From: Lytechinus pictus
Lineage: Eukaryota
Assembly (NCBI RefSeq): GCF_037042905.1
Contig: NC_087245.1
Location: 28,460,001-28,524,000, forward strand
DNA length: 64,000 bases
Reading direction: 5' to 3'
Each line of letters begins with the position of its first letter. The first letter of the stretch is position 1. Position numbers and translations under genes: made by a program. Under the pieces are notes generated by a model that saw nothing but the letters and a program-made list of their open reading frames with translations, did no database searches and had not been told where the DNA came from. Below, piece by piece: positions 1 through 64,000 of the stretch.

Positions 1-247
1 GGTTTCATTTTTGCTAATTTTTTGTGCCCATCATGGACTTATACAATACATAATATGGTAGATCAAAGTCTGGGTGATAACCTGAATATAGATTTAAGAT
101 TGCATGGACAGGTAAACCTTTAATAGCAAAACTTTATCACACTGATATCCTCAAAGTTAATAAGCAGACAGAGCAAACAGTGCATCTTCATTAATTGATA
201 TTCCTGTGTATAAAAAAATTAAATCCTTAGTTTTGTTTGATACTAAC

Positions 248-468
248 CCAAACAGCGCTATCAAGGTGCTTCGCATGTGTTGCGTCCTCATTCTCAGCAC
301 TGCGTATAACGGAGTCTATCAACTTGACGTTCCTTGCCGCTTGTTGGACCACCTGAGGGTCTTTCTGTGCATCGGATATGACACGTCCAGCCCACAGCTC
401 GGTGATGAGTGTGAACCAGCTATTGCGCTCTGCCTTCAAATTGGCAACATACGGATTTGTATTGGGCT
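248..468 (-). CDS. DENND3: DENND3-like exon 18
   Basis: CTACAG|PNTNPYVANLKAERNSWFTLITELWAGRVISDAQKDPQVVQQAARNV...SAVW|GTTAGT, phase 1 to 0. Confidence 0.9.
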
Positions 469-3400
469 CTGTAGAGAGATGAAGATGATGATAATAATGA
501 TAAATAGGTTCATTTCAATTATATTCAATACATATAGGTGCTAAAGCATTCAAGGTATAAATCGTACCAGGTACCCATTCTCCACACCTGGGCCGAATGC
601 TGATAGTGTGGATAAATTTGAAGTTTTGTATAAAAGATTTGTTTACAAAAACTTGTCAAATCAATCATTCATACATTGTACACATTTTAATGGGAAATAT
701 AACATGAGAAAATAGTCCGGTGCAAATAAATGGCTCTAGTAAATTTATTTACTTGCCGACCCAAATTCGCAGAGGTGGTATTTCATTCCTCTTCTGAAAC
801 ATTAGGTTATGCGGATTTCATGTATTAATGTATTAATAATGCTTGATTTAGCATTTATATTTATGGAGAGTTCAATAATACGATGCATGCCTTTGTCACA
901 GGGCACTAAATCTACGCTCATTACGAACGTTTACATCACTGTTGAGCCTAGCACTAATAACGACTTACATAAATAGCAGACACATTATTCAATCATTAGT
1001 CAAAAGTTCTAAATTTGGTTTTGTCCCTGTCGAAAAAGGGGGTGGCCGGATTCACGTCACATTCACAGCAATAGGCCTTACCCCCCTCCCTCTACTTTGC
1101 CTGATTCAGGGCATCCTACATCCTCAACCCAACCCTCCTACTCTCCTCCTCCACTCGCTTCTTCCAAAGGCAGATATTATTTTGATGCAATCATAGATAC
1201 TCACTAGTGCTGTATATTCGTAGGGCTTGGCAGCTGAGCAGAATGTTGAAGTATTCAAACTTCTCTAGCTTCTCGATATCTCTCGTTCTCACAATCTCTC
1301 GGTAGATGTTGCTCCCTTCACCCATGTAGAAGAGCCTAGAGAGTAAAAGAAGATTGAAAAAAAGAAATCTGTAGAAATAAATCCTGTCAGTAAATGTTAA
1401 AGCCCCAATTAAAATTTGGTAAATGGTCAATAATTATATACTATTAACTGGCTTTGAGGGAGACAACATATATATTTCCCGAAGTAGTCTCATATTGCCC
1501 GAGTCGTGATGAGGGTAATATGAGCCTACTGAGATCTCCCAAAATTAAAGCCAGTCAATACTATTATTATTACCTATAGGCCTGCAGCTGTGTAATTCAA
1601 GCTTTTATTTGTAGCAATTTGTGTCTGTGTAACTGCCTGTTGGTACTTCTAAATTCAGGATATTCGTGAACTTGAAGTAATCCTGGCTAAGTAATTGTGA
1701 CATAAAGTGTAAACAGCGCAGCCGCGCATCAAGCATGGTGTCAGATACACTTCATGCATACAAAAGTCTTGCGCTTGGGTTTGATGAAATGGGAATACGG
1801 ATATTATAAACCGACAATTTACTACATAGGCACAATAAAAAAATGATGTATGAATATTATGGTCCCTAGTCATTCAGCTAAACCCCTGGCTGGACCATTG
1901 TGTTGAGTTAATCAGTCAGACAGACAAAATTCGTGTTTATATCTTGTCTCCAAACTGCCTCATTCTGGTAAAAGTGTGAATAATACCGAGTACTACCTGT
2001 AACATACCAATCTTACACAAGTGTAGTTATTGCACCCTCTCTTGACGATGTTTTCATTTTCTTTGAAAAGGGACGGTTATCTTGCAAATTTAGTGACTGG
2101 ATATCAGGAAGCTACAGATAAAGGTTATTATCCTGATATTTTCAGGCAAGGGTCTATTGAAAATGTGTGCTATAGCACATACAGCTGGCCAGTCTCTAAT
2201 GGGTTGAGTATCCTACCTCTTCTCAGTGAGGACCAGTCTTCCCATTCCATGATCTGTTCTGATCAAGGAAGACATCTTTAGAACACTCTCCGTACTGTCC
2301 AAGTATTCCTTGTATATACTCAGAGGTATGGACTTGATTTCTTCTAATCCTTCCTTCCATGCCTCGTAGAAATACATGAAAGTCTCCGCATCAAGGTCTG
2401 CAGATCATGTAAGAATTGATACTATGCATGTCAATGAACCAATGCACATCACAAAAGAAAGCAAACAGCTGATTTCACAAGGGGAATATAAATCATTTGG
2501 CCTAAAAATATGCTAAACAAGTAATCAACATTAGAGGAAAAGGCTGGTGGGACATTTTCTAAGGGCAGAGTGATCACAATTCCCAACTGTCTTGTTTTTT
2601 CATGGAATTTTGTCATTCTTTCCCCAATATTTTGTTCTATTCATCATGCTATTATCATAAATCATTTTTTCATCAGAGTACACTTTACCTTCAGATTTCA
2701 CTCTAATTTTTATCTCTTATAAAGCAAATAATGCATTTGGAGAGATACTCACAGCTAGATCCTGCTGATAAAGCATTGAAAAGCCTGTCGATGACATCAA
2801 CGTCAATGGCTATTTCTAGGTACTGCATCCAGTGAATAAATTCCCTCAAACCTAGTTCAAGGAAGAAAAAACAGAAAATCATTGAAGGAAACAAAATTTG
2901 TATTACAAATATTAATGCACTTACTAGACTCAAGCATAATTTGGTAAGGAACAAACTATGAGGGCCCATGACGTGACTGTATGAATACCTACATGTAGTT
3001 AGTGCAATAGAATTCAGGGTAAATTGGCCTGTTTCCATACAGTAATATACACCATGATAATTTACAATACAGTCCGACCTCTCTTATCCGGACACGTTGG
3101 GACCAGCACCAATCCAGATAATGAATTTATCCGGATCTGGGAGACCCAATATTAATTACACGCAGCTGCACCTCCCCAATGGTAGCAAAACGTAATATAT
3201 TGTAGTGGGCATACACAGACGGGATTCACTGCAGTGTAGGTGCAAATTATAGGCGTTTTTTTACAGAAATGAAATCGATTGGTTGCCAAAACTCTTGGAT
3301 AATTTACCTGCTGAAATGATTGAGGAATACATGGAGCATACATCAAAAGAATGAGAATGACTCGATGAATTTAAGTTCGAAAATTGGATCATCACAGCAG

Positions 3401-4058
3401 GCATCACAGCATTCAAAGTCAGCCATTGTTAGACTGTAGGCTCAAACATGATAGATGGATCATGGCGCTGTCCGTATCGAGGCCGTGCATGAGCTAGTGA
3501 GACATGTGTTGTTTTTTTCCCACAAAAAAAAGAATGTGTTAACATGGTTGCGCTGTGCCCTGATTTACTGGAAAATTATTCTATCTAAGTTCTTTTGGTG
3601 ATTTGGGTAAGATAGTTTCATAAAAAATAATGTGGCTGTAGGGAGACTATATTGGAAAATGTATGTAATCAAAGTGAGTGTGCGTAGGAATTTTGATTTC
3701 AGATTGAAATCTTGTTTACCCTCGTAATAGATAGAAAAAAAAATTGGCAAGTGTGCGTCCGGATAATAGAGAGATCCGGATAAGGGGAGGCCGGATAAGA
3801 GACGTCGGACTGTAATTTCAAAAGGGCATTTAAGGCATTCATCATCATCGTCATCACCACCATTACCAACATCCTTATCACCATCATCATTATTATAATT
3901 ATATAATTATTATGACTGTATTCCCCTAGTTCCCCTTTATCAGGGAGATCATCTGGCTGAATACTAGGCATCGCAATGATCTGTCAAGCAGACTGATCAT
4001 TATCATCATCATCATCATCACCATCACCATCACCATCACCATCATCATCACCATCACC

Positions 4059-4090
<32 letters not shown>

Positions 4091-4201
4091 CATCACCATC
4101 ACCATCACCATCATCACCATCATCATCATCATCATCACCATCACCATCATCATCATCATCACCATCACCATCACCATCATCATCATCATCACCATCATCA
4201 C

Positions 4202-4236
<35 letters not shown>

Positions 4237-4253
4237 CCATCACCATCACCATC

Positions 4254-4333
<80 letters not shown>

Positions 4334-4381
4334 TATCATCATCATCACCATCACCATCATCATCACCATCACCATCATCAC

Positions 4382-4416
<35 letters not shown>

Positions 4417-4433
4417 CCATCACCATCACCATC

Positions 4434-4465
<32 letters not shown>

Positions 4466-4538
4466 CATCATCATCATTATCATCATCATCACCATCACCA
4501 TCATCATCACCATCACCATCATCATCATCACCATCACC

Positions 4539-4584
<46 letters not shown>

Positions 4585-4676
4585 CCATCATCACCATCAT
4601 CATCATCATCACCACCATCACCATCACCATCATCACCATCATCATCATCATCATCATCACCATCACCATCACCATC

Positions 4677-4755
<79 letters not shown>

Positions 4756-4775
4756 CCATCACCATCATCATCATC

Positions 4776-4807
<32 letters not shown>

Positions 4808-7800
4808 CATAATCATCATCACTTTTATTATGATTATATTCACCTAGTTCCCCTTTATCAGGGAGATCAACTGGCTGTATACTGGGCATAGCAGTGATCT
4901 GTGGAGCAGACCGGCGCTCACTAATCTTACGCAGGATCTCTCCTCTCTTATAGAATTCTCTCCGGTGGAGAAGTTCCTTGTCTTCCGCACTCAAGTTGTT
5001 CATCAGCTCTGTGATTAAACTGCACAGAAACAATTGAAAACATGTTAATATTCATTTGTCACTCTCCACCCAGGGGTAAATTTGATACACTGCATTAAAA
5101 GACAATTCAGTTTGCTTGGTAACAAGGCAAGCATTCATATCATTGCTATATGCTTAATAAGAATATGATACAATACATTCAATTTCATTCAATTTAAATA
5201 TAGAGTAAAAAATAGAGTAAGGGTAAGAGTTGGGACCAATTTTCAAAAGCCTCCCAATCGACTTGAGAATGTTGGCATCTCTGAAAGACCCAAAAATCTA
5301 ATCATATCATCATCTCTCCATTATTCATATTGTGAGAAAAAGATCTGTCAAACAGGTCTGTAATTATCTCAAGAACAAAAATGACAACGGGATGGCAAAA
5401 CAAGAATTAAACTGAACTTACTCAGTAGGAAGAATAGAAAGGTCAGCTGTGTGTAGATTATGGAAATCATCCAATGCATCCAGTGGGCTGTTACATGCAA
5501 TATGGAACATTCCTCGGAGATACAAGTATGACGCCTTTAGGGCTGGCTGTCTACAACTCTGAAATGAAAAAAAAGATAGCAAACAATTTGTTTACCCATA
5601 GCTAAAGGTACCATGTGTGTGAGTAATTCATACCCCAAGGAAAATTCTTAAACCTTAATTACTTCCGTTCCTATAAAAAAAATGATAAGTACATGTACTG
5701 TCCGAGAGGTAATATTGACAAGTTTGTCTTTGCCAAACGATCTGTCCCTGAATGGAATGAACTCCCTCATCGAGTAGTTAATGCAGTTTCCCTTGACAGC
5801 TTTCCAAATCTACTGCGAAACCACTTTTTAGGATATACCCTTCACTCTCTCCTCATAACATGCATACAAATTTAATTTCATCTTCTCGAGGATGCAGAGC
5901 CCTTTGAAGATTACTACAGAATTCTTACTAATGTCTTCACAAATGTATTATTGTATACCCATTTGTATGTTTCTCTGCAAATGGTTTTCACTTCCACTGC
6001 ATTATGTACAAAACAACCAATTTCTCTCTGTTGCCCCCCACCCCTAAAAAAAAACCAACAAACAGCCAACCAACCAACCAAGCAAACAAACAACACCATG
6101 CACTTAAAAAACACAAAAAATTGTAAGGGATGATTCTCCAAGAAGGAATTATTTAAAATGGCTATTTCATTTAGACCTAATTTGTAGTGTGGATGGTCTG
6201 TCATATTTAACAGCAGTTTCAATCAATCTTGCCACTTGTTTGGATATGCCATTATAAATCTCAGTCTGAAATCTCTTAGTATACAGACACTTGCACGTCC
6301 CATATATATTTACTAATACATTGTACCTAGCTCTGAAAAGCATAAAATAGATTTTTGTCAAAAATTGTGCAAAAAAATTATTACCATCATATTTTACTTT
6401 AAACATTTTAAGAAACTGATTGGCCTACAGTGATTTTAGACCGCGGGCAGAGGTGATTTTTCTTTCGTTTCGTGCCTCAAAACTCTGTATCTACCTATAA
6501 TTTTGTCAATATGTGTAAATAATTATTTTAAAATCATGAGTCGAACTAACAAAACTTGCACATTTTCTGAAAAAGTCATACCAAAACTGCCGAGATTTTC
6601 TCATTTCATCTGTGAAATTGACCAATCACAATACTGTACCCATAGCATGATTTGTGGACCTATAGCTTGTAACCAATCACGTTCTTTGTTTCATACGCAC
6701 GAACCACCAGGGCCCGGCGCGCCGCTAGCTAGCGATAGCTACGTGTACAGCCGGACCGCTGGGCCGGTCGCAGGCTAAAATCATGGCGACCTCGTCTGAC
6801 TCTGATCCCAGTGCTTCGGAGGATTTCGAGTCCACGAAATCAATTTTTTGTTCAATTCATGTACCTGTACATGTAACAGACACTAGGGGTAAATTGATAT
6901 CATTTAGGGAGAAAAGTCATCAAAAATGCAGAGTGTGCGGCCAAGTGGGTCAGTGTGGAAGGGACTGAAGAGAGCAAAAGTTTCTAAACCAGTCAACTCG
7001 AGATCTACACAGAAGTGAAGGCGTGGGACAAGTCCGGACGCGGAACGGCGATGATGAAGCTGCAGACGACTTTGCATTGCCATTGTGAAATGGCAGGTGA
7101 GTTTCATGAATCCTGATGATACAACTGATTCTTTTTTTATCAATAGGAATGTGCATATTGCCCGAGTACTGCAATAGTGACAAAATCAAAATGCCAGTAA
7201 CAGACTGAGCCCTTGATATGAGCCTGATGATTGATACTGGCCTAGCGCCAGCGGGCCTGAACTGAAATTAAGTTAATCTAACGTTAGATCTACTATTTGT
7301 ACTAAAAACTAATCTCGCCATGGTAAAAACAAAGTAATTTCTGTTTCTGATTGTCATGGGGACGTCTTATCAACATTTTGGGAGCAAAAACGCGGGCTGT
7401 GTTTTCCATGCCAGTGCAGTCGTTAGTGGACAGATGATTCTAGTAGTAAAGAAAAATAAACCACCTCTGGAATCGAAAGGCTACTTTGCTTTTATTAAAT
7501 TTCAGGCAGGAAGAATCCATGTCTTTTGGGGAATATTCACTTGTACATGTATGCTCTACTGGTCTGGCACCAAATATACCAGTCAGTGAAAACAACAGAA
7601 AACACTTTGGAAGCCGTGCCTCAGCATACAGTGAGTTCATGCGAAATACATGTATTGTGAGACACTGTAGCACATATTCTATGACTTGTATACTAACTAC
7701 TGTTGTATTTTTGCATGAATTTCAAATATATTCATACATGATGTACATTTTCTTTCACCAGGAAGCACCAGACTGCTCGAGGATATCTTGCAGATTGCTT

Positions 7801-10800
7801 CTGCAACATAATGGCCATCAGCAGGGCATTGACAAGATTTCAGAAGAAGAAAGGCAATCAAACAAAATAAGCCCCCTATTACCATATTGAACAAGGCCGG
7901 CCAAGTTTCCACTCAAACCTCAAAGTAGACAAAATTAAGGGTCGCCTTTGCACCAGCTCAGGAGGTATAGTCTTGGGATGACCAGAGGCCTGCATATTTT
8001 CAATGTAAACGCAAACTTGACAAAATGTTCTACCAAATGTACCTTGGCATGCCCCTCTAATTTATTTGCTTACATGTAGAGTGCCACTCAAAGTTACATT
8101 TATGTTTCAATATTGAAATGATATCAACTTGACCGGCCACTGACCAACAATTTACACAACAAATTTGTTTAAAATAATGGGCCCGAGACTGGCCCATCAC
8201 TGTAACATGGGTGTAATATAAACAGTACACATTACATGTGAATATATTAATTTGTGGTCATGCAGATGAAAACAGTACCAGGTGTAGAATTTCTGTCATC
8301 TACAGATGCATTTTCCATCTGTCTCAGAGGAGAGTGACCCATAATATATATCTGCAAATTTGTAATTGGAGTTACCGGTACCATGAATGTGTATAAAAAT
8401 TACTAGTACATTACATGTACCTCCCTTGATATATCCTGTACAAATTTGCCATGCAGACTGAGTTTTCCTTGTATAAATAGAATAATGGTTACAAGAAATT
8501 ACTTCTGGGAAAAAAAAATTCTCTATCCTTTATTTTTACTATTTTAGAATCTTCTTCTTCTCATCTTTACTTTTCCTTTTTTATTATCCCTCAGATGTTG
8601 AGAAGGACCAGTCATTGGCACAGCAACCCCAGGAAGAGTCGACTAGCCATGATACCCCTGCCCTTTCACCCATGAGACTCCTACGGCCAGGCTCTAGCAA
8701 GCATGTGCATCGACCTACTAGCCAAGACAGGAGACACATATTACCTGTAGAATGCATTATATGTCATGGAAATAAATATGTAAGAGAAAAGTCTACTGCT
8801 AAACGAAAAGTAGAAAAATTATTTCTTTCTGAAAGAGCAGACGGGGGTGGTTGTTGCATGCTGCATTGTTAAAGCAAGACGAGAAGATGCTCTTACACAT
8901 AAGGGGTAAAGATCTTGTGGCTATAGAGGTAAGATATCATAAGTCATGTTACTACTGCTATACGAAAGTTGTGCGTGTAGCCCATAAGCCTGAATCTCAG
9001 CCAGCAGCTGTTTAAGACAAGTCCTACAGAAGCTTCTGCAAGAAGGTCATCGAGGGCAGGATTATGAGGAATTGGGAGATCCTCAGTCTGACCAAAATGA
9101 ACCAACTATTCATTTAAGTCTGGGAAGTTGAAGGATTGGATGCCTCGTCATTCATAACATAAAGATTGAAAGCAAGACTGAAATCATCGCACCCTGCTGT
9201 TTGCTTTGTTAGCCCATCCAGAATGGTTGAAAGTGACATTGTTTTCACTGAGAATCTGTCTGTGGAGGAAGTCATAGAGGATGTTGTCAAAGATGTCACA
9301 AGTGAAGAGAGTGACAGCAGTGAACTTGAGGGCCATCATCAACATCAAGAGTCATCCCAAGCTCATCACCTGCAAGATATCTTTCATGCTGCCCAGGTTT
9401 TGAAAGAGAGCATCGTCAAGGCATCTAACCCAATTGAGAGGCCTCCCACTGCTGACGACTCTACTTTAGTCAAAGCAGACAAAATTGTGGCTGCAGAACT
9501 TTACTTTACCACCCCCTTCTCCAAACATCAAGAAGTATTTTGGAAGCAAGAGGATCGGGCCAGCGACTTGTGGAGAAAGTGTACATCTTCAGGAAAACCG
9601 TTATCAAGCAGTCCAAACCCTGCCCAGGAAGCTTGATCTCGCTCTCGTGTGATGAAATTGGGGGATACATCAGAAAAAAATTTCCCTGGCTGGACAGGCT
9701 GCAACACTTCACTTCAGACCCAAGTTCCAGAAGTAAGCAAAGTCACGTATCTTCCCATCATTGACGCAAGTCCGACTGAATTTGATACAGTTTATATGAT
9801 TCTTGAGATCTTTGCAATATGCAGATAACCTGAAGCAGGAATTATGCAAAAGCCCAGCAAATTAGGTGAAATAATGAGAGATTCTCTAGTCATTCGCCTT
9901 GGTGCATTTCACACCTCCATGGCCATGTTATCCTGCATTGGCAAACGCTTCAGGGATGCAGGACTTGAGACTTTGGTTGTAGAATCAGGAATTGTTGCCT
10001 TATGATATTTGAATGGAGCCATGAACGGTCACCATCACAACAGAAGCTTCCATGTTCACAAATGTGTAGCAGTTACAATGGAGCGTCTGAGGTGGCAGAG
10101 TTTTCTTGACTCACTGTCAGATGTCGACAGACTGCAGGCTCATGAGGTAGTGAATAAACTGAGTTCAGCTTTTCCTGAAGAGGCATATATGAAACTTACA
10201 ACATTGTGTGAGTTTGACAAAATTTTTTCATTGTATGATGATTTTGTGACTCATCAGGGGGAGAAGTATCCTACTTTCCGTGTATGGTCATGAACTGTTC
10301 ACAAATCGAAATAAGCGAAATATGATAAAAAAGATAAAGTGAAAATTAGGCCAGTTGGGCATCAGACTAAATAGGGAGTTGGTATTACACTAAGTGTAGT
10401 ATAAACCACACATTTAGACCATATTGATAGTAGACCAAATGGGTTAAGCCCACATGGTATTAGACTATCTGACAAGTAGACCAACTGCTGGTATAGACAG
10501 GCCTACCAAGTGAATATGAACCATGTGAACAAGCATGCATTCTTTCCATCTCATGTATATACTGTACACTACTTACCTCAATAGAATGGTCAAGCTGTTC
10601 AATGCACTTGGTGAAGAAATGTTGGGCTACATTAGGATAGAGATTAAAAAATACAACAGCATAAGATCTCAATCAATCAATACAGGAAAATTACCAACTT
10701 GATATTCAAAAGAATGTGGATCATCCCACAAACTACCATATCATTTCAAGCTTTAGTTCCTCTTGATATAATTGGTTGTTATAAAATTGATCAATTACAA

Positions 10801-13800
10801 AAACAAATCACCTTAACTTACAAGACTTTTTGGAACCTACAATTACTTTTTCTTTGGGGGGAAGACAATTGCCATTGATGCCATCTTATGTTGTACACTA
10901 CATTATATAAATGGATTTTATTGTAAATTTTATTTTTTTGGTTTTTAATATCTGCCATGATTTAAGTTTTTACCTGATTAAACCATTTTGAATTGAATGG
11001 AATTGTATTTAAATTTTTAAAAAATGAGGAAAGGAGAAATAAGGAGAAAATTGTACTTTTTAAAATTTCATAATAATTCTTGATTTTCTTAACCTAAAAG
11101 AAAAGCTCTCAACGCTGTGAGCCATCTCTATCTACAATTACCATAAATACTGTTCTTCTTTTCAATACCCAAAAACTTTTGATCAAAGGCAAGACAAAGT
11201 GATCACTGCAAGAAATCTTATTTGCGATTGATTACAAATATCATTAACATAATTGGAATTTGCTGATGAAAATGAATATGAGGGCTCAGAAGGTAGAAGG
11301 GCAAATGATTTACCATGGTCATCCCTGTGTAAGTTTAAAGACAATGTTTAGCATCACAAAAGGTCTTATTCTAGAAAATCCTGAATTTCAATAAGTGTTG
11401 TATTTTCATATAGTTCTTATGGATAAATAAAATCACCCAGGGAGATAACAACAAACAAATTTGTGAAGACACTTTCAAGATATTTGTGATTGAAATATTA
11501 TCATTTGATTCTTCTCCATATTTTAGTATATGGAATGAAATTGGCACGGTGTTTCCAAACACTTTATATATCACTTTTCTGAAGCACTTGATAATGATTT
11601 TCGGGAGCAATATTTTCAGGACTTCATTTTTACAACACATCACAGAAACTCACATTGCTTTGAAACCAAATATATGTGAACCAATACCTTCAAATATAAT
11701 TCAGTAGAGTTGAAAAATGCAAAGGCATGTGAAACATATCAAATGTACGCGAGAGATAAAGTCAAGGAGATGAAACTGCAATATGGAATGGAAACTATAA
11801 ATTCAACATAGAGATAATGTAAAAGACTGCTTGCACACACTGTCTAATAATGAAAGTTATACCATATCTCTAATGAATTATGTCACAGAGGATATTCGAA
11901 GAAAGAAAGGATGTCAAATAGTGTCTACTTTCAGAAAAGTCTGCAGAAATAAAAGATGCGCTCTCTTCTATACAGATGCGCATTAACCACGTGAATATAT
12001 ACCGCGCTAACATGAATAGCTGCATGTATGTGAGCGAAGGCACTTCAAGAGTGCCATGTTTTTTATGGACTATTTCGGTCAAGAAAAGAAGCCTTGAGTA
12101 TATTGCGAAGGGAAATACATTGCCACTCTTTCGATTTCAGATAACAGACCTGATTTTTGAGATGGAAATTCAATCATTTTGATGTCTTCTCCCCTTTCTT
12201 TATCTGTCAAAGAAATATCAGTAAACACACATGCACTACAACAACACTATAAAAATAACAATTTTTATGGAAATAGACTTAAACCTGTAATCGACTTTTC
12301 TATTATTTTGCCCATAATCAGGGCTTACCGTACAGTGTACAGATCAATGGCCACCTTTATAAAAATGCCTTCTGCAAAGAAAAAAAATCTTCATAAGCCA
12401 TGCATGTCAAATGAAATTATGAATAAAGCTCTAACAGATATTATTGCTAGAAACAAATATTATTAATGTAATCGGACATACTTTTTCATTATTTCATTGA
12501 GCACATCACAATGAGGTTATCATGTGTTTGAATACAAATACTGGAGTAAGAGATCATTTTCATTTTCAAATTTTAATTTCATAATTCCTTTTTTTATAGG
12601 CAAATGAACAATACAAAGCAAAACAATGAAGAGATGAATAAAACAAAAACAGACTTGCCAGATTCAACATTTATGATTACCTGAAGTGTATGGGATGTGG
12701 AAGAGGGGAAGCATAAACTGTGCAGTCTGATCGGATGAACTTTGACCTGTCTCGCTTACACTCCTTGCACCAGACACTCTGCGTCGTCTTAAGTCGGGAA
12801 CAGACTGTCCAGTACTCTGCTGTTTACGGATTCTGCAAGAAAAAAAATGTTGTTATTTTATAGTTACACAAAACTGCTGGAAAAGAGTCACAACTTCTAT
12901 GAAACCAGGCTGATATTTCTCAGTGGTGGCATTGGGGTTTAATATTTGAATGTACATGAAATCTTTAAAAAATACTTGAGGGGGGAGAGAACAAATAAAG
13001 AAAAGATCCTTTCTGATTAATTCAGTGAAGAAAGCTTAATCAATCAAAATCTACTGGTAGATTATCAATTTGCAAGTGTTAAAGGATACCTTTTGCTATC
13101 AAATAGCTTCAAATACTATGATATAACTGACACAAATCACAGAATTGATTTCGACTTGTTTGTGAGCAAAGTACTTTATAGGAAAAATAAAAAATAGTCA
13201 CTATTTTGTTTGATCGTTAATTCATTGATCTTATTTTATTCGTTTATTTATGCAGGTTCATCATGTCATCAAATGAATACAAAACAGATATGTAAAAGTA
13301 CAAATAAGTACATACACTGATACAGAACATACAAAGGTGTTACAAGATACTAGTATTAAAGCTTAATGCTTTTTGATTAGTTCAATGTCAAATAAAACTG
13401 TTGCAATTCCCATTTGGTGTATTCAGGTTGGGTTCAAATAAAAAGTGTTACTACATGACTATATAAACACAGAGCCTTTTGCATATCCTCCCTCCCCCCC
13501 TCCCCCATTACTATACATACAAACCTTGTTTCCACCAGACTGGAAAAAATTCAGACTCAGTGCACATATCCTCATTTTCTCCTGGTGAGTACTCATGTAC
13601 CGGAGGATCCATACAAGTGTTATGAATGTTCATTTACTTATACATGTACATCAAAAGAATTTTCCGCTTACATGTACATCAAACAAATTTCCGCTCAGCC
13701 CACTCTTCAATGTAAACAGAAATATATACTCTAGAAAACACTGTCACCATTTCAGGCATGTAGAAATCGACTATGCACATTTTGGGCATGTTTGGAACCC

Positions 13801-16800
13801 GAAAGCAAGGTTTATATGAATAGGCTATTAAAGCAGAAAATAGTTTTGATGAAGACAAACATAGTCCTTGGCCTCATGGACCCTTGGCCTCATGGGAAGA
13901 CTCCCTCTTCTTTTCCCACTCTCCCAAACACTATACATGTACATACCGGCCTTGGTCCACCACGCTGGACACATTCAGACTCGGTGGACGGATCTTCTTC
14001 TCCATCTGGGCGTAGTAATCCTTCTTCTGGTCAAGCCTGTCTTCTCTGAACGGTTTGAATATATGGGAGTGCACCATCTCATTGTAGAAATCCCTCTCCT
14101 CCTCCGCTCTGGATGAAACAAACTCCTCCAGCTTGAACCATCGTTGGTCCATGCTCATGAACTCAGGAAGCTCCCTGGATATCAAATCCAAAATTAAAAT
14201 AATTAACATCTTCAATATTGTACTTATCTCATTATGAATATGCATGCACATGCATTCTGTTTTTAATCAATATTGGTATCATACTTTATTTTATTGACAT
14301 TACATGATCCCTGTAAATTTTATGGGTCAATGAATGAACAAAATTATACTGATTCTGTTGATTTGTAAATACTGAAAAGATTATTTCATGGAAAGATAAA
14401 ACCATGAATGCCTTTTTTCAAATGTACCCATAGATATAAAATGAACATTAAAAAGAAAGTAAATAAGTATTAGAATTGCAAAATTTACAATCTCATCATA
14501 AATCATACATCGTACAATAAAATATTATTTCAGGTAAACAATGAAACCAAAAATTATTTGAAGTGGTTTATAGTAACTGCAGTTTCACGAACATACATAC
14601 ATGTAGTACTTTAAATTCAGCCACCGAACATTGGACTATTTGACTGAAAAAAAAATTGTAACTACCTTGTGAAACTGCCATTGTTTACTCTCTAGTTATA
14701 TATAGATTGCATTTGCCTATGTGAAGGGTTCACTGCAGAGTCTATTTGATGCATAAATACATGTACATGTATCTTTAAATTTAAACAAATCTTTAAACAT
14801 TTTTAATATTTACATTGTTTATCATTTTTTTCACTAGTTTTGACATAGCAGATCTTCAAAAAGAAAGAAAAAATTGTAAAGTAATATTTCAATGAATTTG
14901 AATTGAAATGACTTTTATTTATAGAAGTAATAAGGTTGTGAATTTGAATAATGGCGGAAGCTGTCTACAAATATTTATGGAAGGCTTTTTACGTAATACT
15001 CCTGAGAACTGGTTTTATCCAAGAATTTCCATAGTAACACTAACAGTCGGATACCAGTGCTTTTCATTCAATCGAAATCAGGGAACGTTTACTTATCAAG
15101 CAACAAATGTATGGATGGTAGAATATGAGCTTTTAGACTTTGTTTATGAACTTTTTAATACGTGCATGATTTATCTTACTGAAAGGGGAGTAAAACAAAA
15201 ATAAATAGCTTGTGTGAAAACAGAAAAATTAAAGAAACATATCAATAAAAGTTAGAGAAAAATCTAAGATATAACAAAAAACTTAATGCATATTTGAATG
15301 TTGAGATCACTAATGATATGGACATCCTCCAGTTGGCAAGCGACCATATGTACACTCGTTACAATGTCACATTCGTACAACTCCCCCAATGATTGCTATA
15401 TATCTCAATTACTTAAATTGGGTACTTTTATCAAGTCTATTCATAGATAGATTGGGGATTTTTTAAGGGATAAACATGTAAAAGAGTTTTCATAAAATAT
15501 GCCACGGACAAAGGGTTTGTACTATAATAATGAACAAAATGAAGATGTTTTAGGATAATTTTTCTGAGTACAAATGGGAGAGTTATACTTCTGAGACATC
15601 ACAAATCTTGGTCACACTGCCAATGGGAGGATCTCCATAGCATTAGTGGTTTTGACATTCAAATGCTCATAACTTTTCTATTGTTTGTCCAACTGCCCTC
15701 AAAATTTTGTAGATCTATCTTATATGTTTATTTTTCTGTTTTCATAAAAGCTAACTTGTTCCAAGGGTTTTATTTTTTTAATTTCATCTCCTGAAGGGCG
15801 TTTCATCAACAAATGTCATTTGATAAATTATCAAATCTGAAAATATCCCTTGATTTTGATTAGCCGAGAAGCACAGGAGTCTAACTGTTACTATTATTAT
15901 TTGTATGGAGTCACCTGTGCCTGGGAGGCGAAAAGCGAACTGAATCACTATGACCCAGAAGTCTCTCCTCGCGATATAACTCATTGGGGGGAGTGCAGGT
16001 GGACCACTACACCGGGGTTTCCCCCTACTCTTATATGGATGGTGCAGAGGGTTCTTAACGTGCAAAGGTGGTGACTCTCCTCTACACGGGGCCTCCATTT
16101 AACGTCCTATCCAAGGGACAGAGTGTTTACTATGATAACTATTAGATAAAACATCCAACAAGTCCTCCATGAAACACTCTCCAAGTGGCTGAAATGTTCC
16201 ATGGCATTTTCTCTGGTGACATGTGCTCCACTATAAATTCCACACACTAATTAAATGATTACTTTCAACCCTGGATTTAACACTACACCCTACCCTAAAC
16301 CAAACAATACACCCTAACCCATACCTAACCCTAAACCTAACATAAAACCCTATAGCAACCCTAATCCTAACCCTACATCTCATACGAAATAATGGCAAGA
16401 GCAATTGTCGCAATAGCAAATGTCGTGTCACCTATTATCATGCATAAACATGATTACCTTATTTGACATCATAAAAAGAAGATATCTCCACGAATTGAAA
16501 TTAGATCATGCACTTTACACTCATAACACTCCAGTTTATATATTCATAAACAAAGCCTTAAAGGTCATATTCTATAATCCACATGACTTTCCTAGAAATC
16601 TCAGATGTACACAGCTATAATGAGGTATTTTGTTTCATTCCAAAGCTCAATCTATATCTAACTGTATGTTCAGATTATATGACTTTTGAATATTTGTTCT
16701 GAAAAATGATTTTACTGTGTTTGATTTCTTCAAGGCCAAACTTCATCAAGTTTATTCTGCTAGACATCTATGCGAATGACAGACACCTCCTTAACATGAT

Positions 16801-19800
16801 ATGTTTTGTTGTTTTCAATCTCAAAAGTTGATCGGAATATATTGTTTTGTTTTATTATCAGTAAGGAATGTAAAAAGGGAGAAGCCTAGATAGGCCAATG
16901 GCTTTTTGTTACTCCCTCACATCCCATTCATTACTCCATGTTTTTTCTTGTTATTCTCTGTCTAAATTGTTGTTTTTACTATAACTCACTATGTATTGTA
17001 CCCTGTTTTTTAAGAAATGTGAAATAAATTTGAATTTTTAATACTGGTTTCTTCTGTGACCTGCCACACTAAAACCAACAATAAATACCAGCGAGGATTC
17101 TCTGCACATAGCCTAAAGAGTAATTCGGTCTTCAAAAAGTGAAAAATTAGAAAATCTGGTATTTGAAGGAGTAATTTTTCTTATTTATAATGTTAAAATT
17201 GAAGATGGAAAGTTACACTAAAGACAAGATACAAGGATTTTTTTAACTCTATTTTTCAGACTGCAGTGGCAGGACAGCGTTGGATATTTCTTTTATTACC
17301 TGAATATGTGGACAAACATCTCTAGAAAGCTATCAAGTATCTCCTGCTGAAACTGTCTGTCCATCTTCTGTCTTCTTGCATTCTCCATCTCCAAAGTAGC
17401 AGGGACAGAACGACCCAGAGTGGCAAGCTCATAGTACTTCACTCGTGCATGGTAAAACCTTTAGAAAAGAGAGATATATATGTAATGAGAGAATATGAAG
17501 CAAAGTGGCAGGGAGAAAAAGAAGTTTAATGAAGAAAGAAAGTAAAAATCAAGATGACGATTTTATGGGAAAAGGCTTTGAGCTTTCAACCAGTTGCCTA
17601 TCAACTACTCTTCTGATTGCATTAACATCCATTTCAGAGAGCCCAATTATTATGGTAATCCCACTATTATTCAAGGAAACTGTTTCATATTAGGTTACTC
17701 GCTAGTTACACATGACATTACATAAATGACCTACCTGGCTTACAAGAACATGCTCAAATTTTTGCATAAAGTTGTGCGTAACTTTTCAAACAATCACAAC
17801 TTCCCCGGTCAGACAGAAGAGAGGTGATTGTAAAATTTGCATTTTGGAGAAAGAGCACAATCCTGTGGCACCTTTGACTGTCACACATGGTGTGCTGAAT
17901 TGGACATGATCATAAACACATATATTTTAAGGATCAATTCTTGAACAACCTTTCCAACGAGAAAACTAGAGATGCTATGACTTACTGCTTCTTGAAGCCT
18001 TCTGTGGGTCCTTTAGGAAGACTAGGAACAGACAATGTAGGGCACTCATGGAGAGTTCCTTTCTCTATGTCAGCTATGACAAGTCCTTCAATCTAATAGC
18101 AAGAGAAGAAGTAAGAAAGAGAGAGAAAAAAAAAAGAAAAGAGGATAGAAGCTTATTAAAGCTAGTATACAGTGAAACAAAAAAATTCCAAGATAGTAAA
18201 TGGAGCACTACATTTTCATTTCATGAATAAACATGATATTGAGAACACTCGTTGTGCATGATTAAACAAATCTTGTGATTGTTGGGGAGAACTAGATTCA
18301 CAACATGAATTCGTTTCAACCGACCTGTACAGCAAAATTATGTGGTGGAATGGAATATTTGTCTCAGTTCTATTCCCCTTATGTGTGAGCCAGTGACAGA
18401 TCGAGGACAGAGGGGGTGACAATAGCAAATTTGGAAATAGATGGGGGCACAGATGACAATTTTCTTAAAAATAAGCTATAGTGACATATAATGGGCTTTT
18501 CTTAAAATATTGAGGGGAGGTGCGCGATTTGCACATCCATCTGGATCTGCCACTATGTGAGTAACTGTCTGTCTATCATACCTGCTGTATCCTGCTTCGA
18601 TGTATTGCATTGCAGCCCATGATGAAGCACCCTGGGGCCTCCAGGAGATCAAGAAGCTGTGTACTGACCACTGGAACATACACAAACGGCCATTTGAAGG
18701 GCAGAATGTAGGAGAAGAAACACTAAAGGGGAAAACAAAGTGAGAGGAATAAAATGGTTTTATTTAAGATTACCATTGAAAAAATAAGATCAAGAAGCTG
18801 TGTCATAACTACAGGAAGATAAACAAGACAAATGGCCACTTGAAAGAAAGGATGTACATGTAGGAGAAGAAACACTACATAGACAGAAAAACATATACAA
18901 GGTTACTTTGAATATATTTGAAAGCACAGTAATATTTTCATAACAAAAAAGGGCTTGTTAAACAAACAAAATATCTGTCATCAGCATACAGTATTTCATA
19001 GCTGCACTTAAAAAAGAAATGACCCACAGAATTTTGTCAGATCCCCCCTTCATCCCCCAAAATCAAATGACTATCTCCAATTGTGCATCCTATGAATGAC
19101 TGGGAAATACCCAACGGGTGGTATCTTGGCTTAACTCAAGACTAAAAGCCTACACTATGTGGAATGCTAAGACAATTCACCTTACTTCTCCCATCTTCAT
19201 GACAAAGATAATAATAATAATAATAATATATGTGATTTGTAATGCACCTAATCCACTCGGCAGAATGCCCAAGGCGCAATGAAAGAAAGAAAGAAAGAAC
19301 GAAAGAGAAAAAGTACAAATATAATAGTAATAGATTCAGGAACTATGAAGAGTAGGAAGCATTGAATAGACGAGTCTTAACCCTAAAAAGACTGGGGGGG
19401 CTGATTCAGCCCCCCCCCCTCCACATTTTTCGCGATAAATCTGTAACGCAAAAAGCTGGCGCCGTGCCATTCCATGAATTTTTTTTTTCAAGTCTTGCGC
19501 AACTTTTGAGACCAAATTTGCGACGCCCGCGTGCGTGGTTCCGAAATTACGCAACATTTTGTAAGTGCATGTCGACCCGAAATTGCTCAAAAACGTGAAT
19601 TTGTGTACAAATCCAATGCAAATTGTGTTTTTAGCCAAAATTCATAAATGTATCATTATTTTCAATTTTACTAATCAAACTCAATTAATTTCATCTTGTT
19701 TATGGTCAGAATAAAGTAGCGGACGATTTCCATGGAAAAAACAATGAAAAACAAAAAGTAGAAAAAACATAGAAATACATAAGAAATTTTAAAAACAATA

Positions 19801-22800
19801 AAATACATAAGAAAAGAATTGTGATATTGAATTTTTTAAAAAGTACATTTGATCAGAATCCTACAAAGAGTCTGAATAAAAAATTAGCAGTTTAGAGGCC
19901 TTATTTAGTTAATTAGAGCAAATCTTTGATTTTATGCATAAATTAGCATAATTAATGAATTATGAGATTTTTCGGAAAATTTGATCCTACAGTCTTGGAG
20001 ATTATGCCATGGGTAACGCACGTGCCAATTTTTGTCACAATCCCGCGGTCGACGGCCGAGATCATAGGGGGGGGGCTGAATCAGCCCCCCCCCCCTCCCA
20101 GTCTTCTTAGGCATCAAAATAGCCCAGTCTATTTAGGGTTAAGGTAACATGTAAATGTGTCAATGGAAGTGCATTCACGGATTGCCTGGGGAAGATCATT
20201 CCAGAGAACAGGGCCAGCGTGAGCCAAAGCCTGAACCCCCCATGACTTAACGGATTTAGGAATAACTAGGGAACCAGAGTTAGATGAACGTAGGGACCTG
20301 ACAGGAGTGTATTTGTTGATTAGATTAATATTGTACTGTGGAGCAGAGCCGTTAATTGCATGGAATAAAAGGAGAAGGATAATATACAAAATAATTCATT
20401 AAAATCAGTCTTATACTTTGAGGGATTCTCCGGGCTGAAGATTCTTCTATCTCAATAAATAGAGTAAAATGCTGAAAATTTCATCAAAATCGGACAACAA
20501 CAACAAGTTATTGAATTTTAAAGATTTGCATTATTCCGGGGAAACAGTTTCATGAATATTCATAAGGTGGGCTGATGATGTCATTTCCCCACTTGTTCTT
20601 TTGTATTTTATTATATGAAATTAGGTTTATTAAAAAAATTTCTACCAAGAACTAAAGCAATTTGATTGACAACTGATAAGTGCATTAATTAGTTATTTCA
20701 TGCTGCAACTTATTTCATCATAATGGAGACACATCATTCACACGTTTATGAAAAAAATGAAACAATTATGATTTCATGTGATAACATAAGAAAAAGGAAA
20801 GTGAGGATGTGACATCATCAACCCACCTAATGAATATTCATGACGATGTGCATATAACTGTTTTTTATAAAATATTGATAAACTTTAAAATTCAATAACT
20901 TTGTTATTTGTTGTCCGATTTTAATGAAATCTTCAGCCTTTTGCTCTATGAATTTCACTCTATTTATTTAGATACAAATATATTCAGCCCGAAATTATCC
21001 CTTAAATAAATTCAACCTATTCTGCCTATTTCAATAATACAATTATATTTCAGATGACTTAAATAATTTGTACTTGGTGAATGGGATGGCATCTAACACT
21101 CCATAACATTGTTGACAAAATTTATCTCTGGTTAAGTAAATTACTCCTACATGTATTACATGTACATGGTTGCTATCCACTAAATTCAGTAATTAAGGGG
21201 TTCAGAGTCTGACCCATCAACACACTACAAGACTACATGTATGACACCATTTTTTAACAAATCCAATTTCACATTATCATGAAGGATCCTAGAAGGTTCA
21301 AAGGAGTGAAATTCAGCATTAATGCTATGAGTACTATAATAAGCATTAAAGTTGCAGCTGATAGTGACATTATTTGGAATTGAATTTTCTTTCATTCTTA
21401 CAAGAAGGCTCAAAATTGGCTGGAATTCTGATTTCAATACTCATACCCTATCAGAAATTTGATCCTATAAGATTTCATAGGGAAGAGTATTTATATCAAA
21501 TGCTATTGAAATTTCTTTGAAAATTGGATTGCAATGGATCATGTAGTGTGATCCGGGTTATAAGGGGAAGTTCACCCTGACAGACAGATTATGGTTAAAA
21601 AAGCATAAAAAACTATTTTAAACATATTTCAGGTTTGAGGATTAAGATTAAGATTAAGAAAGTGATTAGAATTCAACATTTTTGATTGGCGACACCATAT
21701 GTGAGTAGCTGCCCCATATGTTATGTCAAATAAAATGCCTAAAGGTAAATTTTATAATGGTTCATGATGACTAATCTCTTTTTCTTTCAGGAGCAGGTGG
21801 GTGTTTCATAAAGCTGTTCGTAAAGTTATGCACGACTGGAACATGTTCTTAGGTCCTAATCAATTACATAATTAGGGATATCACACAGCACAAGAAAGGA
21901 TCACCAGTCGTGTGTAAAGTCATTCGTATCTTACAAACAGCTTTATGAAACACCCACCAGGTGTGAAATGATTAGTCTGTAGATATACTGAAGGTACAAT
22001 AAAAACTTTTTTTTTTTTTTTTACTGCACAATATATGGGGATGCTGCTCGCATATGATGACACAAATCAAAAACTTAAAATTCTAATAACTTTCTCGATC
22101 TTTGATGGATTTTCCTCAAACCTTCACCAATATTTTTAAATATTTTTTTCTGGTATTTTTACAACAAACTTTTCGTCAGGGTATACTTCCACTTTAAACA
22201 CACTAAAAACAAACAATACACAAACCTCTATGATTGGGACCAAGAGAGAGTAATCATGAGAGAGGAAGATGATCCTCTGTTGGGTCAGGATGGCTGAGAT
22301 GATCTTAAGGATATCATCCAGGGTGAAGATGAGGAACGGGAGATGGAGAGAGATGTTGACTACCGGCTTCTCAGGGTCATCTGGAGGAGGGATGCTGATG
22401 GTGAACTCATTCAACATGAGGGTCTGAAAAGGAAATATTTAAAAATGGTATAAACGTTGTACAGTAAACCTGTAAAGAAAGACCACCCAAGATAGACAGG
22501 AGATGTGGTCTTTATGGACGAGTTTTTATAATACCTGTTTTAATCAGGGCCCTGTCTTACAAAGATACTAGATCCAATCAGCAACAACTATGGAAAGCCA
22601 GCAATGTCAATATCTAAAATACATGTTTGTTAAAAATCTTTCCTAAATATGATGTATATTTATACATTCACTGTTTTCTTAAAATTTCAGTATGCTTCTC
22701 TTTGATTTCAAAGGACATTAAGCAAATTTCCTTAAAAAAATGATGACATGGATGGATTTCCATATACACATACTTGAGTTTGATCCAATCAATCTCAACT

Positions 22801-25800
22801 GCATGGAAATCCATCCATACCATCATTTTTTTGACAGGAAATTTGCACAATCTCCTTAGTAAACAGAGAGAACCACACTGAATCTTTAAGAGAATGATGA
22901 ATGTATGATATACATCATATCTAGAAAATATTTTGAACAAATTTGCATTTTAGATGTTGACGTTGCTGGCCTTCCATAGTTGTGTTTGATTGGATCAATC
23001 GCAACTCTTTGTAAGACGGGGCCATCTACAATCGGTGAACTACTCCCTCATTTCGAATGGCATGCATACAGTGTAGTTCGAATTGCAAACACAACAGCAA
23101 TTTTTCAAAAAGGAGATGATAGAGTGAACCTCTACAAAAACATCACTCAAAGAAAACAAGAAAAGTGGTCTTCATGAACAGGGGGACACTATGGACAAGT
23201 TCCTAAAATACAGTGAAACCTGTCTAAGGTGACAATCCCAAGGGAAAAACAAAATGTGGCCTTTGTAGGGAGGTGACTGCTATAGACAGGTTCTATAGTC
23301 TATAACCATGAATCTTAATGTACAATACTGTGTACATATATCAGCGTAGGAAATCCATACATAACGACTGGCAATTTCACCCTCGCAAAGACTATTTAAC
23401 TCAAATTGAATCTTGGACTCAATCTCACTTTGAAATTAACGGCATCAAAATATGGGCCCTATCTTGTACAATCTTTTATCAATTCTAAATTGAAATTATA
23501 GTAATGTTAGGCTAGAGAAATAATGTCACTTTAATTTGGAATCACAAATTAATGCTTCATATGAAACAGGGCATTTATTTAAAGCCATAGAGTAGGCTAC
23601 TAATCCCTTACTTAAGTTTACATATTAAAAGCTCAACTGATTACAGATCTTGTGGTTTATAATCACACCTACATATAAACATACATAAAATCTGACAAAA
23701 CTAAACAAGTTGGTATGATCACATATAAATTCCTATGAATATACATGGAGCATTTTAATTGATCAAATACATACAAACGAACTAAAACCAGATTAATGAA
23801 TTCTGAATTAAGATATTAAAGATGGACTTCACATATGTATTGATGAATGTTTCCAGTTGGGATACTAACAAGCTATAATATTCTTTCAATTAATACTATA
23901 AAATAGGGACTAAATTATCTGGTTTATATTCATATGGTGCATATAACACACTTTGTACGTCTCTATGGGCTCACAGATTTATTACTACCCCAGTCATCGG
24001 ATTCGATCAGTCATTCCCGCACATGACATACACATCTTCCACTCCTTGGGGAATATTGCAGCCAGTCACAATCGAGACACAAATTTGTAAACTATCAGGT
24101 ACCCATTTAGCACCTGGGTGGAGAGAGGACTAGGCATTTGAACACACGACCTTCTGATTACGAAGCGTGAGTCAGAACCTTTTACACCACTGCCCTCCCC
24201 ACCTCTGCATAAAAGTCTCCTCCTCTTTTTTTCTCAATACAGTATATGCTACAGAGACTGCATCTCAATTTACACTATAAAAAAACAGAGTACCATCATT
24301 TATTACATTGTATGTGGTTGTGGATATCAATAAAACATTCCTGAATAAACTATCAATGAGAAAAGTTGATTTTTTTATCTTTATTATATTTGAAAAAATC
24401 TTAGAGACTGTATGCAAAGTCTAATTCCTGAGAACATAATTTCTGCACACTGAAATCAATACATTATGCATTAGATCTTGCATACATGAAAAAGCCTGTT
24501 GTTCAAGTCCAAAGTGTACCAGACCTTGATAAAAGCATCTGTTCACAGCCAAGCATGATAAAAACCTCATTAAAACTAACATAACTTGTGATACAAACGG
24601 GCATGTTCTCTCTCTATATAGGATAGTATGATAAAACAATATTTCTGGACAAAAATAAAAAACCCAACATACATGTATGCAGATATAACACCAAGCCACA
24701 ACCAAGCTACATCCATGGCACATACAATGTATTGTATATCATTAAATATTACATAAGAATCTGCAGAACTTAAATATTTAGGTTTAAATGTTTAGCGAGA
24801 ATGTACATGTAGTCACAGCAAAAATGCCAAAATGAAATATCAACTGCCTTTTAAATCCAATACCGTTTTGAACTTCCTTGATACTAACGGAGTAGGCACT
24901 GTCCTTTTAATATTATGATTCATTACTCAGGAATTAATTCTATGAATTAATTTCTACTTAAAGAAAATCCACATCCCTTCAATTACTTAAAACTAAATGT
25001 AAAATTATTTCCACTGAAGCTGTAGTTCAGGTTCTGGTTTTGTGTGTGTGTTTTTTTTCTGATGGGGGGGGGGGGGTTCCTGTAGTTTAGTTTTATACTC
25101 ATCTGTTTAATACTATTTTCATTGAATGTTTGTATCCATTATTTGTAAATTCTTTGTAAATTGTCACTTTTTTTGAGGGACAGCCCCTTTCTAAATCAGT
25201 TTTACACATGAAAGGGCTACCCTGCTTCAATAAAACTTACATTTAAATTCATACATAAATACACACACAACGTTAGGGACAGATCTCATCCTGAGGAAAG
25301 GGCACAAGGGGCCTTGCCCCCCACCCAAAATGACCTGTTCAAGGGAGGGAAACTGGTTCTATGGTGCTGAACTTTGACCTTGGCACCAAATTTTTGCACC
25401 TCCCCTCCCCCCACTTGTCATCCTAGATATAGATTCTATTGTGACCATATATGTAATATAAATTTTTCTGTATTTGTTTTTTTTTTCTGCTAAGTAAGCT
25501 TTTGTCAAAACATGGCTTTGCAACTGAGAAAAAAACCCACATTGATAAAGGAAAAAGAATCATACAATTTGAAAATAATAAAAGCAATACAAATCCTTCA
25601 TAACAGGAAATAGAAGAGAAAGAGAAAGAATTTACAAAACTTGGATTGTTATTTTGTATACATGTATTTGGTAACTCGTGAAGCCCAGGGAATTTGGCAT
25701 GGTTCCATCTTAACAAGCATGTCAATGTAATTTATACAATTACAAAGGCTCTTAATTCATTAATAAGCAAAGAGAAGTGTTTGTTTTGAGAGACTGAAAT

Positions 25801-28800
25801 GTGTTTCTGGAGTGTATTTCTGATGTACTGTAAGAAAAACCAATCATGTACTCAAGTTAAAACAAGAAGCCTGTGGAAAGTGAAACTGTAATGCTGTCCT
25901 TTTGTCATGTGTTATATGATGAAGGTGCTGCATCTTATTACTGCAGAAAGGGTTGGAGTACTTGTCATCTATCAATTTTCTCTCTGTGCGTTTCAGTATT
26001 TCAAAGAGCATTATCCAGGTGGCACATTGATGAAAAATCTCCACACCCCAAATTTGACAATCAAGCTCATGGTGGGATTGGTGGGATTGGTGATCCAAGG
26101 TATAGTCAAATGAATAGTCAAAAACAAAGACCAGTTTACACTGACTTAACACAGGAGGTATTCATATTGGCCACATCTTTTCTGATTCTCACCAAACTTC
26201 AGTTGTGGCTGTTTTTCATCATGCTATGCCGAGATATGGTGCAAAAAACAATTTAACCTGCAAGAGGGAAATGACTCAAAAATTAAATATCTCTCACACA
26301 AATTTCAAGCTAGTGGCTAGCTAGTAACTATCAAGCACCTAGTTAGTAACTGGTGACTAGACAGCTTTCAAATAAGTTTGTAATAGGCATGCATAAAAAC
26401 AATTCAGGGGGATCTTTTAGCAAGCATGTAGTGTTTGCTAGCTTTCAATCGCGTATTAAGTTAGCCACCAGCTATATGTAGTTACTAGCTTGCAGCATGT
26501 TGAAATATCTGCAGGTGATAGTTCATTTATTTTTTCTAATCAATAGAGAAGAGAATCTTACATAACAAAATCATAAATATACCTAAAACCTGCACGAGGG
26601 AGATAAATTTAACATTATTCATTTATTTGATTATTTCTTATAAATCGTTCAGTAATAGAATAATTTGAAGATCACTCACAATATACAGGTTTCCAGCTGG
26701 CGGAGTGGGTATGATAAGCAGCTGCAAGGTGAACTCTTTGAGTAATTCATTCATCTTCTGAGGCTTGGCATACAGGTCTGGAGCAAGACTGCAATAACAA
26801 GGGTAAATTGCCACTTAGTCTATATCCGCTTTGTCTACTTTCCATTTGGTCTCATCCCGCATGGTCTAATTCTATTTTGTCTATCAACTATTTGGTCTAA
26901 TGGCCATTTGGTAAATTCCCACCTGGTCTACATCCGCTTCATCTACTTTCCATTTGGTCTCATCCCACATGGTTTAATTCTATGTCTAATAACTATTTGG
27001 TCTAATGGCCATTTGGTAAATTCCCACCTGGTCTACATCCGCTTCATCTACTTTCCATTTGGTCTCATCCCACATGGCCTAATTCTATGTCTAATAACTA
27101 TTTGGTCTAATGGCCATTTGGTAAATTCCCACCTGGTCTACATCCGCTTCGCCTTCTTTCCATTTGGTCTCATCCCACATGGCCTAATTCTATGTCTAAT
27201 AACTATTTGGTCTAATGGCCATTTGGTAAATTCCCACCTGGTCTACATCCGCTTCATCTACTTTCCATTTGGTCTCATCCCACATGGCCTAATTCTATGT
27301 CTAATAACTATTTGGTCTAATGGCCATTTGGTAAATTCCCACCTGGTCTACATCCGCTTCGCCTTCTTTCCATTTGGTCTCATCTCACATGGCCTAATTC
27401 TATGTCTAATAACTATTTGGTCTAATGGCCATTTGGTAAATTCCCACCTGGTCTACATCCGCTTCGCCTTCTTTCCATTTGGTCTCATCTCACATGGCCT
27501 AATTCTATGTATAATAACTATTTGGTCTAATGGCCATTTGGTAAATTCCCACCTGGTCTACATCCGATTCGCCTTCTTTCCATTTGGTCTCATCCCACAT
27601 GGCCTAATTCTATGTCTAATAACTATTTGGTCTAATGGCCATTTGGTAAATTCCCACCTGGTCTACATCCGCTTCGCCTTCTTTCCATTTGGTCTCATCT
27701 CACATGGCCTAATTCTATGTCTAATAACTATTTGGTCTAATGGCCATTTGGTAAATTCCCACCTGGTCTACATCCGCTTCGCCTTCTTTCCATTTGGTCT
27801 CATCTCACATGGCCTAATTCTATGTCTAATAACTATTTGGTCTAATGGCCATTTGGTAAATTCCCACCTGGTCTACATCCGCTTCGCCTTCTTTCCATTT
27901 GGTCTCATCTCACATGGCCTAATTCTATGTCTAATAACTATTTGGTCTAATGGCCATTTGGTAAATTCCCACCTGGTCTACATCCGCTTCGCCTTCTTTC
28001 CATTTGGTCTCATCTCACATGGCCTAATTCTATGTCTAATAACTATTTGGTCTAATGGCCATTTGGTAAATTCCCACCTGGTCTACATCCGCTTCGCCTT
28101 CTTTCCATTTGGTCTCATCCCACATGGCCTAATTCTATGTCTAATAACTATTTGGTCTAATGGCCATTTGGTAAATTCCCACCTGGTCTACATCCGCTTC
28201 GCCTTCTTTCCATTTGGTCTCATCCCACATGGCCTAATTCTATGTCTAATAACTATTTGGTCTAATGGCCATTTGGTAAATTCCCACCTGGTCTACATCC
28301 GCTTCGCCTTCTTTCCATTTGGTCTCATCTCACATGGCCTAATTCTATGTCTAATAACTATTTGGTCTAATGGCCATTTGGTAAATTCCCACCTGGTCTA
28401 CATCCGCTTCGCCTTCTTTCCATTTGGTCTCATCCCACATGGCCTAATTCTATGTCTAATAACTATTTGGTCTAATGGCCATTTGGTAAATTCCCACCTG
28501 GTCTACATCCGCTTCGCCTTCTTTCCATTTGGTCTCATCTCACATGGCCTAATTCTATGTATAATAACTATTTGGTCTAATGGCCATTTGGTAAATTCCC
28601 AACTGGTCTACATCCGCTTCGCCTTCTTTCCATTTGGTCTCATCCCACATGGTTTACATTATGTAATTCAAACTTTGTCAAGAAACTACAAAATATACAC
28701 GTAATTGTTGAATATATCTGAAATTAATTAGTTGATAAAATAAAATAGAATCACTCCAAACTTTGACCATTCCTGAAAAGGATGAAATTGTCTTTGACCT

Positions 28801-31800
28801 TTAGATATACATAGTATGAAACACAATTTTTCTCAGGAAACCAAAATAAACATTTTGTGATATCATGATCTTAATGTAAACAGGAACTAGAGATTGTGTG
28901 AAATTCAAGATGATAAGCAAATGTAAATATAAGGTCAAAGGTCTAAATGGCACTGGTTACCAGTACATCAAAGATATTCAACTTGTGTCAATAATTACAA
29001 ATTAGTTAAAGTACATTTACAATCCACCAAATACTTTAACTAAAAATAAAATAAATTGTATTTTATGATTCAGGTGAAAACTGGTTCAGTAATGAGTGAA
29101 ATTAATTAACCTGCAAAATGGAAGAAAAACTGAAATATGAAATAAACATGTATGGAATTCTGTCGGAAGCTGAGTCTGTCACTCTGTCGCTTCAAATAAA
29201 GCAATAATCCCATATATGCGCTTTATCTATGTTGGGGATTTCAGTGTACTTGGATTTCAAATGAATTTCATTATGTTTTCCTTGTTTAAAGTTAATCATG
29301 TTAGAATTTATTGATTTGATATGTGCCCTGTAATAGAAAAGATACAATAAATTGTTTAATTAAGCAAATATATGGCAAAGAGCGCACAAAAAATTACATT
29401 CAATCATGAATATTGAGCGTACGCTGTATCTCTTGATGTCACATTACTGGATCTACATTTACAATGATATTGTGACAAACCAAATTGATTATAAAAGATT
29501 TTAAGATCAAGTCTACCCTAAAATAAATTTGAATTGATTAATGAAAAATTTGAAAAAAACATGACATCTAAAGTTTGATCATGATCAGATGTAAAACAAA
29601 TTGTGATATGATATACACATCCTTAAGGACATGCAAATGAAGGAGTCTACATGTAGGCCTATAATGTCACATAATCACTATATTCTTTATAATGTAATAT
29701 ATGAAATTTAAAAAAAATCAATTTTCCTATGGTTTTTTATGTTTTTTATGGTTTTTTAAGTTTTCTATGTGTAAAGTCATCATTATTCATTTTATGTGAA
29801 TCAATGAAAACCTCACCTCAAGCTATACAAATTAAATATTTGATATTACCTATAAAGATAAAATACAAAGCAAATAATGTGTGATGCCGTAGGCTCTCTC
29901 CTTGGTATACAGGCTAGGATGTGCAAATAAAAGTTTAATGAAAACAGTGGACTGCACAATCGTTGCATCTTTCTTATATAACATCCAAAATACAATTTCA
30001 GTGTTATGCCTGTTTGATTTTTATTTCAATCATATTAAATCAACATTTAACTGGGGTTGATTTAATGACCTTACCTCGACAAACATTCCCTCATGACTGT
30101 AAAATAAGGATTCGGTGAGATGAGAACAATGCATGCTGGGACGTAACACATGACCTGCTCATGGCCTTCTTTCTGATTGTTCTGCACGGTGGTTGACGTC
30201 TTCGGTTCCAAACTGTAAAAATCCTCATCGGGATACTGAAAAGAAATAAGGATTTCTATCAGAATATTCTTCAAATAGCATTCTAAAAACATATTTCTCA
30301 GTTGATTATTGGTATTTACAAATAGCATCATTCAAGAAAATAAAAATCTTTGTAGTTGCAGTTTCTGTCCATATTTTTCAAACAAATATTACATCTACCG
30401 GTATGATTACCAAATGATAAGGATAATTGCTGAATTTTTTAAATAAATAATAATAGTTACATTTGTATAGCGCTTATTACACTTTGTTTTTATTGAATGC
30501 TTTACATTGCAATTATTATTACCCCGGTCATCGGATCCTGACATGCCCGCACACAATGTATGCACTTTCTCCACTCCCTGGGGAGCATTCCAACAAGAGT
30601 TCCAAGACTCAATTGCTAGGCATACTACCTACGTAGGCTTTCGCATCCTACCGGGTACCCATTTAACACCTAGGTGGAGAGTGGCAAAGTGTGGATTAAC
30701 CTCTTGCAAAAGGACGCTAGGCCGTGGTGGGATTCGAACACACGACCCTCTGATTGCAAGGAGAGACCACGACGCTTTAAAGCGCTTTTTCCAGAGGATA
30801 CAAAACATAATTACTATTACCCCAACTGTACTGTACATGTAGCGAAAGCTGCCACCTCTTCGGCAGCATTTTCCATTTTTTTTAATACCCTTACACAGAA
30901 AATCACTGCCCCTAGATTGGAGATTGTTTTGTTTTCATATGGAACTTACCTTGTGCACAATAAATTGTCTATAGAAAGTGAGACATGTTGCATACGATCT
31001 GGTTCCACTGAGACTGGTCAGAACTAGATAATGGAATGATTCCTCTCGCTGACTTTTGCTGACCCTTGCATCACCTAAACCAATGAAACATACAAACATC
31101 AGATAGAAATTTATCTGTTAAAGAGGCAATCAATGACCTCATTAAACAAACACTTATCATCATCCTCTTTCAGAAACTAAGAATCATAATAACAGAGAGA
31201 AAGTTATCTTCTGGAAGCAAAAATGCAATCAACAACCTCATCAAACCAACATTTATCGGTTCTGAAGAAAGATAAAAATATTAGACAAAAAGTTATCTTC
31301 TGTAAGTAAAAATGCAATTAACAACCTCATTAAACCAACACTTATCAAACATCCTTCTTCAGAAACTAAACAAACATAAACAATAGAGAGAACGTTATCT
31401 TCTGTAAGTAAAAATGCAATCAACAACCTCATCAAACCAACATTTATCATACATCCATTTTTTAAACCAAGAAACATATGAACAATGCACTGAGAGTTAT
31501 CTGGTAGATGTAAAAATGCAATCAACAACATCATTAAACCACCAAATAGAAATTACACATACATGTATTTGCATAGTCTGAAAATGATTGGACTTTAACA
31601 AGTGATTATTTGACTCATTATCAGAGAAAAAATTGAACATGGCTGTCATAATAGATCATTAGTATTGGTCTTTCTAATCTGAAATGTTGAAATGTATCAT
31701 TTTTAAAATCTAACAAGAAAATCAAAACAGCTGGTACAAGTGGAACACCTAGCTGGCAGTCTGCACATACTCTCCTTCTCCTCCTCTTTCTTCTTCTTTT

Positions 31801-34800
31801 TCTTTTTCTTCTTCTTCTTCTCCTCATCCTCCTTCTTTTTCTTCTTCTTCTTCTTCTTCTTCTCCTCCTCCTCCTCCTCCTTTTCCTCCTCCTCCTCCTC
31901 CTCCTCCTACTTCTATTTCATTTTCTTCTTCATTGTCTTCTTTTCCTTCTCCTTTGCCTTTGTCTTCTTTTTCATTGTCTTCTACTTCTTTTCCTTCTTT
32001 GTCATCTTACTTCTAGCTCCTTCTTCTTCTCATCATCAATCTCATCAGTATCTTCTAATAAAAGTTATAGAAGAATCAAAATTAGGGAGGATCCTGGGGG
32101 AACAGGTTTACTCCATAAATAATAGGGCAGGTGATGTGTCAGGGAATTAGGAAAATTGGAGGAGACAAAAAAATTTCCCACAAACATTTGATGTAAAGAG
32201 ATTATTTTAACAAGATGATTATCATTAAAATTGATATCATAATTATTACAATTATTATTTATACAATTAGTTTAATGTCAACATATTTCATTTTAATTAT
32301 CATTATCATAATTATCATCATCATCATCATTAGCAGTAGTATTACCACTATATCATTGTTTTGTTTTCTTCGACAGTCAGTGCCAAAAAGGTTTAGTATA
32401 ATTACAGAAAGAACTGAAGCAGAAACATTAAACTATTCAACTTCCTCCCCATAAAATCCCAAAGAAAAACAGGTTTTACTTTCCAAACAGCTAATTAAAA
32501 AAAAACTCTTGAAACAGGAAGTATTTGATAATTATCTTTTACAGGAAATATTTGAGAACTGTCTTGAAAAAAAAAACAATTCTCCTGGGGAGGAAGAAAA
32601 AGGTGAAATGAGTGGCATCCTGAGGGGACAACAACCGGGGACACCACGGCATACATGTACAGTGAAGTATTTAATATTCCATATCCACTTCGTATGACAA
32701 AATGCATGGTAGGAAATCAGTGAAGGAAATAATCTTGATTTTTTTAGGGACTATCATTTTTTCTCATCACATCGGAACGATTGCTACAATTTTTTTTTTT
32801 TTTCTTTCATCTCAAGGGCTGATTTTTTTGCTCAATGAGCAACTATGCTATACAGTGCATATAAAACAACAAGTGGAATGCCTCTGGCCGTCTCACCTGC
32901 ATCACGCGATTCAATATAGCAGCAGTGCTGATTTTGAAAACTACTATAACTCGCACAAGATGTTCAGTGATACTTGGTTACTCTTATTTCCATGTTTTAT
33001 GAACTAGACCAATACACTTATAGAGATATGATGGCAATTCAACAAATACCCCCATTATGGCCAAAGTTCATTGACCTTACATGACCTTTGACCTTGATCA
33101 TGTGACCTGAAACTCGCACAGGATGTTCAGTGATACTTGATTAGTCTTATGTCCAAGTTTCAAGAGTCAGATCCATCAACTTTCAAAGTTATGATGGTAA
33201 ATCAACAGATACCCCCATTATGGCCAAAGTTCATTGACCTTTGACCTTGGTCATGTGACCTAAAATGTGCACAGGATGTTCAGTGATACTTGATTACTCT
33301 TATGTCCAAGTTTTATGAACTAGACCAACACACTTTCAAAGTTATGGCTGTAATTCAACAAATACCCCAATTTGGCCAAAGTTCATTGACCCTAAATGAC
33401 CTTTGACCTTGATCATGTGACCTGAAACTTGCACAGGATGTTCAGTAATACTTGATTACTATTATGTCCAAGTTTCATGAATAAGATTCATAAACTTTCA
33501 AAGTTATGATGGTAATTCAACAGATACCCCCAATTCGGCCAAAGTTCATTGACCCTAAATGACCTTTGGCTTTGGTCATGTGACGTGAAACTCATGCAGG
33601 ATGTTCAGTGATACTTGATTAACCTTATGTATAAGTTTCATGAACTAGGTCCATATATTTTCTAAGTTATGATGACATTTCAAAAACTTAACCTTAGGTT
33701 AAGATTTTGATGTTGATTCCCCCAACATGGTCTAAGTTCATTGACCCTAAATGACCTTTGACCTTGGTCATGTGACATGAAACTCAGGCAGGATGTTCAG
33801 TAATACTTGATTAACCTTATGGCCAAGTTTCATGAACTAGGTCCATATACTTTCTAAGTTATGCTGTCATTTCAAAAACTTAACCTCAGGTTAAGATTTG
33901 GTGTTGACGCCGCCGCCGCCGCCGCCGTCGCCGCCGTCGGAAAAGCGGCGCCTATAGTCTCACTCTGCTATGCAGGTGAGACAAAAACAGGACAGATTTG
34001 AAAAGTCTATAATTTTTTTGTTTCAAATTATGATGTCTATATTTTGGTGTTCATAGGTGCTCTGAGGTCTTATCTTTCAAATGCCATTAAAAAAAAATAG
34101 TTTCGTTCATGCTTGAGCAAACACGGCATGTTTTGTCTGGGGTTAAAAAGGAGGCTTGCGCCAAAATGGCATGAAATTATAAATATGATGATCGGACTTC
34201 TTGCTAATCAGCAGACTTCCTCTTAATCTTTTCATTATCTTTGCCAGAATTTTCAAATTATGCAGTCAAAATTCATTTAAAATCTATTTATTTGCTTGAA
34301 TTGTTCTGGTGTTGTTTCTTTTTAATATGTTATCTTTTAGCTTTGAATATTCCTTCTTCAAGCAAAAACAATTTTTGGGAGAGCGTGTATTTTTTTTCAA
34401 ATCCTTTCATTGTGTGCTACAAAGGTTATGGTGCCTTTTGAACTGTGCCATGCAGATAGGCGGGGGCTCGGGGATGCTCCCCCCCCCCCCCTCAATTAAA
34501 AAAAATCATGACCAAGAAAAAAAGTGGAAAGGAAATCAAAGGAAAGATAAAAAGTAAAATATATTTTTTTATGATTATGTCAAAATCTATCACAAAATCT
34601 GGTATTGTAATAAAAAAGTGGGAATATTTGCGTGCTCGCCTCGCTCACAACTTTTTAATACATTTTACCCGATCTGCCATATATATACATGTAGCTCCTT
34701 CAAAATTGACTCAGTAAACAATTGCCATTGAAAGATATGAATCCCTTCCTGTTTGTCCTGTCAAGCATATGATTAAACTTGGTCAAGGAATCAATAACCC

Positions 34801-37800
34801 CTTGAAAAATTGATTCATGTCTTTTAAAGGTACCATAACATAATTTGTTTCACAAAATAAAAGGATTTGAATAATTTCAAGTTTTCCCAATTAATAATGC
34901 AAATCTTCTTGCTTGGGTTGACAAAAAGTCTTCATTTCTTACTTATGAAGGATAATGAAAGGTAAAAGAAGTTTTAATGAAAAAACAAAATAATTCAAGT
35001 AAATAAATAAATTTGTTAATAAAATTTGACAGCATAATTTGAAAATTATGGCACAGATAATGAAAAGGTTAAGAGGAAGTCTGCTGATTAGCGAGAAGTC
35101 TGATCATCATATTACTCATATTCTGCCATTCTGGCGCAAGCCTCTTTTTGAACCCCCGAAAAAAAACGTCCTGTGTTCGCTCAAGCATGAACAAAATTTA
35201 TTTTTTAAATTGCATTTCAAAGATAAGATTTCAGAGCATATATTAACATCAAAATATAGATATCATAATTTGAAACAAATTTTTTTATAGACTTCAAAAC
35301 TGTCCCGTTTTTTTTATACGCACTGTAGTATGAAGGAATATCCCATAATTCTGCTGAATGCTTAAAGGAGAATGAAACTCTAGAGGAGCAAGTTAGCTTT
35401 TGTGAAAGCAGAAAAATCAAAGAATAAGATCAACAAAAGTTTGAGTAAAATATGACTAGCAATAGAAGAGTTATGAGCATTTGAATGTCGAGATCACTAA
35501 TGCTATGGAGATCCTCCCATTGGCGATGTGACCAAGATCTATGATGTCACAGATGAACAACTCTCCCCTTTTGGACACTGAAAATATACCCCAAAACATC
35601 TCTTTTTGCTCATTCTAATCATATGACAAAAGATTCATCAATGATATAATGTTGTGAAACCTCTGTACTTGTCCTCTCATAAAGAGAACACCTCACCTTG
35701 TGATAGACTCTATAAAAGTGAGAATATAAGTGAAATAAGTACTGAAGTAATGAGGAAGTTGTACATGTGTGACATCACAGATCTTGGTCGCATTGCCAAT
35801 GGGAGGATCTACATGGCATTAGTGATCTCAATATTCAAATGCTCATAACTTTCTTATTATTCATTCAATCTTCCTCAAACTTTCAACAATATGTTTCTTT
35901 GATTTTTCTCTTTGATATGGATTCAGCTGGTTTCAAGGGTTTCATTCTCCTTTAATGATTTTCTAAATTTCTTATATATACTGTTGTGGCAGATCTTGTT
36001 GCAACTTAAAGTTGAATTAAGAAGACGATTCCAAATATTGAGATATTTACATTAATAGCAACCTTACAACCCCCCAAACACTAAGAGGTGATTCGACCCC
36101 CCATTTTCTTTTTTCAAAATAGTGAATTTGAACGATTTATCCCTACCCATTTTCCCTGAGTTCGCTCCTGCAATGCCTACCGAGACGGGTGTTCTTTGAG
36201 TGTGACGTCACCGGGGGGTATTCGGTCTCGGTGTAGTAAACAAGGCAGTGCCGCTTTGTGTACTATGCACGTACGCCTTCATATGGAATAACTGCAGTTG
36301 AAGTTGTATCTGCGAGCCATAGAACTTGCAAAGAGGAAATGATTAAAATATTTGTGGCCGTACTATTATTCCAAATATGTAAATTCCCTCAGAATGATAC
36401 CATAGACCCTAAAGGAATAATTTCAAGGTGAATAATATGAAATTTGATCGAGATCTTCTCACCAGTCGATAACGTAGCAGACGTGTTATTATGACATATT
36501 TATCCGCGTGTGACGCGGCTCTTGCAAAAAAACACAGTTGGTTGCGGAATTGCTTTGTGCCGACCGGCCCCCCGCTCCGGCGCAGCTAGCTGTCGAGCTA
36601 CCGTACCGCATACCTTTCTTGTTTTCTTCAACCATAGATATGTATACTAATTACTATAATATCCCTCTGTCTTCAACTCACTTGCGAATTGCGTTTGTAT
36701 GTGTGACGGTGACCCCTAGCGTAATTAAATATAGAAAACAACTCAGAAGGCCGAGAAAGAATAATACGTTTGGTTCAAGATTGTTCTGTGGAATGAGCTA
36801 TGAGTGGAAATGATCCAGAGGATATAAAAGTGGAGTCAAAGACAAAAGAAAAGAAGAAAAAACGCCAGGGGATCGCTGCACGGCCATGAACTAAGTCGAC
36901 GTACCAGACCATAACAGTTAACAGTACACTCAATGCCTGGGTGTTGTGTCTACTAGTATTATGCGTTCAGCGCGCGCTGAGCTAGCCGCCGGAATTACTT
37001 TCCAGCTATTCACTTGATTGAACATCGTGATAAAATAAATGAGAAATAGTGAAAATATCATTCAATAACTCACTGTTTGCTATCTTACATCATGATTGAA
37101 GAGTTCATGATGGTTATTCATACTGTTTTTTATACAGGGAAAGTAAAGATTTGTACATATCAGTCCTATTTGTTTGATTTGAGTTGCTTTGAAAAAAAAT
37201 TGTAAAATATCTTTCTCTCTCTGCATAGCATTTCTGTATGACATTCAGGCACCTCTTATACTAAATTCCCCCCGGTGACGTCACACTCCGAGTGGCTTTT
37301 CTGTACACTCGTCTCTCGGGCTCTGACAGGTGGCTAATTTCATAGACTTTCAAAGCAAAATATCGAGAAGGCAGAGGATTTTTGTGACATGCTATCTGTT
37401 TGAACAACTTATATATACTATATATTGTGTGTAGAATCTATATTTATGGAAACTCACCCCCTTCTTAATTCAACTTTAAGAAAAGATGGCCACCCCAAAG
37501 CATTCCAATTTTGCAAAATTTAGAGGTGATTTGGGCTTCTTGGGGGGCAGCTTGGCTATTTTAGGGGCAGAATCACCATTCACCCTATTTCCTATACACT
37601 GGAAGTATATTTTCGAAACTGTCAACCAATAATGAAAATTGAATGTGGCGCAAACTTCGCAAAGACACAAACACTTGTAAAGATCTTTTTACACATCAAA
37701 ATACAGGATGAGAGAAGTTTAGTACAATCTTATACAGTACTTCAGTACATGCATTACTTTGGATCGAATTCAATTCTTAAAACAGCAGGTACACCATGGA

Positions 37801-40800
37801 TGTGTCGAGAGACTTGTACTCTCTGTAGCCTACAAGATAACCCCAAATATGAGTAATTGGAGATGATTAGAATTTGGAGACGATATACACCACTGATCTG
37901 AAGATAATCAGGTATTAATGGATAATCCTTTCATCTGTGAAGGTCAACCATACATGTATGCATGGTTGCCCCACTAATGAAAATCTCATGATTCAATCAT
38001 GGATGTCTGTAGTGATGAGTTTTTCCCATGGGCTTCTTGTGTTGCTATGCCTTTATTCCATCTTATTAATAACCCCCCCCCCAAAAAAAAAAAAATGAAG
38101 ACTTGAAAAGATGTTTGGACATCTTGCCTTTTTGTTCTTACCACTTTTGACAACATTTAACACATCACAACACGCAAACATAGAATCTTAACCTACTTGT
38201 GGTAAATAATAAATGTTGTGATAAAGCAAAGAGCTCACACAATTCAAAATAGAGTTTAGAAAATATATCAACCAACAAGGCCCCCTGAAAAAATGAAAAT
38301 AAAGGAGAAATGAAAAATTAAGGTGATACTATTTGGTACCACATTATGACGTATTTAAGACTTCACAAGCAATTTAGCAACTATGACAGAGGAATATTAG
38401 AGAGATAAATAATTACTTTACAAAATCTGAGCAACCACAGAACAAGATGAGATCAAAGATTTTTGAAGACTATGGCAGCAATGGGAATAGCAAGAATTAG
38501 GAAGGAATATGACAGAGAAAAAGACGGAAGGGGAGGAGGTTCAGTGTTTCAGAGGGAGAGAGAGGGGGGATTGGCAGCAGCCAATATCAATAAAATGTTG
38601 AAAATATTTCAAATAGGAGGCCTGTAGTAGTATCACAGACTGAACAAAGTAATGAGCAAGAAAATACTTGGAAACTACTTCAAATATATGGGTTCTTTGC
38701 ATTGACAACTTTTGGGGGAACCCTCTTGATTCTTCCTATCAGATGGATCAAACTGTGAAAACAGAATAATCAAAGAAACAAAGTAATGAAAATTCAAGGA
38801 AAATTGAACATATCATAAGATAATAAAGAGCATTTGATTGTTGAGATCACTGATGATGTGGGCATAGGAATTCCTCCCATTGGCAATGTAACCAATGTGA
38901 TGTCAGTCACACTTGTACAACTCCCCAATTACCTTTCTAAATTTTCACTTTAATTGTGACTTTAATCAAGTCTATCCATGGCCCATCTAAAAATGTAGGT
39001 GTTTTGTTTTCTTTTGTTTTTATCAGACGGCATGTTCCACAAAGACTTTGTATTATCCCTCAGAATAAGCAACAAAAAAGAGAGAGATTGGGGGGGGGGG
39101 GTATATTATAAGTGTACAAAGGGGACAGTTGTACTTGTGTGACATCACGAATCTAGGTCTCATTGCAAATGAGAGCATTTAGATTTCAACATTCAAATGT
39201 TCATAACTCCTTATTTTTGGTCCGATTGTTTTCATACTTTATTTGATTTTGCTGTTTTCACAGTACAAGCTAAAGGTTCCAAAGGTTCCATTCTCCTTCA
39301 GAGGTTCAGCAGGATCTTGATCACTTTATTTTATAAACTCCCCAATGAAATGCATTTCACTAAAAAGATGACATTTGCAAGTACTGTAACAAAGAATCTA
39401 CACTATACAGTATACATACAAATATGCTAAATAATAAATATATGCTAATAATTTCCATATACTTTATGGCAAACTGCCAAGGACAAGGCTGTGCCTCAAG
39501 CTTGTCATCTCTACATAGTTCATCTTAAGATGCTGAATTAAGATTGTTCATAAAATATTCTTAACGGGAGATGGGTGGAGACGGGCAAACAATAATAGAT
39601 GATTCTTACCAGGGAAGCACAGTGGAGGAAGTGAATTGATCATCTCCTGATTGTAAGAGAGAGGAAGCGCACGGGGCTTGATGGACAGCCTCCTCGCCAT
39701 GCGTCTCTGACGTACGTAGGGGAATCCTCCCGGGCTGAAGTCCCTTCCAGGGGGCGTGACCACAGGGGTCCGGGGGTACTCGCTGTACCCATCATTAAGG
39801 AGAGATTTATTCTGGGGGAAGACGGCCATCTGACGCGTCAGCACGGCCAGAACTTGTGGCTCAAAGATGCTGGAAAATATTGGCATTCCGTCTCCACCGC
39901 CTCGGAAATTGAACTATCAAGAAATAAAAGACAAGGACATTTATCAAAACCACACTTGGTACCGTATTGTAATATTTTGTTGAAAGATTTCTGTTTCAGT
40001 ATTAAAAATGCATTAGATTTTCAATAAACTTTTCCGAGTCCTTCTTGAAATAAACACCCCAAACAGGTGTTTATAAAAAAAATGTTGTTATCACTGGTTT
40101 GAGTCATTAAAAGTTTCTATAGGCCTACAATTTCCCTTTCCAATAAAAACAATATTACTATTTGACCCAAAGTATAATTCAAAATTGAAATGTAGAAATC
40201 AACTGTCATATAATGAGTCCACCTCATTTTATTAACTAGTAAAAAAGAAGCTAATTTAATAATAATATTCAATGAAGGAGGCAAACTCTTCTTTAATCAT
40301 TTTAATTAACATTAATATTAATAACATGTCTGTATTTTTTAGCTTTGCAAAACAAATTCAGAAGATAAGAATAAAGTTTTGCTTCTTTAATTTTTATTAA
40401 AGCTTAATTTTAAGCTTAATAAATTAAATTAATACCTGAGAAGCAGACATCGACTTCTTGGCAACTTTCAATCCAGTGTCATCATCCATCCCCACAACAA
40501 CACACATCTCGATGAGAGCATTTGGTAGTTTGGGAGTAGCCACTGGGTTTGCTGGACTCAGTAGAGAGGCAGGAATCACCGGAAGCTGTAGGCTAGACAT
40601 GCCGCTGTTCGGGGCTAAACTCACGCTGCTTGTCAACTTCGGTCGGGTACCACTTGAAGTGGTGGATGACGACGTGAAATCCTTTGCACTCTGTCTCCAT
40701 TTATTCAGCAAACGGAGAGTAGGAACGATGGCCCCGAGTTTATCCCCAGCTTCGTTGTTGTGTATGTCGTCTGCACTGTGACTTTTCTCGTTGTGTTGCT

Positions 40801-40990
40801 GTGCGAGACTGATGTTGAGATGCAATTTCGGCTTCAATCGTGATGGAACAGCTGACGCGGAGGCCGAGCTGGGCGGAGGCGCTCCTCCGCGCTGATGTAA
40901 AACCCTCGTAGTCCCCCGACTCTCAGGGGCCTTCTCTCGCTCGCTGCCCCCGCTGCCGTAGTGTGAGCTACTCTCATCATACCCCGACAT
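248..40990 (-). CDS. DENND3: DENN domain-containing protein 3-like (Rab GEF); 18 coding exons in window, 3' part beyond left edge
   Basis: 18 GT-AG exons join in frame (3234 nt). uDENN (CVVVG...LCFPG...FHYLVLT), cDENN (ILTQQRIIFLS; PFKWPFVYVP...LDLLEAPGCFIMG), dDENN (FLEMF...FYNEMVHSHIF) and motifs recalled as DENND3-type (YLYLRG...ALDDFHNL, GMGRLVLTEKR, ELWAG...KDPQVVQQA). Confidence 0.9.
1205..1335 (-). CDS. DENND3: DENND3-like exon 17
   Basis: TCTCTAG|LFYMGEGSNIYREIVRTRDIEKLEKFEYFNILLSCQALRIYST|GTGAGT, phase 2 to 1. Confidence 0.9.
1431..1572. mobile_element. small hairpin MITE-like element
   Basis: TATTAACTGGCTTT ... AAAGCCAGTCAATA inverted ends plus internal inverted CTCATATTGCCC/GGGTAATATGAG. 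Confidence 0.5.
2217..2397 (-). CDS. DENND3: DENND3-like exon 16
   Basis: CTGCAG|YLDAETFMYFYEAWKEG...ESVLKMSSLIRTDHGMGRLVLTEKR|GTAGG, phase 1 to 2. Confidence 0.92.
2753..2851 (-). CDS. DENND3: DENND3-like exon 15
   Basis: AACTAG|GLREFIHWMQYLEIAIDVDVIDRLFNALSAGSS|GTGAGT, phase 1 to 1. Confidence 0.9.
3070..3812. mobile_element. pogo/Tigger-like (Tc1/mariner) MITE
   Basis: TIRs CAGTCCGACCTCTCTTATCCGG / CCGGATAAGAGACGTCGGACTG, TA on both sides (3068-69, 3813-14), subterminal CCGGATAA repeats. Confidence 0.85.
3907..3993 (-). pseudogene. decayed duplicate of the 3' end of exon 14
   Basis: Aligns to 4825-4911 at offset 918; CCA changed to TGA stop and donor GT changed to GG. Confidence 0.85.
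3996..4821. repeat. compound (CAT/CAC)n microsatellite, ~825 bp
   Basis: Continuous CAT/CAC triplets; 4201-4260 identical to 4381-4440. Confidence 0.98.
4844..5019 (-). CDS. DENND3: DENND3-like exon 14
   Basis: GTGCAG|LITELMNNLSAEDKELL...PVDLPDKGEL|GTGAAT, phase 2 to 1. Confidence 0.88.
5422..5558 (-). CDS. DENND3: DENND3-like exon 13
   Basis: TTTCAG|SCRQPALKASYLYLRGMFHIACNSPLDALDDFHNLHTADLSILPT|GTAAGT, phase 0 to 2. Confidence 0.92.
5693..5912 (+). mobile_element. CR1/L2-group LINE 3' fragment
   Basis: Translation FAKRSVPEWNELPHRVVNAVSLDSF fits the C-terminal WNxLP motif of CR1/L2 ORF2. Confidence 0.7.
6320..10295 (+). mobile_element. decayed Academ-like DNA transposon (transposase pseudogene) in DENND3 intron 12
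   Basis: Two CCAAT boxes (~6622, ~6672), GC-rich start, ATG 6783, then frameshifted fragments CIIC, KDLVAIEVRYHKSCY, RLGAFHTSMAMLSCIGKRFRDAGLETLVVESG, NGHHHNRSFHVHK...ERLRWQSF. Family assigned from recalled motifs; ends approximate. Confidence 0.65.
10345..10505. repeat. degenerate ~15-bp TAGACCAAATGG repeats (MULE/foldback subterminal type)
   Basis: Repeated TAGACC..ATGG motifs; reverse complement resembles the satellite subunit CCATTTGGTCTA at 26.8-28.6 kb. Confidence 0.5.
10577..10626 (-). CDS. DENND3: DENND3-like exon 12 (50 nt)
   Basis: ATGTAG|AQHFFTKCIEQLDHSIE|GTAAGT; phase 1 to 0 bridges exons 11 and 13. Confidence 0.82.
12681..12832 (-). CDS. DENND3: DENND3-like exon 11
   Basis: TCTTGCAG|IRKQQSTGQSVPDLRRRRVSG...FMLPLFHIPYTS|GTAATC; open frame, phases fit neighbours (2 to 1). 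Confidence 0.82.
13947..14174 (-). CDS. DENND3: DENND3-like exon 10 (dDENN)
   Basis: TCCAG|ELPEFMSMDQRWFKLEEFVSSR...FYNEMVHSHIFKPFREDRL...DQG|GTATGT, phase 2 to 2. Confidence 0.92.
15181..15795. mobile_element. degenerate Kolobok-like MITE (family of 35366-35951)
   Basis: Internal inverted blocks TTTGAATGTTGAGATCACTAATG / CATTAGTGGTTTTGACATTCAAA shared with the 35.4-kb copy. Confidence 0.6.
15890..16129 (-). mobile_element. 5'-truncated Deu(Nin)-domain SINE
   Basis: Reverse complement AAACACTCTGTCCCTTGGATAGGACGTTAAATGGAGGCCCCGTGT...GCACGTTAAG...AAGAGTAGGGG...CCCGGTGT aligns to 60812-60930. Confidence 0.75.
16200..16431. mobile_element. MITE-like element with degenerate TAACCC repeats
   Basis: CCCTAACCC/CCTAAAC run at 16290-16376, flanked by GACATGTGCTCC and GAGCAATTGTC/GCAAATGTC inverted motifs. 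Confidence 0.5.
17300..17458 (-). CDS. DENND3: DENND3-like exon 9
   Basis: TTCTAAAG|FYHARVKYYEL...QQEILDSFLEMFVHIF|GTAAT, phase 2 to 2. Confidence 0.9.
17986..18092 (-). CDS. DENND3: DENND3-like exon 8
   Basis: TATTAG|IEGLVIADIEKGTLHECPTLSVPSLPKGPTEGFKK|GTAAGT, phase 0 to 2. Confidence 0.9.
18582..18722 (-). CDS. DENND3: DENND3-like exon 7 (cDENN core)
   Basis: CTTTAG|CFFSYILPFKWPFVYVPVVSTQLLDLLEAPGCFIMGCNAIHRSRIQQ|GTATG, phase 0 to 0. Confidence 0.94.
18787..18877 (-). pseudogene. decayed duplicate of the 5' half of exon 7 including its acceptor
   Basis: TAG|TGTTTCTTCTCCTAC...TTCAAGTGGCCATTTG...ACACAGCTTCTTGATC parallels 18646-18725, with indels and an in-frame TAG. Confidence 0.85.
19208..20390 (-). 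mobile_element. L2-group LINE 3' fragment split by a piggyBac-like MITE
   Basis: YTPVRSLRSS...GPVLWNDLPQAIR...DTFTCYL|KTRLFNA reads through once 19381-20142 is removed; (TAT)n tail at 19208-19227. Confidence 0.8.
19381..20138. mobile_element. piggyBac-like MITE
   Basis: TTAA TSD (19377-80, 20139-42); TIR CCCTAAAAAGACTGGG / CCCAGTCTATTTAGGG (15/16); GGGGCTGAWTCAGCCCC palindromes near both ends. Confidence 0.9.
20420..21004. mobile_element. Kolobok-like MITE
   Basis: Imperfect long inverted ends (GGGCTGAA...AAATAGAG...TTTCATCAAAATCGGACAACAA vs TTGTTGTCCGATTTTAATGAAA...CTCTATTT...TTCAGCCC), TTAA at right end. Confidence 0.7.
21563..22193. mobile_element. Kolobok-like MITE hosting a nested MITE
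   Basis: AGGGGAAGTTCACCCTGAC ... GTCAGGGTATACTTCCACT followed by TTAA; relatives at 41626, 55793-56061 and 60300. Confidence 0.7.
21797..21957. mobile_element. PIF/Harbinger-like MITE
   Basis: TIR GTGGGTGTTTCATAAAGCTGTT / AACAGCTTTATGAAACACCCAC, CAG 3-bp TSD. Confidence 0.85.
22226..22423 (-). CDS. DENND3: DENND3-like exon 6 (cDENN)
   Basis: TTTTCAG|TLMLNEF...LHLPFLIF...ILTQQRIIFLSHDYSLLVPIIE|GTTTG, phase 0 to 0. Confidence 0.93.
22548..23023. mobile_element. Harbinger-like MITE with long imperfect TIRs, nested in a pogo-like relic (22461-23200)
   Basis: GGCCCTGTCTTACAAAGA...CAACTATGGAAAGCCAGCAA vs TTGCTGGCCTTCCATAGTTG...TCTTTGTAAGACGGGGCC. Confidence 0.75.
23982..24192 (-). mobile_element. 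tRNA-derived CORE-like SINE, degenerate
   Basis: Same blocks as 30470-30772 (CCCCAGTCATCGGAT, GGTACCCATTTAGCACCTGGGTGGAGAG, GAACACACGACC). Confidence 0.7.
26680..26788 (-). CDS. DENND3: DENND3-like exon 5
   Basis: TTGCAG|LAPDLYAKPQKMNELLKEFTLQLLIIPTPPAGNLYI|GTGAGT, phase 2 to 0. Confidence 0.9.
26806..28653. repeat. 105-bp tandem satellite, ~17.5 copies, built from ~15-bp subunits
   Basis: Exact 105-bp period (e.g. 26926 to 27031); near-identical units with a few recurring variant sites. Confidence 0.98.
30075..30235 (-). CDS. DENND3: DENND3-like exon 4
   Basis: TTTCAG|YPDEDFYS...CYVPACIVLISPNPYFTVMRECLS|GTAAGG, phase 0 to 2. Confidence 0.92.
30470..30772 (-). mobile_element. tRNA-derived CORE-like SINE
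   Basis: Minus strand has B box GTTCGAATCC, then CACTCTCCACCTAGGTGTTAAATGGGTACC core and a short (TAA) tail. Confidence 0.75.
30950..31074 (-). CDS. DENND3: DENND3-like exon 3
   Basis: TTTAG|GDARVSKSQREESFHYLVLTSLSGTRSYATCLTFYRQFIVHK|GTAAGT, phase 1 to 0. Confidence 0.92.
31100..31545. repeat. degenerate ~90-103-bp tandem repeat, ~4.5 copies, next to the exon 3 acceptor
   Basis: Recurrent GTTATCTTCTG...AAAATGCAATCAACAACCTCATYAAACCAACA. Confidence 0.8.
31770..32035. repeat. (CTT)n/(CTC)n low-complexity tract
   Basis: Direct inspection. Confidence 0.9.
32853..35325. mobile_element. Tc1/mariner-type non-autonomous element with long TIRs; left TIR interrupted by a HINE
   Basis: TA flanks; CAGTGCATATAAAAC + CAGGACAG... 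(33988 on) matches the reverse complement of CTGTCCCGTTTTTTTTATACGCACTG; ~250 bp of imperfect inverted similarity. Confidence 0.8.
32870..33985 (-). mobile_element. Helentron-associated non-autonomous element (HINE) with ~158-bp tandem repeats
   Basis: Minus strand TTTTTGTCTCACCTGCAT... to ...ATGCAGGTGAGACGGCCAGAGGCATTCCACTTG-TT; subterminal IR GTCTCACCTGCAT; (GCC)n microsatellite; ~6 repeats containing TGACCTTTGACCTT; inserted in a T-run. Confidence 0.8.
35366..35951. mobile_element. Kolobok-like MITE
   Basis: TTAA TSD, TIR AGGAGAATGAAAC / GTTTCATTCTCCT, ~80-bp internal inverted repeats. Confidence 0.88.
36010..37475. mobile_element. Kolobok-like non-autonomous element, CpG-rich interior
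   Basis: TTAA TSD (36006-09, 37476-79), perfect 15-bp TIR AGTTGAATTAAGAAG, internal inverted GAGTGTGACGTCACCGGGGG pair. Confidence 0.85.
38715..39300. mobile_element. degenerate Kolobok-like MITE (family of 35366-35951)
   Basis: GAGCATTTGATTGTTGAGATCACT, CCTCCCATTGGCAAT, TGTGACATCAC and CATTCTCCTT blocks. Confidence 0.6.
39610..39913 (-). CDS. DENND3: DENND3-like exon 2 (uDENN)
   Basis: TTGATAG|FNFRGGGDGMPIFSSIFEPQVL...INSLPPLCFP G|GTAAG, phase 0 to 1. Confidence 0.9.
40436..40990 (-). CDS. DENND3: DENND3-like coding exon 1 (Ser-rich N-terminus, start of uDENN)
   Basis: ATG at 40990, MSGYDESS...ALIEMCVVVGMDDDTGLK...SASQ; donor CAG|GTATTA, phase 0. Confidence 0.85.
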
Positions 40991-41625
40991 CCCGTGATCA
41001 AGTTTATTGTATTTTTATTGTTTAGCAAACACTAAAAATATGTAATTGCATAAAACAACCTATTGTATGCATTAAAAGGTTCAATAAATCCCGCTTAGGT
41101 CATGCTCAATAAACCATTTGAATGAGCAAAGTTCGATCATACAGTCCAAAAACACATAACCAGCCGACGGTCTCGTCATGTGTTGATTTATTTACTGAAG
41201 TGTGAAAGAACATTATTGTACCAGTATACGGTACCGGTATGCATGCTCATGGCATGACTCGAAGCTTCGCTGGACTTCGCACCATAATGAAATACGATAG
41301 GTGTTAACAAATTTTGTGCACTTTCTGGCTGGTTGGAAAGGTCTCGTCTTGGAGGCAATTGGGGGAGCAAACCGGAGCAAAATGATTATTAAGGGCCCCT
41401 TCTAAAACCCTCATTTTAAATAATAACTAGCCTGGACTAATACCATAGCCAAACTCCGAAGAAGTATACATTCTCCCCTTCATTCAAATGATGAGAGAAT
41501 TTTTTTTCTTCTCCCTCTTATCTTAATAATTCTTTTACATCCCTTCATCCGACGAACATTTCTGTTCATGCAGATAACTTAATTGGATGAAAGAAAACAC
41601 CTTTTGGACCTGACTGGGTTCAAAA

Positions 41626-41862
41626 AGGGAAGTTCTCCCTCGGACGAAAAGTTTGTTGTAAATAGCAGAATTTAAAAAAAAATATATAAATTTATATATA
41701 TAGGGGACTCGGCCGGGTTTGAGGAAAATCCATCGAAGATTTTGTTAAGGTTAGTTTTTTATTATCATTTTAGACATCATACGCGAGCAGCTCCCATATA
41801 TCATATATATCGTGTAATATAAAATGTCATTTTCTTAAAAAATGAAAATCATTTTTATTGTA
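41626..41862. mobile_element. left part of a Kolobok-like MITE (family of 21563-22193, reversed)
   Basis: AGGGAAGTTCTCCCT...TTTGAGGAAAATCCATC...GCGAGCAGC. Confidence 0.6.
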
Positions 41863-42769
41863 TTAATTAAGAACGACTGGTGGCCCTTTCGTGTGGTAAA
41901 TGATATTGACCATTAATGTTCATTGGTGATTATATTTAGAGCGTAATAAGGTTCATCAGTCGTTCTTAAACTCCCTCTTAACTTAAGAACAGTTTTAGGA
42001 AACACCCACCTGAAACTGCACGCCATTAGAGAAGTTCACATCTAATTAAGACAGAAATATTTCATAAGAAAGGGAAACGCATACATAATGTGTTACGGAC
42101 AATTTAATCTGAATCCTCCCTTTACTTTTATTTCATATGATTATGGCCTAAACGTGTTTTATAGAGTGAAAGTAGATTGTATACTTGCTTGCTTTGCTCA
42201 CTTGTCCAGAAACTGATACCCAGTTGACCCTGTTGGGCACTAATTATTTCCCAATATGGTAAGCGCCACATTATATTTTGGCAAAAGCCTTTATAGCCCC
42301 CTTAAAAATGATGCCGGCCCCCTGCATTTCTACCCATTTATTGATTGTTATGAAAGTCTCCCACTTGTTGTGCAGTAAAAGTCGCGAGCGCCTTTTTCGA
42401 GAAAGAATTTATATTTTTAAGGCAAGTTTTCAGTAGCATATAAAAACTTTTTCTTGCAAACTTAAGTTCTGCAAGTAAGAAAATTATCAGATTTTCTAAA
42501 ACTGAATTGTAAAGTGCAAATTGAATTTCAATTTTACCAGACATTCCAGCATATTAATTTGTATTTCACCATACACATCAATCGTTAGTTAGGCTACCAT
42601 ACACCGCCAATCAATCAGCATCCCCATTTTTATCCTCCTCCTCATCATCATCACAATCAACTTTTTTCCCTTCTATTTTTTAAGTTTTCGATTTTTCTTT
42701 GTCGTTCATTCTGCTCTTTCAATATGATTGCCTATTAATAGTATCAGGACAACTCCCCCCGAGGACAAT

Positions 42770-43343
42770 CGCATACATTCGTAATTCCGAAGCTTCGTTA
42801 TTCCGAAGGTTCGGATATTCCGAAGGTTCGTTATTCCGAAGGTTCGTATTTCCGAAGGTTCGTAATTCCGCAGGTTCGTTAGTCCAAAAACGAAATGAGG
42901 TTCGTAATTCCGAAGGTTCGTTAGTCCGAAAAAGAAGTGAGGTTCGTAATTCCGAAGGTTCGTTAATCCGAAAACGAAATGAGGTTCGTAATTCCGAAGG
43001 TTCGTAAGTCCGAAAACGAAATGATTAACGAACCTTATTTCGTTTTCGGACTAACGAACCTTCGGAACAACGAACCTTATTTCGTTTTCGGATTAACGAA
43101 CCTTCGGAACAACGTACCTTATTTCGTTTTCGGATTAACGAGCCTTCGGAACATCGAACCTTATTTCGTTTTCGCATTAACGAACCTTCGGAATAACGCC
43201 ACAAATGTTCGGATTAACGAACCCTTTTACGTTTTCGGATTAACGAACATCGAGGTATAGGCAATTTACGTGTTTCGGAATTACGAACCTTCGGAATAAA
43301 GAACCTTCGGAATTACGAACCTTCGGAATTACGAAGTGTAACC
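42770..43343. mobile_element. foldback (MULE-like) MITE of TTCGTAATTCCGAAGG repeats
   Basis: Left arm TTCCGAAGGTTCG repeats, right arm CGAACCTTCGGAA repeats; 9-bp TSD GAGGACAAT (42761-69, 43344-52). Confidence 0.85.
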
Positions 43344-44712
43344 GAGGACAATTACCATCGGGAACAATTACCCCCCCCCCCGAGGACACTAACCCCCTAT
43401 AGACAAAGGGAGTGCACAGAGGCATACGACGGCCGTACGTTTGACGTAAGAAGTACTCCAGGCATTCTCGAGTATTTCGGAATCAAACGAACGTCGTAAG
43501 AAAGCTGTAAAAATTGAGCTCCATCTGCAAACTTTACAAAATCCAGAATTCGATCATAATTTTTATGTCACCGTAGCATAAGATCATTCGTTTTGGCAAT
43601 CTTCGCAGTGGCGTAGCTACGGGGGCCAGGGTGGCACATGCCCCCCCCCCCTGAAAAAAATTGGCGGTGCATAAAAGAAAGAAAGAAAAAAGTAGGGGAA
43701 AGAAAAAAGAAAAAAGAAGAGGAAAATAAGAGGAAGAGGAGTGAACAAATTAAGGTGAGGGCAAGACTTTTTTTTTTAAAGTCACTATATAAAATTTTCG
43801 CTCACGCTTCGCGCTTGCATTGCCTGTTTGATGAGATTCATATCTTGCTCAATATAGGCTAATATGGAGCTTAAAATATCAAGTTTTGAAGTCAACATAC
43901 AAAATATATTTCAGCTCGGATATCGAGCTTTCATTATTTTTTCATTTACAAAGTGATTTTTTCAAGTGCTGTGTAAAAAGTCCGTTTTATGGTCTAAATA
44001 TTAATATTTTCAGCTCACGCTGCGCTGTCGCATTATTTGATTTGCCAAGTTCCTATTGTTTAGTACTGGTATATGTATAGGCCTACTCTTTTTATAAATT
44101 CTCACAAACCGTCCTTAAAATGCACCTTAAACGAATTGTATATAACACTATCATGATTACCAATTTGTATGGACAAACATACTGTATTTGATTGTGTCAT
44201 ATATTGTTTACAATTTAGTAATTTTGGTACTTAATTTCCAATTGCTTTCACCCTAAAATAAAACACACAAGAGAACCTTGTAATTTTACCAATAAGGGCC
44301 TAAAAGGTAACATTACAAGGTGTTCTTGTGTGTATTATCTTTGCATAAAGTTTTTTTTTAGCTTACTGTATTAAATAATAAATAATTAATCACATCTTAA
44401 TCTGGAATGCGCACCTATTGTTTCATAATTCTTAGCTTCTTGTTAGTTGAATTGTTTTAAAATAACAGGTTTATATAGGACCTACTTGTCAGTGTTAGTA
44501 TTGATGGTTGCGTTGTCGACTTTCAATATTTCTACCTATGAAGGTGTCTTTTTAACGTTTTATTTGCCTGATTATTTCCCTGAAATTAAACCCAAAATAA
44601 AAAAATATATAACAAATAAGTTGGAATCAGAGATATTCAGCATTTGTGATTAATATGTCTAATCGTGTCCTTTCATAAATGTTCAATAATGTTCTATGAA
44701 AACTAGTCTGAG

Positions 44713-45372
44713 TGTGGGCAGGCCCACAAAGTACACAAATGTACGAGCAGGCCTTTAATTAGCACACCTGGCAGTCCCTCTATTGGTAATGATGGTTACC
44801 CCTGTAACATAATCGAAGAGTCCAGATACTGCAGGAGCTTGACCACACTTTGTGAGAAGGGCATTCTACTGTTACTTTTACCAAGAAATAACAAGTGTCT
44901 GTCTTTTCTCTTCATTTAAAGGTAAGCTTGGTTCATCTTTCAAGTTATTATAATCATTGAATTGTTGAGTGTGATTGGATGTTGAATATTAACTAATGCC
45001 AGTTAAAAGTTATTGATTATGTGTGTGACTATATGATGTAGAAGGAGTTCTAAGAAGTACTAATTGTTGAAGAGTGATGTTGATTGACTGTGATTTCTAT
45101 GCAACAGTGCCATTGAGTTAATGTGTATGATCAAGTGTGGATACATTGTGTTGAAACAACAGAGTTCAATACATACACTGAGTGTACGCCATGTGTAGTA
45201 GATCTTCCCCCTCTTCCACTCTCTCTCTCTCTCTCCCTCTCTCTGTGTTCACTCTGTGTGTAGAGGTTGACCCTCTCCCTTGGTAGGGAACACACACACT
45301 CTCTCTCTCTCTCTCTCCCTCTCTCTCTGTTCACTCTGTGTGTAGAGGTTGACCCTCTCTCTTGGCAGGGAA

Positions 45373-45407
<35 letters not shown>

Positions 45408-46434
45408 TCTTCCCCTCTCTCTCTTGCTCCCTTCCCCAGTATTCTCGTTCATGCTGTGTTGTAAGCTATTACACTCTCCATTGGGCTAGGACAAGGGAAT
45501 TAGTGTTAGGAGGCATGTTTGCTTAAGAGCTCAGATTAGAAGTTGGAAACACTGAAGAGTTTGCATTTGCCTGGCATAAGGGATTGTCTTAGCATAGTTA
45601 ATTGGTAGTTTTCAATAGAATAAACCTGTACATAAGTATCCCATAATTGTATTTCTATTTAAAGATTGATGTTTAGGATATCGATTGGCTTAATACAACA
45701 TGTTTCCCTGTATATTGTAGAAGTGGAAGTTATCAGATTTCTTAGAGACAATCAATATTCTATAGTCTATATTTCTTGTCTTGTATATTATAGTCCATGA
45801 TTATTTATCTCTGTTTCTATGTCATAATCTTGGGTATGTCTAAGCATAATAATAGTGCTTTAATAGGTGAATCATGCAGATAGCAGTAATGATTGATAAG
45901 TTCGTTTTCCTAAAACGATAGTTTCATAGTTTCACCTGAGCATATGTATGTGCTGTGTGCTTGAAGGATACAATATAGGTCTCTGTTTACGTTATATTTC
46001 TATAAAGCTGAGAGGATAATAGTTCAGCATTTTGATAATATTGTCTAGGTATGCAATGAAGTTCATAATACCTTTAGAGTTAGAGGGTATTACGAATCAC
46101 AGTTTGGTTAGGAATATATATGATATTATCTGTATGTTACTAGGTTAGTGTTTATTCGATTCGATAATGAAACTATTAATGATTATGTAGATGTAAATAG
46201 GAACTCGTTAATACATTGTGTTATCAATGTTAAGTTTATTATGTAATACTGAATAACCTCGGGGTTACAGTATCTTGATATATATGTTGAATCGCAACAT
46301 ATATATATTATTATTTTGTATACACTCATGTGTTTGATTATTTGTTTAAATAAAAGGCATTCTACTGTTACTTTTACCAAGAAATAACAAGTGTCTGTCT
46401 TTTCTCTTCATTTAAAGGGTCGAGGCGGGCTACA
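44713..46434 (+). repeat. 5' LTR (1722 bp)
   Basis: Direct repeat of 53216-54937 at offset 8503; AATAAA at 46349; CT-rich ~83-bp tandem units at 45210-45430. Confidence 0.97.
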
Positions 46435-46437
46435 TTT

Positions 46438-46455
46438 TGGAGGCACTGCCCGGAT
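46438..46455 (+). promoter_or_regulatory. primer binding site, probably tRNA-Thr-like
   Basis: TGGAGGCACTGCCCGGAT 3 nt after the LTR; resembles the complement of a tRNA-Thr(AGT) 3' end (TGGAGGCACCGCTGGGAT, from memory) with 3 mismatches. Confidence 0.7.
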
Positions 46456-46586
46456 GATGATGCTGAGATGGTGTACGAGTTCTCCCTAGCGACTCCACCC
46501 AACTCCAACATCTCCGAACAGCCCTAGACGAGGCCCTACCCAATTCCAGAGACAGCTTGACAAGAAGGCCGATTCCGGAGCTATCT

Positions 46587-47900
46587 ATGATGGCAGGATT
46601 TGAGGAGCTGATCGACGATGTGCTGCAGAGATTGTCAGCGAGCACGGAGGAGCAGCTACTAAAGGCGGCAGCGGAGCTCAAGCTACCTGAGGAAGACGTG
46701 GGGAAAGCCAAGTCGAAAGGGCGAGCAGGACTGAAGCGTGTCATCAGACGCTTCCTAGATGGGGATGAGCTGGAGGATTCAGAGGACGGAGGCAAATCAG
46801 TGTTGCAGGGTTTGGCCAAGATCCTGGGAAAGGGGGACAGAGATGGAGATGATAATGTGGTTGAGGTAAAGGCCAGGACCACTAAGCTTCCAAGGGAACC
46901 ACCCACCCAGCCAAAGTCAGACCAGCCAGCTGAAGAGGCAGACGACACGTCACAGAGATCCCCCATCCTCAAGATGACCAACCAGCTGCCACATACTCCA
47001 GTCACGTGGAGAAAGGAGTTTAGGATACAGGGGCAGATTGGCGAGCCTAGCCAGAAGGACAAACTCTCTTTCGTTTCCCTCGCAAGACAGATTAACAGTG
47101 GCTTGAAAAAAGGATTTCCAGCTGAGGAGATCACCGAAGCAGTGGTGCGTGCTGTGAATCCAGGGCTCTCGCTCCGGAGCTATTTGGAGGGTCGAGGTGA
47201 TTTGGACTTGCCACTGTTACGACGCCTCCTGCGATCCCATTTTAGAGAGAGGGACGCTACTGCACTCTTCCAGGAGTTATCCTCGGCTGTGCAGGTTCCA
47301 AAGGAATCGCCACATGACTTCGTGCTCCGCACCCTAGACTTGAAACAAAAGGTACTGTTCGCCTCAGAGGAAAAGGGGGCAGCAATCTGCTATGGGAGTA
47401 CGCAGGTCCACAAGATGGCGTGGAGAGCAATCTCCACCGGTCTCCAGGATGCTGTTATCCAGCATGAGCTCAGGTCTACTCTACAACAAGATGTATCGGA
47501 TGAGGAGCTTCTGGAGGTGTTGACCACTGCAGTTGCACATGAGAGTGAGCGTCAACAAAAGCTGAAACCTCGCCAAGCCCGAGTTGCTGCTGCCATCGCA
47601 GAACCGGCAAAGCCTGAGACCACCTCTAAGCAAACGAGTAAGACAGAGGCACTGAACTTGAAAGAGCTGACGAACAGCATCCAACAGATTGTGAAGGCCG
47701 AGCTCAATGCTCTGATGGCTCAACCGAGAGGACCAAGATCTGGCAGGAGAGAGAGGGGCTGCGAGGCATGCCAGCAACAAGGACAAGGAGAGAGCTGCCG
47801 CCATTGTTTCCGGTGTGGAAGCTCTGAACATTATGCCAGGGGATGCAACATGAGGAGGCAGGGAAACGGGGTAGGGTTACTTGGGAGGGACAACCAGTAA
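46587..47900 (+). CDS. gag: Gag polyprotein
   Basis: Open frame from 46557, first ATG 46587; zinc knuckle [14 protein letters not shown] preceded by CEAC...CRHC. Confidence 0.92.
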
Positions 47901-50900
47901 CCTCAGATCCATCAAAGTCCCGACCTACCCTCAACTCGACAACACCTACAATAAACCCCAAGACGAGGACGCGAATGATAAAACTTATTGGAAAACAATG
48001 CCTTGTATCTTTGGTGCTGAATGATACGCATGTTGAAGTCTTGTGGGACACAGGAGCACAAGTCTCAATAATTTCCTTAGATTGGCTGCGACAGTACATA
48101 CCTAAAACCCAAGTCCTACCCATTTCAGCAATTCTAGATGGAGAGGAGACTTTGCAGGTGGCTGCAGTGAATGATACAGTCGTCTCATATGAAGGATGGG
48201 TGAAGCTGCAGTTGAGAATACCAAGGCGTGAACAGAAACCAGCCATCACCGTTCCTGTCCTCGTAACCAATCAAGCAATGAGACACCCGATCATCGGTTA
48301 CAATGTTATCGAGGAACTCATCAAGGAAGACTCCAAGAATGATGCCAAGATATCCCTTAATCGTACCCTCCCTAAATCTCATTGGCAGAAAATCAATGCG
48401 CTCACTGCTATTCTGAAGGGCCAGGAAGGAGAGGACATGTGCAGTGTCCTGATGGGCAGACATCCCATTACAATCAACCCTGGACAGACTCGAATGATTG
48501 TCTGCAATGTCCGCCTCAACCTCACCGACTCAACCACTGTCCTGTTGGAAGCCGACCCCCTTCATGTCCTTCCCGACGGGTTGAGCATCGAGTCAACACC
48601 TGTCGACCTCAAGGCTGGGAGACGCATGAAGATATCCACCCCAATCACCAACGACAGGAAGTGCAGTATCACCTTACCATCGTATTCATGCTTGGGGAAA
48701 CTAACTGCACTGCGCTCTGTATTACCAGCAGGGTTGCTCCAGGAGGGCAGACCACACCCAACCATGAAGGCGCATGTCGCCGAGGTGTCTGTTACATCTG
48801 CTGACAGCCTGCTAACTGAGAAATGGGCCCCACCAGTCGACTTGTCCCATCTGGATGACGGCCAGAAAGCAGGAGTGGAGGCGATGCTGAAGGAAGAAAG
48901 CGCTGCATTTGTCAAGAATGAACAAGACATGGGGTGTATCCAATCATTACAGATGCATCTTACACTGACTGACAATACACCGGTCCAGAAGACATACATG
49001 GCGGTCCCTCCACCCCTGATGAAGGAAGTGCGTGAATATCTACGAGACCTGATTAGCCGAGGCTGGATTGCAAAGTCAAAATCTGCTTACTCATCTCCAA
49101 TAGTGTGCGTGCGTAAGAAGGATGGGACTTTGCGATTGTGTGTGGACTATCGCCAACTTAATCAGAGGACCATGGCCGATCGCCAGCCAATACCCCGAAT
49201 CCAAGACACATTGGACACTTTAGATGGCAATCGGTGGTTTTCAACGCTGGACCAGGGTAAAGCCTACCACCAAGGTTTTATGGATGAGGCCAGCCGTCCC
49301 CTCACTGCCTTCATCACACCTTGGGGATTGTACGAGTGGGTGAGGATTCCTTTCGGCTTGAAAAATGCTCCGGCTGCTTTCCAAAGATGCATGGAATCTT
49401 GTCTAGAGGGTCTCAACAACGAAATATGTGTCACATACCTGGATGACATTCTTGTCTACAGTAAGACGTTTGAGGAACATGTTTCTCGTCTCAGAACAAT
49501 CCTTCAGACAGTGCAAAAACATGGAATGAAGCTACGGCCTGCCAAATGTCATCTTTTCCAGGAAGAGGTTAACTACCTGGGACGCCTTGTTTCAGCTGAG
49601 GGCCATCGACCAAACCCGGCCGACATAACTGCAGTACTGGCTTTGAAGGAAAAGAAACCAGCCACAGTTGGAGACGTGAGGAAAATCATGGGTCTACTCG
49701 GCTATTACCGTCGGTATATACCAGATTTCTCAAAGATGGCAAAACCCATGTACAACCTGTTAACAACAGACGTCAGCTCAGGAGGAACCAAGAAGAAGCA
49801 GAAATCTAACAAACAGGCATCTAAGAAACACCACCAGGCTTCTTCCCGCACTCCTGTAACATGGACACAACTTCACCAAGAGAGAGTGGAGATGCTAATC
49901 GATCATTTGGTCCAACCACCCGTTATGGCTTTTCCAGATTTCTCACAGCCATTCGTGTTACACACAGATGCGTCACAGGAAGGTCTTGGAGCAGTCTTGT
50001 ACCAGCGTAAAGATGGAAAGTTACGGGTGATCGCCTATGCATCCCGCACCCTTACACCGGCAGAGCGGAATTATAATTTGCACTCTGGCAAATTGGAATT
50101 TCTAGCCCTGAAGTGGTCAGTATGTGACAAGTTCCGCGACTACCTATTCTATGCTCCCTCTTTCCTTGTCTACACAGATAACAATCCGCTGACCTACATG
50201 ATGTCTACCGCAAAGTTGAATGCAACTGGGCAAAGATGGGTATCAGAACTTGCTGAATTCAACTTCACAGTGAAATACCGCCCAGGCCGTGCCAACGCTG
50301 ATGCAGATACGCTGTCAAGGATGCCTCTGAACATAGAGACATACATCGACGAATGCACAGAACAATCGCCAGCTTCCAGTATATGTGTAGCAGTGACACA
50401 AGTGCATGAAGCTCAGGAAACCCTTCCACTAGTAGCCAGCCTTACAGCGGATATTGCCATGGCTGAGGGTTTGGACGATAGCTCATCCCCAATCCAAGAA
50501 GTATCCAAGGAAGAACTCGCCAAGGCTCAGCATGATGACCGTGTGCTTGGAAAGATCATCAAACTGAAAGAACAGGACAACTCTCCAACCCCCACATGTT
50601 GGAGGTCTGCTTCTAGTGAAGAGAGAGCCCTCTTGCGAGAGTTGAAGAAACTGGAGTTAGGGCAAGATGGCATCCTCCATCGTAGAACACCAACTAGAAG
50701 ACAAATCGTCCTACCTCCATGCTACCGGATGCGAGTGCTCAAGGATCTGCATGTAAACATGGGTCATCTTGGTGTAGATCGAGTACTCGACTTAGCAAGG
50801 CAAAGGTTCTACTGGCCAAACATGCAGAAAGATGTGGAACACTTCATCCATCATGAATGTAACTGTCTCATCCAGCGTAAACCTAACCGACAGATTAGAG

Positions 50901-52573
50901 TTCCAATGGTACCAATCGTGACATCTGAGCCCCTAGAGCTCATCTCCATAGACTTTGTACACCTGGAAACCAGTAAAGGTGGTTATGAGTATATACTTGT
51001 TGTGGTTGATCATTTTACAAGGTATGCTCAAGCATATCCCACGAGGAATAAGTCTGGCCAAACTGCAGCTGACAGAATCTTTAATGATTTTGTACTTAGA
51101 TTCGGTTTTCCCCGCCGGATACTCCATGATCAAGGAGGCGAGTTTGAGAATAGGTTATTCCACCGGCTGCAGCAGCTATCAGGGGTGCAGAATTCAAGGA
51201 CAACTCCCTATCACCCCCAAGGGAATGGAAAAGCTGAGCGTTTCAACAGGACACTCCTTTCGATGTTGAGGACGCTTACCGTGGAGCAAAAGTCAAACTG
51301 GAAGGAGCACCTACTTAAAGTAGTCCACGCCTACAATTCTACTCGAAACGAGGCGACTGGCTATGCCCCAGCCTTCCTGATGTTTGGTCGTACACCAAGG
51401 CTACCAATCGATTTAGCATTCGGACTGAATGAAGAACACTCCACAACTGGAGACCAAAAAACATATGCTCAGAGATGGAAAACAGCCATGAGGGAAGCCT
51501 ATGACCTGGCAAAGCATACATCGCAGGCCAAGGCAGAAGTTACAAAGAAAACCAGAGACAAGGGACTACATCCACTCCCCTTAGAGCAAGGTGATAGGGT
51601 ACTGGTGAGAAATATGGTACCACAGCAAGGGCCCTCAAAATTGCGGTCATACTGGGAGAAGCAAGTTCATATCGTGAAACGGCGTCTTTCTCCAGACATC
51701 CCTGTATATGAAGTCTGTCCTGAGATCGGTCAAGGTAGAGTTAGAGTGCTCCATCGCAATATGTTGTTGCCCTGTGATTACTTGGGATTGCGAGTTCAGC
51801 AGGATCAGCCAAGCGGAGACAGGCAGAGACGAATACCTCGGGCACTACCACAGGCCTCCCCAGCAGAGATGAGAGACGAAAGTGGTGACTCGGATGATGA
51901 AGAAGTAACGCTTATTCCTGTTCATCCACACATTGCATCACCACCAGCTTCGCCACCTCCACCTCAGCCCCCATCTCGACTTGAGCCAAGGTATCCATTG
52001 CAGCCAACACCAGACAGCAGGATTGCTGATGATAACCAGCAAGGCACACCTCAAGCACCCTTACCTCATCCTGCTAACATACCTCCACCTCCCCCTGCCC
52101 CAATCCCACCTGTCCCAATGCCACCTTTCCTACCACCACCACCACCTCCCACTTTCTTTTCTTCACAGGATGCTGACCTCTACGACTCAGGAGACTGTTG
52201 CCCCCCGCAGCAGGATCGTCGGAACCCACCACGCAGGAGACAGCCTCCGCCGGTTCTGACCTATACTCAGCTTGGTGAGCCTCAGCAATGGCGACGGGAC
52301 CCCAATGTCAACATGGTGCAAACTGACCTCCCGAGGATGAATGGACAGCCAGGGCTGTACTACCCGCAGACACAACCACACCAGAGGATGATGCATCAAG
52401 CAGACCCCTGGTCATGGGATGCTGGCCTACCGAGAGGACAGCAGCAGGTTCGTATACCTCATGAAATGCCTTTGTTTATCTCCAGGCCTGCGTGGGACGC
52501 GGGACAATTCCAGCAATGGCAGCCATGGATGACAAGGACCCCCACCCCACAGCCGACATTTAGTCAGAACTAA
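47843..52573 (+). CDS. pol: Pol polyprotein (protease, RT, RNase H, integrase)
   Basis: LWDTGAQVS protease, YLDD RT, TDASQEG RNase H, H-H-C-C zinc finger, IDF/DQGGEF/KAER integrase, Pro-rich tail. Confidence 0.97.
47861..47902 (+). promoter_or_regulatory. -1 programmed ribosomal frameshift signal
   Basis: G GGA AAC in gag frame, 7-nt spacer, hairpin GGTTACTTGG/CCAGTAACC; pol is in the -1 frame. Confidence 0.85.
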
Positions 52574-53205
52574 TTTAAACATTTGAACAATTGACCTATA
52601 CGAACACTGGACCGTATGTCTAGCTCGGACACCAAAATCATGAATATGACATCTTGGAAAGAGACTGCGGCAGATATTCTAATTTAAAATAAGTTAGTTT
52701 TATGTTGTTTTTTTAAGATCACGAGTTCTTGGATGTTTAGAAAAACCTTTTGGACATTTTGCATGTTCTAGAGAGTCCTCTGGTTATCTTTTGTGCTGGA
52801 TTGTACCGATAGTGAAAAGTCCTGCTAAAAGGTAATGTTAGGGTAGCATGGGTGACTTTCAGGGTAATTACGGAGAGTGCGCAGATACTGCGACGGAAAA
52901 ATTATTACTTGAAACAACTGTAAAAGTTGCTTGGATAAGAAAGGAAGGCCACTTTTCTTCTTCCAAACCTCTGAAATGGAATAATTCCATGAGGAAGTGA
53001 ATTTTTTTTTTCCTTTTGACTCTGCCACAGTAATGAGTTCTCTCATTCTTTTGATACCAGATGACTACTCTAGGTGTGCAAGCGTTTATTTGGATACATG
53101 CATATTTTTTGTTTAAACTGTTGTATTGAAACCGTTATCGTACATTGTATTGTAAGTTGATGATGATAAGGTACCATGAAAATGAACCGGCCAGCTTATT
53201 TTTTC

Positions 53206-53215
53206 GGGGGGAGAG
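53206..53215 (+). promoter_or_regulatory. polypurine tract
   Basis: GGGGGGAGAG abutting the 3' LTR, preceded by a T-run. Confidence 0.85.
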
Positions 53216-53875
53216 TGTGGGCAGGCCCACAAAGTACACAAATGTACGAGCAGGCCTTTAATTAGCACACCTGGCAGTCCCTCTATTGGTAATGATGGTT
53301 ACCCCTGTAACATAATCGAAGAGTCCAGATACTGCAGGAGCTTGACCACACTTTGTGAGAAGGGCATTCTACTGTTACTTTTACCAAGAAATAACAAGTG
53401 TCTGTCTTTTCTCTTCATTTAAAGGTAAGCTTGGTTCATCTTTCAAGTTATTATAATCATTGAATTGTTGAGTGTGATTGGATGTTGAATATTAACTAAT
53501 GCCAGTTAAAAGTTATTGATTATGTGTGTGACTATATGATGTAGAAGGAGTTCTAAGAAGTACTAATTGTTGAAGAGTGATGTTGATTGACTGTGATTTC
53601 TATGCAACAGTGCCATTGAGTTAATGTGTATGATCAAGTGTGGATACATTGTGTTGAAACAACAGAGTTCAATACATACACTGAGTGTACGCCATGTGTA
53701 GTAGATCTTCCCCCTCTTCCACTCTCTCTCTCTCTCTCCCTCTCTCTGTGTTCACTCTGTGTGTAGAGGTTGACCCTCTCCCTTGGTAGGGAACACACAC
53801 ACTCTCTCTCTCTCTCTCTCCCTCTCTCTCTGTTCACTCTGTGTGTAGAGGTTGACCCTCTCTCTTGGCAGGGAA

Positions 53876-53910
<35 letters not shown>

Positions 53911-54937
53911 TCTTCCCCTCTCTCTCTTTCTCCCTTCCCCAGTATTCTCGTTCATGCTGTGTTGTAAGCTATTACACTCTCCATTGGGCTAGGACAAGGG
54001 AATTAGTGTTAGGAGGCATGTTTGCTTAAGAGCTCAGATTAGAAGTTGGAAACACTGAAGAGTTTGCATTTGCCTGGCATAAGGGATTGTCTTAGCATAG
54101 TTAATTGGTAGTTTTCAATAGAATAAACCTGTACATAAGTATCCCATAATTGTATTTCTATTTAAAGATTGATGTTTAGGATATCGATTGGCTTAATACA
54201 ACATGTTTCCCTGTATATTGTAGAAGTGGAAGTTATCAGATTTCTTAGAGACAATCAATATTCTATAGTCTATATTTCTTGTCTTGTATATTATAGTCCA
54301 TGATTATTTATCTCTGTTTCTATGTCATAATCTTGGGTATGTCTAAGCATAATAATAGTGCTTTAATAGGTGAATCATGCAGATAGCAGTAATGATTGAT
54401 AAGTTCGTTTTCCTAAAACGATAGTTTCATAGTTTCACCTGAGCATATGTATGTGCTGTGTGCTTGAAGGATACAATATAGGTCTCTGTTTACGTTATAT
54501 TTCTATAAAGCTGAGAGGATAATAGTTCAGCATTTTGATAATATTGTCTAGGTATGCAATGAAGTTCATAATACCTTTAGAGTTAGAGGGTATTACGAAT
54601 CACAGTTTGGTTAGGAATATATATGATATTATCTGTATGTTACTAGGTTAGTGTTTATTCGATTCGATAATGAAACTATTAATGATTATGTAGATGTAAA
54701 TAGGAACTCGTTAATACATTGTGTTATCAATGTTAAGTTTATTATGTAATACTGAATAACCTCGGGGTTACAGTATCTTGATATATATGTTGAATCGCAA
54801 CATATATATATTATTATTTTGTATACACTCATGTGTTTGATTATTTGTTTAAATAAAAGGCATTCTACTGTTACTTTTACCAAGAAATAACAAGTGTCTG
54901 TCTTTTCTCTTCATTTAAAGGGTCGAGGCGGGCTACA
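53216..54937 (+). repeat. 3' LTR (1722 bp)
   Basis: Copy of the 5' LTR; one difference noticed (45426 G vs 53929 T). Confidence 0.97.
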
Positions 54938-55321
54938 TGAGTATGAGGGTTCAGTTTATATATTTTCTGATGCATATATTCGTAGCCAAATGGAAGGTTT
55001 GGGGCGCCGCTCCCCCCTCCATTTTTCATGATGCAAAAGGCGCCGCTAAACAAAAAAAAAAGGAAGAAAAAAAGGCGGAAAAGGGAGAAAAAAGGGAAAA
55101 GCAAGGAATAAAAAAGAACGTGAGTGAGAGAGAGAAAATGAGAAAGGGCGATATAAAAGAGAAAGAGAAAATTATTAACATAAGATAAAGTAGAAAATAT
55201 TTCGAAAACCTGTATCACCGACCAAGACTTAGAATGGGTCCCGCTTGATTCTAACATCGATGCCGGAGAGAAGGGGGGATTTTTCGGGGGTAATTATCCT
55301 GGGATATACGTCCTCAGAGGT

Positions 55322-55357
<36 letters not shown>

Positions 55358-55792
55358 GGGGGGTAATTGTCCGGGGGTAATTGTCCTCAGGGGGTAATTG
55401 TCCGGGGGTAGTTGTCCGGAGGGTGATTGTCCTGGGGATAATTGTCCTAGAACCCCTATTAATATATAATTTGGTTTGTCATATTTTCAAGCATTTTACT
55501 TACAATCGATGACAATCCGTCTTCCGCATGTGTATATTTGATTTTTTTTTCTTCAAAATTTCTCTTTTATAGGCTTATTTGTATCATATTATATTGAAAA
55601 ATAAATAAATCAAAATCAAATCAAAACCAAACCTATTTCTTACTTGTTCTTTTTGCTTTTCTGTGCCCTCTTTGCTTTGCATTTCTCGTCATTTTTTTTT
55701 CTTTCTCGCCGTTCCTTTTTTTTGCGCCCTCCTGAAATTATCGCCCGGGGCACACGCCCCACAGCCCCCCGCCTTATATAAATACGACGCTG

Positions 55793-56061
55793 ATTGTACC
55801 TTCAGTATATCAACAGATAAATCATTTTTTATCCGCTCCTGGAAGAAAAAGTAGTCATCATGAACCATAGTTAAAGTACACGCATTTATATTAAATATTA
55901 TTTGGGGCAGCTGCTCGTATGTCGTCACAAATAAAAAAAACCTTAAAATTCTAATAATTTTCTTAATCTTTGATGGATTTTCCTCAAATCTTCACCACAC
56001 TTCTTTTTAAATATTTAATGTTTTTTTTACAACACACATTCCTTCAGGGTGAATTTTCCCT
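55793..56061. mobile_element. right part of a Kolobok-like MITE (family of 21563-22193, reversed)
   Basis: ATTGTACCTTCAGTATATC...GTCATCATGAACCAT...CAGGGTGAATTTTCCCT then TTAA. Confidence 0.65.
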
Positions 56062-57168
56062 TTAATATTCATAGCATCGATTTTTTTTGGGAGTAATTTC
56101 CAGGGGGGCATAAATTGTCAGATTTTCCCCCCATCTTCTAACCAAGAAGTTTCCCCTCTTTACCTTATTTTTTCCTTTTCCTTTATTATTTCTCTATTTC
56201 ACCATTTCATATTCTATTTATTATTTTCTTTTCCTCCGGGCCCATATTTTAGCCCCTTTAGTCTTTCACCATTTCCCTCCAAGTCCCCTCCACGAACTCC
56301 GTCAAGGGGGGGGGGGGGTACTCATTAGGCCTACCGTTTAAAATCGGTAAACCTTTTCTCTCCCCAAAAAAGATACACCAATCAAAAAGCCATTATTCCA
56401 AAATCGGTCCCTCCACCCCCCCCCCCAAAAAAACAATACATGAAAAAAATGTCAAAGAACAGAAAATTGGCAACAATTTTGCGATATCTGTCTCCTTTTC
56501 TCCCGAATCAATATTGATAGACACAGAAGGGGGGGGGGTGTACGTACATGATTGATTTTTATAAGATCAATGTTATTATTGCATATACCTTTCCATTGAT
56601 TCTGTATGTTCCTTTTGGTGTTTTTATTGGTTTCTGGTCATACATGCACTTAAATTAAACAGTTGAATTTTCGCCTTGGGTTCGAATTTCGGCAATGGCA
56701 TAAATTTCTTCATTAAGAAATTGATCTACTATATGCTGATGAGGTAAATGTGTACCGGCAGGAAATAAATCCTCAAAACTTTATAGCGTATACGTATGGC
56801 CGGGGTAAAGTAGGACCGCCTTCAGCACCTATAACAAGGTGGATTTATCATATCTGCAATACAAATACCCTATAAATATTTTTTTTTATGAGATTTTTTC
56901 TCAGTTTGGGGGTACGATAAAAGCACGTAATGCTGATTAAAATTTTGAAATGAATTTCCACTCTTTATTTTTTTACCAGCCATAATGAGCAATCGAACAA
57001 AAAATAAATAGAGATATACTGCAATATGATTTTTTGTTGTTGTTTTGAAGTCATTATTCAGTTCAGTTAGAAAAAGAAAGCATACATAGGCCTACTAAAT
57101 CTGAAAAAAAAAATATTGCAGAAATTAATGCAATAGATTAATTACAGCAGAGAATATTGGTCAGCAAA

Positions 57169-57474
57169 GGGCGGAAATCTCTCCCCAAAGGTAAGGGGGC
57201 AGGGGCTGGAAAATTTGACAAGCAAAAAATAATGAAAAAAGAAAAAGAGGTTATCACCCAAAAAGTAAGGTCATTTCGACCAAAATAAATTTGACAAGCA
57301 AAAAAAAAAGAAAGAAAATTAGGTAATCACGTCCAAAATACATGTTTTATTTCTATTTTGAATGATGTATCATAAAAAACAAAAATATTAGGGGGACATT
57401 TGATATTGTGTCCCCCCTACTATTTTGAGAAGGGGACCGGAACACGTCCCCCCCCCCCCCTGGGATTTCCGCCC
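57169..57474. mobile_element. Harbinger-like MITE
   Basis: 11-bp TIR GGGCGGAAATC / GATTTCCGCCC with G/C runs inside. Confidence 0.6.
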
Positions 57475-57903
57475 ATGTTGGTTGATCAGTAAAAAAAACA
57501 AAAAAAAATAGAACATTTCATTGAGTTTGCAACTGAGCAATTACCTCTAGTCTGAGAAGCAGGGACAGCGATCCTGTGGGGGGGGGGCACAGTAGCCCAC
57601 AGTAGGCCTGACCCATGCACACTTTTTGAAGCACTTAAAGTGCCATTTTTCACCGGGTGTGCGCCCCCCCCCCCTTAATTATTCAACTTCGATCGCTCCG
57701 CCGCCCCTGCTATATAAGAACTAAGATTATACAGAATGTAGTTGAGCATAAAAAAGTTGCAGCTATTAAACACAACGAGTGAAACGGTGAATTATTATTG
57801 GTGATTAATATTCACTCTCTCTCTCCCGGACCCCGGCCCCCACCCTGGTCGTCGCGTCCACTGAACTACTAGTATTCGAGATCGGTGGTCGCGTCCGATC
57901 GGT

Positions 57904-59546
57904 TGTTGTTGTTGTTGAATATGATGGCGCTCTTCAATCTCTCCAGATTATACGCGCCAGTCACTTTCGTAAGTAGGACGTCGTCGGCAAAGGAGATCCA
58001 TACGACGTTAGACCATTGGTGACGATTATATGACATATTAATATAGATTAGTCACCCATCCACCTATTATATTAGTAGGTCCTACAAGATTAAACATCTT
58101 CGAGGAATAATACTTCAATACAAATAGAGAAATTAAATATCGCGCGTGCTAAATGATTGTTCGTGAAAAAGGGCACACCAGCTAACCAATCGGCTACTAG
58201 TTATATATTTATAGAATTTCTTAAAATATTCGTCAAATAACAATTCAAATGTGATATCACATACAATTACACGTCCTTCTTATTCTTTTTTTCTTTTTTT
58301 TTTAATCCTTCTTGTGTTTGAAAGAAAGAAAAGAAAAAAAAAAAAAAAAAAAAAAAAAGGACACACACCTAACTGTAAAAACGGTTAGTGGCATATATAA
58401 AACATAGTAGTTCCCGTGTATAATCGGGATTAATTAACAATTGTTTAAGATTCGGGTCATTCATCTTAAGTTTATTAAACATAATGCGTCTCTCCTTTAC
58501 ATATTTTGAACAAAATAAAACATAATGTTCAATAGTCTCAAATTCTTTGCACACCTCACAGAGGCCGGAAGAGTGCTGTTTAATTTGAAACATATAATAG
58601 TTTAATTTGCACTTACCTACTGTGATTTGATGAAGGAGGCATTCCTCTTTCCGAGAAAAACCTTTTCTATATGCCTGCTTAAAAACATTATCATGAATAG
58701 CATATAAAAATCTACCATTTCTAGACGCATTCCAATCTGCTTGCCAGACACTTTTATAAAATGTCATGCGTGAGCATGTGAGTTCATTTATAGTGTTTGG
58801 TAAAACGATGTCTACAAAATTTTTCGCGGCTCCTTTCTTGGCAGCTTTATCGACGATCTCATTGCCGTTAACATCACAATGTGAGGGAATCCATTCAAAA
58901 TTAATACAGATATCTTTCATACTGAGTTTATGAATTTTAAATAAAATTTCATTAACAATGGTGCATTTTATGAAATATGAATCAATCACATTCAGCGCTG
59001 ACAAAGAGTCGCAAAAAATTACAACTGAACATGGTTTATCAAAGGATTCTAACCACTCAAGTGCCATTAAAATGGCCAGGAGTTCCGCTCTCATGATACT
59101 TACATTGGATAACCTGAAATACTTTTTTATTTTATATTGAGGAACATAAAATGCTGCCCCCGTTCTAAAATTTTCCTGTTTGGATCCATCAGTATATATA
59201 TGTAAATAACCATTCCACACAATTCCAATTCTTTCTAGAACGATAGCTTTCATCTCGGCCGTTAGCATATCCTTTTTTCTAATTATACGATGAGCACAAA
59301 ACGACACAGGGGGGCGGGACAAACGCCATTCCGGGATTCTTGTTAATAAGTTGTCTTGCTTCTCTACAAGTACCTCATCACTACAGGCTCGAAGTTTGAA
59401 AGGTCTTTCCCCTTCCTTCCATTCGTGTCTGTTCGTATGTTCAATGAAAATTTCTCTACTTGGATGGCATAAAGTGCTAAACAACAAATAATATCTAAAT
59501 TTATCATTAAACAGTTTTCTCCGAAGATACAACGGTAATTCCGTCA
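57904..59546 (-). mobile_element. 5'-truncated I/Nimb-group LINE with RNase H
   Basis: TSD GTCCGATCGG(T) at 57893-57903 and 59547-59557; (CAA)n 3' tail; ORF2 C-terminus. Confidence 0.9.
58369..59546 (-). CDS. LINE ORF2 C-terminal fragment: RNase H plus CCHC finger (no native start)
   Basis: YTDGSK, AELLAI, FCDSLSAL, WIPSH...GNE..DKAAK, CEVC...EHYVLFC. Confidence 0.88.
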
Positions 59547-59646
59547 GTCCGATCGGTCTCTGTCATATCCTCTGCGCTAGAGCTGGCGCTATACATATAT
59601 TCACAATTACAGTAGCAGCCGATCTCACACGTGTTGTACAGACAAG

Positions 59647-59766
59647 ATGGCTAAGCCTAAGAAGGGACACTTAAAGTTAAAGCGTAAAAGAAGTGAAAAA
59701 TCTGACGGAACGCAAAATGATGGGATAGGAAGTGATGGAAATATTAATTCTGTATCACCCAAACGG
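59647..59766 (+). CDS. putative first coding exon of an unidentified plus-strand gene
   Basis: CAAGATGGC start context after a CpG-rich region; MAKPKKGHLKLKRKRSEK...SPKR (40 codons) ending CGG|GTAAAT; no downstream exon found in window. Confidence 0.45.
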
Positions 59767-60629
59767 GTAAATATGTCATTATCAATTATACATTTACTGT
59801 GGTAGAGTTATATCGTGCGAAATCAAAATATGTTTCCTTGCTGTGTCCCACATACTGTGATTGATGTAGGGTTTTGTCTGACCCTTTTTTGGTTTTCTCT
59901 TACTTTATCTTAGCTTAGCTAGTCTTTACTTTACACTAACGACGTTGTAAGTTAGGACTAAGCCTGTTCAGTCAATGTAGAGATATCCATTGCTGCTCTC
60001 CTTCAGACGAAATTGCACAGATGCACTTCTTGTGTAAAAAAAGTTTGACTGTTTGCATGGTTTGATTTTCATGATTTTGATTTGATTTTGACTTTGATTT
60101 TTAATTTTTTTTTAATTCATTTTGATTTCTTGACAAGTTTTACAGTTTGATTTTGCTTCTTTTTGTTGAAAATTCAGCATGCATTCCTTGTTCAGTTTTT
60201 GATCAGATGATGATGATGTTTCCTTTTCTTACCAAGTCCAAGAACTCGCCCTGAGAGTTGAGTGACAAAAAAGTCTGTTGACTATATTGTAAAAATAATA
60301 ATAAATAATGGTGAAGCCTGAAGGTTCGAAATCCAGCAAACGTACGCGTACTTCAACGATTTAGCAAGATATCATAATTTTTTTCTTCAAATTTGTGATG
60401 TCATATGCGAGCAGCTTCCCATGTATTGTGAATTGAAATGTCATTTTCTTAAAAATTGAAAATGGGTTTCATTTCGGGGGGGGGGGGGGGCAGTCAGATG
60501 TTGCTGTACTCATGCGTGACCAAAACAAGTTTTTCTCTGTGTGCAAAATAACCCCCTAATTGCCTAAACAAGTTTTTTGCGGGCTCCATTTACACATTGT
60601 GGCCCCTAATCAAGTTGCCGCCAGAACCC

Positions 60630-61027
60630 AGAACAGAGGCAGCGTAGCTCAGTCGGTTAGAGCGCATGTTTCGGATAAGATCGTAGATCTCAACGTGAGG
60701 GGTTCAAGTCCCGCTCATGCCGAAATGCGTCTGACAAAAAATCTGATGCTATAGCGTTGTGTGTTAGCGTGCCTCACCACTGTATTCAGTGCAGGTGTGA
60801 ATGCAGTTGGAAAACACTCCGTCCATCGGAAAGGACGCAAATGTTGGTCCCGTGTATAGGAGAGTCACAGCCTATGCACGTTAAAACCAATACACTATTC
60901 GTCAAAGAGTAGGGTGTTCACCCGGTGTATTGCACCTTCCGGTCCCGGCAAAATTCAGGTCAAGTCAATCTTGACGTTCATATGCCATAATCAATATAAG
61001 ATTGTGGGCATTAACGGAAAGACAAGA
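60630..61027 (+). mobile_element. tRNA-derived Deu(Nin)-domain SINE, apparently full length
   Basis: A box TAGCTCAGTCGG, B box GGTTCAAGTCC, Deu-like core 60812-60930, AGAACCC duplicated at 60623-29 and 61028-34. Confidence 0.82.
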
Positions 61028-61405
61028 AGAACCCTTAAACAAGTTATGTCTACTTGCCAACAATAAGCTTAAATAGGCAAAACTAGGGGAAAAATATCCC
61101 ATTCCATTCCTTATTTTTATTTGGCAATAAGTCATGATTGACTATTTTTGCCACACACTGTATGAAAAGTAGGGTAACAATTTTATTAAGTATTATAATT
61201 TGTTATTATTTGTTTTATTTTTTCTTTTATATTCATTCCTTTTTTTCTCTGAAAGAAATTAGAAAAAACAACCAACATTTAAATACATATGAAACAAAAA
61301 ACTGAGGAATAAGATATCAGCAAACAATAGGGGGATTAATACTAAATAGGTTCATTATTGCGGACTGAAATAATCGCTAGAGGGTATTCATTTGTCTCGC
61401 AATCT

Positions 61406-62129
61406 GTTCGACAGAGCAGCACGTATTATAACTCACCCACCTGAACTCCCGAAAGAAAGAGCACACATACGTGGCGCCTTATACAGCAACGGCTACCCAC
61501 GCCGTTTTATCGAGAACACTTTCAAGAAGAAACATCCGCCAAGGGATCAGAAGGTTTTCAAGACTTGCACAGTCTTGCCATACAAAGATGGTCTTTCACC
61601 ACAACTCAAACGCCGATTAGAAGGTCACGGTATCCGAACGGTTTTCCGCTCGGACACCACCCTACACAAACAGCTTGTACACCCCAAAGACCCAATCCCT
61701 GATCAAAGACGTGATGGCGTAGTATACAACATTCCTTGCCAGGGATGTGACGGGTCTTACATCGGTGAAACAGCCCGACCGATAGTTGAACGCATTTCTG
61801 AACACAAGTGCGATGTTCGGTTACAGCAAACCGACACATCCACGGTGGCAGAACATGCTTGGGAGAAGCAACACCACCCAGATTGGGAGGGTGTACATTG
61901 CGTTGCCAAAGAGAGACATTGGTATACACGCAGGATTAAGGAGGCTATTAGTATACGTCTTTGTCCTAACAACTTCAACAGAGACAGCGGGATTGAAATC
62001 CCTGATTTCTGGATGCGAACCTTTCGACAGCACAATACCCCCTTACCTGGCAGTGCACGCCGACCCGATTGTTCCCGGCCCCGAGCGAGGGACCGCTCAG
62101 CTAGTCAACCCCCACCCACGGGAAACTAG
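61406..62129 (+). CDS. Penelope ORF C-terminal fragment (RT thumb/linker plus GIY-YIG endonuclease)
   Basis: LFDRA...NGYP...LPY...GVVYNIPCQGCDGSYIGETAR...RISEH...RRIKEA...NRDSG. Confidence 0.9.
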
Positions 62130-62150
62130 CGAGCCCGCCAATTTTGTCTT

Positions 62151-62266
62151 ATTTGCATATTGCTGACTCGTGGCGTATTTGCATATACCTCAGGCTTATT
62201 TGCATATACGAATCACCGGCCGCACCGTACATCGACGCACTGATTGGTGAAACGCCTGACCAATCA
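62151..62266. promoter_or_regulatory. cluster of three octamer motifs and inverted CCAAT boxes in the Penelope pLTR
   Basis: ATTTGCAT at 62151, 62177, 62198; TGATTGGT 62241 and ACCAATCA 62259. Confidence 0.55.
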
Positions 62267-62358
62267 CACAACGGATCAGTGCCCACCTATTGTTCCCACG
62301 TTCGTGTGTACGGTCCTGGGGATTGGTATGAATAGACTACGTTATCAGATAATTTTCG

Positions 62359-62399
62359 TCACTTGATAAAGAGTTGCAGCGGCACTCGAAAGCTCGTGA
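62359..62399 (+). ncRNA. minimal type I hammerhead ribozyme, U3-A8 core variant
   Basis: Stem I UCAC/GUGA; core UUGAUAA plus extra A; stem II GAGU(U)GC-AGCG-GCACUC; GAAA; palindromic AGCU stem III; predicted cleavage after C62395. Confidence 0.75.
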
Positions 62400-64000
62400 A
62401 CTTGTAAGCTAGTGAACACTTTTTGTGAGAGTGATCACGAATTTCCTTTTTGACCATAGTAGATTGCGAGACAAATGAATACCCTCTAGCGATTAATAGG
62501 GGGATTACTCCCCAGAAACGATAAGGTTGTTGATCAAAGATCTATAAGATATATAAAAGAAAAACATTCTAACAAAAGGGGATAACGTTTTAATAATTTT
62601 TTCGGTTCTTTGAATTATCAGTGTACCAAGCACCATTTGTGATAAATTCAGCATTTTTTTTATAGATTAGTTTACAATTCCAATAATCTCAGTGGCCTAA
62701 GATATATTTTCTGGGGTTATATTGACCCATTAAGTAAAGACAGAGAGAGAGGACTTATGTGATCAAGAAGTGATAAGATAGAAAAAAAACCTAAACATGT
62801 TTGGCTCAATAGTCTTAAAAATAGCTTTGGAAAAAAATAAAATATGTTTGACCCCGCAATTGACCATTGACCAGTCTTTCAAAACCACCCCTTTTTTTTT
62901 TGAAAATCAGTGTTTTTGATACCCTAAACGAGTGCATGCGCGGCCCGCATCCAAAACTGAAAAAAACACCCCTTTAAACGCATTTTTCGGTCATGCATGT
63001 CAGGGACTCGGTTTTATAATTATAAGGGGAGCAATAAAAAGCTCTCCTAGAACTTTTAAGGAGAGCGGTAGAGGAGCACTTCAAAAAGCTCTTCTTCAAC
63101 ATACAAGGGGAGCTTTTTGCCCAATTAACAAAATGGATGGAGGAAATGTACTATAAAATTACAATCAACAACCAAAGGAAGTATTTATAATTGTTTTACA
63201 ATGTATTGTAATTAGATTGTGTGTTGTAAAACCTGTTTTAGTTAGGTTTTGACTTTGGCTAAAAGTTAAGTCACTGACAATTTTTTTTTTTTTCGGGGGC
63301 TCCATTTTAATTTTTTTGTCAAATTTCGGGGGCTCTTTTTAAATGCTACTTTTTTGTATTTTGAGGAATACCTGTTCACTTATTAAGGAATTATTACTTT
63401 TTGTTTAATATTGTATGATTTTTAAAGTTATTTATCATGTTTAGAATCTTGGATGTGGGTGTGTGTGGATGGGTGGGTGTGTGTGGGTGTGTGCGTGTGT
63501 GTGTGACTGTGAGTTGGACTTGGATATAAATGAATTCAATATCTAATTTCCACTCCATTTATTCCAATACAATACCCTAGTCAGCCATGTACATGTAATA
63601 AAGGCCCACTTACCCTAACTTTTCCTGAAGTTCTTTGAAAACGCAGATCTCCATGAAAATTTAATTTCTCTATGGGGGAGTCTAAATTTGGTGAGAATGT
63701 ATTCATTAAGAACTTAAATATACATGACAATGAAGAAATCATCAAACTTTATTGGCAGTTTTGAATAATATTCCTGAAATGTAAACTCTGTCTGAAACAG
63801 AAAATCACCATCATTGAGGCCTTTACTGAGCGAATTGTCCCCCAGAGCTCTGGCAGAGAGACAGAGCTCCAACTGGCTAGCTAGAAAAGCGCCAATGCGT
63901 GAGCCTGCCGCCGTCCTTGTAAAAAAAGATGGAGCTTTGTTTGATGATTTATTGTCTGATATAATACCTCATCCCCTAGAAAAAGAAAACAAATTATTTT

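What the first reader, a model, noticed from the sequence alone, without database searches (positions are those of the whole stretch)
62359..62399. Minimal variant hammerhead ribozyme in the Penelope pseudo-LTR
Seen: TCAC-TTGATAA-A-GAGTTGC-AGCG-GCACTC-GAA-AGCT-C-GTGA folds into type I hammerhead topology. The usual CUGAnGA core reads UUGAUAA, a C3U/G8A change that keeps the 3-8 pair, and stem III is only the palindrome AGCU. Known: Penelope-like elements carry minimal type I hammerheads thought to cleave as dimers. Inference: this insertion has only one copy, so cleavage would need pairing in trans with another transcript, or it is inactive here.
Basis: partly seen in the sequence, partly recalled or inferred. 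Interest (0 to 1): 0.72.

Follow-up and report, generated by a model that had tools for sequence, protein, structure and literature searches.

The report
Penelope retroelement's minimal hammerhead ribozyme copy
This is a real copy of the small hammerhead ribozyme motif already known from the ends of Penelope-like jumping genes, carrying an already described base-pair swap, and because it sits alone in a shortened insertion with an altered promoter-like box it is likely an inactive leftover.

Summary
The motif is present exactly as described (62359-62399). It is the only hammerhead-descriptor hit in 64 kb, and a covariance model built only from other Penelope-like elements (PLEs) finds it at E=8e-8. 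It lies in the 3' pseudo-LTR of a 5'-truncated Penelope/Poseidon-type PLE (61339-62494; 13-bp target-site duplication, inverted tail), probably in a sea urchin. Of 66 related loci with enough downstream sequence, 57 carry the homologous ribozyme, with compensatory changes. The U3-A8 core, extra nucleotide after A9, bulged stem II and palindromic stem III are all published (Cervera & de la Pena 2014), including a sea-urchin homologue, so this is a new member of a known kind. The scan found this kind before on other DNA. The insertion holds one copy, and its TATA-like box differs from other family copies, so this copy is likely silent. Two additions: (1) a TATA-like box lies 35-38 nt upstream of the core in 9 of 10 hand-picked representatives, placing the ribozyme at the predicted transcription start; (2) a family-specific second cleavage-site strand (62407-62415) could allow monomer cleavage but is predicted to be hidden in a hairpin. 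No cleavage or expression was shown.

The parts
61326..61338 (+). Left copy of 13-bp target-site duplication
   Evidence: Exact 13-bp match to 62495-62507 (D10); an empty-site-like joint 61325 to 62495 with 13 letters fitting both sides in run X12 and 7 in X1
61339..61370 (-). 32-nt PLE 'tail', present only on the inverted 5' segment; holds the first codons of the family ORF
   Evidence: Loose ends of other insertions at 61335-61341 in three runs; the minus-strand translation ends in MNLFS, like the MSNIFS start of the full-length relative L001
61371..61405 (-). Inverted copy of the element's last 35 nt; too short to include a second ribozyme
   Evidence: Perfect 35-nt inverted repeat with 62461-62495
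61407..62129 (+). 5'-truncated PLE ORF: RT C-terminal part plus GIY-YIG endonuclease with two cysteines between the GIY-like and YIG motifs
   Evidence: 149 of 212 residues identical to residues 585-796 of the 797-aa RT-containing ORF of L001; 90% identity over 56% of the query to a protein labelled Lytechinus pictus; Pfam GIY-YIG only E=0.012, below its cut-off
62138..62264 (+). Promoter-like cluster in the pseudo-LTR: three ATTTGCAT octamers (62151, 62177, 62198) and CCAAT boxes
   Evidence: Sequence, repeat D4; motif names are recalled and function is untested
62327..62334 (+). TATA-like box 36 nt upstream of core position 3; this copy has G at 62330 where other family copies have A
   Evidence: table 3 (A in 4751 of 4829 depth in X1 and in all depth in X12, X2, X13); best TATA-consensus match in the 100 nt upstream
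62359..62399 (+). Minimal type I hammerhead ribozyme motif, U3-A8 core, palindromic stem III, predicted cut after C62395
62407..62415 (+). Second stem III/cleavage-site/stem I strand (AGCU-A-GUGA); possible cis substrate with a cut after A62411
   Evidence: Found by the same descriptor; chance about 3e-4 within 30 nt; absent in 57 of 57 related loci examined
62412..62438 (+). Hairpin (-10.6 kcal/mol predicted) that would hide the second GUGA; 62406-62447 is tandemly repeated in other family copies
   Evidence: joints from 62444-62447 back to 62406-62412 in all 4 runs
62461..62494 (+). 3' end of the insertion, at the first of two inferred reverse-transcription start sites
   Evidence: Loose ends at 62493 and 62496 in run X2; two-site pattern described for a Poseidon element
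62495..62507 (+). Right copy of the 13-bp target-site duplication

Best explanation
The motif is a minimal type I hammerhead in the 3' pseudo-LTR of a 5'-truncated Penelope/Poseidon-type retroelement; in full-length family members it likely cleaves slowly as a dimer of the 5' and 3' pseudo-LTR copies, possibly helped by the element's own protein, whereas this lone copy is likely inactive. Shown: the motif, its position after the ORF, its homology and covariation, the single copy in this insertion, and that the RNA copied here spanned the cut site (the insertion runs 99 nt past C62395). Inferred: (a) the two AGCU palindromes of a pseudo-LTR/ORF/pseudo-LTR transcript pair into a 4-bp stem III and give cuts after C17; (b) U3-A8 keeps the 3-8 pair and so keeps activity; (c) a TATA-like box at a fixed 35-38 nt puts the transcription start at the 5' edge of stem I, so cleavage of the upstream copy would remove the capped first 35-40 nt, about 86 nt (L001) before the start codon; (d) this copy lacks a partner in cis and has an altered TATA box, so it would fire only by pairing in trans with RNA of other copies.
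For: Descriptor and independent model. Homologue downstream of the ORF in 57 of 66 related loci with at least 200 nt downstream, 58 of all 80. Covariation on 9 sequences including the window: 95.2% of cells paired, 5 of 14 pairs changed on both sides (stem I, the 3-8 pair, two stem II pairs, and the palindrome AGCU versus ACGU); 0 of 500 shuffles reach the covariation score and slid controls are far lower. The full-length relative L001 has two direct copies 2714 nt apart around a 797-aa ORF. Published: same architecture, U3-A8 core, no monomer activity and low dimer activity (PMC4209133); a Strongylocentrotus purpuratus PLE motif with the same stem I and a Schistosoma mansoni motif with the same UUGAUAAA core (its supplement); U3-A8 active in vitro and natural (PMC3088659); protein-assisted cleavage and use of uncut RNA as template (PMC11167929). 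Insertion anatomy matches PLEs (PMC8557442; PMC3846280).
Against: No cleavage, expression or start site was measured. Most of the 80 loci come from one metagenome and one family, so independent comparisons number about four or five. None of the 58 downstream homologues has U3-A8 (55 C-G, 2 U-G, 1 C-A), so the swap rests on the window's own family. A strict TATA pattern was found at offset 30-40 in only 1 of 58 loci; the 9-of-10 result uses a consensus with mismatches, and the representatives and offsets were chosen after looking. Drosophila virilis Penelope has a TATA-less internal promoter (PMC2377424), and RNA-seq reads ending at the cut site were not found for the anole element.
Confidence: 0.75

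Rival explanations
1. This family no longer needs a partner: the second AGCU-A-GUGA strand at 62407-62415 would pair back in cis to form a 4-bp stem III (62391-62394 with 62407-62410) and stem I, so a lone copy could cut after A62411.
For: All hammerhead rules are met for this fold; recurrence of the 9-nt strand within 30 nt is unlikely by chance (about 3e-4); the strand begins a tandem unit seen in all 4 runs, and a contig of run X13 covers 62338-62435 with one difference. While the transcript ends before about 62435 the fold costs 5.8-6.0 kcal/mol, less than afterwards.
Against: Once 62435-62438 is made, the second GUGA is predicted to be locked in a hairpin and the fold costs 6.9-8.4 kcal/mol, a 1e-5 share of the ensemble or less. 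It is absent from 57 of 57 related loci. The deepest tandem-unit variant listed for run X1 (depth 242 versus 85 and 32) breaks the U16.1 position (table 5c), which fits a neutral local duplication. The insertion itself was copied from RNA uncut at this site.
Confidence: 0.08
2. The motif is kept mainly for a non-catalytic role (a protein-binding or folding element at the 5' end of the element RNA, or overlap with the core promoter), and cleavage is incidental.
For: Catalytic mutants of a Poseidon ribozyme did not affect insertion in vitro and no reads ended at the cut site; Naiad PLEs thrive without canonical hammerheads; stem I overlaps an initiator-like TCACT, a motif also noted in rotifer pseudo-LTRs.
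Against: The catalytic positions U4, G5, A6, A9, G12, A13, A14, A15.1 and U16.1 are invariant in the 9-sequence alignment, and the 3-8 pair and the palindrome covary, which is what catalysis as a dimer demands.
Confidence: 0.14
3. Chance resemblance of untranslated sequence to a hammerhead.
For: No Rfam match; folding energy no better than shuffles.
Against: Independent model E=7.7e-8; same place in related elements; published homologue.
Confidence: 0.01

Closest known systems
Minimal hammerheads (min-HHR) of metazoan Penelope-like elements (Cervera & de la Pena 2014, PMC4209133), especially the listed Strongylocentrotus purpuratus (1) and Schistosoma mansoni (3) motifs
   Same: Type I topology, 4-5-bp stem I, longer stem II, extra nucleotide between 9 and 10.1, G10.1-C11.1, palindromic 15.2-16.2, location in the pseudo-LTR; S. 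purpuratus (1) has the same UCAC/GUGA stem I, S. mansoni (3) the same UUGAUAAA core.
   Different: The combination of a U3-A8 core with this sea-urchin-type scaffold was not among the supplement passages seen; a second cleavage-site strand and hairpin follow the motif; fixed TATA spacing is not mentioned in the parts read.
Poseidon element PAc of Anolis carolinensis (Frangieh et al. 2024, PMC11167929)
   Same: Penelope/Poseidon-type ORF, hammerhead near the ORF start, tail bounded by two reverse-transcription start sites, AT-rich target with ATT at the site.
   Different: PAc has C3-G8 and its ORF starts inside stem II; here the start codon lies about 86 nt (L001) to 116 nt (this family, inferred from the inverted tail) downstream of the cut.
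Non-LTR retrozymes (Cervera & de la Pena 2020, PMC7229834; bioRxiv 10.64898/2026.07.22.740005)
   Same: Type I hammerhead related to PLE pseudo-LTRs; dimer dependence when stem III is short.
   Different: Retrozymes are tandem non-coding units each holding a ribozyme; this is a single motif after a protein-coding PLE fragment, and the family's 45-nt tandem unit lacks the catalytic core.

Membership tests
Hammerhead ribozyme | Core 3-U4-G5-A6-N7-8-A9, G12-A13-A14, A15.1-U16.1 and H17, with a Watson-Crick 3-8 pair | tested here: met
   core definition as; U3-A8 accepted as a natural active covariant
Hammerhead ribozyme | Stems I and II supported by compensatory change | tested here: met
   (across related families; about 4-5 independent groups)
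Hammerhead ribozyme | Site-specific self-cleavage after H17 | not testable with these tools
   No biochemical assay; the runs laid were contigs, which cannot show RNA ends
Canonical type I hammerhead (Rfam families; loop 1-loop 2 contacts; monomer-competent) | Match to Rfam hammerhead models; 6-bp stem I with tertiary contacts; closed stem III | tested here: not met
   No hit; stem I is 4 bp and stem III has no loop
PLE minimal hammerhead (min-HHR) | Short stem I, long stem II, extra nucleotide after A9, G10.1-C11.1, palindromic 15.2-16.2 | tested here: met
PLE minimal hammerhead (min-HHR) | Located in the pseudo-LTR of a PLE | tested here: met
PLE minimal hammerhead (min-HHR) | Cleaves as a dimer, not as a monomer | not testable with these tools
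   Palindrome covariation is consistent; activity untested
EN+ Penelope-like element | RT followed by a C-terminal GIY-YIG endonuclease with CCHH motif | tested here: met
   Alignment shows the two cysteines between the GIY-like and YIG motifs and downstream histidines; RT in relatives; feature list. The Pfam GIY-YIG score of the window protein is below cut-off
EN+ Penelope-like element | 5' truncation, inverted 5' segment, 30-40-bp tail at one end, target-site duplication | tested here: met
   definitions
Penelope/Poseidon clade | No CX2-5CxxC zinc finger in the RT-EN linker | tested here: met
   Linker read; rule
Penelope/Poseidon clade | Grouping with the clade in an RT phylogeny | not tested
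   No reference sequences were fetched and no tree was built
Non-LTR retrozyme | Tandem non-coding units, each with a complete hammerhead | tested here: not met
   One motif in the window; the tandem unit has no catalytic core

The most novel reading that the evidence does not exclude
PLE minimal hammerheads are 5'-end switches, not template-trimming devices: the pseudo-LTR core promoter fixes the transcription start at the 5' edge of stem I, so that dimer- or protein-triggered cleavage removes the capped first 35-40 nt of the element's mRNA and toggles it between translation and use as a template. In this family a duplicated cleavage-site strand may even let a lone copy fire.
Probability: 0.22. 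Interest if true: 0.55.

Novelty: new member of a known kind. Interest (0 to 1): 0.22.

Why it matters
As a motif it adds one more example to a class already counted in thousands per genome, with a core swap already in print. The value lies in the side observations. What PLE hammerheads do in vivo is unresolved. A fixed spacing between a TATA-like box and the ribozyme in unalignable families gives a precise, cheap prediction (capped starts at stem I; 5'-OH ends after C17). The natural cis duplicate of the cleavage-site strand is a ready test of whether dimer dependence can be bypassed.

Tried and rejected
Rfam at gathering score and at E<=10: no hammerhead family. Folding z-score: uninformative. 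No whole genome is held, so family copies could not be counted or aligned. Viral contigs: no protein relative; a DNA pattern gave 2 matches, both lacking the stems and judged chance. Run search: no RNA holder listed, which is no evidence on expression. Depth is higher over 62373-62474 than over the ORF, most strongly in the two runs guessed to be RNA, but these are contigs and cannot rank parts of an element, so it is not used. No substitution is listed in 62331-62494 among the 40 rows shown (38 fall in 61404-62330), but 81 rows were hidden, so this is only a hint that U3-A8 is family-wide. Short-intron idea (donor-like GT at 62404, pyrimidine tract and AG at 62459/62462): no such joint among the 15 of 24 joints shown, and L001 lacks the donor; dropped. 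The weak model hit at 46682-46726 lies inside the Gypsy gag frame and lacks U16.1; chance. Strict TATA pattern: 1 of 58 loci. Earlier findings by sequence: none. Lunse et al. 2017 is not held; only its title was seen, and it may already list this motif. Supplement file 1 of PMC4209133 was not searchable. Literature searches for a cis-duplicated cleavage strand, for fixed TATA-ribozyme spacing and for urchin PLE hammerheads listed no paper on these points, but they are narrow word searches of an open-access library.

Full report
OBSERVATION. The 41-nt motif is at 62359-62399 as described: stem I 62359-62362/62396-62399; core U3-U4-G5-A6-U7-A8-A9 at 62363-62369; an extra A; stem II of 4+2 bp with a bulged U, closed by G10.1-C11.1; G12-A13-A14; the palindrome AGCU at 62391-62394; C17 at 62395. 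A minimal-hammerhead descriptor allowing C3-G8 or U3-A8 gives this one hit on both strands of 64 kb, against 4 hits in 60 order-3 Markov simulations. The minimum-energy fold has stems I and II but is no more stable than shuffles (63 of 200 as good). Rfam has no matching family at gathering score over the window or at E<=10 over 61300-62600.

CONTEXT. The frame at 61374-62129 has no Pfam hit at E<=0.001 and only a sub-threshold GIY-YIG hit (E=0.012). It has 25 relatives, one 90% identical over 56% of the query and labelled Lytechinus pictus, so the host is probably a sea urchin (inference). It is 70% identical (149 of 212) to the C-terminus of a 797-aa ORF with an RT domain in locus L001. The alignment shows two cysteines between the GIY-like and YIG motifs and no zinc finger in the linker, which by the rules in PMC8557442 (passages) means Penelope/Poseidon; no tree was built. 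The insertion runs 61339-62494 between exact 13-bp duplications; an empty-site-like joint appears in two runs. Its 5' end is an inverted segment: 35 nt identical to the 3' end plus a 32-nt extension holding the first codons of the ORF. Other insertions end at the same two points. This is the tail-and-inversion pattern described in PMC8557442, PMC3846280 (passages) and PMC11167929 (parts 1-2 of 4). No second copy lies in the window, and the inverted segment is too short to include the ribozyme.

HOMOLOGY AND COVARIATION. A protein-anchored scan of metagenome contigs found 153 relatives, of which the best 80 were kept. A covariance model from 8 of their motifs, without the window, finds 62358-62400 at 31.7 bits, E=7.7e-8; the next of 12 hits scores 11.7 bits. 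The same model finds a sense-strand motif downstream of the ORF in 58 of 80 loci, 57 of the 66 with at least 200 nt downstream. On 9 sequences chosen for diversity (window plus 8 loci), 95.2% of cells pair, 5 of 14 pairs change on both sides, 0 of 500 shuffles reach the covariation score (1 of 500 for the number of such pairs, 29 of 500 for pair types) and slid controls are much lower. The changes include stem I, stem II, the 3-8 pair and the palindrome (AGCU versus ACGU), the last being what a dimer requires. Caveat: most loci come from one metagenome and one family; there are about four or five independent groups. Among the 58 homologues the 3-8 pair is C-G in 55, U-G in 2, C-A in 1 and never U-A; a separate U3-A8 motif of another family was seen by eye at L049 position 23. 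L001 shows the intact layout: two direct copies 2714 nt apart flanking the ORF. Four runs hold many related copies of the window's own family; a contig of run X13 covers 62338-62435 with one difference, so at most one of U3 and A8 differs there.

WHAT IS KNOWN. PMC4209133 (parts 1-2 of 4 read; supplement passages) describes minimal hammerheads in PLE pseudo-LTRs with exactly these traits, reports the U3-A8 core in about 1,300 Schistosoma mansoni hits, finds no monomer activity and low dimer activity, and lists a Strongylocentrotus purpuratus PLE motif with the same stem I. PMC3088659 (passages) reports natural U3-A8 hammerheads and cites their activity in vitro. PMC11167929 shows that a Poseidon ribozyme cleaves only with the element's protein, that cleavage is not needed for insertion in vitro, and that no RNA-seq reads ended at the cut. 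PMC6765202 (passages) summarises the dimer model; Lunse et al. 2017 was seen only as a title there. PMC7229834 (passages) and bioRxiv 10.64898/2026.07.22.740005 (part 1 of 5) cover the related retrozymes. PMC7151607 (passages) gave the core numbering. Earlier notes of this scan report the same kind of motif in other genomes; I did not check them.

First, a second AGCU-A-GUGA strand lies at 62407-62415. It satisfies all rules for a monomer with a 4-bp stem III and a cut after A62411, and its recurrence within 30 nt is unlikely by chance (about 3e-4). But 62412-62438 is predicted to form a -10.6 kcal/mol hairpin, and the fold costs 5.8-8.4 kcal/mol depending on transcript length. For comparison, the plain stem I+II state costs 2.4 kcal/mol here and 1.5-7.2 in 12 relatives, a different state and so a loose control. 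The duplicate is absent from 57 of 57 related loci. It starts a 45-nt unit that is tandemly repeated in copies from all 4 runs, and the deepest variant listed in X1 breaks U16.1. A neutral local duplication is the likelier origin.

Second, other family copies have A at 62330, which makes 62327-62334 a consensus TATA box (consensus recalled) 36 nt upstream of core position 3. A strict pattern is found at offset 30-40 in only 1 of 58 loci. Allowing mismatches, the best match in the upstream 100 nt lies at 35-38 nt in 9 of 10 hand-picked representatives, which fall into four groups whose upstream 60 nt share only 10-22 letters between groups; per-sequence shuffle p is below 0.04 for 8 of 10. Representatives and offsets were chosen after looking, so this is a lead. 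About 30 nt from the box (recalled rule) falls at 62357-62361, the 5' edge of stem I, which reads TCACT, an initiator-like motif also noted in rotifer pseudo-LTRs. Pseudo-LTRs are known to hold the start site, but Drosophila virilis Penelope uses a TATA-less internal promoter (PMC2377424, passages). Ribozyme cleavage in 5' leaders can promote cap-independent translation in other systems (PMC13725137, passages).

MECHANISM. Shown: motif, homology, position, single copy, and that the RNA copied here spanned the cut site, since the insertion extends 99 nt past C62395. Inferred: in a full-length transcript the 5' and 3' copies pair through their palindromes and cut slowly, perhaps with help from the element's protein; the upstream cut would remove the capped first 35-40 nt, about 86 nt before the start codon in L001; the downstream cut would remove the tail where reverse transcription starts, so only uncut RNA is copied. 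This copy has no partner in cis, a truncated ORF and an altered TATA box, so it is likely silent (confidence 0.75 for the whole account; about 0.97 for the identity of the motif).

VERDICT. Observation confirmed, interpretation supported, new member of a known kind, interest 0.22. The most novel reading not excluded is a cap-removing switch fixed at the transcription start (probability 0.22, interest 0.55 if true). The word searches listed no paper on the fixed spacing or the cis duplicate; Lunse et al. 2017 and supplement file 1 of PMC4209133, which I could not see, may bear on both.

Noticed in passing
window 46467-52573 (+): Gypsy-type LTR retrotransposon with two long open frames (477 aa gag-like; 1581 aa with RT, RNase H and integrase by Pfam), apparently uninterrupted.
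   Followed up: partly
window 58369-59562 (-): 397-aa frame with RNase H and a weak zinc-finger hit, likely the 3' end of a non-LTR retrotransposon.
   Followed up: partly
window about 60640-60930 (+): tRNA-like head followed by a body resembling a SINE (recalled resemblance); ARAGORN calls no tRNA in the window.
   Followed up: partly
window 61200-61338 and 62495-62700: Both flanks of the PLE are covered at high depth by diverged contigs, so the PLE likely landed inside another repeat.
   Followed up: no
window 62151-62205: Three ATTTGCAT octamers at 21-26 nt spacing plus CCAAT boxes in the pseudo-LTR; some family copies lack about 45 nt just downstream, joints near 62203-62255.
   Followed up: no
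L049 about 18-60 (+); L012 about 2087 (-); L027 338-381 (-): Minimal hammerheads of other families near related loci; the L049 one has a U3-A8 core with a different scaffold.
   Followed up: no
L007, L010, L017, L019, L021, L023, L028, L035, L042, L044, L048, L069: Opposite-strand hammerheads upstream of the ORF fragment, i.e. inverted 5' segments long enough to carry the ribozyme, unlike in the window.
   Followed up: no
window 3926-4891 and 26746-28704: A long CAT/CAC triplet repeat and a long tandem repeat giving spurious open frames.
   Followed up: no
window 40424-41014 (-): 196-aa frame that looks like an exon of a host gene; not identified.
   Followed up: no
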